NCBI GenBank assembly: GCA_030390025.1
Contig: CM059431.1
Location: 139,812,001 to 139,876,000, forward strand
DNA from: Squalus acanthias
Lineage: Eukaryota
Direction of reading: 5' to 3'
DNA: 64,000 nucleotides
Under the pieces are notes generated by a model. It was not told where the DNA came from, did not search any database, and worked only from the letters and a program-made list of their open reading frames with translations. Positions 1 to 64,000 of the stretch are shown here, one piece after another (positions within the stretch are counted from its first letter, which is position 1; each line of letters opens with the position of its first letter). The position numbers and the translations under genes were made by a program.

Positions 1-799
1 AAATGCTCCATATGTTTCACTTTTAAGTCGACGTTTGAAAAATGTAGGCATGCTGTTCAACGCTAACCTCCTTGACATCGATATATAATTATTATCAGAA
101 AACACTGAGCGGCCTTGATTAGATTCACACCCTTATGAGTTTGAACAATGGTGGATGGGAACATCCCTCAGCCTTGTTCCATTCAGCAGTGAAATATTAA
201 TGAATCAACACCCTCGCCAGTTAACTTGACCTTGCCAACAAGTCCAAAATGTCATGTTAAGAACAATTGGAGCATAATTGCTCAATGGAAACAATCCATC
301 AATCGACAGAAATGGGCTTTATTTTTCCGCATTACCTTGTAAAGCATGAGGGCAGAATAAATATCTGAGATAAAAATTTATGCAATTATATTGCCTTTAT
401 CTTACATGTTAGCCTCATCGTGCACCTGGAAGGATAGTTTCCTCTGATTGTTATTACTAATAAAATCATGAATGCCTGCTTTCAAAACGCTTTTATACGT
501 ATTGCTTGAAATGTGAATTTAGAAATTCCTCCCGCCGTATTCACAATGTCCGTAACGACCGACAGAAATCCATATAGTCCATTATATTCTAAAGCATTAA
601 TCTGATTTCAGAATAGTTGTAATGGATATTTCTAAATTTTTAAATTGCTCTTGATGCAACGTTACTACAATTACAGAATCGCATTCAACTAGAATGGCAA
701 GTTATAGCAGTGTGGAGCGCAGCACCATCAGGAGAGGACAGTCCAACTACTTTCCGGAGCTTCACAGAGTTTGATGTCTGTACTCGCCCAAGGCTTTCA

Positions 800-1200
800 C
801 CAGAATAGAGAAGGCCGAGGTGTGACCTGATAGGAGTCTTTAAGATTATGAAACTTTCGATAGATTAGATGGAGAGAAAATGTTTATACTTATCGGAGTG
901 TCCATAACGAGGAGCCATCAATATAAGATAGTCACAAATAAATCCAATAGGGAATTCAGGAGCAACTTATTTACCCAGAGTTTGGTTAGAATGTGGAACT
1001 TGCTATAATATTGAGTATTTGAGGCAATTAGTATGCATGCATTTTAGGGGAAGCTGTATAAACACAAGAGACAGAAAGAATAAAAGGATATGCAGGCAGC
1101 ATCAAATGAAGAGGGGTTGGAAGAGGTTCGTCTGGAGCATAAAGGCCGACACCGGTCAGTTAGGCCGAGTGGGTTCTTTCTGTGCTATAAACTCTATATA
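800..1200 (+). mobile_element. Decayed CR1 LINE 3' fragment
   Basis: Degenerate RRLRGDLI / TRGH / RNFFTQRVVRMWN-type sequence followed by a tail. Confidence 0.7.
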
Positions 1201-1339
1201 ACTCTCTGTCACGAAACCAGATGGACAGCGATCTGTTCAATGAACACAGTCCGCTGCTCAGTCTCTCGGACTCCCATGTGTTGCTCAGCTTCAAATTCTC
1301 CCTGGAAGCAAATTGAAAAGTTGTCTCAGGCTCAGCATT

Positions 1340-1922
1340 GTAATATTAACGTGCCTTTTCAAAGCTGTCCTGGCCAACATCCCATCTTGCAATCTCCGTG
1401 AACTTGAGCTCATCCAAAACTCTGTTGCCCGTATCCTAACTCGCACCAAGACCCGTTCGCTCATCACCCCTGTGCTCGCTCACCTATTTTCGCTCCCGGT
1501 CAGGCAACACATCGATTTTAAAACTCTCAACTTTTTTTTTCAAATGCCTCCATGGCCTCGCCCTTCCCTATCTCAGTTACCTCCTCCCGTCCTACAACTC
1601 TCCGAGACCTCTGCACTCGACCAATTCGGGCCTCTTGCGCATCCCTGATTCCAATCGCTCCACCATTGGCATTCGTGCCTTCAGCTGCCGAGGTCCTAAG
1701 CTCTCGAATTCCCTCCCTAAACCTCTCCGCTCTTTAACTCTCTATTTCCTTCTTTAAAACACTCCTTAATGCCTGCCTATTCGATCAAGCTTTTGATCAC
1801 CTGTCCTATTATCTCATTATGTGTCTTTGTGTTAAATTCTAGTCTGAAGACGATCCTGTGGATGTCTTGGACGTTTCATTACATTAAAGTCGCTGCTTAA
1901 ATGCAATTTGTTATTGTTGTTG
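1340..1922 (+). mobile_element. L2 LINE 3' fragment
   Basis: LELIQNSVARILTRTK..ITPVLAHL..LPVRQHIDFK is the typical L2 ORF2 C-terminus; ttgttgttg tail. Confidence 0.8.
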
Positions 1923-2847
1923 TGTCTGTGTGTCCATAGATGCTGAATGTTTGCAGCATTTTCTGGTTTAACTTCACAATTAAAGCAACATAAATTTAGT
2001 TATTTTCTTCCTATTGCGACTGATAAGGTTTGAAATTATTTAGAAACCCATTATAAATAAAAGGCAAATAATCTACCGAATTAATTTTCCTATACTGCCA
2101 AGAAGACAATGCACGCCATCTTTAAACGGTAATATTTTATTTTAATATAGTTTATCATGTTGTATTTCAAAACTAAAACTTTGGTTATACAAGGAAAAAC
2201 TAATAGTTTATTTCAAATACATTTCGACCTATAAATCAGACAGTTAACATCCGAAAACGCCCAATCCATGCAGGGTATTGTGTCAATTTGGTAGCAATGA
2301 TGCACTTGGTAAATGTGTAAAATGTAATGGAGTAATAATATTAAATACTTAAGGAATTGATTCACCTGTAACAGTTATTCGCATCACTAATGACGTTACT
2401 CAGGCTGATATGACGAGAGAAGATGTGTCTGATTTAGGAGATGGTGAGAGTGTTATTGTACTGACCAGAGAAGATGTTTCTGATTTAATAGATGTTGAGA
2501 TTGTTATTGTACTGACCAGAGAAGATGTATCTGATTTAGTAGATGATAAAAGTGCTATTGTACTGACCAGTGAATATGTATCTGATTTAATAGATGGTGA
2601 AGGTGCTATTTTACTGACCAGAGAAGATGTATCATTTTGTAGATGGTGAGAGTGCTATTGTACTGACCAGAGAATATGTAGCTGATTTAGTAGGTGGTGA
2701 AGGTGTTATTTTACTGAACAGAGAAGATGTATCTGATTCAGTAAATGATGAAGGTGCTATTGTACTGACCAGAGAAGATGTATCTGATTCAGTAAATGAT
2801 GAAGGTGCTATTGTACTGACCAGAGAAGCTGTATCTGATTTTAGTAG

Positions 2848-5640
2848 GTGGAAACAGTTTGGGTGGAGATAAGGAATAATAAGGGGAAAAAAACATTAGT
2901 GGGCGTAGTCTATAGGCCTCCGAACAGTTGCAACTCTATTGGACGGAGTATCAATCAGGAAATAGTTGAGGCATGTAATAAGGGAACATCTATAATTATG
3001 GGGGATTTTAACTATCATATTAATTGGACAAATCAAATGGGGCAGGGCTGCCTTGAGGATGAGTTCATTGAGTGTATTAGGGATGGGTTTCTTGAGCAGT
3101 ATGTAACTGAACCGACCAGGGGGCAAGCAACCTTAGATCTGGTCCTGTGTAACGAGACAGGATTAATTAAAAATGTCCTAGTAAAGGATCCCCTTGGAAT
3201 GAGTGACCATAACATGGTTGAATTCCATATTCAATTAGAGGGTGAGAAGGTTGGATCTCAAACAAGCGTGCTAAGCTTGAATAAAGGAGACTATGAAGGT
3301 ATGCGAGCGGAATTGAGTAGAGTGGATTGGGAAAATAGATTAAAGGGTAAGACGACACATGATCAGTGGTGTACATTCAAGGAGTTATTTTAAAACTTCC
3401 AAAAAATATATATTCCACTGAAAAGAAAAGGGTGTAAAAGAAAGGACAGTCATCCGTGGCTAAGTAAAGAAATTAAGGATAGTATTCGACTAAAAACAAG
3501 GGCATATAAGGTAGCGAAATCTAGTGGGAGGACAGAGGATTGGGAAAACTTTAAAAGGCAGCAAAAAATAACAAAAAGATTGATTAAGAAAGGGAAGATA
3601 GATTATGAAAGTAAATTAGCAAAAAATATAAAAACAGATAGTAAGAGTTTTTATAGTTATATAAAAAGAAAAAGGGTGGCTAAAGTAAATGTTGGTCCCT
3701 TAGAGGATGAGACCGGGAAATTAATGGTGGGAAATATGGAGATGGCAAAAACACTGAATGAATATTTTGTATCAGTCTTTACAGTAGAGGACACTAAGAA
3801 TATCCCAACACTGGACAAACAGGGGGCTATAGGGGGAGAGGAGCTAAACACGATCAAAATCACTAAGGAAGTGGTACTCGGTAAAATAATGGGACTCAAG
3901 GCGGATAAATCACCTGGACCTGATGGCTTACATCCTAGAGTCTTGAAGGAAGTGGCGGTAGGGATTGTAGATGCATTGGTAATAATTTTTCAAAACTCCC
4001 TGGATTCCGCTAAGGTCCCGGCAGACTGGAAAACTGCTAATGTAACACCCTTATTTAAAAAGGGCAGTAGACAGAAGGCTGGTAACTATAGACCGGTTAG
4101 CCTAACATCTGTGGTAGGTAAAATTTTGGAGTCCATTATTAAGGAAACAGTAACAGGACATTTGGATAATCATAATTTAATAGGACAAAGTCAGCATGGT
4201 TTTACGAAGGGGAAGTCATGTTTGACAAATTTGCTGGAGTTCTTTGAGGAAGTAACATATAGAGTGGATAAAGGGGAACCAGTGGACGTAGTGTATTTAG
4301 ACTTCCAAAAGGCATTTGACAAGGTGCCACACAAAAGATTATTGCTTAAGGTAAAAAATCACGGGATTGGGGGTAATATTCTGGCATGGATAGAGGATTG
4401 GCTATCTAACAGAAAGCAAAGAGTTGGGATAAATGGTTCATTCTCAGACTGGCAATCAGTAACTAGTGGTGTTCCACAGGGGTCAGTGCTGGGTCCCCAA
4501 CTCTTCACAATCTATATTAACGATTTGGAGGAAGGGACCAAGTGTAACATATCAAAATTTGCAGATGATACAAAGATGGGAGGGAAAGTAGTGAGTGAGG
4601 AGGACATAAAAAACCTGCAAGGGGACATAGACAGGCTAAGTAAGTGGGCAGAGATTTGGCAGATGGAATACAACACTGGAAAGTGTGAGGTGATGCACTT
4701 TGGCAGGAAAAATCCTAGAGCAATTTATTATCTTAATGGCAAGAAACTGGAGAGTACTGAAGTGCAAAGGGATCTGGGGGTCCTGGTGCACGAAACTCAA
4801 AAGGTTAGTATGCAGGTGCAGCAAGTGATTAAGAAGGCAAATGGAATGTTGGCTTTCATTGCTAGGGGGATAGAATATAAAAATAGGGAGGTATTGCTTC
4901 AGTTGTACAAGGTATTGGTGAGACCGCACCTGAATACTGCATACAGTTTTGGTGTCCTTACTTAAGGAAAGACATCCTTGCTCTCGAGGCAGTGCAAAAA
5001 AGGTTCACTCGGTTAATCCCGGGGATGAGGGGGTGGTCATATGAGGAGAGGTTGGGTAGATTGGGACTCTACTCATTGGAGTTCAGAAGAATGAGAGGCG
5101 ATCTTATTGAAACATATAAGATTGTGAAGGGGTTGGATCGGGTGGATGCGGGGAGGATGTTCCCGATGATGGGTGAGACGAGAACTAGGGGACATAGTCT
5201 TAGAATAAGGGGCTGCTCTTTCAAAACTGAGATGAGGAGGAACTACTTCACTCAGAGGGTGGTAGGTCCATGGAATATGCTGCCACAAAAAGCTGTAGAA
5301 GCTACAACATTAATTAAATTTAAAACAGAAATAGACAGTTTCCTAGAAGTAAAGGGCATTAAGGGTTACGGGGAGCGGGCAGGAATTTGGACATGAGTCT
5401 AGGTTCGGATCGGTCATGGCCCTGTGGGTAGTGGAGCGGGCCCAGGGACTGTGTAGCCTGATTCTGCTCCTATTTCGTGTGTGCAATTCTGTTAGATGCA
5501 GGAGATGGTTCTGTGATAGATAGTAGATTGGCGGTTAGGATCAGATCAGCCATGATCTTATTGAATGGCGGAGCAGGCTCGAGGGGCCGATTGGCCTACT
5601 CCTGCTCCTATTTCTTATGTTCTTATGTTCTTATGTTCTT
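2848..5640 (+). mobile_element. 5'-truncated CR1 LINE (end of APE endonuclease plus RT), inactivated by a stop at 3391 and a frameshift near 4935
   Basis: VYRPPN, MGDFN, SDH (APE); [32 protein letters not shown] (RT); (TTCTTATG)n tail. Confidence 0.95.
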
Positions 5641-8600
5641 ATGGTGAAGGTGTTATTTTACTGAACAGAGAAGGTGTATCTGATATAGTAAATTATGCAA
5701 GTGCTTTTGTACTGAACAGAGAAGATGTTTCTGCTTTGGTAGATTTTGAAGTTGCTATTTTACTGACGAGAGAAGATGTATCTGATCTAGTAGAATGTGT
5801 GGGTGTTATTGCACTGACCAGGGAAGATGTATCTGATTTAGTAGATGGTGAAGGTGTTATTGTACTGACCAGAGAAGATGTATCTGATTTAGTAGATGGT
5901 GAAGGCGATATTGTACTGACCAGTGAAGGTGTTTCTGATTTAGTAGATGGTGAAGGTGTTATTGTACTGACCAGAGATGATGTATCTTGTTAAGTAGATG
6001 TTGAGAGTGTTATTCTACTGAACAGATAAGATGTATCTGATTCAGTAGATGGTAAGGGTGTTATTGTACTGATCAGAGAAGCTGTATCTGAATTAGTAGA
6101 TGGTAAGGGTGTTATTGTACTGACCAGAGAAGATGTATCTGATTTATTGTTGGTGAGTGTGTTATTGTACTGACCAGAGAAGATGTATCTGATTTAGTAG
6201 ATGATGAAGGTGTTCTTGTACTAACCAGAGAAGATGTATCTGGTACATTGATGGTGAGGGTGTTATTGTACTGACAGAGAAGATGTATCTGATTTAGTAA
6301 ATGTTGAAGGTGCTATTGTACTAACCAGAGAAGATGTATCTGATTTACTAGATGGTGAGGTTGTTATTGTACTGACCAGAGAAGATGTTTCTGATTTAGT
6401 ATATGTTGAAGTTGCTATTGTACTGAACAGAGAAGATGTATCTGATTTAGTAGATGGTGAAGGTGTTATTGTACTGACCGGAGAAGTTGTATTTGATTTG
6501 GTAGAGGGTGAAGTTGTTATTGCACTGACCAGAGAAGCTGTATCTGATTCAGTAGATGATTTAGGTGTTATTGTACTGACCAGAGAAGCTGTATCTGTTT
6601 TAGTAGATGTTGAAGGTGCTATTGTACTGACCAGTGAAGGTGTATCTGAGTTAGTAGAAGGTGAAGGTGCTATTGTACTGACCAGAGAACATGTATCTGA
6701 TTTAGCAGATGATTTAGTTGTTATTGTACTTACCAGAGAAGCTGTATCTGATTTAGTAGATGGTGAAGGTGTTATTGTACTGACCAGTGAAGGTGTATCT
6801 GATTTAGTAGATGGTGAAGGTGCTATTGTACTGACCAGAGAAGATGTATCTGATTTAGTAGATGGTGAGGTTGTTATTGTGCTAAACAAAGAAGATGTAT
6901 CTGATCTAGTAGATGGTGAAGGTGTTATTGTACTGACCAGAGAAGATGTATCTGATTTAGTAGATGATTTAGGTGTTATTGTACTGACCAGAGAAGCTAC
7001 ATCTGATTTAGTAGGTGGTGAAGGTGTTATTATACTGACCAGAGACGGTGTTTCTGATATAGTAAATGATGCAGGTGCTTTAGTACTGAACAGAGAAGAT
7101 GTTTCTGCTTTTGTAGATTTTCAAGTTTTATTTTACTGACGAGAGAAGATGTATCTGATCTAGTAGAATGTGTGGGTGTTATTGTACTGACCAGAGAAGA
7201 TGTATCTGATTTAGTAGATGGTGAACGTGTTATTGTACTGACCAGAGAAGATGTATCTGATTTAGTAGATGGTGAACGTGTTATTGTACTGAACATAGAA
7301 GATTGATCTGATTAAGTAGATGATGAGACTGGTTTTGTACTGAGCAGAGAAGATGTATCTGATTTAGTAGATGGTGAGAGTTTTATTGTACTGACCAGAG
7401 AAGATGTATCTGATTTAGTAGATGGTAAGGATGTTATTGAACTGACCAGAGAAAATGTTTCTGATTTAGTATATGTTGACGGTGCTATTGTACTGAACAG
7501 AGAAGATGTATCTGATTTACTAAATGGTGAAGTTGTTATTGTACTGACCAGAGAAGATGTTTCTGATTTAGTATATGTTGAAGGTGTTATTGTACTGAAC
7601 AGAGAAGATGTATCTAATTTTGTAGATGGTGAAGCTGTTATTGCACTGACCAGAGAAAATGTATCTGATTTAGTAGATGGTGAGAGTGTTATTGTACTGA
7701 CCAGAGAACATGTTTCTGATTTAGTAGATGATTTAGGCGTTATTGTACTGACCAGAGAAGCTGTATCAGATTTAGTAGATGGTGAAGGTGTTATTATACT
7801 GCCCAGTGAAGGTGTATCTGATTTAGTAGATGGTGAAGGTGCTATTGTACTGACCAGAGAAGCTGTATCTGATTTAGTAGGTGGTGAAGGTGTTATTGTA
7901 CTGACCAGAGAAGGTGTTTCTGATACAGTAAATGATGCAGGTGCTTTTCTACTGAACAGAGAAGATGTTTCTGCTTTAGTAGATTTTGAAGTTGCTATTT
8001 TACTGACGAGAGAAGATGTATCTGATCTAGTAGAATGTGTATGTGTTATTGCACTAACCAGAGAAGATGTATCTGATTTAGTAGATGATGAAGGTGTTAT
8101 TGTACTGATCAGAGAAGTTGTATCTTATTTAGTAGATGGTGAGACTGTTATTGTACTGACCAGAGAAGATGTATCTGATTTAGTAGATGGTGAGACTGTT
8201 ATTGTACTGACCACAAAAGATGTATCTGATTTAGTAGATGGTAAGGGTGTTATAGTACTGACCAGAGAAGATGTATCTGATTTATTGATGGTGAGTGTGT
8301 TATTGTACTGACAGAGAAGATGTATCTTATTTAGTAGATGATGAAGGTGCTATTTTACTGACCAGAGAAGCTGTATCTGATTTAGTAGGTGTTGAAGGTG
8401 TTATTTTACTGACCAGAGAAGGTGTATCTGATATAGTAAATGATGCAGGTGCTTTTGTACTGAACAGAGAAGATGTTTCTGCTTTAGTAGATTTTGAAGT
8501 TGATATTTTACTGACGAGAGAAGATGTATCTGATCTAGTAGAATGTGTGGGTGTTATTGCACTAACCTGAGAAGATGTATCTGATTTAGTAGATGATGAA

Positions 8601-9696
8601 GGTGTTATTGTACTAACCAGAGAAGATGTATCTGATTTAGTAGATGGTGAAGATGTTATTGTACTGACCAGAGAAGATGTATCTGATTAAGTAGATGGTG
8701 AGAGTGTTATTGTACTGACCAGAGAAGATGTATCTGATTTAGTAGATGGTAAGGGTGTTATTGTACTAACCAGAGAAGATGTATCTGATTTAGTAGATGG
8801 TGAAGGTGTTATTGTACTGACCAGAGAAGATGTATCTGATTTAGTAGATGTTGAGAGTGTTATTGTACTGACCAGAGAAGATGTATCTGATTTAGTAGAT
8901 CGTAAGTGTGTTATTGTACTGACCAGAGAAGATGTATCTGATTTATTGATGGTGAGGGTGTTATTGTACTGACCAGAGAAGATGTATCTGATTTAGTAGA
9001 TGATGAAGGTGTTATTGTACTGACCAGAGAAGATGTATCTGATTTATTGATGGTGAGGGTGTTATTGTACAGACCAGAGAAGATGTATCTCATTTATTAG
9101 ATGATGAAGGTGTTATTTTAGTCACCAGAGAAGATGTATCTGATTAAGTAGATGATTGAGGTGTTATTGTACTGACCAGAGAAGATGTATCTGATTGAGT
9201 ATATGTTGAAGGTGCTATTGTACTAACCAGAGAAGATGTATCTGATTTAGTAGATGGTGAGGTTTTCATTGCACTGACCAGAGAAGATGTTTCTGATTTA
9301 GTATATGTTGAAGTTGCTATTGTACTGAACAGAGAAGACGTATCTGATTTAGTAGATGGTGAAGGTGTTATTGTACTGACCGGAGAAGTTGTATATGATT
9401 TGGTAGATGGTGAAGTTGTTATTGCACTGACCAGAGAAGATGTATCTGATTTAGTAGATGGTGAGAGTGTTATTGTAGTGACCAGAGAACATGTATCAGA
9501 TTTAGTAGAAGATTTAGGTGTTATTGTACTGACCAGAGAAGCTGTATCTGATTTAATAGATAGTGAAGGTGCTATTGTACTGACCAGAGAAGATGTATCT
9601 GATTTAGTAGATGGTGAAGGTGTTATTGTACTGATCAGAGAAGATGTATCTGATTTAGTAGATGGTGAAGGTGTTATTGTACTGACCCGAGAAGAT

Positions 9697-10006
9697 GGGC
9701 TGGATTTTGTCTTGGGGTCGGGTTGGGGTCGTGTAATCTGCATTTCGTGTTTCCCCCCCGACTCCAGATTCATGTGGATGAATGATGCAATTTTCACTTA
9801 ATTGGGCAATTGAGTTCCAGCATGTGGGAACCCATGCACCAATTAGTGGTTTCAGTGGGAAAGTCGCCTCTGATGATGTCATCATTGCAGGCTACCTGGT
9901 CTCAGAGAGGACCTGCCTGGCTTGCTTTTGATGTGAGTGGACCTGGATGCAAAATATTTGCGGGGGGCGGGGTTGCGGGGAGAAGAGAGAGAAAGAGAGA
10001 GAGAGG

Positions 10007-10068
<62 letters not shown>

Positions 10069-10345
10069 GAGAAAGAGAGATAGATTTTTTTGCATCCAAG
10101 TCCTCTCACAGCAAAGGTCAGGCAGTCTAATACTACTACTACCTTCATCACATCTCCATTGTAATAGTGGACCTGCAGCTGATAGTCAGCTATCCACTTG
10201 TGCTCCCGCCAGGTTTCACTGGAGTGTTTCACACCAGGCGTACTTCACGTCAGAAAAGGGTTAAACTAGCTAAAACGTTTCAAAATGGCATTACAGAGCC
10301 AATTTAGAGCTTGTTAAGGGCTTTAATGGCCTCTCCCGCCTCTTG
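9697..10345. mobile_element. Non-coding insertion in the 51-bp array, putative non-autonomous element starting GGGCTGGATTTT
   Basis: Unrelated sequence splits a repeat unit; similar termini occur at about 50403 and 51878 and, reversed, at about 43344 and 46227. Confidence 0.5.
9980..10081 (+). repeat. (GA)n microsatellite
   Basis: Directly visible. Confidence 0.95.
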
Positions 10346-10688
10346 GCCAGAGATGATGTATCTGATTTCGTAGATGGTGAGAGTGTTATTGTACTGAACA
10401 GAGAAGATGTATCTGATGTATTAGATGGTGAAGGTGCTGTTGTCCTGACCAGAGAAGATGTTTCTGATTTAGTAGATGGTGAAGTTGTTATTGTACTGAC
10501 CAGAGAAGGTGTATCTGATTTAGTTGATGGTGAAGGTGTTCTTGTACTGACCAGAGAAGATGTATCTGATTTACTAGATGGTGAAGGGCTGTTGTACTGA
10601 CCAGAGAAAATGTATCTGATTTATTAGATGGTGAAGGTGTTATTGTACTGACCTAAGAAGGCGCATCTGATTTAGTAGATTGTGAGAA

Positions 10689-10788
10689 CAGAATTAACTC
10701 CCTCCACGGATGCTGCCTGGCCTGCTGAGTCTTTCCAGCGTTTTCTGTTGTTATTTCGGATTTCCAGCATCCGCAGTATTTTGCTATC
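10689..10788. mobile_element. About 100-bp Penelope-like terminal fragment inserted in the 51-bp array
   Basis: Reverse complement (gctggaaagactcagcaggccaggcagcatccgtggag) matches 36252-36290 at the 3' end of the Penelope element in this window. Confidence 0.7.
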
Positions 10789-11022
10789 GTATCTGATTTA
10801 GTGGATGGTGAAGGTGCTATTATACTGACCAGTAAAGATATATCTGATTTATTAGATGGTGAAGTTGTTATTGTACTGACCAGAGGAGGTGTATCTGATT
10901 TAGCAGATGGTGAAGGTGCTACTCTTCTCATCAGGGAAGAAGAATCTATGCTTAATGATATTGAGCTGTTATTGAAATTGAGAGATGATGTTTCTGAATT
11001 AATAGATGATGAAGCTGTTACT

Positions 11023-14000
11023 CTACTGGCCTGGGGATGATGTATCCTGATTTAGAGATGATGAACGTGCTGTAGTACTGACCTGGAATGTTGTAGCCTG
11101 ATTAGTAGATGAGATTGGTACTATATTGAACTGGGATAGCGTAGCCTGATTAATAGATGATGATGGTGCTGTTTTGCTCTGGGATGGTGTAGTTTGATTT
11201 CTAGAGGATGATGGTGCTGTATTGACCTGGGATGGTGTTGTCTGATTTATAGATGATGGTGGTGCTGTATTTACCTGGGATGGTGTAATCTGATTTATAG
11301 ATGATGGTGGTGCTGTATTGACCTGGGATGATGTATTTTGATTTATAGATGATGATGGTGCTTTATTGACCTGGGATGGTGTAGTCTGATTTATAGATGA
11401 TGATGGTGCTGTGTTGACCTGGGATGGTGTAGTCTGATTTATAGATGATGGTGGTGCTGTATTGACCTGGGATGGTGTTATCTGATTTATAGATGATGGT
11501 GGTCCTGTATTGACCTGGGATGGTGTAGTCTGATTTATAGATGATGGTGGTGCTGTATTGACCTGGGATGGTGTTATCTGATTTATAGATGATGATGGTG
11601 CTGTATTGACCTGGGATGGTGTAGTCTGTTTTATAGATGATGATGTTGCTGTATTGACCTGGGATGGTGTAATCTGATTTATAGATGATGATGATGCTGT
11701 ATTGACCTGGGATGGTGTAGTCTGATTTATAGATGATGATGATGCTGTATTGACCTGGGATGGTGTAGTTTGATTTATAGATGATGATGGCACTGTATTG
11801 ACCTGGGATTGTGTAGTCTGATTTACAGATGATGATGGTGCTGTATTGACCTGGGATGGTGTAATCTGATTTATAGATGATGATGGCGCTGTATTGACCT
11901 GGGATGCTGTAATCTGATTTATAGATGATGATGGTGCTGTATTGACCTGGGATGGTGTAGTTTGATTTATAGATGATGATGGTGCTGTATTGACCTGGGA
12001 TGTTGTAGTCTGATTTATAGATGATGATGGTGCTGTATTGACCTGGGATGGTGTATTCTGATTTATAGACGATGATGGTGCTGTATTGACCTGGGATGGT
12101 GTAGTCTGATTTATAGACGATGATGGTGCTGTATTGACCTGGGATGGTGTAATCTGATTTATAGACGATGATGGTGCTGTATTGACCTGGGATGGTGTAG
12201 TCTGATTTATAGATGATGGTGCTGTATTGACCTGGGATGGTGTAATCTGATTTATAGACGATGATGGTGCTGTATTGACCTGGGATGGTGTAATCTGATT
12301 TATAGACGATGATGGTGCTGTATTGACTTGGGATGGTGTATTCTGATTTATAGACGATGATGGTGCTGTATTGACCTGGGATGGTGTAATCTGATTTATA
12401 GACGATGATGGTGCTGTATTGACCTGGGATGGTGTAGTCTGATTTATAGATGATGATGGTGCTGTGTTGACCTGGGTTGGTGTAGTCTGATTTATAGATG
12501 ATGATGGTGCTGTATTGACCTGGGATGGTGTAATCTGATTTATAGATGATGGTGGTGCTGTATTGACCTGGGATGGTGTTGTCTGATTTATAGATGATGG
12601 TGTTGCTGTATTGACCTGGGATGGTGTATTCTGATTTATAGATGATGATGGTGCTGTATTGACCTGGGATGGTGTAGTCTGATTTATAGATGATGGTGGT
12701 GCTGTACTGACCTGGGATGGGGAAGTCTGATTTATAGATGATGATGGTGCTGTATTGACCTGGGATGGGGAAGTCTGATTTATAGATGATGGTGGTGCTG
12801 TATTGACCTGGGATGGTGTAGTCTGATTTAGAGAGGATGATGTTGTTATATTGACCTGGGATGGAGTAGTCTGCTTTATAGATGATGAACGGACTCTAGC
12901 ACTGTCCTGGGATGTTTGAGACACCGCAGAAGTTAATGTCAACGCTGAATTTAAAGCCGGAAGCAGCATTGATCTCATAGTAACAACTGATGACTGTTGC
13001 ATGGATCTACCTGTCAGGGAGGGTGGAAACACATTGTTGTTTTCGGTCGATGATGGGGCCTTTGCCTTGTTGGAAGACGGAGGTACATTCGCACTGGACA
13101 AGCTGGGCACACTCGCACTGCTCACGATAGGCACAGTCTCACTGGTCACAATGGGCACACTCGCACTGCTCACGATAGGCACAGTCTCACTGGTCACGAT
13201 GGGCACACTCGCACTGCTCACGATAGGCACAATCTCACTGTGCAAAATGGACATCGTTTCAGTGGTCACGATGGGCACAGTCTCACTGGTCTCGATGGGC
13301 ACAGTCTCACTGGTCACGATGGGCACAGGATCAGTTTTCACGATGGGCACACTCGCACTCGTCACGATGGGCACAGTCTCAGTGGTCACGATGGGCACAA
13401 TCTCACTGGTCACGAAGGGGACAGTCTCACTGGTCACGATGGGGACAGTCTCAGTTGTCACGATGGGCACAGTCTCAGAGGTCACGATGGGCAGAGTCTC
13501 ACTGGTCACGATGCGGACAGTCTCAGTGGTCACGATGGGCAGAGTCTCACTGGTCACGATCGGGACAGTCTCAGTGGTCACGATGGGCACAGTCTCAGTG
13601 GTCACGATGGGCACAGTCTCAGTGGTCACGATGGGCACAGTCTCACTGTTCACGATGGGCACAGTCTCATTGGTCACGATGGGCACAGTCTCACTGGTCA
13701 CGATGGGCACAGTCACACTGTTCACGATGGGCACAGGCTCAGTGGTCACGATGGGCACAGTCTCACTGGTCACTATGGGCGCAGTCTCACTGGTCATGAA
13801 GGGCATAATCGCACTGATCCAAGAATCCATAATTGTGGATAAACTGAAAGCCAGTAAGGATGCTGTAGAAGTTTGAGGCTGTGCTGTTGAACTGGGGTGT
13901 GGACCTGCTCTATCAAGTGAAGAGGAGGTTTCCATTGATTCAGGGTGAATGGGCGATCGAGGCGCAGTTGAACGTCTCATGGACGTGGTTGTACGTTTGA

Positions 14001-14102
14001 TTTGGTGGTGCACAATCCTGGAGTTGATAGAAAGTGGATTCTGAGATTCGGTGAGCGTCGGCAGCCCATTGCTCGCGGAATGTGCTCTGGTCATAGTTGT
14101 CA
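11023..14102 (-). CDS. Exon 7: about 1026-aa Pro/Thr/Ser-rich mucin-like exon
   Basis: Acceptor ttgtttctcctacttcgcacag in phase 1, in frame with exon 6 (G+TG = Val). About 3.1 kb open frame containing 8-aa and 16-aa tandem repeats; the indels I noticed in the repeat are whole codons. Confidence 0.82.
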
Positions 14103-17100
14103 CTGTGCGAAGTAGGAGAAACAATGTCAATAGATTATTGGAGGCAACGGGCAGTAAAGTTGGACTTGGGCGAAGACGGAAAACTGGGAGAATCGCATTT
14201 GCAACCGTTTTGCAACACGTTTGATATTCGGTTCTGTTGGAATTAGTGGAATGAATATCGGGGTTTATAAAGAAAGAAACGGGCGACCGATGACATACCG
14301 CCTGTTTTGCGCCCCTGCCCTTGTCGAATTTCACCCACAATCTCTGGAGACACGCTCAAAATCAGCGCCTGTGAAAAGTGGAGCTCAGCAACAAACCAGC
14401 TCTGCTTTCCAGTTAGTGTGACCATTGTCATATGTGAAGATCCCTGAGGATAACTACATTGGTGAACCTCCCGCTGGGAGTGAGGCCAATCAGATGGCTC
14501 AGGGATTCCAATTATTTCACTTAGAAATCTGAGCAAACATAAAGGATTCAGGAAGGTCAAGGTGTGAATGGGTAAAATCCGCACTTCAGTGCTCCTGGCA
14601 AATACCCTGGAGAAAATATCATGAAACTGGACAGTGATTTAAAACTAACAGACGATGAATTGTTATGATCTGGAATGCACTGACTGAAAGTGTGGTGGAA
14701 GCAGATTCAATAGTCATTTCAAAGGGGATTTGGATAAATATTTATAGAGGAAAACTGCAGGGCTATGGGGAGAGGGCACGGCACTGGAACTAATTGGATT
14801 GCTCTTTCGAAGCGCCGACACAGGCACTATGGGCGGAATGGCCTCATTCTACACTCTATCCTTCCAGGATTCATTTCTATTGGCTATTTCTTCTGCATTT
14901 TGATTCCTAACCCCATGCGAGTAGCTTCCCATCTGTACAGCCTGGGAGCAGCGCATCCAGGGAATTCTGGAGCTGAGCTTTGCATTCTGGGAACGGAACC
15001 TGCCCGATTTTCCTTCCGTTATTTTCGTTGCAGCTTCTGTTCTGGCCGTGTAACCTTCCCGCCACATTCTCCCTTATTTACCCCGCCTGTGCATCTCTTT
15101 AAGCTGAGAGGCGTGGTGAAATTCGATATGGATGGGGAAGCGACACAGGAGCAATCGCTCTCACCAACCATTATAGACACGCCCGATATTCAGTTCTTTT
15201 GAAGTCAATGCGACCGAATATGGGGCGGAGCGGATATCGGGCGCCTGATGCGACACCGTCCATTTTGCGACCTCGCCAATGTCGAATTTCACCGTCCCCC
15301 ATACTTAGTCCGGTCTGTTGCTGTACCCTTACCTTTATATACAGGACAGGTTATCTTGTTCACGTCCAGGTAACTCTTTCCTCCCAGGGCTATCGCCACC
15401 TGTGACATTGTTGTAAGGTTTTCCCAGTTTCCCCGAGAAATTTTATGCACCATTTTCTGCACAGATTTGGTGCAATTATAGACACGTGAGGTGAACACGT
15501 TTATGTTTTCGGCCAGGGCCTGGAGTGTAAAGAAAGTAACAATAATTTTAATATTTAATGTTAGTGATCCGGAGATCTTTCAATCGGAGCACATATGAAT
15601 TCTGTTTGAAAGCACTGTAAGATAAAGTGGGGGTCAATGGAAATAAAAATCGGGAGATATTTACAAGGGCTGCGGATTCGCCATCACACATGTTACACCA
15701 TCGCATGAAGTCAAAATCGACCCCCAGGTGCGTTCTGATCGGGTACAGTTTAGATTAGATTAGTGTGGAGACACCACACTTAGAGTACTGTGAATAGATC
15801 TGCTCTGGTTAGACCACACTTAGAGTAGCGTGCACAGCTCTGTTCTCCATATTACTAAAAAGATATAAAGGCACATCTTGAAGATGCAATAAAACATTTG
15901 CAAGGATGATACCAGAATTCAGTGGTTATAACAATTAGGAATGTCTGATCAGGAAAAGAGAAGACTGAGAGGTGAACTAAAAGACGTCTTCAAAATGATG
16001 AATGGATTTGATGAGGTTTCGGAGAGAAGATGTCTCCAGTTGCGGGGTGAGTCCAAAACTAGGGGCCATAAATATAAGATCGCCACTCATAAACCCAACA
16101 ACGAATTTAGGAGAAACTTCTTAACTAGAGAGTGGATAGAAGTTGTAACTCGCTCTCACAAGGAGTAGCAGAGGAGGTGAATAGCAAAGATTGATTTAAG
16201 GGGAATCTACATGAAGGAGAAAGGAATAGAAGTATATGGTGATAGGGTCAGTAGGGCCGAAGGAGCCTCGTGTGGCCCACAAACACACGAAAGGCCGGTT
16301 TCTGTACTGAAAATTCCATGTAAAGATTGTCCTCTTTGAATTTGAAGTCAACTAGTTTCTCAATATAACAAAACCATCCTGTTTACATTGTTTATCCCCA
16401 CTTCAGTGTATTGATTTAATGAGCATTGAGTCATTCGCTTTCTTTTGTGGTAACTTTATCTTTGAGCGATGATGTACAATGGCCAATCTTGAATTAACCA
16501 GCCATTGTATACCACGCCCGATTTTCATTTGCATTGAATCAATGGAAGGTAAAATCGGGCGCCAGTAAATTGGATAGCAATTGGATATTACCCATTTTAC
16601 ACCTTCACCAAAAGTTAAAATCACCCGTTCATCAAAAGTTAAAATCACCCCTTAACACTCTTCAAACAATGCCCTCCGCTCCTGCCGAGTTCTATCCCAT
16701 GAATGGTATCGAGGTGTCTCCGAATCTTTCAACATGCTGTACTTTGCATTGCTTCACACTGAACGTCATCTGAACACGTTAGGCACCGATACACCAATAT
16801 CTCAATATCGTTTATAAGCTCTAATTGTTTACAGTCTATCGCTTAATGTGGTGTGAAGAAGCTATTATTTACTAATTGCGCTGAGTTCGAATTAAACTAG
16901 AAACCTATTTTCTAATTTCACATCACCATACCTGCATGGCCAGCCCTGTACAGCACAAGCTCCCAATAGGCCCGTCCTCTCTCACTTCACTTAGAATCCG
17001 CCTCATTATCCACATTATAGCCTTTGCGATGTCAAGCCGAGATCTGCCTCTTGGTTGTTGTGAGTGTATCAGACACCTCAGACTAAGTGCCGCGGTGGCC

Positions 17101-20100
17101 ATTGTATCTACAACACATGAAACAGTTACCAACGGTTCATGGAGTAAATTTGATAGGACGGCCGGTAACGAGAGGACACAGATGTATGATATTGGCAAAA
17201 GAATCTGAGGGGAGATGGGGAGTCATTTTTGCTTTTTTACACAGCGAGCTGTTATAATCTGGAATGCACTGCCTGAACGCGTGATGGAAGCAGATTCAAT
17301 GGTGACTTTGAAAAGGGAATTTGATATATACTTGATGAGGATAAAAATACAGGGCTATGGCTTATGGGGAAAGAGAATGGTGAGTGGGATTAATTGGTGA
17401 GCTATTTCAAAGAGCCACCACAGGTACGATGGGCCGACTGGCCTCCTTCTGTAAGTTTGGCTGATTCTATGATATCCGAAGCCGACAAGGCAAGAGCGAT
17501 CCGAGAACCCATTGATGAAGAGACGCTTCCCAAATTACCACTCGTTTTACTCTCAGCCGGTGTCCAATGGACTCCCAGCACAAGTTTACCAATCACTGAT
17601 TGCAGCAACACGGCCTTGTCCCGACTACAGAATTGTGCAAGTCTTAGGTTGGAATTGAATTGGGAGTAATGGGGACAAGACTGAAACGATTAAATGCTTC
17701 TTGTAATAATACATGCAAGGGGTGAAATTGCACTTGGGCGGGAACGCAATACAGGCGGAATCGCATTTTACGACCGTCATGGGACCAGGCCCGATATTTA
17801 CTTCTTTTGGCCGTTTTGCGGCCCCGCCCAGGTCCAATTTCAGCGCCGACTCTTCACCAATCGTAACTTGTGAACTCGGGTAACCGCCTTCAAAACTCCA
17901 TCAAATGGATATTATTGAAACTGTAAAATGAAACGTCTTGACTGCTCAGACACACCTACTGTTAATTCTTTCCCGTGTTGAGCGATCTTCCTGAGATGAG
18001 CCCGGATAAAATTATGAATGAGAAAGCCCGGGACAGGTTCCTCCTCCTGACACAGCGCCAGGATCGCCAGGCTGGCTTCAGTAAAGGCCTTGAGAGAATA
18101 TCCAGCGTTTTCTGCAAATACAGTGACAGCCTCCAATATTAGTGATGTGCTACACATCTGAATAACGGGAACTACAGATGTGAAAATTCCTCCCTAGTTC
18201 GTTCCCGATCCTCTCTGTGTGACAGAAATCAGGCCAAGGATTTAAATGAATGAAATAGAATTGGTGTAGAATTTACAGCACAGAAGGAGGCTCTTCGGCC
18301 CAACAGGTCTAATTCTGCTCCACCTGAGCCTCCTCCTACCTTACTCACTCGAGTTGCTTACCCGAGGGAGGTATTCCTTTCTCCCTCATGAAATTTTCTA
18401 ACTTCGCCTTAAATACATTAATACTGTTAGGTTCAACTTCTTCTGGTAGCAAATTCCACATTCTCGCCACTCTTGGGGTAAAGAGGATTCTCCTGAATCC
18501 CCCATTATAATTAGTAGTGACTCTACAGCGGACTAATGCTCTCCTGCATGGCTTTCCAGTCCATATGACCAATCATAGAAACATAGAAAATAGGTACAGG
18601 AGTAGACCATTCGGTCCTTCGAGCCTGCACCGCCATTCAATGCGTTCATGGCTGAACATGCTACCTCAGTACCCCATTCCTGCTTTCTCGCCATACCCCT
18701 TGATCCCCCTAGTTGTGATTGTTACATCTAAATCCCTTTTGAATATATTTAGCGAACTGGCCTCAACAACCTTCTGTGGAAGAGAATTCCATAGATTCAC
18801 CACTCTCTGGGTGAAGAAGTTCCTCCTCAGCTCAGTCTTAAATGGCTTCCCCTTAATCCTTAGACTGTGACCCCTGGTTCTAGTTTTCCCTAACATTGGG
18901 AACATTCTGCCCGCATCTAATTTGTCTAAACCAGTCAGGATTTTAAATGTCTCTATAAGATCGTCCCTCATTCTTCTGAACTCCAGAGGATACAAGTTCA
19001 GTTGACCCAATCTTTCTTGATATGTCAGACCGGCCATCCCAGGAATCAATCTAGTGAACCTTCGCTGCACTCCCTCAATAGCAAGAATGTCCTTCCTTAA
19101 GTTAGGAGACCAAAACTGCGCACAATACTCCAGGTGTGGCCTCACCAAGGCCCTGTACAACTGCAGCATCACCTCCCTACTCCTGTACTCAAATCCCCTT
19201 ACTATGAAGGCCATCATTCCGTTTGCTTTCTTGACTGCCTGCTGCACTTGCATTCCCACCTTCAGTGATGGATGTACCATGACGCCCAGGTCTCGTTGCA
19301 CCTCCCCTTTCCCTAATCTGCCACCATTCAGGTAATAGTCCGCCTCTCTATCTTTACCACCAAAGTGGATAACCTCACATTTATCCACATTGTACTTCAT
19401 CTGCCATACATTTGCCCATTCACCCAACCTGTCCAAGTCACTCTGTAGCCTCCTAGCATCCTCCTCATTGTTCACACTGCCTCCCAATTTAGTGTCATCC
19501 GCAAATTTGGAGATATTACATTTAATCCCTTCGTCCAAATCATTAATATATAATGTAAACAGCTGGGGTCCCAGCACCGAACCCTGCGGTACCCCGCTGG
19601 TCACTGCCTGCCATTCTGAAAAGTACCCATTTACTCCTACTCTTTGTTTCCTGTGTGCCAACCAGTTCTCAATCCACGTCAACACATTACCCCCAATCCC
19701 ATGTGCTTTAACTTTGCTCACCAATCTCTTGTGTGGGACCTTGTCGAAGGCCTTCTGAAAGTCCAAATACACCACATCTACTGGTTCCCCCCTGTCCACC
19801 CTCTTGGAAACATCCTCAAAAAATTCCAGAAGATTTGTCAAGCATGATTTCCCTTTCACAAATCCATGCTGACTTGGACCTATCATGTCGCCACTTTCCA
19901 AATGGTCTGTTATGACATCTTTAATAATTGCTTCCATCATTTTACCCAAGACCGATGTCAGGCTGACCGGTCTATAATTCCCTGCTTTCTCCCTCCCTCC
20001 TTTTTAAAAAAGATGTCATCATTGATGTCCAGCTAAATTCTACTATGAGAATTATCACCGGTACGCTTTTAATGACACCAACATCTTGGCTGCCCGTCCT

Positions 20101-23100
20101 TGCAAACATCACACCAACACACCTACGCCACGATTATGCAGTGTCCATAGAAAACAACCGCTACACAAGCAAAGACATGCCAATCCAGGCGGACTTGAAC
20201 AACCTACTACCAAACCATCCCTAATCTAGAAGGCCATCTTGGAGCATCGCCAAAGCCCTTCGGTGATCTCCTTAATGACCGATGGCTAAATAATTGGAAG
20301 AACTGTGACATACGGAATGGATTCCTTATAGAGGACCCCACAGTACAACCTGAAGGATCAAACCTTCCTTGCTACCAGTGAACAATCATCAACCGCCTCA
20401 TAACTGGTCATGGTAGATGCTGACATCTTCTCCATTGATGGAAGATTAAAGAATCCCCATCATGCGACTGTGAAGCTCCCGAACAGACCCTGGAGCACAT
20501 CACTGAGCACTGGAAATTCTCAGGCAGCGTACATAAGAACCTAATTAATAGGAGCAGGAGCTTGACACTTCGAACATACTCCACAATTCAATAAGATCAT
20601 GGCTGATCTTCTACCTCATCTCCACTTTCCTGCACTATCCCCATATCCCTAGTTTCATTTAATTTTCAAAAATCTATCGATCTCTGTCTTGAATGTACTC
20701 AACGACTGAGCCTCCACAGCCCTCTTAGGTAGAGAATTCCAAAGATTCACCACCCTCTGAGTGAAGAAATGTCTCCTCATCTCAGTCCTAAATGGCGGAC
20801 CTCTTATTTTGAGACTGTGACCCCTGGTTCTAGACTCCCCAGCCAGGGGTAACATCCTCCCTACATCTACCCAGTCAATCTATGTAAGAATGTTGTATGT
20901 TTCAATGAGATCACCTCTCATTCTTCTAAACTCTAGAGAATATAGGCCGAGTCTACTCAATCTTTTCTCATAGGACAATCCCCCCCATCCCAGGAACCAG
21001 TCTGGTGAATCTTCGTTGCAAGAAATTCACGCTGTTTCACTGGAGTCTTTGGCTTTGATATCTGATTTAGATATTGAGATTTGACTTGCTTTGCTACTAA
21101 CATACAAAAGAAGAAGAAGTACTGAATACCTTATATTATAGTCTCCTCTTCAAGTGGAAGCATCTGTTCTACTTCAACCCTGTAGAAACACTTCATTATT
21201 TTAAAAACCTCTATTAGCTCACCTCTCAATCATCTCTTTTCCAGATGAAAGAGCCCCAGCCGGTTCAGCCTTTCTTGATAAATAACATAGATAATAATAG
21301 ATGAATAAATAAATGCAACAAGGGTTTTATTTCACGGATATCATCATAAATCATTGCCTTTATAAACCAGGAGTCAGCGTTCCAATTCCCTTTAGGCCTG
21401 GTGTCAATTGGTTCTTTTAAAAAGTGTTGGATAAATATTTGCCCTTTAATGGGTTTGGAGATAATGGGAATAGATACAAACTGTGAGAGTAATTATATTG
21501 GTGTTTACAGGGACAGATATGAACTGAGAAGGCAGTGGGATTGGAGGTTATGGGGAGCCGCCGAATGTTATGGGAATAGAACCGGAAATTGTTGCGATTA
21601 AAGCAGACTGAGGTGAGAATGAGGCTGGAGGTTATGGCGGGAGCTACAGATTGGGTATGATTGGAGGTTATAGGGACAGGTACAGACTGAGATGTGAGTA
21701 TGATTGGATGTTATGGGGACAGGTAGAGACTGAGATATGAGTGTGATTGGAGGTTATGGAGTGAGGTACAGCCTGAGATGTGAGTGTGATTGGAGGTTAT
21801 GGGGACAGGTACAGACTGAGATGTTCCTGTGATTGGTGGTTTTCAGCTTGTGTTTGCTGAAAGATGCCTCTCAATCTCTATGCAAATAACATGCCTAAAG
21901 CATGAGTCCACACTTACCTTTAGAAGATGTTATCCTAGGTATTTGGTGCAATTCACTGTACAGCCTCTCACGGAGCACCTCCACCAAATTCACCTCCTTG
22001 TTTCCTGCCGATATCTTGGCGGAGTTCCGACAAGAGGATCTGAAGGCTAAGATGTAGAAAACCAACTGGTCTATGGGGAAGTGTTCACCTGGCGGCAGAG
22101 GAACAAACGAGATTCAGTTTGTTCTGACTGGGTCCATCAATAACTAACTGGTTAGTGATTATAAATTCCTCTTCTACACTCTGAAGACTTGTATTAATAT
22201 TCTTCCTTATTCTAACTCTCAAAAACGATTCAAAGTGCTTCAAGTGTAATAAATTATTTGGAAGTGCAGACATCCTTGTTATATCGACCAATTCGGGAGC
22301 CATTTTGTGGACAGCAATATCCCACAAATAGCAATGAAGTGAATAGCCAGGGAACCAGTTTTAAATTCTTAACCGGCGACACGGTAAATAGATTAACTGC
22401 TAATGTATCTCATTAGTACTTGTGGCATCTTGTGTCCAATTGGTTGTCGAGTTTGTCTATGAAAGATAAATGGCTGCATTTCATTGGCTGTGAAGCAAAG
22501 GCACTACAGAAATGTAAGTTTCTCCCCCTTCACTCTCCTCTCTCTTTAAACTACTTTGGGTGTTAGCTGGGGAATAAGTGTTGTCCAAGACCCCGGCAGC
22601 ACTCTCCCTTCTTGTTCCAATAAAGCCGTGGCATCTTCAAATTCCACAAGAAAAGATTCAGGGGATAATTTTAGATTTAAACGATGTTGTAAAATAACCG
22701 ACACCAAAATGGCCTCCGATTATAGATCCCGCCCGATGTTCACCTCCATTGGAAAAGAAAATCAAGCGTGGTGTAAAAGGGCGTCTGCTGCAATTTAGAG
22801 CAAGGGGCAGGGTAATGATTTCTGATTTCAAAACAATGAGAGGACAAGAAGTAAAACCTACGTGCAGGATGGGCGATATAGGGTTTAGGTGGAAGAACAG
22901 AGGAATGTTTAGAGCTACGAAATAATTTCCATCATAGTATCATGACCAAAGCTGCTGCAATAAATGACAGCTCGGCCCATTCACCTGAGGGGAGAATTCC
23001 AGCTAGAAGTCTCCCTCCCTCCCTCTCTTCATCTTCCTCAGTATGTGTCTGTTTCTCTCTTTCTCCGTCTCACTGTTATTCTTTCTCAAACACACACACA

Positions 23101-25383
23101 TACACATACACACAGAAACGTACAGACTCGGATATATATGCACCTACATACACATATAAACACATACAGACAAGTATACACACAGAGAAACACATATGCA
23201 TACAGAAGCACAGACACACAGAAACGCAGAGACATACACACACACAATCGCAAATAATCCCACAGAAAGATACACACAAACACACGCAAACATATACAGA
23301 AACTTCAATGGCACATTGCTGCAAATTAATCCCTGGGATCTTGATTCAAATGGTTGAGAAATTGTGTAATGTAATAAAGTGAACTGCACTGGGGAAAAGA
23401 AGGAGAATCGCATGAGGTGTGTTAACTTTCAACATTGGCTCTCACAAAATAGGCGCTATCGACAGTCATATTAGCTGCTATTTTTAAATTAACCTATGTA
23501 TTTTAAATGGACGAGGACCTCTATTCGGAACATTGGAATTGCTGTGGCGGGTAAAGACCAAGGTGCATCTAGTTCTTCTTCTACCATCCATGTAGTCTCA
23601 TGATACAATGACAATGAGATTGTTGTCTAATCATAGTAATCAGTCTCTATAAATCAGTCTACATCAGACACAGACATGAGGCGAGGAATACCCGGTGCTG
23701 GAGAGCTTTGTGAACCATAGGTCCAAAATCACCTGTTCCTCTCAAGCACGCTACACTGACCATGTGTAACATCTCAAATTACACATATACTCTATCCCAA
23801 ATGTTATGTTCTGATATCAAATAGAGCAATATGACATGAACGGGCTACAAGTTGGTTCATTTGTATCATGGGGCTATTCTTAGGTTCCAATTTCCTTCAT
23901 TAACAATAGTTTGCCAAACACTTAACCTGTCAGTAAAAATAAAGATTTAATCCAGATACATCCACATTAACTAATAGATTAAAGTTTACCTGCCCCCACC
24001 TTTCTAACAACCGCCTCACTCAGCCTTCGGAGAATGTCTTGTTCACTCTGTAGATCATGCTCACTCCCCAGGCGTAGGGCAATGAAAGCCCCGGGGTCTG
24101 GCTCCACGGACAGATCACTCGGTTTCCTCTCTATACTACGGATAAGTGATTTCTGCTGATTATCTGGAGCCGCTGGAATCCACAACCGAATTATTAATCC
24201 ACTCGCGTGTAAGGAACATTAAGATAGCAGTAACACTTAAAGATATTGAGGATAATCAGAAGGCGCATGTGGCCGGTGAACACAACATATGCACATACAG
24301 TAAGAACATGTATTGTAGTAAACAGTAAGGACGATAGTAGCAGACTTCAGGAGGACACAGACAGACTGGTGCAATGGGCAGTCACATCGTAGATGACATT
24401 CAATGCAGAGAAATCTGAAATGGTGCATTTTGAATGAAGAATGAGGAGAGTTAATATAAACCAAATAGTACAATTTTATTAGGGGCGCAGGAAGAGAGAG
24501 ACCTCGGGTTCACGTACACTAATCTGTGACGGTGGCAGGACTTACTGACAAATCTTTAAAAAAAACATGACGGGATACGTGGCTTTCCAAATAGATGCAC
24601 AGAGTAGAAAAGCAAAGAATTTGCGGCAAAGGTTTATTAATCATTAGTTATGCTTCTGTTAGTGCATTGTGACCAATCCTGAGCAACACACTTTAGTCAA
24701 AGCCTTGGAGAGGGTGCAGAGGAGATTTACCGGAATGGTAGCAGGGATGAGGGACTTCAGTTATGTGGAGAGACTGATGAAGCTGGGATTGTTCTCCTTA
24801 GCGTAGAAAAGGTTAAAGGGAGATTTAATAGAGATGATCAAAATCATGAAGAGTTCTGATAGAGTAAATAAGAAGAAAGTGCTTCCACTGGCAGGAGATT
24901 CAGTGTCAGAGGACACACACTTAAAGTAACTGGCAAAAGTACCAACGGGGGTGGGGGGGGGGGGGGGGGAGGTGGAAATAGGAGTTTTAAAAAAAATCAT
25001 CAATGTTGCTGCGATCTGGAATGCATTGCCTCAAATGGTGATAGAAACATATTCAATACTAACTTTCAAAATGGGAATAGGATGAGTATATGAAGAGGAA
25101 ACGGAGCAGGGATTTGGGGAAGAGCAGGGTGGGTGGGACTAATTACTCTTTCAGAGAGCAGGCAGAGGTACGGTGGGCCGAATGGGCTCCTTCTGCACTT
25201 AAGGTTCCATGATTCTATAATACTTTGATTCTAAATTACGATAAAAACTCAGCTAAAGGATAAACATCAGGTTTAGGTTAAACACTGGGAACCAAACAAC
25301 AAATCGCACTTACTGTATTGTTGGGATGTTGCCGGGTACGAGGCACTGAAGAGCAGGAGTGTGAGGGTCATCACCGGGGGCAT
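11023..25383 (-). CDS. Spliced gene: secreted cobalamin-binding-protein family (transcobalamin/intrinsic factor/haptocorrin-like) alpha domain fused to a mucin-like PTS domain. Exons 25383-25314, 24172-23990, 22088-21918, 18111-17956, 17107-16932, 15519-15333, 14102-11023; about 1340 aa
   Basis: All six introns are GT-AG with matching phases (1,1,1,1,0,1) and no internal stops. Family motifs occur in canonical order: PDPGAFIALRL, DQLVFYILAFRSSC, ASLAILALC, TVDTMATAALSLRC, DGPIGSLCCTGLAMQAL, YNC...SQVAIALGGKSYLDVNKITC. Confidence 0.88.
11040..12890 (-). repeat. 48-bp coding tandem repeat (TPSQVNTAPSSSINQT), about 38 units
   Basis: Plus-strand unit gatgatgatggtgctgtattgacctgggatggtgtagtctgatttata. 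Confidence 0.95.
13105..13800 (-). repeat. 24-bp coding tandem repeat (ETVPIVTS/T), about 29 units
   Basis: Plus-strand unit tggtcacgatgggcacagtctcac. Confidence 0.95.
14660..14850 (+). mobile_element. CR1-type 3' tail fragment
   Basis: tggaatgcactg...gtggtggaagcagattcaatag...aatggcct tail; a similar copy lies at 17225-17470. Confidence 0.6.
15115..15293. mobile_element. Short element with terminal inverted repeats (MITE-like)
   Basis: Perfect 12-bp TIR GGTGAAATTCGA...TCGAATTTCACC; relatives at 17721-17844 and a half copy ending at 14335. Confidence 0.6.
15333..15519 (-). CDS. Exon 6 of transcobalamin-like gene (ALAENINVFTSRVYNCTKSVQKMVHKISRGNWENLTTMSQVAIALGGKSYLDVNKITCPVYK)
   Basis: tttctttacactccag acceptor, AAG|gtaagg donor; corresponds to the WNC...G-F-NP...AQ-LP-L--KTYLD...C segment ending the alpha domain. 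Confidence 0.92.
15745..16320 (+). mobile_element. Decayed CR1 3' fragment
   Basis: RPHLEY, KRRLRGELKDVFK, KTRGHKYKI, FRRNFLT remnants. Confidence 0.75.
16932..17107 (-). CDS. Exon 5 of transcobalamin-like gene (DTMATAALSLRCLIHSQ...ILSEVREDGPIGSLCCTGLAMQ)
   Basis: gttgtag acceptor, CAG|gtatgg donor; degenerate family signature VDTxAxAxLAxxC and DGxxGxxxSTGLAMQ. Confidence 0.92.
17956..18111 (-). CDS. Exon 4 of transcobalamin-like gene (NAGYSLKAFTEASLAILALCQEEEP...KELTV)
   Basis: tatttgcag acceptor, TAG|gtgtgt donor; SLxxLALC motif; split Asp codon of V-D-T. Confidence 0.88.
18575..20010 (-). mobile_element. 5'-truncated CR1 LINE with open RT/C-terminal frame (18666-19949), in intron 3
   Basis: QHGFVKGKSC, YLDFQKAFDKVPH, FADD, RNFFTQRVVNLWNSLP; tail near 18575. 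Confidence 0.95.
20015..21119 (+). mobile_element. Ingi/Vingi-like (I-group) LINE 3' fragment, split by a CR1 insertion (parts about 20015-20530 and 21021-21119)
   Basis: INRLITGHGRC...WKIKESPSCDCEAPEQTLEHITEH zinc-knuckle region; resumes EIHAV...DLDIEI* with a (GAA)n tail. Confidence 0.6.
20532..21020 (-). mobile_element. CR1 3' fragment
   Basis: ESRTRGHSLKIRG..FRTEMRRHFFTQRVVNLWNSLP. Confidence 0.9.
21495..21835 (+). repeat. 43-bp minisatellite, about 8 units, in intron 3
   Basis: Unit gattggaggttatggggacaggtacagactgagatgtgagtgt; 43-bp period counted from 21661 to 21790. Confidence 0.85.
21918..22088 (-). CDS. Exon 3 of transcobalamin-like gene (EHFPIDQLVFYILAFRSSCRNSAKISAGNKEVNLVEVLRERLYSELHQIPRITSSK)
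   Basis: Not in the ORF track. Pyrimidine-rich acceptor (ttgttcctctgccgccag), AAG|gtaagt donor, 171 bp, phase 1-1; matches the GQLALYxLALxxxC motif. Confidence 0.9.
23088..23300 (+). repeat. CA-rich low-complexity tract
   Basis: Directly visible. Confidence 0.85.
23990..24172 (-). CDS. Exon 2 of transcobalamin-like gene (APDNQQKSLIRS...PDPGAFIALRLGSEHDLQSEQDILRRL...)
   Basis: ttccag acceptor, G|gtaaac donor; resembles the family NPSIxIAxxL segment. Confidence 0.85.
24320..25215 (+). mobile_element. Highly decayed CR1 fragment in intron 1
   Basis: ALERVQRRFTGM, RLKGDLIEMIKIM and tail remnants. Confidence 0.75.
25314..25383 (-). CDS. Exon 1 (signal peptide MPPVMTLTLLLFSASYPATSQQY)
   Basis: ATG with A at -3, short hydrophobic core, consensus donor A|gtaagt, phase 1 matching exon 2. 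Confidence 0.8.
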
Positions 25384-25759
25384 TGTTGAGCGCGCTCCGC
25401 GGGCCCTGTGTTAGACCCTCCTGAGTGCAGTAGGGAGGTAGACGAGGCAGCGTGACTTGGACTGTAACCGGGAAACTGGACGGTTTGGCTCAGTGGGCTG
25501 TTTCACCTTTTAACGCGACGGTCGGAGGCGGGGTTTAAGTGTGATGGGTGAAACATGCTGTGGTGATACCAGAAATCGGGTCATTCCGGGAGTGCTCCGT
25601 CACTGAAATTCAATTAATTTCATCTAAACAGCAGGTTACACCCACTACGCGCTCACTGCCTGTAAACTGAGGCAGCCTCACGGTTTCTCACTCAATGCCA
25701 CCGAGTGTTTAACTTGCTTTGTTTTGCGCAGTCTTTCAGGAACAGCGGTGAAGGAAATG

Positions 25760-26200
25760 TGTTTAGGAACATTAAAAACAGGAACAGGTTATTCAGTCCC
25801 TTGAACCTGATCCACTCTTCAGTCAGATCATGGCTGATCTGCACCTCAGCTCCATTCACCCGCCTTTGCTCCATATCCGGCGGTGCCCTGACCCAGAGAA
25901 ACATGTTGGTCTCAGTCCTGTAATCTACAATTGACCCCCAGCATCCACAGCCTTTTGGGGGAGCGAGTTACAGATTTCCACTACCCAGTCTGTGAAAAAA
26001 TACTTCCTGATTTCACTCCTCAACAGCCTGGCTCCAATTTTAAGTTTGTGTTCCCTTGTTCTAGATCCCCACACCAAAGGAACTTGCTTCTCCCTATCTG
26101 CCCCATCGGAAAATTTTATAAATTTAAACATCTCGATGAGATCACACTCAATCTTCTAAATACAAGGGAATTCAAGGCAAGTTTATGCGACCTATCCAAT
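25760..26200 (-). mobile_element. CR1 3' fragment
   Basis: SRTREHKLKI..SEIRKYFFTDWVVEICNSLPQKAV. Confidence 0.8.
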
Positions 26201-26317
26201 GAATTGAACCCATTGTAGTTCTGAGTTAAAACAAAACTGCAGCAAATATCAGGGTGAATTGCTCTGTTTCATGGGGCTGCAAGAAAGTGGGGATTGAGAA
26301 TCTCGATTTAAAAGCAG

Positions 26318-26365
26318 CGCCCGAACAGGGACTTGAAAATTGAGTCTCAGATTAAAAGTCTGATG
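26318..26365 (-). pseudogene. Truncated tRNA-Lys(TTT) fragment
   Basis: Minus strand reads catcagacttttaatctgag...ttcaagtccctgttcgggcg, the anticodon arm, T arm and 3' acceptor strand of vertebrate tRNA-Lys-UUU; the 5' end and D arm are missing. Confidence 0.8.
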
Positions 26366-26677
26366 AGATGTTAAACCGTTGCCTCGCCTGCCCTCCCCGG
26401 TGGACCCTGAAGACCCCACCGCAATATTGGAAGAGGATCAGGGGCTTAATCGAATCAGCCGCCTGTTAAAGTCTGCACCCGATTTTCCATCCCATTCCTT
26501 TCAATTTTAAGGAAAATCAGGCAGCTAATTCCATATCGCTCGTTTAGACCATCACCCGGAATTCAAATTCATGTGTACAAATTCCTCTTGGAGGTAGGCT
26601 CTACAGGGGCACTATCGCATCGGCTGCCTGTTGTACCCGCCGCTTCATATTCAATTCTCGTAAAGCCAATGGAGCTC

Positions 26678-29600
26678 TATATCAGGCGGGGAGTGTAGTG
26701 GCCGATAATGGGACTGAATATCAGGCGGGGAGTGTAGGGGCCGATAATGGGACTGAATAACAGGCGGGGAGTGTAGGGGCCGATAATGGGACTGAATATG
26801 AGACGGGGAATATAGGGGGGCCGATAATGGGACTGAATATCAGGCGGTGAGTGTAGGGGGACCGATAATGTAACGGAATCTCAGGCGGGGAGTGTAGGGC
26901 AATCGATAATGGGACTGAATATCTGGCGGGGAGTGTAGGGCGGACGATAATGGGACTGAATATCAGGCGGGGAGTGTAGGGCGGACGATAATGGGACTGA
27001 ATATCAGGCGGGGAGTGTAGATCGGCCGATAATGGGACTGAATAACAGGCGGGGAGTGTAGGGCGGTCGATAATGGGACTGAATATCAGGCGGGGATTGT
27101 AGGGACCGATAATGGGGCTGAATATCAGGCGGGGAGTGTAGGGTGGTCGATAATGGGACTGAATATCAGGCGGGGATTGTAGGGACCGATAATGGAAATG
27201 AATATCAGGCGGGGAGTTTAGGGGCCGATAATAGGACTGAATATCAGGCGGGGAGTATAGTGCAGCCCATAATGGGACTGCATATCAGGCGAGGATTGTA
27301 GGGGGGCTGTAAATGGGACAGAATATCAGGCGGAGAGTGTATGGGCCGATAATATGACTGAATATCAGGCGGGGAGTGTAGGACAGCCGATAATGTTACA
27401 GAATATTAGGCGGGGAGTGTAGGGGCCGATAATAGGACTGAAAATCAGGCGGTGAGTGTAGGGGGACCGATAATGTAACTGAATATCAGGCGGGGAGTGT
27501 AGGGCATTCGATAATGGGACTGAATATCTGGCGGGGATTGTAGGGCGGCCGATAATGGGTCTGAATATCAGGCGGGGAGTGTAGGGGGGCTGATAATGGG
27601 TCTGAATATCAGGCGGGGAGTGTAGGGGGCTGATAATGGGACTGAATATCAGGCAGCGAATGTAGGGCGGCCGATAATGGGACTGAATTTTAGGCGGGGA
27701 TTGTAGGGGTGATAATGGGATTGAATATCAGGCGGGGAGTGTAGGGGTTGATAATGGGACTGAATATCAGGCGTGGAGTGTAGGGACCGATAATGGAACT
27801 GAATATCAGGCGGGGAATGTAGGGGTGATAATGGGACTGAATATCAGGCGGGGAGTGAAGGGCAGTCGATAGTGGGACTGAATAACAGGCGGTGAGTGTA
27901 AGGGCCGATAATGGGACTGAATAACAGGCGGGGAGTGTAGGGGCCTATAATAGGACTGAATATCAGACGGGGAGTGTAGGGCAGCCGATAATGGGACAGA
28001 ATATTAGGCGGTGAGTGTAGGGGCCGATAATAGGACTGAAAATCAGGCGGTGAGTGTAGGGGGACCGATAATGTAACTGAATATCAGGCGGGGAGTGTAG
28101 GGCAGTCGATAATGGGACTGAATATCTGGCGGGGATTGTAGGGCGGCCGATAATGGGTCTGAATATCAGGCGGGGAGTGTAGGGGGCTGATAATGGGACT
28201 GCATATCAGGCGGGGAGTGTGGGGCGGCCGATAATGGGACTGAATTTTAGGCGGGGATTGTAGGGGTGATAATGGGACTGAATATCAGGCGGGGAGTGTA
28301 GGGGTCGATAATGGTACTGAATATGAGGCGTGGAGTGTAGGGACCGATAATGGAACTGAATATCAGGCGGGGAGTGTAGGGGTGATAATGGGACTGAATA
28401 TCAGGCGGGGAGTGAAGGGCAGTCGATAGTGGGACTGAATAACAGGCGGTGAGTGTAAGGGCCGATAATAGGACTGAATATCAGGCGGGGAGTGTAGGGG
28501 GTACGATAATGTGACTGAATATCAGGCAGGGAGTGTAGGGGGGACGATAATGGGACAGAGTATGAGTCGGGGTGTGTAGGGCAGCTGATAATGGGACAGA
28601 ATATCAGGCGGGGATTGTACGGGTGATAAAGGGACTGAATATCAGGCAGGTAGTGTAGGGGTGATAATGGGACTGAATATCAGCCGGGGAGTGTAGGGGC
28701 CGATATTGGGACTGAATATTAGACGGGGTGTGTAGGGCAGCCGATAATGGGACTGAATTTCAGGCACTGAGTGTGGCGCGGCCGAAAATGGGACAGAATA
28801 GCAGGTGGGGAGTGTAGTGCCGTAGATAATGGGACAGAATATCAGGCGTGGCGTGTAGGGGCCGATAATACGACTGAATATCAGGCGGGGAGTGTAGGAC
28901 GGCCGATAATGGGTCAGAATATTAGGCGGGGAGTGTAGGGGCCGATAATAGGACTGAAAATCAGGCGGGGAATATAGGGGGGCCGATAATGGGACTGAAT
29001 ATCAGGCGGGGAGTGTAGGGCGGACGATAATGGTACTGAATATCAGACAGGGAATGTAGGGGCCGATAATAGGACTGTATATCAGGCGGGGAGTGTAGGG
29101 GCCGATAATAGGACTGAATATTAGGCGGGGACTGTAGGGGCCGATAATGGGACTGAATATCAGGCGGTGAGTGTAGGCGGACCGATAATGTAACTGAATA
29201 TCAGGCGGGGAGTGGAGGGCAATCGATAATGGGACTGAATATCTGGCGGGGATTGTAGGATGGCCGATAATGTGACTGAATATGAGACGGGGAATATAGG
29301 GGGGCCCATAATGGGACTGCATATCAGGCAGGGGATATAGGGGGGCTGTAAATGGGACAGAATATCAGGCGGGTCGTGTAGGGGCTGATAATAGGACTGA
29401 ATATCAGGCGGGGAGTGTACGGGCCGATAATACGACTGAATATCAGGCGGTGAGTGTAGGGGGACCGATAATGTAACTGAATATCAGGCGAGGAGTGTAG
29501 GGCAGTCGATAATGGGACTGAATATCTGGCGGGGAGTGTAGGGGTGATAATGGGACTGAATATCTGGTGGGGATTGTAGGGCGGCCGATAATGGGGATGA

Positions 29601-32600
29601 ATATCAGGCGGGGAGTGTAGGGCAGCCGATAATGGGACTGAATATCAGGCGGGGAGTGTAGGGCGGCCGATAATGGGACTGAATATCAGGCGGGGAGTGT
29701 AGGGCGGCCGATTTTGGGACTGAATATCAGGCGGAGAATGTAGGGCGGCCGATAATGGGGCTAAACATCAGGCGGGGAGTGTAGGGGTGATAATGGGACT
29801 GAATATCAGGCGGGGAGTGAAGGGCAGTCGATAGTGGGACTGAATAACAGGCGGTGAGTGTAAGGGCCGATAATGGGACTGAATGTCAGGCGGGGAGTGT
29901 AGGGGCCGATAATAGGACTGAATATCAGGCGGGGAGTGTAGCGCAGCCCATAATGGGACTGAATATCAGGCGGGGAGTGTAGGGGGGCTGTAAATGGGAC
30001 AGAATATCAGGCGGGGAGTGTAGGGGCCAATAATAAGACAGAATATCAGGCGGGACATGTAGGGGCCGATAAGGTGACAGAATATCAGGCGGGGAGTGTA
30101 GGGGGGTAAATAATATGACTGAATATGAGATGGGGAATATAGCGGAGCCGATAATGGGACTGAATTTCAGGCGGTGAGTGTAGGGGGACCAATAATGTAA
30201 CAGAATATCAAGCAGGGAGTGTACGGCAGGCGATAATGGGACTGAATATCTGGCGGGGAGTGTAGGGGCCGATAATGGGAGTGAATATCAGGCGGGGAGT
30301 GTAGGGCGGCCGATAATGGGACTGAATATCAGGCTAGGAGTGTAGGGCGGTCTATAATGGGACTGAATATCTGGCGGGGAGTGTAGGGGCCGATAATCAG
30401 ACTGAATATTAGGCGGGGAGTGTAGGGTTGATAATGGGACTGAATATCAGGCGGGGAGTGAAGGGCTGTCGATAGTGGGACTCAATAACAGGCGGTCAGT
30501 GTAAGGGCCGATAATGGGACTGAATATCAGGCGGGGAGTGTAGGGGCCGATAATGGGACTGAATATCAAGCTAGGAGTGCAGGGCGGTCTATAATGGGAC
30601 TGAATATCTGGCGGAGAGTGTAGGGACCGATAATGGGACTGAATATCAGGCGGGGAGTGTAGGGGTGATAATGGGACTGAATATCAGGCGGGTAGTGAAG
30701 GGCAGTCGATAGTGGGACTGAATATCAGGCGGTGAGTGTAGGGGCCGATAATTGGACTGAATATCAGGCGGGGAGTGTAGGGGTGATAATAGGACTGAAT
30801 ATCAGGCAGGGAGTGAAGGGCAGTCGATAGTGGGAATGAATATCAGGCGGTGAGTGTAGGGGCCGATAATGGGACTGAATATCAGACGGGGAATGTAGGG
30901 GCCGATAATAGGACTGAATATCAGGCGGGGAGTGTAGGGGGCGATAATCGGACTGAATATTAGGCGGGGAGTGTAGGGTTGATAATGGGACTGAATATCA
31001 GGCAGGGAGTGAAGGGCTGTCGATAGTGGGACTGAATAACAGGCGGTCAGTGTAAGGGCCGATAATGGGACTGAATATCAGGCGGGGAGTGTAGCGGCCG
31101 ATAATGGGACTGAATATCAGGCTAGGAGTGCAGGGCGGTCTATAATGGGACTGAATATCTGGCGGAGAGTGTAGGGACCGATAATGGGACTGAATATCAG
31201 GCGGGGAGTGTAGGGGTGATAATGGGACTGAATATCAGGCGGGGAGTGAAGGGCAGTCGATAGTGGGACTGAATATCAGGCGGTGAGTGTAGGGGCCGAT
31301 AATGGGACTGAATATCAGACGGGGAATGTAGGGGCCGATAATAGGACTGAATATTAGGCGGGGAGTGTAGTGGCCGATAATGGGACTGAATATCAGGCGG
31401 GGAGTGTAGGGGGGCCGATAATGTGACTAAATATGAGACGGGGAATATAGGGGGGCCGATAATGGGACTGAATATCAGGCGGTGAGTGTGGGGGGATCGA
31501 TAATGTAACTGAATTTCAGGCGGGGAGTGTAGGGCAGTCAATAATGGGACTGAATATCAGGTGGGGATTGTAGAGTGGCCGATAATGGGACTGAATATCA
31601 GGCGGGGAGTGTAGGGCGGCCGATAATGGGACTGAATATCAGGCGGGTAATGTAGGGTTGATAATGGGACTGAATATCAGGCGGTGAGTGTAGGGGCCGA
31701 TAATGGGACTGAATATCAGGCGGGGAGTGTAGGGTTGATAATGGGACTGAATATCAGGCGGGGAGTGTAGGGTTGATAATGGGACTGAATATCAGGTGGT
31801 GAGTGTAGGGGCCGATAATGGGACTGAATATCAGGCGGGGAGTGTAGGGCGGCCGATAATGGGACTGAATATCAGGCGGGGAGTGTAGGGCGGCCGATAA
31901 TGGGTCTGAATATCAGGCGGGGAGTGTAGGGCGGCCGATAATGGGGCTGAATATCAGGCGGGGAGGGTAGGGCGGTCGATAATGGGGCTGATTATCAGGC
32001 GGGGAGTGTAGGGACCGATAATGGGACTGAATATCAGGCGGGGAGTGTAGGGGTGATAATGGGACTGAATATCAGGCAGGGAGTGAAGGGCTGTCGATAG
32101 TGGGACTGAATAACAGGCGGTGAGTGTAAGGGCCGATAATGGGACTGAATATCAGGCGGGGAGTGTAGGGGCCGATAATACGACTGAATATCAGGCGGGG
32201 AGTGTAGCGCAGCCCATAATGGGACTGAATATCAGGCGGGGAGTGTCGGGGCCGATAAAAGGACAGAATATCAGGCGGGGCGTGTAGGGGCCGATAATAG
32301 GACTGAATATCAGGCGGAGAGTGTAGGGGCCGATAATGGGACAGAATATATGAGGCGGGGAGTGTAGGGGGGCCGATAATGTGACTGAATATGAGACGGG
32401 GAATATAGCAGAGCCGATAATGGGACTGAATATCAGGCGGTGAACGTAGGGGGACCGATAATGTAACAGAATATCATGCGGGGAGTGTAGGGCGGCCGAT
32501 GATGGGGCTGATTATCAGGCTAGGAGTGTAGGGTGGTCTATAATGGGAGTGAATATCTGGCAGGGAGTGTAGGGACCGATAATGGGACTGAATATCAGGC

Positions 32601-34370
32601 AGGGAGTGTAGGGGTGATAATGGGACTGAATATCAGGCAGGGAGTGTAGGCGCCAATAATAGGACTGAATATCAGGCGGGGAGTGTAGCGCAGCCCATAA
32701 TCAGATAGAAAACAGAGAGTTGGAATAAACGGCTCATTTTCTGAATGGCAGGCAGTAACAAGTGGGGTACCACAGGGATCTGTCCTGGGTCCCCAGCTGT
32801 TCACAATTTACATTAATGACCTGGATCAGGGAGTCGGATGCAGCATTTCCAAATTTGCAGACGACACTAAACTAGGAGGGGGGGGTGGGCTCAGAGGAGG
32901 AGACCAGGAAGCTCCAGAGCGATTTGGACAGACTGGGTGATTGGGCGGATAAATGGCAGATGCACTATAATGTGGACAAGTGCGAAGTTATCCACCTTGG
33001 GTGCAGGAACGGGAGGGCAAATTATTATTTAAATGGCAATAAATTGGGAGAGGGGGAAGTACAGAGAGACCTGGGTGTTCTTGTACACCAGTCACTGAAG
33101 GCGAGCATGCAGGTGCAACAGGCGATCAAGAAGGCAAACGGTATGCTGGCCTTCATAGCAAAAGGGTTGGAATACAGGAACAGGGATACCTTGCTGCAGC
33201 TGTACAGGGCACTGGTGAGACCACACCTCGAGTACTGTGTACAGTTTTGGTCGCCTCATCTGAGGAAAGATGTTCTTGCCATGGAGGGGGTGCAGCGGCG
33301 ATTCACCAGGCTGATACCAGGAATGGCGGGATTGACCTATGAGGAGAGACTATGTAGTTCAGGGATGTACACACTGGAGTTTAGAAGATTGAGAGGGGAC
33401 CTCATAGAAGTGTATAAAATTCTGACAGGTCTAGACAGACTAGATGCAGAAGGAATGTTTCCCTTGGCGGGTGAGAACAGAACTAGAGGACATAATTTAA
33501 GGATAAGGGCTAAACCATTTAGGACAGAAATGAGGGGGAATTTCTTCACTCAGAGGGTGGTGAACCTGTGGAACTCATTGCCACAGAGGGAAGTGTACGC
33601 CAGCTCATTAAATATATTTAAGAGGGAATTAGATATATTTCTACAGGCAAAAGGGGTTAAGGGTTACGGAGAGAAGGCGGGGACGGGATACTGAATTGGA
33701 GGATCAGCCATGATCTCATTAAATGGCGGAGCAGGCTCGAAGGGCCGGATGGCCTACTCCTGCTCCTATCTTCTATGTATCTATGTATCTATGAATATCA
33801 GGCAGGGAGTGTAGGGGCCGATAATGGGACTGAATATCAGGCAGGGAGTGTAGGGGCCGTTAATGGGACTGAATATCAGGCGGTGAGTGTAGGGTTGCCG
33901 ATAATGTGACTGAATATCAGGTGGGGACTGTAGGGCAACCGATAATGGGACTGAATATCAGGCGGGGAGTGTAGGGACCGATAATGGTACTGAATGTCAG
34001 GCGGGGAGTGTAGGGGTGATAATGGGACTGAATATCAGGTGGGGAGTGTAGGGCAACCGACAATGGGACTGAATATCAGGCGGGGATTGTAGGGCGGCCG
34101 ATAATGGGACTGAATGTCAGGCGGGGAGTGTAGGGCGGTCAATAATGGGACTCAATATCAGGCAGGGAGTGAAGGGCGGCTGATAATGGGACTGAATTTC
34201 AGGCGCCGATTGTAGGGGCCGATAATGGGACTGAATATATGTTGGGGAGTTTAGGAGCCGATATTGTGACTGAATATCATGCGGGGAGTGTAGGGGCCGA
34301 TAATGTGACTGATATCAGGCGGGCAGTGTTGGGGCCGATAATGTGACTGAATATCATGTAGGGGCGGCTG
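26678..34370 (+). repeat. GC-rich 39-42 bp minisatellite array (about 6.6 kb net), split by a CR1 at 32700-33790
   Basis: Unit gataatgggactgaatatcaggcggggagtgtaggg(gcg)gcc. Confidence 0.95.
32700..33790 (+). mobile_element. 5'-truncated CR1 LINE with a frameshift in the G run near 32880
   Basis: [27 protein letters not shown]; (TATCTATG)n tail. Confidence 0.95.
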
Positions 34371-34636
34371 ATGGGATTCCACCCATTTTGCACTGCTGGC
34401 GAAGGATAATCATAGCCTCAGGTTGTGGGAGGACCAGCACCCGGTACAGTTTCACTCCCGCCCTGTACCTCACAGGTGCAGCGGTTAAATCATATTTTAC
34501 CTCTTAGACAGAGTGACTTTGGTAAGATACTGTCAAGCTGTCAATCTCCCCTCTGTGTAAAGAGACATACTCCTGGTGTTTTTCCTAAACTCTGCCTTCA
34601 GCAGAAGTTCTCAGTGTTCAGTGATGATGGTGGAAT

Positions 34637-35070
34637 CTTCTTCTTAGGCAGTACCTCGGAACCGAGGATGACTTGCTTCCACATTAAAAATGAGTTCTCA
34701 GGTGACTGATGAGCCCAATGCGGGACCTACAGTCTCTGTCACAGGTGGGGCAGACGGTGGTTGAAGGGGCTGGTGGGTGGGGTGCTTGGGTTCGCGTGCG
34801 CTCCTTGCGCTGCCTGCGCTTGGCTTCCGTTTGCTCCCGGCGAAGAGATTTGAGGTGTTCGGCGCCTTCCCGGATGCTTCTCCTCCACTTTGGGCGGTCT
34901 TGGGCCAGGGATTCCCAGGTGTCGTTGGGGATGTTACACTTTTTCAAGGAGGCTTTGAGTGTGTCCTTGAAGCGTTTCCTCTGCCCACCTGGGGCTCTCT
35001 TGCCGTGCCAGAGCTCCGAGTAGAGCGCTTGTTTTGGGAGTCTCGTATCGGGCATGCGGACAATGTGACA
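34637..35070 (-). mobile_element. RTE-clade LINE 3' fragment with 10-bp TSD
   Basis: [16 protein letters not shown]...[15 protein letters not shown]...[21 protein letters not shown]; (AAG)n tail; ATGGTGGAAT at 34627-34636 and 35071-35080. Confidence 0.9.
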
Positions 35071-35459
35071 ATGGTGGAATAATGAGGTGTTAATAGTTAG
35101 CCATGGATTCCCCTTCGCAGCAGATGCCCTATAATTGGCAGCCTTTTCACGGCCACTTCCTTCTGAAGTAACGAGCCCCGGTCTTGCCTGACAGGTGCCC
35201 AATGGGACTCTGAACCTCCTTACCCAATGCAGGGGAGAGGCGCCTTAACAATGGCTCGGCGTCAATCTCCAGTAAAATTAATCCACGGCTGAGAACTTCC
35301 CGTCAAGTGGAGGCGATCCCTCACCAGCAATTCGTAGGAACCTGTCAACAGAATCAAATTAATAAATCACCAACAATGGAAGCAGGGAACGCCCCACTCA
35401 GCAACGGCACTGATGAAAGAAGAAAGAAGAATGAATGAAAATCAGACAGACAGAGATAT

Positions 35460-35900
35460 TTCCGACATACAGCGCATTTCACCACCTCAGCGCTTTACAG
35501 CCAATTAAGTACTTTTTGAAGTGTGTTCAATGCTACAATGTAGGAAACGTTACAGCCACTTTGTGCACAGCAAGGTCCAACAAACAGCAATGAGATGAAT
35601 AACCAGATCATCCGTTTTTAGGATGTCAGGGGATAAATATTGGCCAGGACACCGGGGAGAACTCCTCTAATTTTCTTTGAAATAGTGGCATTTTTTACTT
35701 CCACCCGAGAGAGCAGACGGGGCCTCGCTTTAGCACTTAATTTTAAGTTCTTTCCAAAAGACGGCACCTCCGACAGTGCGCCGCTCCCTCAGCACTGCAC
35801 TGAAGTGTCAGCCTAGAATTATGTGTTCAAGTTTCTGGAGCAGGACTTTAACCCAAGGTTCTGTGTCAAGATTGCTATCAACTGAGGCACAACTGACATG
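35460..35900 (-). mobile_element. Deu-domain SINE (SacSINE/AmnSINE-like)
   Basis: gggataaatattggccaggacaccggggagaactcc core; more decayed copies at about 22190-22690 and 38350-38500. Confidence 0.65.
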
Positions 35901-36239
35901 CTTAACTGCCAACTTATTAGGTGCATCTTTTCAATGTTTGGAAGCAAATTCAATAGTAACTTTTAAAATGGAAAAACTTGCAATGCCAAAGGGCAGCTAA
36001 ATGGACAAAGACACGATGGGCGAAATGGCATCTTTCTGTTCTGTACTGTTCTCTGATTCTATGATTAAGGTGTAACTGAGTTCAGTGAGTGAAACATAAA
36101 GATCCAAACAGAGGGATACTGATAAAGGTGTGACTGAGTACAGTGAGTGATACACTGAGTTACCAGCAGAGGGCGATAGATAAATGTGTGTCTCAGTAAT
36201 ACAGAGCGAGGCACCAAAATAATTACATAGAATGACATA

Positions 36240-37890
36240 ACAACAAAAATCGCTGGAAAAAACTCAGCAGGCGAGGCAGCATCCGTGGAGAGAGTTAACG
36301 TTTGAGGTCGAAGACCTTTCATCAGAACTGGAAAAAAGCAGGAAATGAATCGATTTAAAGCAACTATAAAGCTGGGAAATTGGGGAGGGGATGAAATAAC
36401 AAAAGGAGAGATAAAGAGACATTGAGAGACATTAAGAGATAATCAAGGCAAGAGGAGGTGTTGATGTAACAGGTTGAGGCTAAATGAAGTGTGAAATGCA
36501 CTAGCAGAATGGACAGCTGCCAGCTTCTGGGAGGAAAAAAAAAAGGGGGGCCAAACAAAAGGGTGGTTAAAAAATAAAATATAAATGTGATAGGGGCCGA
36601 GGTTATGATCAAAAATTGTTGAACACGATGTTGAGTCCAGAGGGCTGTAGCGTGCCTAAATGAAAGCTGAGGTGCTGTTCATCGAGCTTGCGCTGCGCTT
36701 CCATGGAACAATGTAATAGGCCGATGACGGTGAGGTGAGAGTGGGAGTGGAGCGGAGCATTAAAGTGACAGGCCACCAGAAGCTCGGGGTCCCCCTTATG
36801 GACTGAACTGAGGTGTTCTGCAAAGCGGTCACCCAATCTGCGTTTGGTCTCCCCAATGAAGAGGAGACCACATCGTGAGCAGCGAATACAGTATACTAAA
36901 TTGCAGGAAGTCCAAGTAAATCGCTGTTTCACCTGGAAGGGGTGTTTGGGGCCCTGGACAGTGGGAAGAGGGGAGGTATAAGGGCATGTGTTGCATCTCC
37001 TACGCTTGCGCGGGAAGCTGCCGGGCGAAGAGGAAGGGGTGCTGGGGGTGGTAGAGAAATGGACTAGGGTGTCGCGGAGGGAGCGGTCCCTGTGGAATGC
37101 TGAAAGGGGAGGTGAGGGTAAGATACGTTTGGTGGTGGGATCACGCTGGAGGTGGCGGAAATGGCGGAGGATGATCCGTTGAATGTGAAGGCTGGTGGGG
37201 TGAAAGGTGAGGACAAGGGGAACTCTATCGTGGTTCCGGGAGGGAGGGGCAGGGGTAAGGGCAGAATTGCGGGAGATAGAATGGACACGGTCGAGGGCCC
37301 TTTCGACCACAGTAGAGGGGAATCCACGTTTGAAGAAAAAGGAAGACATGTCGGAAGCACTGGTATGGAAGGTGGCATCGTCAGTGCAGATGCGGCGGAG
37401 GCGGAGAAACTGGGAGAATGGAATAGAGTCGTTACAGGAGGCGGGGTGGGAGAAAGTATAGTCCAGGTAGCTGTGGGAGTCAGTGGGCTTGTAGTGAATG
37501 TTAGTCAATAACCTATCCCCAGAGATGGAGAAGGAGAAGTCGAGGAAAGGAAGGAAAGAGTCGGAGATAGACCATGTGAAGGTGAGTGAAGGGTGGAAAT
37601 TGGAAGCATAGTGAATGAAATGTTCTAGTTCAGGGCGAGAGCAGGAGACGGCACCGATACAGTCATCAATGTAATGGAAAAAGACGTGAGGGAGGGGACC
37701 AGAGTAGGACTGGAACAAAGAGTGTTCCACATATCCCATGAAAAGGCAGGCGTAGCTAGGACCCATGCGGGTCCCCATAGCAACACCTTTAATTTGGAGG
37801 AAATGTGTGGAGTCAAAGGAGAATTTGTTCAATGTGAGAACAAGTTCAGCCAGGCGGAGGAGGGTGGTGTTGGATGGGGACTGGCTGGGC
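36240..37890 (-). mobile_element. 5'-truncated Penelope-like element (RT C-terminus plus GIY-YIG endonuclease, ORF 36609-37832)
   Basis: QIKGVAMGTRMGPSYA, YIDD, FLD, HYKPTDSHSYL; YCIRCSRCGLLFIGETKRRLGDRFAEH. Confidence 0.92.
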
Positions 37891-38467
37891 GTCTGTGTTT
37901 ATTATTCATTCACGGGACGTGGGCGTCGCTGGCATGGCCAGACTTTATTGCCCATCCCTAATTGCCCTTAACTGGGTGGCTTGCTAGACCATTTCAGAGG
38001 GCAGTTCATTCACTGAGATAATAACTGAAGCCTTACATTCTTGTTAAGAAAGACTTGAGAAATTGGGAATCTTTTCACAACATCGCCCCAAAAATTAAAT
38101 TAATAATAGATCTGATAGAGATACTCACCATCCGAGCGACTTTGATCGGGTAAATCGTTCAGATATATTTCTGCTGGTTGGGGAGCTAGAATTGTAAAGC
38201 AGAAATGTAAAATCATCAGCAAAAGATGGCAAGAACATGTTCGGGGATTATTTTTGTACAGAGTGTTGTAAGGAGTACTTGAAGAATAACATGGGTGGAA
38301 GAAGAATCAGTAACATCATGATACAGGGGCGGAGAGAAGATAAAATTTTGCCGTTATATAGCACCTAGCATGGAGCCGCAAAGTGCTTAGTGGACAATGA
38401 ATTAATTTGAAATGGAGTCACTGTGACATGCAGGAAATGCGGCAGCCAATTGGTAAAGAGATTGGTC

Positions 38468-39177
38468 CCACAAGCAGCAATGAAATCAATGGCCAAATAC
38501 TGAGTGCAGGAGCGAGTTTTTGTTTTGGAGATAGTAATACCATGTCTGAGTCAGAAGGTGAAGGGTTCGAGCACGGCTCCTAAACAGATTCCGATCAGTA
38601 GTGACTGAAATATAGTCTGTACATTAAAGCTTTGCAGAAAGTCCTCAAATTGAGATATCCAGTTTACGATGAGAAAAGGTATATCCGTGTTGTAAAGGGA
38701 AGCAGAAAAATGTAAACCGCTTATCCCTAAGGGCGACTGACAGTCAGATGAAAAGTGAGGGCCAGACATGGAGAGATGATTTGTTTTGGGCCTATTCAGA
38801 AACATTCTCTTATTACCACAACCTTGCCTTTTGGCGGCGTTGTGGCTTTGTTAAGGCAACTTTTGACGATCTTTCCTCTGTTAGGAGAATCCAGAACAAG
38901 GGGGCATGACCTTAAAATTAGAGCAAGGCCGTTCAGGAGTGATGTCAGAAAACAACACGGAGATACCTGATCTTATTGTAACCTGTGTATCTCAATTTGA
39001 GGACTTTCTCCAAAGCTCTAATGTGCGGACTACATTTCGGTCTCCACACGTCGGGATCTATTGTAGAGTGGGAGTCGAACACCTCACTTCTGACTCAGAG
39101 ATGGTATTACTACCCCTAAAACAAAAACTCGCTCCTGCACTCAGTATTTGGCCATTTATCTCATTGCTGCCTGTGGC
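38468..39177. repeat. Diverged inverted duplication, arms about 38468-38693 and 38953-39177
   Basis: ggccaaatactgagtgcaggagcgagtttttgtttt and aaagtcctcaaattgagata both recur as reverse complements. Confidence 0.85.
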
Positions 39178-40885
39178 AAAGGCTAATGGATACCTGGAAC
39201 TCTCTCCCAAAAACCTATTGAAGCTGGGGGTCCATCGGAAATGTCAAAAGTCGGGTTGATAGATTTTTTTTTGGGCAAAGCAATTGAGGGTTACGGAACG
39301 AAAGCAGGTAAATGGAGTTAAGTAACCGATTAATCATGATCTCATTGATTGGCAAAACAGGATCGAGGGGCTGAATTTCCGTCTCACTTACCTATAGAGG
39401 GAGATAGAGAGACAGTTGATAGAGAGAGGGCCGGAGAGAGAGCGGGCAGACAAAGAGAAAACGTGTGACTGTCACAGAGAGAGCAGGGAGATTTAAGGGG
39501 AACAAACAAAGGAAAAAAGAGAAACAGATACCTAGGGAGAAACAGGCAGAGGGAGAGCGAAGATAGCGAAGAAGAGAGAGATAAACCAACCGAGAAAGGG
39601 AGAAAGAGAAACAGAGAGCTCTTCGCCTTTCCCTCCCCATGGTTCTCTAGAAAGTGCGGACTGTTTCTATCGTAGCATAACTGCGGCTCAAAGTGTTCGG
39701 TTAGATCACACAGAGACTCTCTTTCTATAATGGGGTTCGGCTGCATGTTACCATACAGCCAGACACAGATTTCTTCATAACCAGGTTTGGCATTTGGTCT
39801 CTGGTTTAGCAGATAGTCAACAAGGAAACATTTTGTTAAATTGATCCAGAAATATTGAGGTTGGGCTGTTGATGCCAATGGAGGATTGGATAACTTGAGG
39901 AAATGAGCAGCTGTGTCCTCTTCTCTTCACTGGGCAGATTGACCACTGGGGTTGTACCTGTACAACTGCGGTTCGGATTTTCCTATCTTGTCACATACTG
40001 TCACCGTACACAGGTTAACTTCGCAGCACTGACACTGGGATCTTCACTGAGACCACATGCATTCAGTCTGAGATCTTATGGACATTGTACCTAAAAACTT
40101 ATTCGTATCTTAACATCTGTAGCATGTCTCATTCATAGAGGTAAATTTAGATTTATTCCATACCAGTGAAGCTATGGATCAGTGATAGCACAATCGCTTC
40201 TGAACCAGAGGGTTGTGTGCTATAAGCCCGTTAGAAGCTGGTATTCATTGTCCCAACAGATATATGCCAAGGGAGATTAAACTTTAACCCTTTCACCTTA
40301 CCTCCTCACTGAGGAACCGTCTGGATTTTACCTCCCAGCCTATGTATAGAAGTGAATGATGCCTAATATTGCTCGCTGAACTATCTTATATTTCCCAGTT
40401 CCGACTGAGTATTGGTTCACCTCACCGACCCTCAATAGGATCCCCACAGGATACTGAGTGAATGAAGTAACGATTTCTTGTCAAATCTTTAAAGAAGTCA
40501 TTCAGTAAATCATCCATTGACAATGGTTTATTCACTTCAAAATCAAAATCATCATAACATAAACATTGAGTATACCAATAATTAGTAAATAAAATAGTTG
40601 TAGACAGGGTCGCCTAGCAATTTTAATAACACACAATTAATAGGCAGATAATTAACACCCAGAGATGTTGTATAATCAACTCAGTGTATCAGCGTAATTC
40701 AGCATTAGCTGGATCGCTGATGATCAAATTCTAGTTGAGATCAGTGTGTGAGATGACTGCAGATTGGTGAGATGAATTTCGGATTGACTATTTGGGTATC
40801 TGATGAATTAACAGCATTAGATCGCCAGACTGTGGAATAGATTGGAGAACTTTACCTAGGGCATTAGAGCAAAACGGGCGATAGC

Positions 40886-41372
40886 GAATCGGCGGCTCAT
40901 TGGCTCGGCCCGATTCTCTTTCCCATGGACTGTGGCTTTCACCCAATCGGCGGCTCATTGTGCGCTCGGCCCGATTCTCGTTCCCATTGACTGTTACTTT
41001 CACCGAATCGGCAGCGCATTGTGGGCTCGGCCCGATTCTCTTTCCCATGGACTGTGCCTGTCACCCAATCGGCCGCCCATTGTGCGCTCGGCCCGATTCT
41101 CTTTCCCATTGACTGTGGCTTTCACCGAATCGGCCGCGCATTGTGCGCTCGGCCCGATTCTCTTTCCCATTGACTGTGGCTTTCACCGAATCGGCCGCGC
41201 ATTGTGCGCTCGGCCCGATTCTCTTTCCCATTGATTGTTGATTTCACCGAATCGGCCGCGCATTGTGCGTTCAGCACAATTCTCTTTCCCATTGACTGTT
41301 GCTTTCCCCCAATCGGTGGTTCATTGTGCGCTCGGCCCGATTCTCTTTCCCATTGGCTGTGCCTTTCACCGA
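40886..41372 (+). repeat. 61-bp minisatellite, about 8 units
   Basis: cgattctc recurs every 61 bp from 40911 to 41338. Confidence 0.92.
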
Positions 41373-43373
41373 TGAGATATTAATCCAGGGCCTTCTCTGA
41401 ATGTTCAGGAATGATACAAAAAGAGATTGGGAGCTGCCCGGTAAAGGACACTTATCCCTCAACTTTTTGCTCGGGTGTGTAACTGGCATCAGAAATCTGC
41501 GGCCTCATAGAAACCGTTCAATTTCCATTTCAATGATTCCAAACACCAGTTTTAGAGGGGCAAGTTTTTGCCATCCATTCTCGAGCTGTGAGTGTCCCTG
41601 GTAAGGTCACAGTGAGTGCCCACCCCAATTAGCCTGAGAAGGTTCTTCTCGATCCGTTGATGTAGCTGTTTGGTACAACTGAGTGGCTCACTGGGGCACT
41701 TCAGAGGGCAGCTAACATAACAGGCAACCACATTGGTGCGGGAATGGAGTCATACACAGGCCAGGTATGTAAACCAGATTTCATTCCCAAAACTGGGCCA
41801 GAATAATGTTCACTGATATCAGTTTTTTAAATTCCACTTTCTATTAAACAGAATTCAAATTCGCAAACTGCCATCTTAAATCATGTTGTCTGCACTATTA
41901 GTACAGTCTCTGGATTACTAGACCAGTAACCTAACCACAACACTATCTTCCCTGATAGTTGAAATCTACTCCATTAACTGACCATTTAACTCATTGCAAT
42001 GTGTGGGATTTGAGTGACTGTGCCTCAAAAGTAAGTGAACGGTGTTATAAAATACAAGTATCTTTCTTCCTCCGATTACCTTGTCCTCTCACTGTGTATA
42101 TATATATTATTTTAGTGAATAGAAGTTAACACAAGCCTGACTTCTGATATTTAAATTAAACCAGAGTCTAGTCGCTCGGCCCCTCGATCTGTCAGTCTGT
42201 GGCCCACGTGATATTCAAATCGGGTCAATATAGTTGTGTGTGCTTGTTGTTCCAATCTGTTCATTGCTGATTACAATGTATTATTGGTTCCCACCCGTTG
42301 ATATTTGACATCTGTTGAATGCAGTGAAACTTCGCTATTTATTATGCTGGAGTGAGGAAAGAAAGAGTAAAACTGCATCTGGAGTGAATGTAAAATAAAA
42401 CAGACAATAATATAATATACAGGAGGTCAGTCTGTATCTGGAAAATAATTTAATTACTAAAGAGTTACATCACAACATCAACCTATCTTCTCTCCGCTTA
42501 AATGCTGCCGATACTACTTTGTATTTAGATCACTGTTGTTTTTAGGCCCAGACTGGTTCAGAATATGGGGCCGTGTCCATTTACTGCAGTGTAGTTTCCA
42601 ATGTTTCACTGAAATTTCACAAGTTGTTACTCATTGAGCGGGTGATTAAATTTGCCACTTCACCTTTATTTGACATTCTCCAGTACGTGTGTGCAGTTCA
42701 GGCTATTTAGAAATTCACCGTTCAGTGTGCAAATAACAGGAATAGCGATGGAAAAGATTCTGCACTAAATACATTGCTTCAGCAAATATTGATTCCTTAT
42801 TTTGGGGAGGCAGAAAACACTTCAAATAAAAGTCCGATTCCATGGGTGCACTATGCACAGGGATCTCCCCAATAGGATACTCTCCCTGGTTCATCCCGGA
42901 CAGTGGGCGTTGGTCCCTATCGAGCAGTGGGATCCATTCAAGCTTAACAGACACTATCCCCATCCTGAATCCACACAGGTTTGCTTCCCAGCAGGACTAC
43001 TGGGCATTGATACCGAGCGGCAACCCTGGGTAATGTTACCCACAAACTCAGGAATACTGAATCCAATTGTCAGTTTCCCACTGCAGCCCAGACTGAGCCC
43101 CACCCTGGGCCCTTCCTGTCTGTGCATTTCCCCAGTGCACCATTGGGGAACATTCAGCCCCGGATATCCTTCAGAAGCAGCGCTGTGGGGCCAGGCGGCT
43201 GAGTCTCGTGACCCTGTGGCTGGGCCTCTGACCTCACAATCGGAGATGACACGGGCACAGCTCAAATGGAAACCCTTAAAGGGGCCGATAGGATTTAAAC
43301 CCGGAGCGCGGCCGCTTAAAGGGGAGGGGCAGAAAATCGGCCCAAACTATTTATATAATGAGACCAGCAATGT

Positions 43374-46300
43374 TTATAAATTGAAATAATCAAACTCCAC
43401 TCTCAGTCTGAGTCTTGTATCCTGCAGCGACTTCAGCTGTTTCTCTCCGGTTAAACTGACCTGATTCCCCAACAGCCTGAAAAAGATTAAAGATTAAACA
43501 GGAAATAAACAGATTGAATAACAGAGTAAATAACAGGGTGGAAGTGGCATCCCCACATCGAAGCTTTGACCACACTCGATCAGCTCCGAAAAACGGGCCA
43601 CATATTCCGCATGCCCGATACGAGATTCCCAAAACAAGCGCTCTACTCGGAGCTCCGACACGGCAAGAGTGCCCCAGGTGGGTAGAGGAAACGCTTCAAG
43701 GACACACTCAAAGCATCCTTGAAAAAGTGCAACATCCCCACCGACACCAGGGAATCCCTGGCCCAAGACCGCGCAAAGTGGAGGAGAAGCATCCAAGAAA
43801 GTGCTGAACCCCTCGAGTCTCTTCGCCGGGAGCAAGCGGATGCAAAGCGCAAACAGCGGAAGGAGACCACGTTAACCCAAACACCCCACCCGCCCGCCCC
43901 TTCAACCACCGTCTGCCCCACCTGTGACAGAGACTGTAGGTCCGGCATTGGACTCATCAGTCACCTGAGAACTCATTTTTAGTGTGGAAGCAAGTCAGCC
44001 TCGTTTCCGAGGGACTGCCTAAGAAGAAGAAATAACAGAGAGACTGGGCTTAATATTTCAATAGTAATTACAGACAAATATTACCCATAAAAGTGATTAG
44101 CTCCCACTGATATTTTATCTATTACTTTAAACATTACACAAACACTCACCCAATCCGCTCCAGACTCCTGCAGGTCAGTATGAGGCGGCGGAGAGCGGGA
44201 ACAGATCGGTCTGTGAATGAGTTTGATCCCAGGTTCAAAACCGTCAGTGACCGGATTGTACTGAGAGCAGAGACGAGATCCTCAGCACAAGAATCTGTGA
44301 GACCGACACTATCCAGCCTGGGATCAGAGAGAGAGAGAGAAATAACAGGAATCAGGTTAAATCCCCAGTGGTTTTTAATAACACTATTACTGATATTACT
44401 GATAATGTGCAGCTTTTATCAATAACACACTACTGATATTAATAATGTAGTGTTTATTAATAACAGTAACTGATAATATTATAGTGTTTATTAATAAAAC
44501 TGTTAATAACAATAATGTATAATGTTTATTAATAACACTATTACGGCTACTAATAATAATGTACAGTTTCAGACATCCAGTTATTATAAACACAATCTCA
44601 CACAGTCTGGTACTTACCACAGTTTCTTTATTTTACAGTCCGGGTTCCTCAGAGCCGCAGATAACAGTTTCACTCCTGAATCTCCCAGTTTATTGTAACT
44701 CAGGTCCAGAACCGTCAGTGATCGGTTTGTAATGAGAGCGGAGGCGAGATCCTCGGCACAAGATGCTGTGAGACCGTTATTCCATAGTCTAGGATCAGAG
44801 AGAGAAATAACAGGAATCAGGGTAAATCCCAATGTTTTAATAACACCATTACCAATAATGATGTAACATTTTTATTAATAACACTGATACGAATAATAAT
44901 GTACAGTGTCATACATCCAGTTATTATAAACACAATCTCTCACAGTCTGGTACTTACTCCAGTTCCTGTATTTTACAGTCCGGGTTCCTCAGAGCTGCAG
45001 ACAGTAGTTTCACTCCTGAATCTCCCAGTTTATTATAACCTATGTTCAGAACAGTCAGTGACCGGTTTGTACTGAGAGCGGAGGCGAGATCCCTGGCACA
45101 AGAATCTGTGAGACCGACATCAGCCAACCTGAGATCAGAGAGAGAGAAATAACAGGAATCAGGTTATCATTAATAACACTATAACAGATACTAATAATAA
45201 TGTGCAGTCATACATACAGTTATTATAAACACAATCGCACACAGTCTGCTACTTACCACAGTTCCTGTATTATACAGTTCGGGTTCCTCAGAGCCGCAGA
45301 CAGTAGTTTCACTCCTGAATCTCCCAATTTATTTCTCCTCAGTCTAAACAAAAACAGAGAGTGAGAAACAACCTGAATCATACCATCGATCTGAAAAAAT
45401 TTCTCACTCATGGATATTACAGGAAACACTGAAAATAATTCAGCAAATTAATAAACTGGTTTTCCTGTCACTGACAATGACACTGACAATCCTGTCGCTG
45501 TCCAACTCCCCATATATTCGGGGACTTTCAGTAAATTTATTAAATAAAGTGCTGTCGATAAAATGCCTTTAAATGTCCCTCAGTCCGGTCTCATTCCCTG
45601 ATGATCAAAATTAGACTCATGGAGCTTAGTGACCGGTCACGTCATGTTTGTGGAAATTTGTCTCAATTCTGCTGCTAAAGTAAATCACGGATTTTATGGG
45701 AATGGGACGTTTTAACCGGAATTAAATGATAAAGCGGTGATTCCCTGTACTTTATACTCTGTGCATTATATTAATCTGTATAATTCCTCGGTGTGAGTTA
45801 TATTGTTAAACGGCTCTAACTGCTGCTGTAAAATCCGCCCCCAGGATTTTATGTAACAAAGAGATATTATTCTGTCCTGTTAGAAGTTTTAAATATCTCT
45901 GTACTCCGAGTTGATAGGGGAGTGGAGTCTTTAACTTTATTCCCCATTAAACTGGCTCTACATTTGTTTCAGGTGTAACTGGCCCGACAGATTTTGGGGA
46001 ATTTTCGTAAGTTCCGTCCCCGAGCGGGGCCTCACACACAGGGGGCAGATTATGGGGAATTCCTGGGTTCACTGCCCCCGGTTTACCCAGGAGCCGCCCG
46101 CTGTGTGCGAGGCCCCTCCGCTGGCCGGTGTGTGTCTGTACTCCGGGGCTCATACCCCACAACACATTAGATTGCAACCTTTTTACCGGCATATTGTTGC
46201 TCGCAAATGCCACTGAAATTTCGGCCCGGATTCCGAGCGAGGGGCCTGAATTAATGACCCTCTGACTCAGAGGCGAGAGTGCTGCCAGCTGGGGATGGGA

Positions 46301-48709
46301 TGGTGGATTTATTGGAGAGTGTGATGGGCTGTGTCATTGATGTGTTAAGATAAAGTACCGACGCCCTGCGGGGAATGGTCAGCTCGCCCAATGGCGGTTC
46401 ACTGCCCGAGAGCTGCGCTCTGCTTTGTGCTACTGACTGTTCAGTTTTTCTGCTTCCTTCTCCTACACACGTTGACAGTCCGGTGACTGTCATTCGCCCC
46501 TGCATCTCGAGAAGAGGGTGCGATGCTCAGACACATGGACTGCTGCAGTTAATGTCGGTCTATGTGGGCAACAGCGAGAAGGAGCCTCACCAATGGGCGC
46601 ATCTTAATCAGTGAGGAAACAGCAATAAATATAATGTATTGCAATTAAATTATCAGACATTCAATGGCCTGTATTTGCTGATTCGATAAAGACTGTAAAA
46701 TCCCGACTTTCTCACAAGGATCAGTTCTAGATTCTCCAGTCCTTAGGGAATTACTAACCGATTCTCTTATTATTGGTCATATTTGTGTTGAATCTGCTGC
46801 TCTCTGGTTTAACTGAACTGTTTGCTTCCCTTCATTACGGAGCAACAACATAATCCGTGACTGCTCTACAATTCGCCCAACAGTTAGAGACAAATAAACA
46901 GTTACCTCAACACCCGGCATTTGTGCAGTACGGGTCCCAGCCGCTGGATTCCTTCACACTGAATGTGGGAGTTCACTAGATTGAGTTCATTTATTGTATC
47001 ACAGAGTCCAATGACATGAGACAGGACCACACAGTCAATCGGGGTCAATCTCAATCCCCCAAATTCAAGTGTTTCCACAGATCCCACTGTGGCCCGAGCC
47101 AGTGCTTTATTTTGAGACTCAAACAGGTAGTGGAATGTGTTCAGGAGGTCCCTTTTACCAGTTTCACTCCCCTTTTTTCCCATCTGTCCTTCAACCTCCT
47201 CTTTCACCCAGTCAATCACTCGGCATGTTGTTTGATGAAGAAATGGACCCAGAATCTCCTCCAGGGGCCGAGCTGCCTGTGCGGAGGAGAGACCTGCAAC
47301 AAAACGGAGAAATATCTCAAATCGCCCATCTTCCTTGCTGTGGGCTTCTCTGAGGAGTTTCAGGATGTCCCCGGGATCTGCAGTCAGGAATTGTGAGAGT
47401 GCGGCTACAAACTCTTGGATGGTGAGGTGCGGGAATGTGTACACCACGCTCTGGGCAGAATAATCTCTCTCCAAAAGTTCCATCATAAACCCAGAGAGGA
47501 ACTGGGAAGGTTGCAGATTGCAACTGATCAAATCTCCATTTCTAAACACAATCTTCTTCTCGGAGACTCCTGTGAAAGCCATTTCACCAATTTTCAGTAA
47601 CTCATCTCGGGGCATTTCAATCTCTCGGCCATGGTTTTTCAGAATGTTGTAAATATAGTAGGAATATAGTTGGGTGATGGTCTTGGGAACTCGCTGCTGT
47701 TTCCTGTCTCTTTGTGTAAAGAAGGGATCCAGTGCCAGACCGAGGATAAAGCAGTAGGAAGGGTTGTAGCACATGGTGTACAGGATCTCGTTCTCCTCCA
47801 CGTGTTTGAAAACAGCTGCTGCCACCGTCTGATCTTCAAAAAACTTGTTGAAATATTCCTTCCGTTCTTCACCAACAAATCCCAAAATTTCAGCCCAGAT
47901 ACTGATCTCAGCCTTTTCCAATAAATGTAATGCAGTGGGGCGGCTGGTCACTAGCACTGAACACCCTGGGAGCAGCTTGTGCTGTATTAAACTGTACACA
48001 ATGTCAGACACTTCACACCAGCATTCGGGATCTGTGCACATGGACTGAGGTTCTGTATTTCTCCGATTGTCAGCAAAATCGATCCTATCCTTGAATTCAT
48101 CCAAACCATCGAATATAAACAGCAATCCCTCTGGGTTCTTCCAGAGCTCCCTAAGAATATTTCCAAAGTAAGGATACTGATCCAGTATTAGATTCCTCAG
48201 GTTTATTCTACAGTTAATAGCGTTCAAATCCCGAAATTTAAAACTGAAAACAAATTGAAAGTGTGGGTATATTTTCCCAGTGGCCCAGTCATGAACAATC
48301 TTCTGTACCATTGTTGTTTTTCCAATCGCCGGGACTCCGCTCACTGCTGCTGACCTCCCCCACTCTTCACTCACTGCTGCTGAACTCCCAGAATTGGATC
48401 GCCGGAAGAAACCCTTCATTTTCAGGAACAAACTTCCTCTCCGGGAAAAACTGCTCTGGAACAATTGATCAGTTCGGACTTTTTCCAGTTCTCTCCGGAG
48501 ATGTTCCACTCTCCACTCTTCATGGTCTCGGCCTCTTGCCAGCAGTTCATGTTCTACAAGTGTCCGATCTCGAACAGTAGAAATGACCGTTAGCTCAGCG
48601 AATCGATCAACCAGCTGGAAAACCTTAACCTTCTCCTTTATTAGGATAGTGTTCACTCTCAATGTTTCAGTTTGTACCCGGAGTGTTTCCTTGTGTTTCT
48701 GTTGTACAT
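43374..48709 (-). CDS. NLRC3-like NACHT-LRR immune receptor, 5'-incomplete. Exons 48709-46906, 45343-45257, 45128-44958, 44788-44618, 44317-44150, 43476-43374
   Basis: Walker [10 protein letters not shown], Walker [30 protein letters not shown]; ribonuclease-inhibitor-type LRR exons of 87/171/171/168 bp with phase-2 GT-AG introns; TAA at 43376-43374. Confidence 0.93.
43537..44029 (+). mobile_element. RTE-clade LINE 3' fragment in the last NLR intron, probable 9-bp TSD
   Basis: Same family as 34637-35070; (AAG)n tail; AAATAACAG at 43528-43536 and 44030-44038. Confidence 0.88.
44150..45343 (-). CDS. Four LRR exons of NLR gene (e.g. [25 protein letters not shown])
   Basis: Consensus splice sites; frame preserved across all four. 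Confidence 0.9.
46906..48709 (-). CDS. NACHT/helical-domain exon of NLR gene
   Basis: ttccaattgaag acceptor (phase 1), AG|gtaact donor, open frame. Confidence 0.93.
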
Positions 48710-48937
48710 CTTCAATTGGAACAGATGGAAAATGGTTCTCAGTATTAGTTGTATTGACATAAAAACAACTTCTCAATACCATTTCACCATTCAGTAAAAT
48801 GATGCAAGATTTAATTGGCAGTTTCGATAGAGATGCATATAGAAATTAAACCTCAGTTAGTGGCTGAGAACTGTTTCAAATACTCACTTGATTCTAATAT
48901 TTACTGGGAAATATGGAATAGAATATCAGTGGGATAA

Positions 48938-49292
48938 GAACAGACTGTGAATGGTCAAGTGTCCCACTGTTATTGTATCATAACTTGGGCAGGATATCTG
49001 GGGTATTGTGTGAATTGTGATTTGGACAGATTGTGAATGGTCAAGTGTCCCACTGTTACTGTATCAGACCTTGGGCAGGTTATCTGGGGCATTGTGTGAA
49101 TTGTGAGTGGGACAGACTGTGAATGGTCAAGTGTCCCACTGTTACTGTATCAGACCTAGGGCAGGTTATGTGGGGCATTGTGTGAATTGTGAGTGGGACA
49201 GACTGTGAATGGTCAAGTGTCCCACTGTTACTGGATCAGACCTAGGGCAGTTTATCTGGGGCATTGTGTGAATTGTGAGTGGGACAGTCTGC
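48938..49292 (+). repeat. 86-bp tandem repeat, about 4 units; diverged units continue at about 49860-50010
   Basis: gtgaatggtcaagtgtcccactg at 48947, 49033, 49119, 49205. Confidence 0.9.
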
Positions 49293-49304
49293 GATTGGAT
49301 GGAC

Positions 49305-49857
49305 GTTCCACTCGGCGTTCTATTTAACCATTGGCTGAGTTTCCGACCCCATATCCACTCCATCACGAAGTCTGCCTACTTCCACCTCTGCCATATCGTC
49401 AGTCTCCACCCTTGCCTCAGCTCATCTGCTGCTGCAACCCTCATCCGTGCTCTTCATTACATCCGGACTCGACTATTCCAATGGCCTCCTGGTTGGCCTC
49501 CCACCTTACACCCTCCATAAACAAGCTCATTTAAAACTCTGCTGCCCATGTCAGAATTTGCATCAATCCTGTTTACCCATTACCCATGTGCTACATTGGC
49601 TGCCGGTCAGGCAACGTCTCGATTTAAAAATTGTCATTCTTATTTTCGAATCCCTCCATGTCCTAGCCACCCCCCCCCCCCCGCCCCGTTATCTCTGCAA
49701 CCTCCTCCAGCCACACAATCCTCCGAGTTAACTGTGCTCCTTCAATTCATGCCCCTTTCGCATATCGGATTTACTTCGCTCCATCATTGGCGGCCGTGCC
49801 TTCAGCTGCCAGGACGCTGAGCTCAGGAATTCCCATCCTAAACCTTTCCTTCCCTTA
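49305..49857 (+). mobile_element. L2 LINE 3' fragment
   Basis: LGVLF..LSFRPHIHSITKSAYFHL, LDYSNGLL, LHWLPVRQRLDLKI. Confidence 0.85.
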
Positions 49858-50675
49858 ACAGAAGGTTCACTGCAAATGTCTCAGTGTTTGGACGGGTTAA
49901 CTCGGGTATTGTGTGCACTGAGAGATGGACAGTCTGTGAATAGACAGGAGGTAAATTGTTATTGTTTCAGGACTTGCGCAGGTTATCCAATGTATTGTGT
50001 ACACTGAGAATGATGATTTAAGGTATTCAGAGTTTAGGCTGTGAAAAGATTTGATGAGTTTTGTTTGGTCACGAGACTTCGGTATTGAAATGTTTTAATG
50101 GAATTCACAAAATTAATGGAGGAAACAGGCTCACAATAAGCAAAATAATTAATAATGGAGTGCATTGAAAGTCAGTAGTAAGAAGGTAAATCAGGGTACT
50201 TTTGTCACCCAAGTTAATAGATCGGCTGGACCAGTTGCCAGTGAAGGACAGTAAGGGACCTCGTTAGACGGGGTAGGGACAATTGAAAGCATTTGTGTAG
50301 ATACACGGAGAGGAGGGGTAGGTGGGTCATCTCTAAAACAGGGACAGGCTTATTTTGGGTCAAATACCCAGTTTCTGTACCTAATCATTCTCCTGTTATA
50401 ATGAGCCGGATTTTCCGATCCCACGGGCGCGTACGAGGTGTGTACGCACCCGTAGGCCTCGCAAGTGCCGGTTTCAGGCAATAGAAGTTCATGGGTTGAA
50501 AACAGGCACTTCCCATCTGTCATAATCCGCCTGCCCGGGAGAAGTGCCTCTGCGGATGGAGAGTTACATAGAAACTAGGAGCAGGAGTAGGCCATTCGGC
50601 CCGTCGAGCCTGCTCCACCATTCAATACGATCATGGCTGATCATCCAAATCCAGTACCCTGTCCCTGCTTTCTCA

Positions 50676-50952
50676 CACAGAATCCCCATCGAGCCTGCAC
50701 CGACACATATCCCATCCTATCCCCGTAACCCCACATATTTAATCCCCCCCTAACACTAAGGGTCAATTTATCATAGCCAAATCAACCTAACCCGCACATT
50801 TTTGGACTGTGGGAGGAAACCGGAGCACCCGGAGAAAACCCACGCAGACACGGGGAGAATGTGCAAACTCCACACAGACAGTCACCCGAGGCCAGCTTCG
50901 AACCCGGGTCCCCTAGCGCTGTGAGGCACCAGTGCTAACCACTATGCCACCG
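50676..50952 (-). mobile_element. tRNA-derived V-SINE (HE1-like); an adjacent CR1 tail lies at 50566-50672
   Basis: Minus strand: ggtggcatagtggttagcac A box, ggttcgaa B box, V-domain tgtggagtttgcacattctccccgtgtctgcgtggg...ctccggtttcctcccaca. Confidence 0.85.
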
Positions 50953-53021
50953 AGTTGCGCTTTTTGAATAACTTCCGCCCGCTGAAAGGCCATAGAATTC
51001 TTATGCCTGGTAAAAGCAGTGATGAAAAATAGAAAAATTAAATTTGATAACTCATGTATAAATTAAAAGTACTCTTCAAAAAAAGGTAAGTTTATTTTTA
51101 GCCCCGTAAAAATATTTAAATTTTTTGTTCAAAAATTTAATTTTTAATTTTTTTTAACTAAATGGAATTTTAGTTAATTTTAATTTAGTGATTTTTTTTA
51201 AATGTATTTAATGTTTTAATGTGTTGTTAAATGTGATCTCCATTCATACTTTTGACAGTTCTGTGCGTACAGACCTGTCAAAAATATGAAGGAGGTTTCC
51301 CGTCTTTGATTGGTTCGCCTAGCCCACGTGATCCCAGGGGCACACGTGATCCCAGGGGCGCTTGCGATCCGCATGCGTATCCGGAGATGCCCAGGATCGC
51401 AAGCCTCTGGACCTATGGAACATTTAGGGAGGTTTGTACATTTTTCCGATCGGAGGCATCCGCACGAAGGAAGGCTCGCAATGGAAATTGAGGGCCATTG
51501 CTTTTCAGAAATTGCGAACAATTTTTTCAGCAGTTTCACACATAGGTTGATTGAAAGTGTTTTATAACAATCCGCTGTCATGTCACCGATTAGGTACAGA
51601 AATAGAACTATAGCCCACTTCACTCAATTTAATGTTAGAGCAGAAAACATTTACAGTTCATTTGAAATGTTCTACCATTAATTATACGCCGTTGTTTAAT
51701 TTTGGTCTTAGTTTCCTATACTTCAGGTTTGGGAACTAACATATGTTTCCATTAGTCATTACATTGTGTCTAAAAAGACTCGTGAATTGAAGGACTATTC
51801 TTTGAGTAGAATAATGTTCGCTCTTTCACTGCATTTGGGAAGCTAGACAATGACCTCCTAGTCAGCCTGAACATTATGGCCCGGATTTTGCTGTAATAAT
51901 AATGGCGAGACTTTCATCGCTCGCCGTTATTACTGGGCAAAATTTACAGCAACTTCTTGTGACTGCACATGCGCAGTTATAGGTGGAAATCCAGAAGTTG
52001 CTGTCAGAGATACCCTGCTCTTCCACAAGAGGCGCTGTGACAGTCCTCGCCGATAGGGTCGGCATTGAAATCACTGCAATGGCGTAAACTTGGGGTACTT
52101 ACCCAGTAGTTCCACACTAAAGACAGCTGAAAGATTTAGGGCGAGTGCATTCAGGGGTAAGTGAGTTTTTAAACGGAGTAATATGTGATAATTACTGCTG
52201 AACAATCTTTCTGGCACAGAAAAAATAATTATAAATGTGTGGAGTCTCATACCCACAGAAGAAAATTAATGTTGCTGATTTAAAATATATATATATGTTT
52301 GGATATTTATTTTTCTGTTTGTCTCCTTTATTTCTCTTCCTTAATCCCATGTATATTTCTCAACCTTTATTTCATTTTCTCTACATGATATAAATGAAAT
52401 TAATATTTTCTGTTTTATAAATCCTGGTTTGGAATCTGAATTTCTCAGTGAGGATACTTCCATGTGATTGGTTGAAGAGCCTCGCTGTTTCTTCGTCTTC
52501 TCACTGTCCACAGATCCCCTGTAGAGGGCTGGAAAAGACAACTGATGGCAGCATGTCTGTGCTGTAAAGATGGTCAAATCTTTGTGGGTAGCTGTCCACG
52601 TGCCTTTGACGCTGTTTTGTAATCCTGCCATGTGTGTGCGGGATTTTGCAGTGTATCGGGATGCTGCCAGGTCTGTATGGGGTTTCACGGTGTATCGGGA
52701 GCCTGCAAAGTGTGTATAGGGTTTTCACAGTGTATCAGGATACTGCCAGGTGTGTATGGGGTTTCAGAGTGTATCAGGATACTGCCAGGTGTGTATGGGG
52801 TTTCACAGTGTATCAGCATCCTGCCAGGTGTGTATGGGGTTTCACAATGTATCGGAATGCTGCCAGGTGTGTATGGGGTCTGACCGGGTATCAGAAACGT
52901 GCTAGGTGTCTATGGGGTTTCGCAGTGTATCATAAACCTGCCAGGTGTGTATGGGGATTCACAGTGTATCAGGATCCTGCCAATAGTGTATGGGGTTTCA
53001 CAGTGTATAAAGATCAGGCCA

Positions 53022-55450
53022 GGTTTCCTGGAGTGTATACGGGATGGTTTCCTGGACCAATATGTCGAGTAACCAACTAGAGATCAGGCCATCTTAGACT
53101 GGGTATTATGTAATGAGAAAGGATTAATTAGCAATCTTGTTGTGCGAGGCCTCTTGGGTCAGAGCGATCATAATATGATCAAATTCTTCATTAAGATGGA
53201 GAGTGAAGTAGTTCACTCAGAGACTAGGGTCCTGAATTTAAATAAAGGAAACTACGATGGTATGAGGCGCGAGTTCGGTAGGATTGATTGGGGAATGTCA
53301 CTCAAAGGGTTGATGGTGGAGAGGCAATGGCAAGCATTCAAAGATTACATGAATGAACTACAGAATTTGTTCATCCCAGTTTGGCATAAAAATAAAACAA
53401 AAAAGTTGAATCAACCGTGGCTAACAAAGGAAATTAGGGATAGCATAAGATCCAAGGAAAGGACATATAAATTGGCTAGAAAAAGCAGAAAATCTGAGGA
53501 TTGGGAGCAGTATAGGATTCAGCAAAGAAGGACAAAGGGATTAATTAAGAGGGGGAAAATAGAGTATGAGAGTAAGGTTGCGAGGAACATAAAAACTGAC
53601 TGCAAAAGCTTTTATAGATATGTGAAGAGGAAAAGATTGGTGAAGTCAAGCGTAGGTCCCTTGCAGTCAGAATCAGGGGAATTTATAATGGGGAACAAAA
53701 AAATGGCAGACCAATTAAATACATACTTTGGTTCTGTCTGCACAAAGGAGGACACAAATAACCTCCCAGAGATGTCGGGGAACATAGGGTCTAATGAGAA
53801 GGAGGAACTGAAAGAAATCAGTATTCGTAGGGAAATAGTGTTAGGGAAATTGACGGGATTGAAGGCCGATAAATCCCCAGAGCCTGATAATCAACATCCT
53901 AGGGTACTTAAGGAAGTGGCCCTAGAAATAATAGATGCATTGCTGGTCATCTTCCTTAATACTATAGACTCTAGAACAGTACCCATGGATTGGAGGGTAG
54001 CTAATGTTACCCCACTATTCAAAAAAGGTGGTAGAGAGAAAACGGGGAAATATAGACCAGTAAGCCTGACATCGGTCGTGGGGAAAATGCTAGAGTCCAT
54101 TATAAAAGATGTAATAGCAGAGCACTTGGAAAACAGTGACAGGATCGAATAAAGTCAACATGGATTTACAAAAGGCAAATCGAGCTTGACTAATCTACTG
54201 GAATTTTTTGAGGATATAACTGGTAAAATGGATAAGGGAGAACCAGTGGATGTGGTGTATTTGGACTTTTAGAAGGCTTTCGATAAGGTCCCGCATAAGA
54301 GATTAGCGTGTAAAGTTAAGGCACATGGGATTGGGGGCAAGGTATTGACTTGGATAGAGAACTGTTTGGCAGAAAGAAAGCAAAGAGTTGGAATAAACAG
54401 GTCTTTTTCCGAGTGACAGGTGGTGACTAGTGGGGTACCGCAGGGATCGGTCCTAGGACCCCAGCGATTCACAATATATATTAATGATCTGGACGATGGA
54501 ATTGGATGTAATATCTCCAAGTTTGCAGACGACACAAAACTGGGTGGGAGTGTGTGCCGTGAGGAGGATGCCGAGAATCTCCAGTATGATTTGGACAGGT
54601 TGGGTGATTGGGCAGAAGCATGGCAGATGCAATATAATGTCGATAAATGCGAGGTTATCCACCTTGGTGTCAAAAACAGGAAGGCAGATTATTATTTGAA
54701 TGGCAATAGATTGGGAGAAGGGGAAGTGCAACGAGACCTGGGTGTCCTTGTGCACCAATCGCTGAAGGTAAGCATGCAGGTGCAACAGGCGGTTAAGAAG
54801 GCAAATGGTATGTTGGCCTTCGTAGCGAAAGTTTTCGAGTACAGGAACATGGATGTCTTGCTGCAGTTGTACAGGGCCTCGGTGAGACCACATCTTGAGT
54901 CTTGTGTGCAGTTTTGGACGCCTTATCTGAGGAAGGATGTCCTTGCCATGGAGAGAGTACAGCGAAGATTCACCAGGCTGATACCCGGGATGGCAGGAAT
55001 GACGTATGAGGAGAGATTGGGTCGATTGGGCTTATACTCACTGGAGTTTAGAAGAATGAGAGGAGATCTCATTGAAACTTATAAAATTCTAACAGGACTA
55101 GACAGACTAGATGCAGGAAGGATGTTCCCGATGGCCGTGGAGTCCAGAACCAGAGGATACAGACTAAGGATAAGGGGTAAGCATTTAGGACAGAGATGAG
55201 GAGGAATTTCTTCACCCAGAGAATGGTGAACCTGTGGAATTCTCTACCACAGAAGGCAGTAGAGGCCAATTCATTAAATATATTCAAGAAGGAGTTAGAT
55301 ATATTTCTTAAAACTAAAGGGATCAAGGGATATGGAGAGAAGGCAGGGACAGGGTACTGAATTTGGATGATCAGCCATGATCTCATTGAATGGTGGAGCA
55401 GGTTCGAGGGGCTGAATGGCCTACTCCTGCTCCTATCTTCTATGTTTCTC
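53022..55450 (+). mobile_element. 5'-truncated CR1 LINE with several stops/frameshifts
   Basis: [37 protein letters not shown]1 tail. Confidence 0.95.
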
Positions 55451-58400
55451 TGTTTGTATGGGGTTTCACAGTGTATCAGGATGCTGCCAGGTGTGTATGG
55501 GGTTTCATAGTGTATCAGGATCCTTCCAGGTGTTTATGGGGTTTCATAGTGTATCAGGATCCTGCCAGGTGTGTTTCGGGTGTCACAGTGTATCAGGACC
55601 CTGACAGTTGTGTATGGGGTTTCACAGTGTATCAGGATTCTACCAGGTATATATGGGGTTTCACCGTTTATCAGTATCCTGACAGACGTGTAGGGATTTC
55701 ACAGTGAATCAGGATCCTTCCAGGGGTGTATGGGGTTTCACACTGTATCAGGATCCTGCCAAGTGAGTATGGGGTTTAACAATGTATCGGGATGCTGCCA
55801 GTTGTTTATAGTGTCTCAGAGGGTATCAGAAACCTGCCAGGTGTCTATGGGGTTTCACAGTATATCAGGATCCTGCCAGGTGTGTATGTGGATTCAGAGT
55901 GTATCAGGATTCTGCCAGGTGTGTATGGGGTTGCACAGTTTACCAAGATCCTGCCAGGTTTGTTTGTGATTTCACAGTGTATCAGGTTTGTACCAGGTGT
56001 GTATGGGGTTTCACAGTTTATCAGCATTCTACCAGGTGTGTATGAGGTTTCACAGTGTTTCAGGATCCTGCCAGGTGTGTTTCGGGGTTCACAGTTTATC
56101 AGAAACCTGCCAGGTTTGTATGGGTTTTGACAGTCTACAGGTTCCTGCAAGTGTGCATATTGTTTCAAAGTGTATCAGGATCCTGCCAGATAAGTATGGG
56201 GTTTCACAGTCTACTGGATTCTGCCAGGTGTGTATGGAGTTTCACAGTATATCAGCATCCTGCCAGGTGTTTATGGTGTTTCACAGTGTATCAGGATCCT
56301 GCCAGTTGTGTCTGGTCTTCCACAGTGTATCGGGATGCTGCCAGGTGTGTATAGGGTTTCACAGTGTATCAGGATCCTGCCAGGTTTGTATGGGGTTTCA
56401 CAGTGTATCAGGATACTGCCAGGTGTGTATGGGTTTTCACAGCGTATCAGGATTCTACCAGGTATATATGGGGTTTCACCGTTTATCAGTATCCTGACAG
56501 ACGTGTAGGGATTTCACAGTGAATCAGGATCCTTCCAGGGGTGTATGGGGTTTCACACTGTATCAGGATCCTGCCAAGTGAGTATGGGGTTTAACAATGT
56601 ATCGGGATGCTGCCAGTTGTTTATAGTGTCTCAGAGGGTATCAGAAACCTGCCAGGTGTCTATGGGGTTTCACAGTATATCAGGATCCTGCCAGGTGTGT
56701 ATGTGGATTCAGAGTGTATCAGGATTCTGCCAGGTGTGTATGGGGTTGCACAGTTTACCAAGATCCTGCCAGGTTTGTTTGTGATTTCACAGTGTATCAG
56801 GTTTGTACCAGGTGTGTATGGGGTTTCACAGTTTATCAGCATTCTACCAGGTGTGTATGAGGTTTCACAGTGTTTCAGGATCCTGCCAGGTGTGTTTCGG
56901 GGTTCACAGTTTATCAGAAACCTGCCAGGTTTGTATGGGTTTTGACAGTCTACAGGTTCCTGCAAGTGTGCATATTGTTTCAAAGTGTATCAGGATCCTG
57001 CCAGATAAGTATGGGGTTTCACAGTCTACTGGATTCTGCCAGGTGTGTATGGAGTTTCACAGTATATCAGCATCCTGCCAGGTGTTTATGGTGTTTCACA
57101 GTGTATCAGGATCCTGCCAGTTGTGTCTGGTCTTCCACAGTGTATCGGGATGCTGCCAGGTGTGTATAGGGTTTCACAGTGTATCAGGATCCTGCCAGGT
57201 TTGTATGGGGTTTCACAGTGTATCAGGATACTGCCAGGTGTGTATGGGGTTTCACAGTGTATCGGAATGCTGCCAGGTGTGTATGGGGTTTCACAGTGTA
57301 TCAGGAACCTGCCAGATGTTTATGGGGATTCGCAGTGTATCAGGATCCTGCCAGGTGTGTATGGGGTTTCATAGCGTATCAGGACCCTAACAGTTGTGTA
57401 TGGGGTTTCACAGTGTATCAGGATTCTACCAGGTATATATGGAGTTTCACAGTTTATCAGTATCCTGACAGGCGTGTAGGGATTTCACAGTGTATCAGGA
57501 TCCTGCCAGGGGTGTATGGGATTTCACAGTGTATCAGGATGCTGCTTAGTATGATTGGGGTTTCACAGTGTATCAGGATCCTGCCAAGTGAGTATGTGGT
57601 TTAACAATGTATTGGGATGCTGCCATTTGTGTATGGTGTCTCACAGGGCATCAGAAACCTGCCAGGTGTCTATGGGGTTTCACAGTGTATCAGGAGCTTG
57701 CCAGTTGTGTATGTAGATTCACAGTGTATCAAGATCCTGCCAGGTGTGTATGGGGTTTCACAGTGTAACAGCATTCTACCAGGTGTGTATCGGGTTTCAC
57801 AGTGTATCAGGACCCTGACAGTTGTGTATGGGGTTTCACAGTGTATCAGGATTCTACCAGGTATATACAGGGTTTCACAGTGTATCAGAATCCTGACAGG
57901 CGTGTAGTTGTTTCACAGTGTATCAGGATCCTTCCAGGGGTGTATGGGGTTTCACAGTGTATCAGGAGCCTGCCAGGGGTGTGTGGGGTTTCAAAGTGTA
58001 TCAAGATGCTGCTTCGTGTGATTGGTGTTTCACAGTGTTTCAGGAACGTGCCAGGTGTGTATGGGGTTCCACAGTGTATCAGTATCCTAAAAAGATTGTA
58101 TGGGGTTTCACAGTATATCGGGATCATGACAGGTGTGTATGGGGTTTCACAGTGGATCACTATCCTGCCAGAGGTGTATGGGGTTTGACATTGTATCAGG
58201 ATCCTGCCAGGCGTGTATGGGGTTTCACAGACTACAGCATCCTGCAAGGTGTGTATGGGGTTTCACAGTGTTTCAGGATCCTGCAAGGTGTGTATGTGGT
58301 TTCACAGTTTAGCAGGATCCTTCCAGGTGTGTATGAAGTTTCACAGTGCGTCACGTTCCTGACAGGTGTGTATGGCGCTCCACAGTATGCTAGGATCCTG

Positions 58401-61400
58401 CCAGGTGTTTATGGCGTTTCACTGTGTATCAGGATTCTAACACATGTGTAAGGGTTTTCACAGTGTATTAGGATCCTTCCAGCTTTTGCTTGGGTTTCAC
58501 ATTGTATCAGGATCCTGCCAAGTTCGTATGGGATTTCACAGTGTATACTGATCCTGCCAGATGTGTATGGGGTGTCACAGTGTATCAGCAACCTGCCAGG
58601 TATGTATGGGGTATCGCAGATTATCAGGATACTGCCAGGTTTGTATGGGGTTTCACAGTGTATCTGGATCCTGTCAGGTGTGAATGGGGTTTCACAGTTT
58701 ATCAGGGTCCTGCCAGGTATGTAAGGGGTTTCACAGTGTATCAGGATCCTGCCAAGTGAGTATGTGGTTTAACAATGTATCGGGATGCTGCCATTTGTGT
58801 ATGGTGTCTCACAGGGCATCAGAAACCTGCCAGGTGTCTATGGGGTTTTACAGTGTATCAGGATCTTGCCAGTTGTGTATGTAGATTCACAGTGTATCAA
58901 GATCCTGCCAGGTGTGTATGGGGTTTCACAGTGTATCAGCATTCTACCAGGTGTGTTTCGGGTTTCACAGTGTATCAGGACCCTGACAGTTGTGTATGGG
59001 GTTTCACAGTGTATCAGGATTCTACCAGGTATATACAGGGTTTCACAGTGTATCAGGATCCTTCTAGGGGTGTATGGGGTTTCACAGTGTATCAGGATTC
59101 TACCAGGTGTGTATGGGGTTTCACAGTGTATCAGGATCCTGTCAGGTGTGAATGGGGTTTCACAGTTTATCAGGGTCCTGCCAGGTGTGTATGGGGTTTC
59201 GCAGACTATCAGGATGCTGCCAGGTATGTAAGGGGTTTCACAGTGTATCAGGATTATACCAGGTGTGTATGGGGCTTCACAGTGTATCGTTATCATGCCA
59301 GGTGTGTATGGGGTGTCACAGTGTATCAGGATCCTGCCAGGTGTTTATGGGGTTTCACAGTGTATCAGGAACCTGCCAGGTTCGTATGGGTTTTCACAGT
59401 CTACAGGTTCCTGCCAAGTGTGTATATTGTTTCATGGTGTATCAGGATCCTGCCTGGTATGTATGGGGTTTCACAGTCTACTGGATTCTGCCAGATGTGT
59501 ATGGGGTTTCACAATGTATCAGAATCCTGCCAGATGTACATGGAATTTCACAGTGTATCAGGATCCTGCCAGGTTTGTGCGGGTTTTCACAGTGTATCAG
59601 CAATCTACTAGGTGTGTATGGAGTTTCACAGTATTTCGAGATCCTGCCAGGTGTGTATGGGGTTTCACAATGTTTCAGAATCCTTCCAGATGTATATGGG
59701 ATTTCACAGTGTATCAGGATCCTGCCAGGTTTGTGCGGGTTTTCACAATGTATCAGCAATCTACTAGGTGTGTATGGAGTTTCACAGTATTTCAAGAACC
59801 TGCCAAGTGTGTATCGGGTTTCACAGTGTATCAGGACCCGGACAGTTGTGTATGAGGTTTCACAGTGTATCAGTTTCGTCACAGACGTGTAGGGGTTTCA
59901 CAGTGTATCAGGATCCTGCCAGGTGTGTATGGGGTTGACAGTGTATCGGGATCCTGTCAAGTTTGTCTGAGGTTTCACAGTGTATCAGGATCCTGTCAGG
60001 AATGTGTGTGGTTTTCAGTGTTTCATTTTTCCGCCAGGTGTGTATGGGGTTTCACAGTTTATCAGGGTCCTGCCACCTGTGCGTTGGGTTTCAAATGTAT
60101 CAGGATCCTGCAAGGTGTATGGGGTTTCACTGTGCATCTTGATCCTTCCAGGTATGTATGGGGTCTCACAATGTATCAGGATACTGCCAGTTGTGTATGG
60201 GGTTTCACAGATTATCAGGATCCTGCCAGGTGTGTATGGGGATTCTCAGTTTATCAGGATCCTGCCAGATGTGTATGTGGTTTCACAGTGAATCGCGATC
60301 ATGCCAGATGTGTATGAGGTTTCACTGTGTATCGGTATCCTACCAGGTGTGTATGGGGTTTCACAGTTTATCAGGATCCTGCCAGGTGTGTATGAGATTT
60401 CACAGTATATCAGGATCCTGCCAGGTGTGTGCGGGTTTTCACAGTTTATCAGAATTCTACCAGGTGTGTATTGTGTTTCAGAGTATATCCAGATCCTGCC
60501 AGGTGTGTTTCGGGTTTCACAGTGTATCAGGACCCGGACATGTGCGTATGCCGTTTCACAGTTTATCAGTATCCTGCCAGGTGTATATGGGGTTGCACAC
60601 TGTATCAATATCCTGCCAAAATTGTATGGGGCTTCACAGTGTATTGGGATCATGCCAGGTGTGAATGGGGTTTACAGTGGATCAGGATCCTTCCAGGGAT
60701 GTATGGGGTTTCACATTGTATCAGGATCAGCCAGGTCTGTATGTGATTTCACAGACTACAGGAACCTGCAAGCTGTGTATGGGGTTTCAAATCGTATCAG
60801 GATACTGCCAGGTGTGTATGGCGTTTCACAGTGTATCAGGATACTGCCAGCTGTGTATGGGGTTTCACACTGTATCAGGATGCAGCCTGGTGGATATGGC
60901 GTTTCACAGTGTGTCAGGTTTCTACCGGGTATGTAAGGGGTTTCTCCGTGTATCACGATCCTGCTAGCAGTTTATTGTGGTTTCACGTTGAATCAGGATC
61001 CTGCCAAATTTGTATTGTGTTTCACAGGGCATCGGGATCATGTCAGGTGCGTATGGGGTTTCACAGGGTGTACTGATCCTGCCAGGTGTGTATGGGGTTT
61101 CGCAGTGTATCAGGATACTGCCAGGTGTGTATGGGGTTTCACAGTGTATCTTGATTCTACCAGGTGTGTATGGGGTTTCACTGTGTATCAGGATCATGCC
61201 AGCTTTTTTTGGGTTGTCACTGTGCATCAGGATCCTGGCAAGTTTGTATGGGGTTTCACAGTGTATCAGGAACCTGCCAGGTGTGTATGGGGTCTCTCAG
61301 TGTATCAGGATCCTCCCTGGTGTGTGTGGGGATTCACAGTGTATCAGGATCCTGCCAGTGTGTATATGGTTTCACAGTGTAACATGATACTTCCAGGTAT

Positions 61401-63295
61401 GTATGGTGTTTCACAGTGTATCAGGATCCAGCCAGGTGTGTATGGAGTTTCACAGTGTAACATGATACTTCCAGGTATGTATGGGGTTTCACAGTGTATC
61501 AGGATCCTGCCAGGTGTGTATGGGGTTAAACAGTGTATCAAGACCATTCCAGGTGTTTCAGGGGTTTCACAGTGCATCAGGAACGTGCCTGTTGTTTATG
61601 GGGTTTCACAGTGTATCAGGATACTGCCAGCTGTGTATGGGGTTTCACACTGTATCAGGATGCAGCCTGGTGGATATGGCGTTTCACAGTGTGTCAGGTT
61701 TCTACCGGGTATGTAAGGGGTTTCTCCGTGTATCACGATCCTGCTAGCAGTTTATTGTGGTTTCACGTTGAATCAGGATCCTGCCAAATTTGTATTGTGT
61801 TTCACAGGGCATCGGGATCATGTCAGGTGCGTATGGGGTTTCACAGGGTGTACTGATCCTGCCAGGTGTGTATGGGGTTTCGCAGTGTATCAGGATACTG
61901 CCAGGTGTGTATGGGGTTTCACAGTGTATCTTGATTCTACCAGGTGTGTATGGGGTTTCACTGTGTATCAGGATCATGCCAGCTTTTTTTGGGTTGTCAC
62001 TGTGCATCAGGATCCTGGCAAGTTTGTATGGGGTTTCACAGTGTATCAGGAACCTGCCAGGTGTGTATGGGGTCTCTCAGTGTATCAGGATCCTCCCTGG
62101 TGTGTGTGGGGATTCACAGTGTATCAGGATCCTGCCAGTGTGTATGTGGTTTCACAGTGTAACATGATACTTCCAGGTATGTATGGTGTTTCACAGTGTA
62201 TCAGGATCCAGCCAGGTATGTATGGAGTTTCACTGTGTAACATGATACTTCCAGGTATGTATGGGGTTTCACAGTGTATCAGGATCCTGCCAGGTGTGTA
62301 TGGGGTTAAACAGTGTATCAAGACCATTCCAGGTGTTTCAGGGGTTTCACAGTGCATCAGGAACGTGCCTGGTGTTTATGGGGTTTCACAATGTATCAGG
62401 ATCATGACAGTTATGTGTGGTTTTTCTCATTGTATCAGGATCCTGCCAGGTGTGTATGGCGTTTCCCAATTGTTTCAGGATCCTTTAAGGTGTCTATGGG
62501 GTTTCACAGAGTATCAGGATCCAGCCAGGTGTGTATGGGGTCTCTCAGTGTATCAGGATCCTCCCTGGTGTGTGTGGGGATTCACAGTGTATCAGGATCC
62601 TGCCAGTGTGTATGGGGTTTCACAGTGTAACATGATACTTCCAGGTATGTATGGTGTTTCACAGTGTATCAGGATCCAGCCAGGTATGTATGGGGTCTCT
62701 CAGTGTATCAGGATCCTCCCAGGTGTGTATGGAGTTTCACAGTGTAACATGATACTTCCAGGTATGTATGGGGTTTCACAGTGTATCAGCATACTGCCAG
62801 GTGTGTATGGGGTTAAACAGTGTATCAAGACCATTCCAGGTATTTCAGGGGTTTCACAGTGCATCAGGAACGTGCCTGGTGTTTATGGGGTTTCACAGTT
62901 TATCAGGATCCTGACAGGAATGTGTGGGGTTTCACAGTGTATCAGGAACCTGCCAGGTGTGAATGAGGTTTCACAGTTTATCAGGATCCTGACAGCTGTG
63001 TGTGTGGTTTCTCATTGTATCAGGATCCTACCAGGTGCGTATGGGGTTTCACAGTGTATCAGGATCCTGCCAGGTGTGTATGGTGTTTCACAGTGTATCT
63101 GGATCCTACCAGGTGTGTATGGGGTTTCACAGTGTTTCAGGATCCAGCCAGGTGTGTATGGGGTTTCACAAAGTATCAGGAACCTGTCTGGAGTATATGG
63201 GGTTTCTCAGTGTATCAGGATCCTCCCAGGTATGTATGCGTTTTCACTGTTTATTAGGTCCCTGCCAGTTCTAAATAGGGTTTCACAGTTTATCA

Positions 63296-63802
63296 GTTCT
63301 TACCATGGAGGGGGTGCAGCGAAGATTCACCAGACTGATACCTGGGATGGCATGAATGACGTATGAAGAGAGATTGGGACTATTGGGCTTGTATTCGCTA
63401 GAGTTTAGAAGAATGAGAGGGGATCTCATCGAAACATATAAAATTCTGACAGGTCTGGACAAACTAGATGCAGGGAGAATGTTCCCGATGGTCGGAGAGC
63501 CCAGAACCAGGGGTCATAATCTACGGATAACGGGTGAACCATTTAGGACAGAAATGAGGAAGAATTTCTTCACCCAGAGAGTGGTGAACCTGTGGAATTC
63601 TCTACCACAGAAGGTAGTTGAGGCCAAGTCATTAAATATATTCAAGGTTGAGTTAGATATATTTCTTAAAGCTAAAGGTATCAAGGGATATGGGGAGAAG
63701 GCAGGTACAGGGTACTGAGTTTAGATGATCAGCCATGATCTCATCGAATGGCGGAGCAGGCTCGAGGGGCCGAATGGCCTACTCCTGCTCCTATCTTCTA
63801 TG
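63296..63802 (+). mobile_element. Short CR1 3' fragment
   Basis: YSLEFRRMRGDLIETYKIL...FFTQRVVNLWNSLPQ plus tail. Confidence 0.93.
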
Positions 63803-64000
63803 TATGGGGTTTCACAATGCATCAGGATCCTGCAAGGTGTGTATGGGGTTTCACAGTGTATAAGGATCCTGCCAGATGTGAATGGGGTTTCACAGTGTAT
63901 CAGGCCACTGCCAGGTGTGTATGGCGTTTCTCAGTGAATCAGATATCTTCCAGTTGTGATAGGGGTTTCACATTGTATCAGTATCCTGCCAGGTGTGCAT

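Follow-up and report, generated by a model that had tools for sequence, protein, structure and literature searches.

The window, by which we mean the whole 64,000-nucleotide stretch of Squalus acanthias DNA analysed here, carries on its minus strand a gene of seven predicted exons, which would combine the alpha domain of the vitamin B12 carriers with a long repeat tail. Taken as a whole, the locus is probably a member of a multi-copy, elasmobranch-specific branch of the transcobalamin/intrinsic factor/haptocorrin family. We propose that this branch kept only the N-terminal alpha6/alpha6-barrel domain, and that a single large terminal exon, encoding Cys-free Ser/Thr/Pro/Val-rich repeats, would be joined at the conserved intron after which other family members have the linker and the beta domain. 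The product would likely be secreted and heavily glycosylated, a mucin-like protein of the non-gel-forming kind whose sole folded head is the alpha barrel.

The gene model runs from 25383 to 11023 and predicts a protein of 1340 aa, made up of a hydrophobic N-terminus, a 314-aa cobalamin-binder alpha domain (PF01122) and a 1026-aa repeat tail. The only stop in the spliced CDS (4023 nt) is the terminal one; no frameshift was found over the 1340 codons, all introns are GT-AG (12/12 canonical splice dinucleotides) and the phases are compatible. The first-pass annotation had described six small exons forming a signal peptide and alpha domain, and every coordinate was confirmed, as were their canonical AG/GT sites, their donor phases (1,1,1,1,0,1) and the hydrophobic N-terminus. 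The last exon lies in a stop-to-stop ORF of 1110 aa (11023..14355, minus strand). The features of the locus are as follows.

25314..25383, minus strand: exon 1 (70 nt), ATG at 25383, donor phase 1; hydrophobic N-terminus, probable signal peptide (by eye)
23990..24172, minus strand: exon 2, alpha domain, PF01122 profile positions 21-80
21918..22088, minus strand: exon 3, alpha domain, PF01122 profile positions 90-128
18669..20003, minus strand: LINE reverse-transcriptase ORF in intron 3 (RVT_1, E 1.3e-34), outside the gene product
17956..18111, minus strand: exon 4, alpha domain, PF01122 profile positions 124-181; KAFTE at the family's TNYYQ position
16932..17107, minus strand: exon 5, alpha domain, PF01122 profile positions 176-241 (41.6 bits)
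15333..15519, minus strand: exon 6, end of the alpha domain, PF01122 profile positions 238-300 (42.1 bits), phase-1 donor
11023..14102, minus strand: predicted exon 7, Ser/Thr/Pro/Val-rich tail, 1026 codons, stop TAG at 11023-11025
13085..13816, minus strand: 24-bp (8-aa, SETVPIVT-type) tandem array in exon 7, 30.5 copies, 83% matches
11034..12888, minus strand: 48-bp (16-aa, PSQVNTAPSSSINQTT-type) tandem array in exon 7, 38.6 copies, 91% matches
2411..10685, minus strand: degenerate 51-bp (17-aa, STKSDTSSLVSTITPSP-type) arrays downstream of the stop, interrupted by LINE and simple repeats, frame not intact

We rejected the downstream 51-bp arrays as a further coding exon; they contain at least six frame changes, at least nine in-frame stops (9723 to 5644) and a LINE insertion. 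At the other end of the gene, the predicted protein begins with a run of ~10 hydrophobic residues (read by eye), and secretion of the product is probable if this putative signal peptide is functional.

The family assignment of the head was made by scoring the window protein against PF01122 exon by exon (cut-off 25 bits). Five of the six small exons matched collinearly over profile positions 21-300 of 317 (E 0.0024 to 7e-11); exons 5 and 6 each exceeded the cut-off individually, and exons 2-4 scored 17.4-20.4 bits each. This is the profile match that the first-pass annotation had predicted, and the Narcine orthologue scored 128.9 bits against the same profile. Of 23 columns conserved in the family, 22 are retained in the window protein, and intron 6 lies at the family's usual alpha/linker boundary. 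The fold was predicted on the Mustelus orthologue, whose alpha domain is 67% identical and which stands in for the window protein (pLDDT 85, pTM 0.84, 13 helices). In a Foldseek search with this model, the 15 matches listed, out of 16 at E≤0.001, were all IF, HC or TC chains, and the isolated alpha-domain chain 2pmv_B matched at TM 0.81. The best PDB sequence match of the Mustelus protein was human intrinsic factor (E 1.2e-21). As modelled on the orthologue, the head is an alpha6/alpha6 barrel.

The cysteines and the corrin-contact motif of the head have a mixed record. All four invariant or near-invariant alpha-domain Cys columns are kept. The N-terminal Cys, which in rat TC is disulfide-bonded (Cys21-Cys268, PMC11107200), is replaced by Tyr at position 23 in the window copy and in the nearly identical copy C; the Cys is present in 9 of 11 full-length copy models, and its partner Cys (in NCT) is still present in the window protein. 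The window copy alone also has a Ser-Ser to Cys-Cys change, which adds two Cys at positions 245-246. The alpha-domain motif that contacts the corrin, TNYYQ (PMC4350170), reads KAFTE in the window copy and copy D, KTFNE in Mustelus and KVLTE in Narcine. Clade-wide, TNYYQ has become K-x-[FL]-[TN]-E, and the SQxxPxL stretch has Ile in place of its near-invariant Pro; the Heptranchias and Leucoraja carriers retain TNYYQ at the same position. Human intrinsic factor, which aligns there with SAFYG, departs from the motif too, so that loss of the motif is not by itself proof against binding. Cobalamin loading of the known carriers starts at the beta domain, and the resulting complex is then closed by the alpha domain (PMC11107200). 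Given this order of binding and the loss of TNYYQ throughout the clade, the head is unlikely to bind B12 tightly or with high affinity on its own.

Related genes were found in other elasmobranchs. Over the alpha domain, the window protein shares 67% identity with the Mustelus model (P0001), 57% with a Narcine model (P0002) and 31-35% with four other family members. In a quick ML tree (SH-aLRT support only), the window gene and the Mustelus and Narcine models formed a clade with SH-aLRT 100 and a long stem (1.01), on the TCN1/GIF side and not the TCN2 side. The Narcine bancroftii protein P0002 (993 aa) is named 'mucin-2-like', a name that is not borne out, since PF01122 (at 72-374) was its only Pfam match; the 619 residues that follow belong to no Pfam family, have 26% S+T and 11% P, and contain no Cys. 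A hypothetical protein of Chiloscyllium punctatum (chiPu_0021066, P0050, 442 aa) combines alpha fragments with a similar tail. The window tail aligns weakly with the Narcine and Chiloscyllium tails (composition-adjusted E 5e-5 and 4e-5). Queried with the Mustelus protein, a near-length search gave no match besides the query. We conclude that this is a real gene family, whose architecture is new to the known family it belongs to. The first-pass annotation had not recognised the architecture as a described one. The literature searched contained no account of it, yet it already exists as automatic database models in Narcine and Chiloscyllium that have passed without remark.

The three vertebrate B12 carriers are textbook examples of proteins with two domains, and the position of intron 6 raises the possibility that the window gene is an ordinary carrier of this kind, with its linker and beta exons lying beyond the Ser/Thr/Pro-rich region or outside the window. 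Beta domains are short and divergent, so that searches can miss them. The PF14478 (DUF4430) profile gave no match anywhere in the S. acanthias genome, even at the canonical genes; the model is therefore insensitive and its null result uninformative. Other searches argue against a hidden beta domain. In a tblastn search with 96 family proteins, no beta-type match was obtained in the 64-kb window, including the 15 kb downstream. A shark beta-domain query did find matches, but only on contigs C474 and C1824, beside the canonical genes, and none on C7; no beta domain was found near any of the 14 copies of the gene described below. Moreover, the Narcine model ends in its tail, without a beta domain. 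We regard a concealed two-domain carrier as highly improbable. The absence of a beta domain beyond the tail indicates an architecture of alpha domain plus tail, and not the one put forward in the first-pass annotation, in which the alpha-beta linker had been stretched into a mucin stalk. On the sequence evidence, the tail replaces linker and beta domain together.

The joining of tail to head depends on the splice between exons 6 and 7. The phase-1 donor after 15333 continues at 14102 in the reading frame of the long ORF, as had been claimed from the first inspection, and the spliced frame is closed by one terminal stop. Downstream of exon 6 there are 376 AG sites, of which 11 are preceded by a strong pyrimidine tract. 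The tract of 14102 is the joint best, and, besides an AG within the ORF, this is the only site that leads into a long reading frame. If one of six other good acceptors upstream of 14102 were used instead, the tail would have just 7-21 codons. The first Met of the tail ORF lies two residues past the acceptor and is not followed by a hydrophobic start of its own, so that the ORF needs an upstream signal-peptide exon. Across 13 copies, the intron-6 donor GT was kept in 10 and the acceptor AG in 11, and the two copies without the acceptor were also without the donor. Of four sequencing runs compared with the locus, none of them recorded as RNA, one contained 0.07 of the sampled words and the others almost none; their matches to the contig fell mainly on the LINE and other repeats, no read joined 15333 to 14102, and this result has no bearing on expression. 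By splice-site quality and frame, the predicted in-frame join of exon 6 to the long exon is the best available gene model, and it is rather likely, in our view, that the mRNA unites head and tail.

The predicted tail (1025-1026 aa) has 38% S+T, 12% P and 18% Val+Ile, 22 N-X-S/T sequons and no cysteine. A unique segment of 98 aa is followed by the 8-aa array (~30 units), a second unique segment of 60 aa and the 16-aa array (~39 units). Pfam searches of the tail found no family, and thus no VWD/C8/TIL/CK, SEA or transmembrane modules. Its composition suggests that it is likely densely O-glycosylated; with 18% Val+Ile beside 38% S+T (Val+Ile 18-33% across the tails of the copies), it is less mucin-like than classical PTS domains.

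At the nucleotide level, coding-type constraint was not seen in the tail. The unique start of exon 7 is 94.9% conserved among paralogues, which equals intron 6 (94.9%), with exon 6 at 97.3%; its pN/pS is 0.83, a value also covered by the intron controls (0.45-1.39). Among units of the 16-aa array (anchored units, 29 of 32 used), we counted 16 synonymous and 41 non-synonymous differences and no stop, where neutral change would be expected to give 27/69/4% (p 0.48), and the 8-aa array gave 16 synonymous and 46 non-synonymous differences. Codon-position bias was absent from the unit differences of both arrays. Both arrays look neutral, and this neutrality neither supports nor excludes coding by the PTS region. 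The tail ORFs of the window copy, copy D and copy G (1025, 1882 and 1384 codons) all come to a stop no more than ~45 codons from where the 16-aa array ends. The tail of copy F runs for 1365 codons before a frameshift, and those of copies A, E and C are open for only 783, 408 and 312 codons, so that 3 of the 7 copies with an intact head reach the common end and 4 are cut short. The tail evolves at the intron rate, and together with the broken tails in several copies this is the weak point of the model.

These observations could also be explained if the gene encoded a secreted alpha-only protein with a short tail, exon 6 being spliced to another acceptor or running on into a short terminal exon and the open Ser/Thr/Pro-rich frame being a non-coding minisatellite or 3' UTR. 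The Mustelus model (330 aa) stops two residues after exon 6, annotated models in Heptranchias, Hypanus, Hemitrygon, Cetorhinus and Pristiophorus (301-422 aa) consist of the alpha domain and a short tail, and the six acceptors upstream of 14102 would provide tails of this kind. However, only one of six frames is open in the tail (0 stops, versus 33-120 in the others), and it stays open across four different segments, two unique and two arrayed. It is also the very frame that the phase-1 donor sets at the best acceptor. The shared end point of three copies and the long tails that follow the same domain in the Narcine and Chiloscyllium models speak against this reading as well. A short-tailed product therefore appears to us rather unlikely, and we retain the alpha-plus-tail model.

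The S. acanthias genome contains 14 loci of the alpha-plus-tail type. All six alpha exons are open, with canonical splice sites, at 7 of them, and the other 7 are visibly damaged or partial. The exon 1 stretch occurs in 13 copies at 91-100% identity, and exon 2 has an open frame in 12 family copies. An apparent TGA in exon 5 of some copies was discarded as a defect; it sits in the intron just beyond the donor, and the exon is open there. The pooled pN/pS of the alpha domain was 0.37 (8 open-frame copies), compared with 1.40 and 1.67 in the wrong frames, which shows that the domain is under purifying selection.

It might be that the window copy itself is dead or decaying, as part of a segmental-duplication family that was amplified recently, and that the function resides in other copies. 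It has lost the N-terminal Cys in common with copy C only and carries the unique Cys-Cys change, half of the loci are damaged, and its four differences from copy C are all non-synonymous (0 synonymous). By our own arithmetic from site proportions, however, this 4:0 split is not significant (~0.35), and the lineage of the window copy and copy C has a pN/pS of 0.19-0.36 against the other copies. Neither do the uninterrupted 1340 codons and the complete set of canonical splice dinucleotides fit a decayed gene. We consider it distinctly unlikely that the window copy is dead.

Compared with intrinsic factor, haptocorrin (TCN1) and transcobalamin (TCN2), which consist of PF01122 and PF14478, the window gene shares the alpha6/alpha6 barrel but has no linker and beta domain, a tail of ~1000 aa and ~14 copies instead of one. 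To our knowledge, single-domain relatives of the B12 carriers are known solely for the beta half, in teleosts. These transcobalamin-like proteins (TCNL, or DUF4430-only 'Tcn-like') have one domain and keep the signal peptide, as described in PMC7918649 and PMC4350170, and on that description the two halves of a carrier can exist as separate genes. Whereas the teleost proteins, so described, keep the C-terminal domain that binds the ligand first, the window gene has the N-terminal barrel and a repeat tail. Little skate Tcn3 is a highly divergent, elasmobranch-specific family member with alpha and beta domains (Lopes-Marques et al. 2014, PMC4350170); judged by this published description, it resembles the window gene in divergence and elasmobranch restriction but differs in having a beta domain. 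The large tandem-repeat exon, probable signal peptide and Cys-free tail are also features of secreted non-gel-forming mucin-like glycoproteins, from which the window protein differs in being unusually rich in Val and Ile and in having a vitamin-carrier domain as its folded head. The modules of gel-forming and membrane mucins (VWD/C8/TIL/CK in the MUC2 type, SEA/transmembrane in the MUC1 type) are those missing from its tail. The same layout is found in Narcine P0002 and Chiloscyllium P0050, where a PF01122 alpha domain likewise leads into a long low-complexity tail and no beta domain is present; the type and length of the tail repeats differ, and both are unreviewed predictions.

The head might dock in trans onto a ligand-loaded partner, or it may have taken on another binding role, and the tail would hold it in mucus or a surface layer. 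A more specific version, which we offer as speculation and think unlikely, is a multi-copy, mucus-tethered capture module, in which the barrel would close as a 'lid' in trans on the corrinoid of a separate beta carrier, much as cleaved halves of intrinsic factor come together again around cobalamin, or on a new small ligand, and so trap a microbial metabolite. If true, this would amount to a surface-layer trap that withholds or concentrates such a metabolite and to a mirror image of the teleost beta-only carriers.

An alpha-only lineage under purifying selection, with a mucin-like tail and ~14 loci, would demonstrate a use of the barrel beyond clamping B12. The family would offer a natural system in which the alpha domain can be studied by itself, whether it docks to a partner, recognises a receptor or binds a new ligand, and it is relevant to corrinoid handling at the mucosal surfaces of cartilaginous fish. 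So far the automatic names 'mucin-2-like' and 'intrinsic factor-like' have hidden a single gene family.

Joining the candidate exons by script after reading their DNA gave a minus-strand gene of seven exons, 25383 to 11023, with AG...GT at every internal boundary and intron phases 1,1,1,1,0,1. The joined coding sequence is 4023 nt long with a sole, terminal stop, and its 1340-aa product divides into 314 aa through exon 6 and 1026 aa from exon 7, which lies within a minus-strand frame of 1110 aa running from stop to stop (11023..14355). When the exon frames were searched singly against Pfam, five matched the cobalamin-binding family PF01122 collinearly; exon 1 and the tail (exon 7) matched no family.

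Exons of the window gene, with matches to the PF01122 profile
25383-25314, minus strand: exon 1, from candidate exon DNA and scripted joining
24172-23990, minus strand: exon 2, profile 21-80 of 317, E 0.0016, alone below the 25-bit cut-off
22088-21918, minus strand: exon 3, profile 90-128 of 317, E 0.00027, alone below the cut-off
18111-17956, minus strand: exon 4, profile 124-181 of 317, E 0.0024, alone below the cut-off
17107-16932, minus strand: exon 5, profile 176-241 of 317, E 9.9e-11, alone above the cut-off
15519-15333, minus strand: exon 6, profile 238-300 of 317, E 7e-11, alone above the cut-off
14102-11023, minus strand: exon 7, long tail frame

Intron 3 contains a 445-aa frame for a reverse transcriptase (Pfam, E 1.3e-34). 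The first-pass annotation was thus correct in its exon coordinates, phases and setting among LINEs. Its cobalamin-binding alpha domain is borne out by the collinear exon matches, and its phase-1 join of exon 6 to the acceptor at 14102 stays in frame with the long ORF. We conclude that the window gene and its family are real.

The same annotation had placed the tail in an expanded linker connecting the alpha domain with the beta domain. A tblastn search of the window with 96 family proteins gave 149 HSPs, all on the minus strand at exons 2-6 except two weak low-complexity matches to the tail; the beta-domain part of the queries (DUF4430/PF14478) gave no HSP in the 64-kb window. Zero matches were returned by a PF14478 profile search of the whole genome (3.7 Gb), and since nothing matched anywhere, that model is insensitive here. 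A 90-aa beta-domain sequence of a shark carrier, searched against the whole genome, matched three exons, all on contigs C474 and C1824 and adjoining canonical alpha exons; no beta-type exons were found on C7, the contig that carries the window (139812001-139876000). Because the beta domain was found neither in the window nor on C7, the tail replaces linker and beta domain instead of being inserted between alpha and beta, and the expanded linker is not supported. C474 holds two alpha exon-6 matches and two beta-exon matches, C1824 several alpha sets and one beta-exon match. Several canonical-looking family genes also occur in the genome (C474, C1824, C12, C13), and the whole family, beyond the alpha-only branch, seems to have expanded in Squalus acanthias.

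The tail consists of 98 unique residues, an 8-aa array, about 60 unique residues and a 16-aa array. Its composition is 38% S+T, 12% P and 18% V+I, with 22 N-X-S/T sequons and no Cys.

Tandem arrays in exon 7 (Tandem Repeats Finder)
13085-13816, minus strand: 24-bp array, 30.5 copies
11034-12888, minus strand: 48-bp array, 38.6 copies

One reading frame of the tail contains no stop, against 33-120 in the other five, and it is the sole frame open through all four parts. The first Met lies 2 residues past the acceptor and no hydrophobic start follows, so a secreted product of the tail frame would require an upstream exon. Of the 376 AG dinucleotides in the 6.3 kb past exon 6, 11 combined a pyrimidine at -3 with an upstream tract of 70% pyrimidines or more. 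Among these, 14102 was joint highest (0.83), in phase 1 and followed by a 1026-codon frame; six further good acceptors upstream of it would give tails of 7-21 codons. Frame openness, the missing start and acceptor strength are as expected of a terminal coding exon to which exon 6 is spliced. Substitutions among the repeat units are neutral-looking in both arrays: the 16-aa array (from 29 of its 32 anchored units) showed 16 synonymous, 41 non-synonymous and 0 stop differences against an expected 27/69/4% (p 0.48; probability of zero stop changes by chance, 0.09), and the 8-aa array 16 synonymous and 46 non-synonymous. The coding status of the tail therefore rests on frame openness, splice fit, a shared ORF end and cross-species models, and not on substitution patterns.

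Models in other species were found with exon 6 as query, which matched (1 of 7 candidates), at 76% identity, a 330-aa model from Mustelus asterias annotated as 'cobalamin binding intrinsic factor-like' and ending 2 residues beyond the exon-6 sequence. The Mustelus model in turn matched 3 of 5111 longer candidates, the best being a 993-aa Narcine bancroftii 'mucin-2-like' model with PF01122 at residues 72-374 and no other Pfam family; its remaining 619 residues have 26% S+T, 11% P, 17% V+I and no Cys. Among 1.84 billion representatives scanned exhaustively with HMMER, 86 were family members, and two of these exceeded 600 aa: the 993-aa Narcine model and a sturgeon record of 961 aa, which its source marks as unverified or contaminated. 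In a hypothetical protein of Chiloscyllium punctatum (442 aa), alpha fragments occur together with a similar tail rich in Pro, Val and Thr. The 8-aa-repeat region aligned weakly with the tails of Narcine (30% over 284 columns, E 5e-5) and Chiloscyllium (E 4e-5), both composition-adjusted and, since the sequences are repeats, only suggestive. Models of 301-422 aa from Heptranchias, Hypanus, Hemitrygon, Cetorhinus and Pristiophorus also terminate just past the alpha domain.

The window alpha domain is 67% identical to that of Mustelus, 57% to that of Narcine and 31-35% to four other family members compared. A quick IQ-TREE run (SH-aLRT support only) included 31 of 118 proteins, namely the named ones and two unnamed long-branch members, and three Squalus genome models, with Narcine trimmed to residues 61-400. 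The window copy, copies D and G (paralogous loci described below), Mustelus and Narcine formed one clade (SH-aLRT 100; stem 1.01 changes per column). Its sister (support 95) comprised the alpha-only Pristiophorus and Hypanus models, and both lay outside the TCN2 group.

Against solved structures, the Mustelus orthologue matched human intrinsic factor (E 1.2e-21), haptocorrin (2.6e-17) and also transcobalamins. Its AlphaFold model, built from a 36-sequence alignment, had a mean pLDDT of 85, a pTM of 0.84 and 13 helices within residues 41-320. Foldseek counted 16 matches at E<=0.001; each of the 15 listed was an intrinsic factor, haptocorrin or transcobalamin chain, among them the isolated alpha-domain chain 2pmv_B (TM 0.81, target-normalised). 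The window protein retains 22 of 23 invariant or near-invariant family columns, the exception being an Ile for the Pro of the SQxxPxL stretch, common to the whole window/Mustelus/Narcine clade. The alpha-domain motif TNYYQ, which hydrogen-bonds to the corrin ring (PMC4350170), is KAFTE in the window copy and copy D, KTFNE in Mustelus and KVLTE in Narcine; because human intrinsic factor also departs from it (SAFYG in the alignment to solved structures), this loss is a pointer and not proof. Residue 23 is Tyr in the window copy and copy C and Cys in 9 of 11 full-length copy models, and residues 245-246 are Cys-Cys in the window copy alone and Ser-Ser in the others. In rat transcobalamin, PMC11107200 describes a disulfide of the N-terminal Cys21 with Cys268.

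Genome-wide, PF01122 gave 46 exon matches, many of them exon-5/exon-6 pairs on C7 at 137.85-143.73 Mb and on unplaced contigs; exon 2 was present in 12 copies and exon 1 in 13. We compared 27 genomic stretches and mapped the window exon boundaries to another 13 loci, A to M.

State of the alpha exons and intron 6 in the 14 loci
A, C, D, E, F, G and window (7 of 14): six alpha exons all open, canonical splice sites
B: alpha exons open, intron-6 donor GG
H: 3' part of exon 2 gone
J: 2-bp insertion in exon 3
L: 10 bp deleted from exon 4 and 1 bp inserted into exon 6
I and K: without exons 1-3 in the DNA examined, intron-6 donor and acceptor both broken
M: exons 1-3 only

Across the eight open-frame copies (H, J and L excluded), the pooled head had pS 0.052 and pN 0.019, a ratio of 0.37 compared with 1.40 and 1.67 in two wrong frames; between the window/C lineage and the other copies it was 0.19-0.36. 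These ratios indicate purifying selection on the head since the copies diverged, and the head is functional in evolutionary terms. Copy C (C7:140166400-140183900), about 346 kb from the window gene, is almost its twin. With 25-bp flanks included, exons 1 and 3 of the two match at 100%; exon 2 gives the same translation, and identity is 98-99% over the remaining alpha exons. In copy C a Lys codon of the middle unique segment has become a stop, which cuts the tail short at codon 312.

A homologous exon-7 start lay about 1.2 kb downstream of exon 6 in 12 of 12 exon-6-bearing copies examined. Mean pairwise nucleotide identity was 97.3% in exon 6, 94.9% in intron 6 and 94.9% in the unique start of exon 7. 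The pN/pS of that start (0.83) fell inside the range of intron controls (0.45-1.39), and exon 6 alone, with few changes, gave 1.03. Of 13 copies, 10 keep the intron-6 donor GT and 11 the acceptor AG.

Number of codons open past the acceptor, by copy
D 1882; G 1384; F 1365; H 1072; window 1025; A 783; K 581; E 408; C 312; J 309; B 280; I 60; L 4

The ORFs of the window copy, D and G end at most about 45 codons apart, at the end of the 16-aa array; tail breaks in some copies may be assembly errors in repeats. An alpha-plus-tail product is our best model, a fairly likely prediction.

According to PMC11107200, cobalamin is bound first by the beta domain, the alpha domain then closes over that complex, and association of the two requires cobalamin. 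Cleaved intrinsic factor halves together still bind cyanocobalamin, in a complex that the receptor recognises (PMC6257451), and teleost proteins with the C-terminal domain only are described in PMC7918649 and PMC4350170. Taken together, these reports make it unlikely that an alpha-only protein would hold B12 tightly by itself. The alpha head could close in trans onto a loaded beta-type partner; alternatively, it could have gained another binding role. The tail would hold the head extended and hydrated at a surface.

A full-text literature search for elasmobranch carriers, with most subscription journals outside its coverage, returned Lopes-Marques et al. 2014 only (PMC4350170). Its main text describes little skate Tcn1/Gif, Tcn2 and a divergent, stomach-enriched Tcn3, all two-domain, and makes no mention of a mucin-type fusion; by that description Tcn3, unlike the alpha-only head here, has two domains. 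Within an established family, the gene represents both a new architecture and a lineage-specific expansion, currently visible solely as inconsistently named automatic models.

Just past the stop, 51-bp arrays (2411-2851, 5641-9697 and 10347-10685, minus strand) read on the gene strand as a 17-aa Ser/Thr/Pro repeat; frame changes and stops are numerous in them, and a LINE interrupts them at about 2850-5400. Copy G carries this sequence after its tail, which makes it part of the duplicated unit; the arrays may once have belonged to the tail and since decayed. Two segments, 14388-14871 (intron 6) and 24552-25035 (intron 1), had very high contig depth in the four sequencing runs compared and are probably short interspersed repeats common to related species. 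A 41-bp satellite, its period not a multiple of three, begins about 1.3 kb upstream of exon 1 (26679-32688, about 150 copies; 33792-34356, about 14 copies). A 39-bp satellite of about 200 copies (52622-53024 and 55455-63997) has several open plus-strand frames and seems to be non-coding satellite, not a gene. About 21 kb upstream of exon 1, a 647-aa open frame (46905-48845, minus strand) with NACHT (E 7.4e-36), NOD2 winged-helix and NLRC4 HD2 domains is the central exon of an NLR-type innate-immunity gene.
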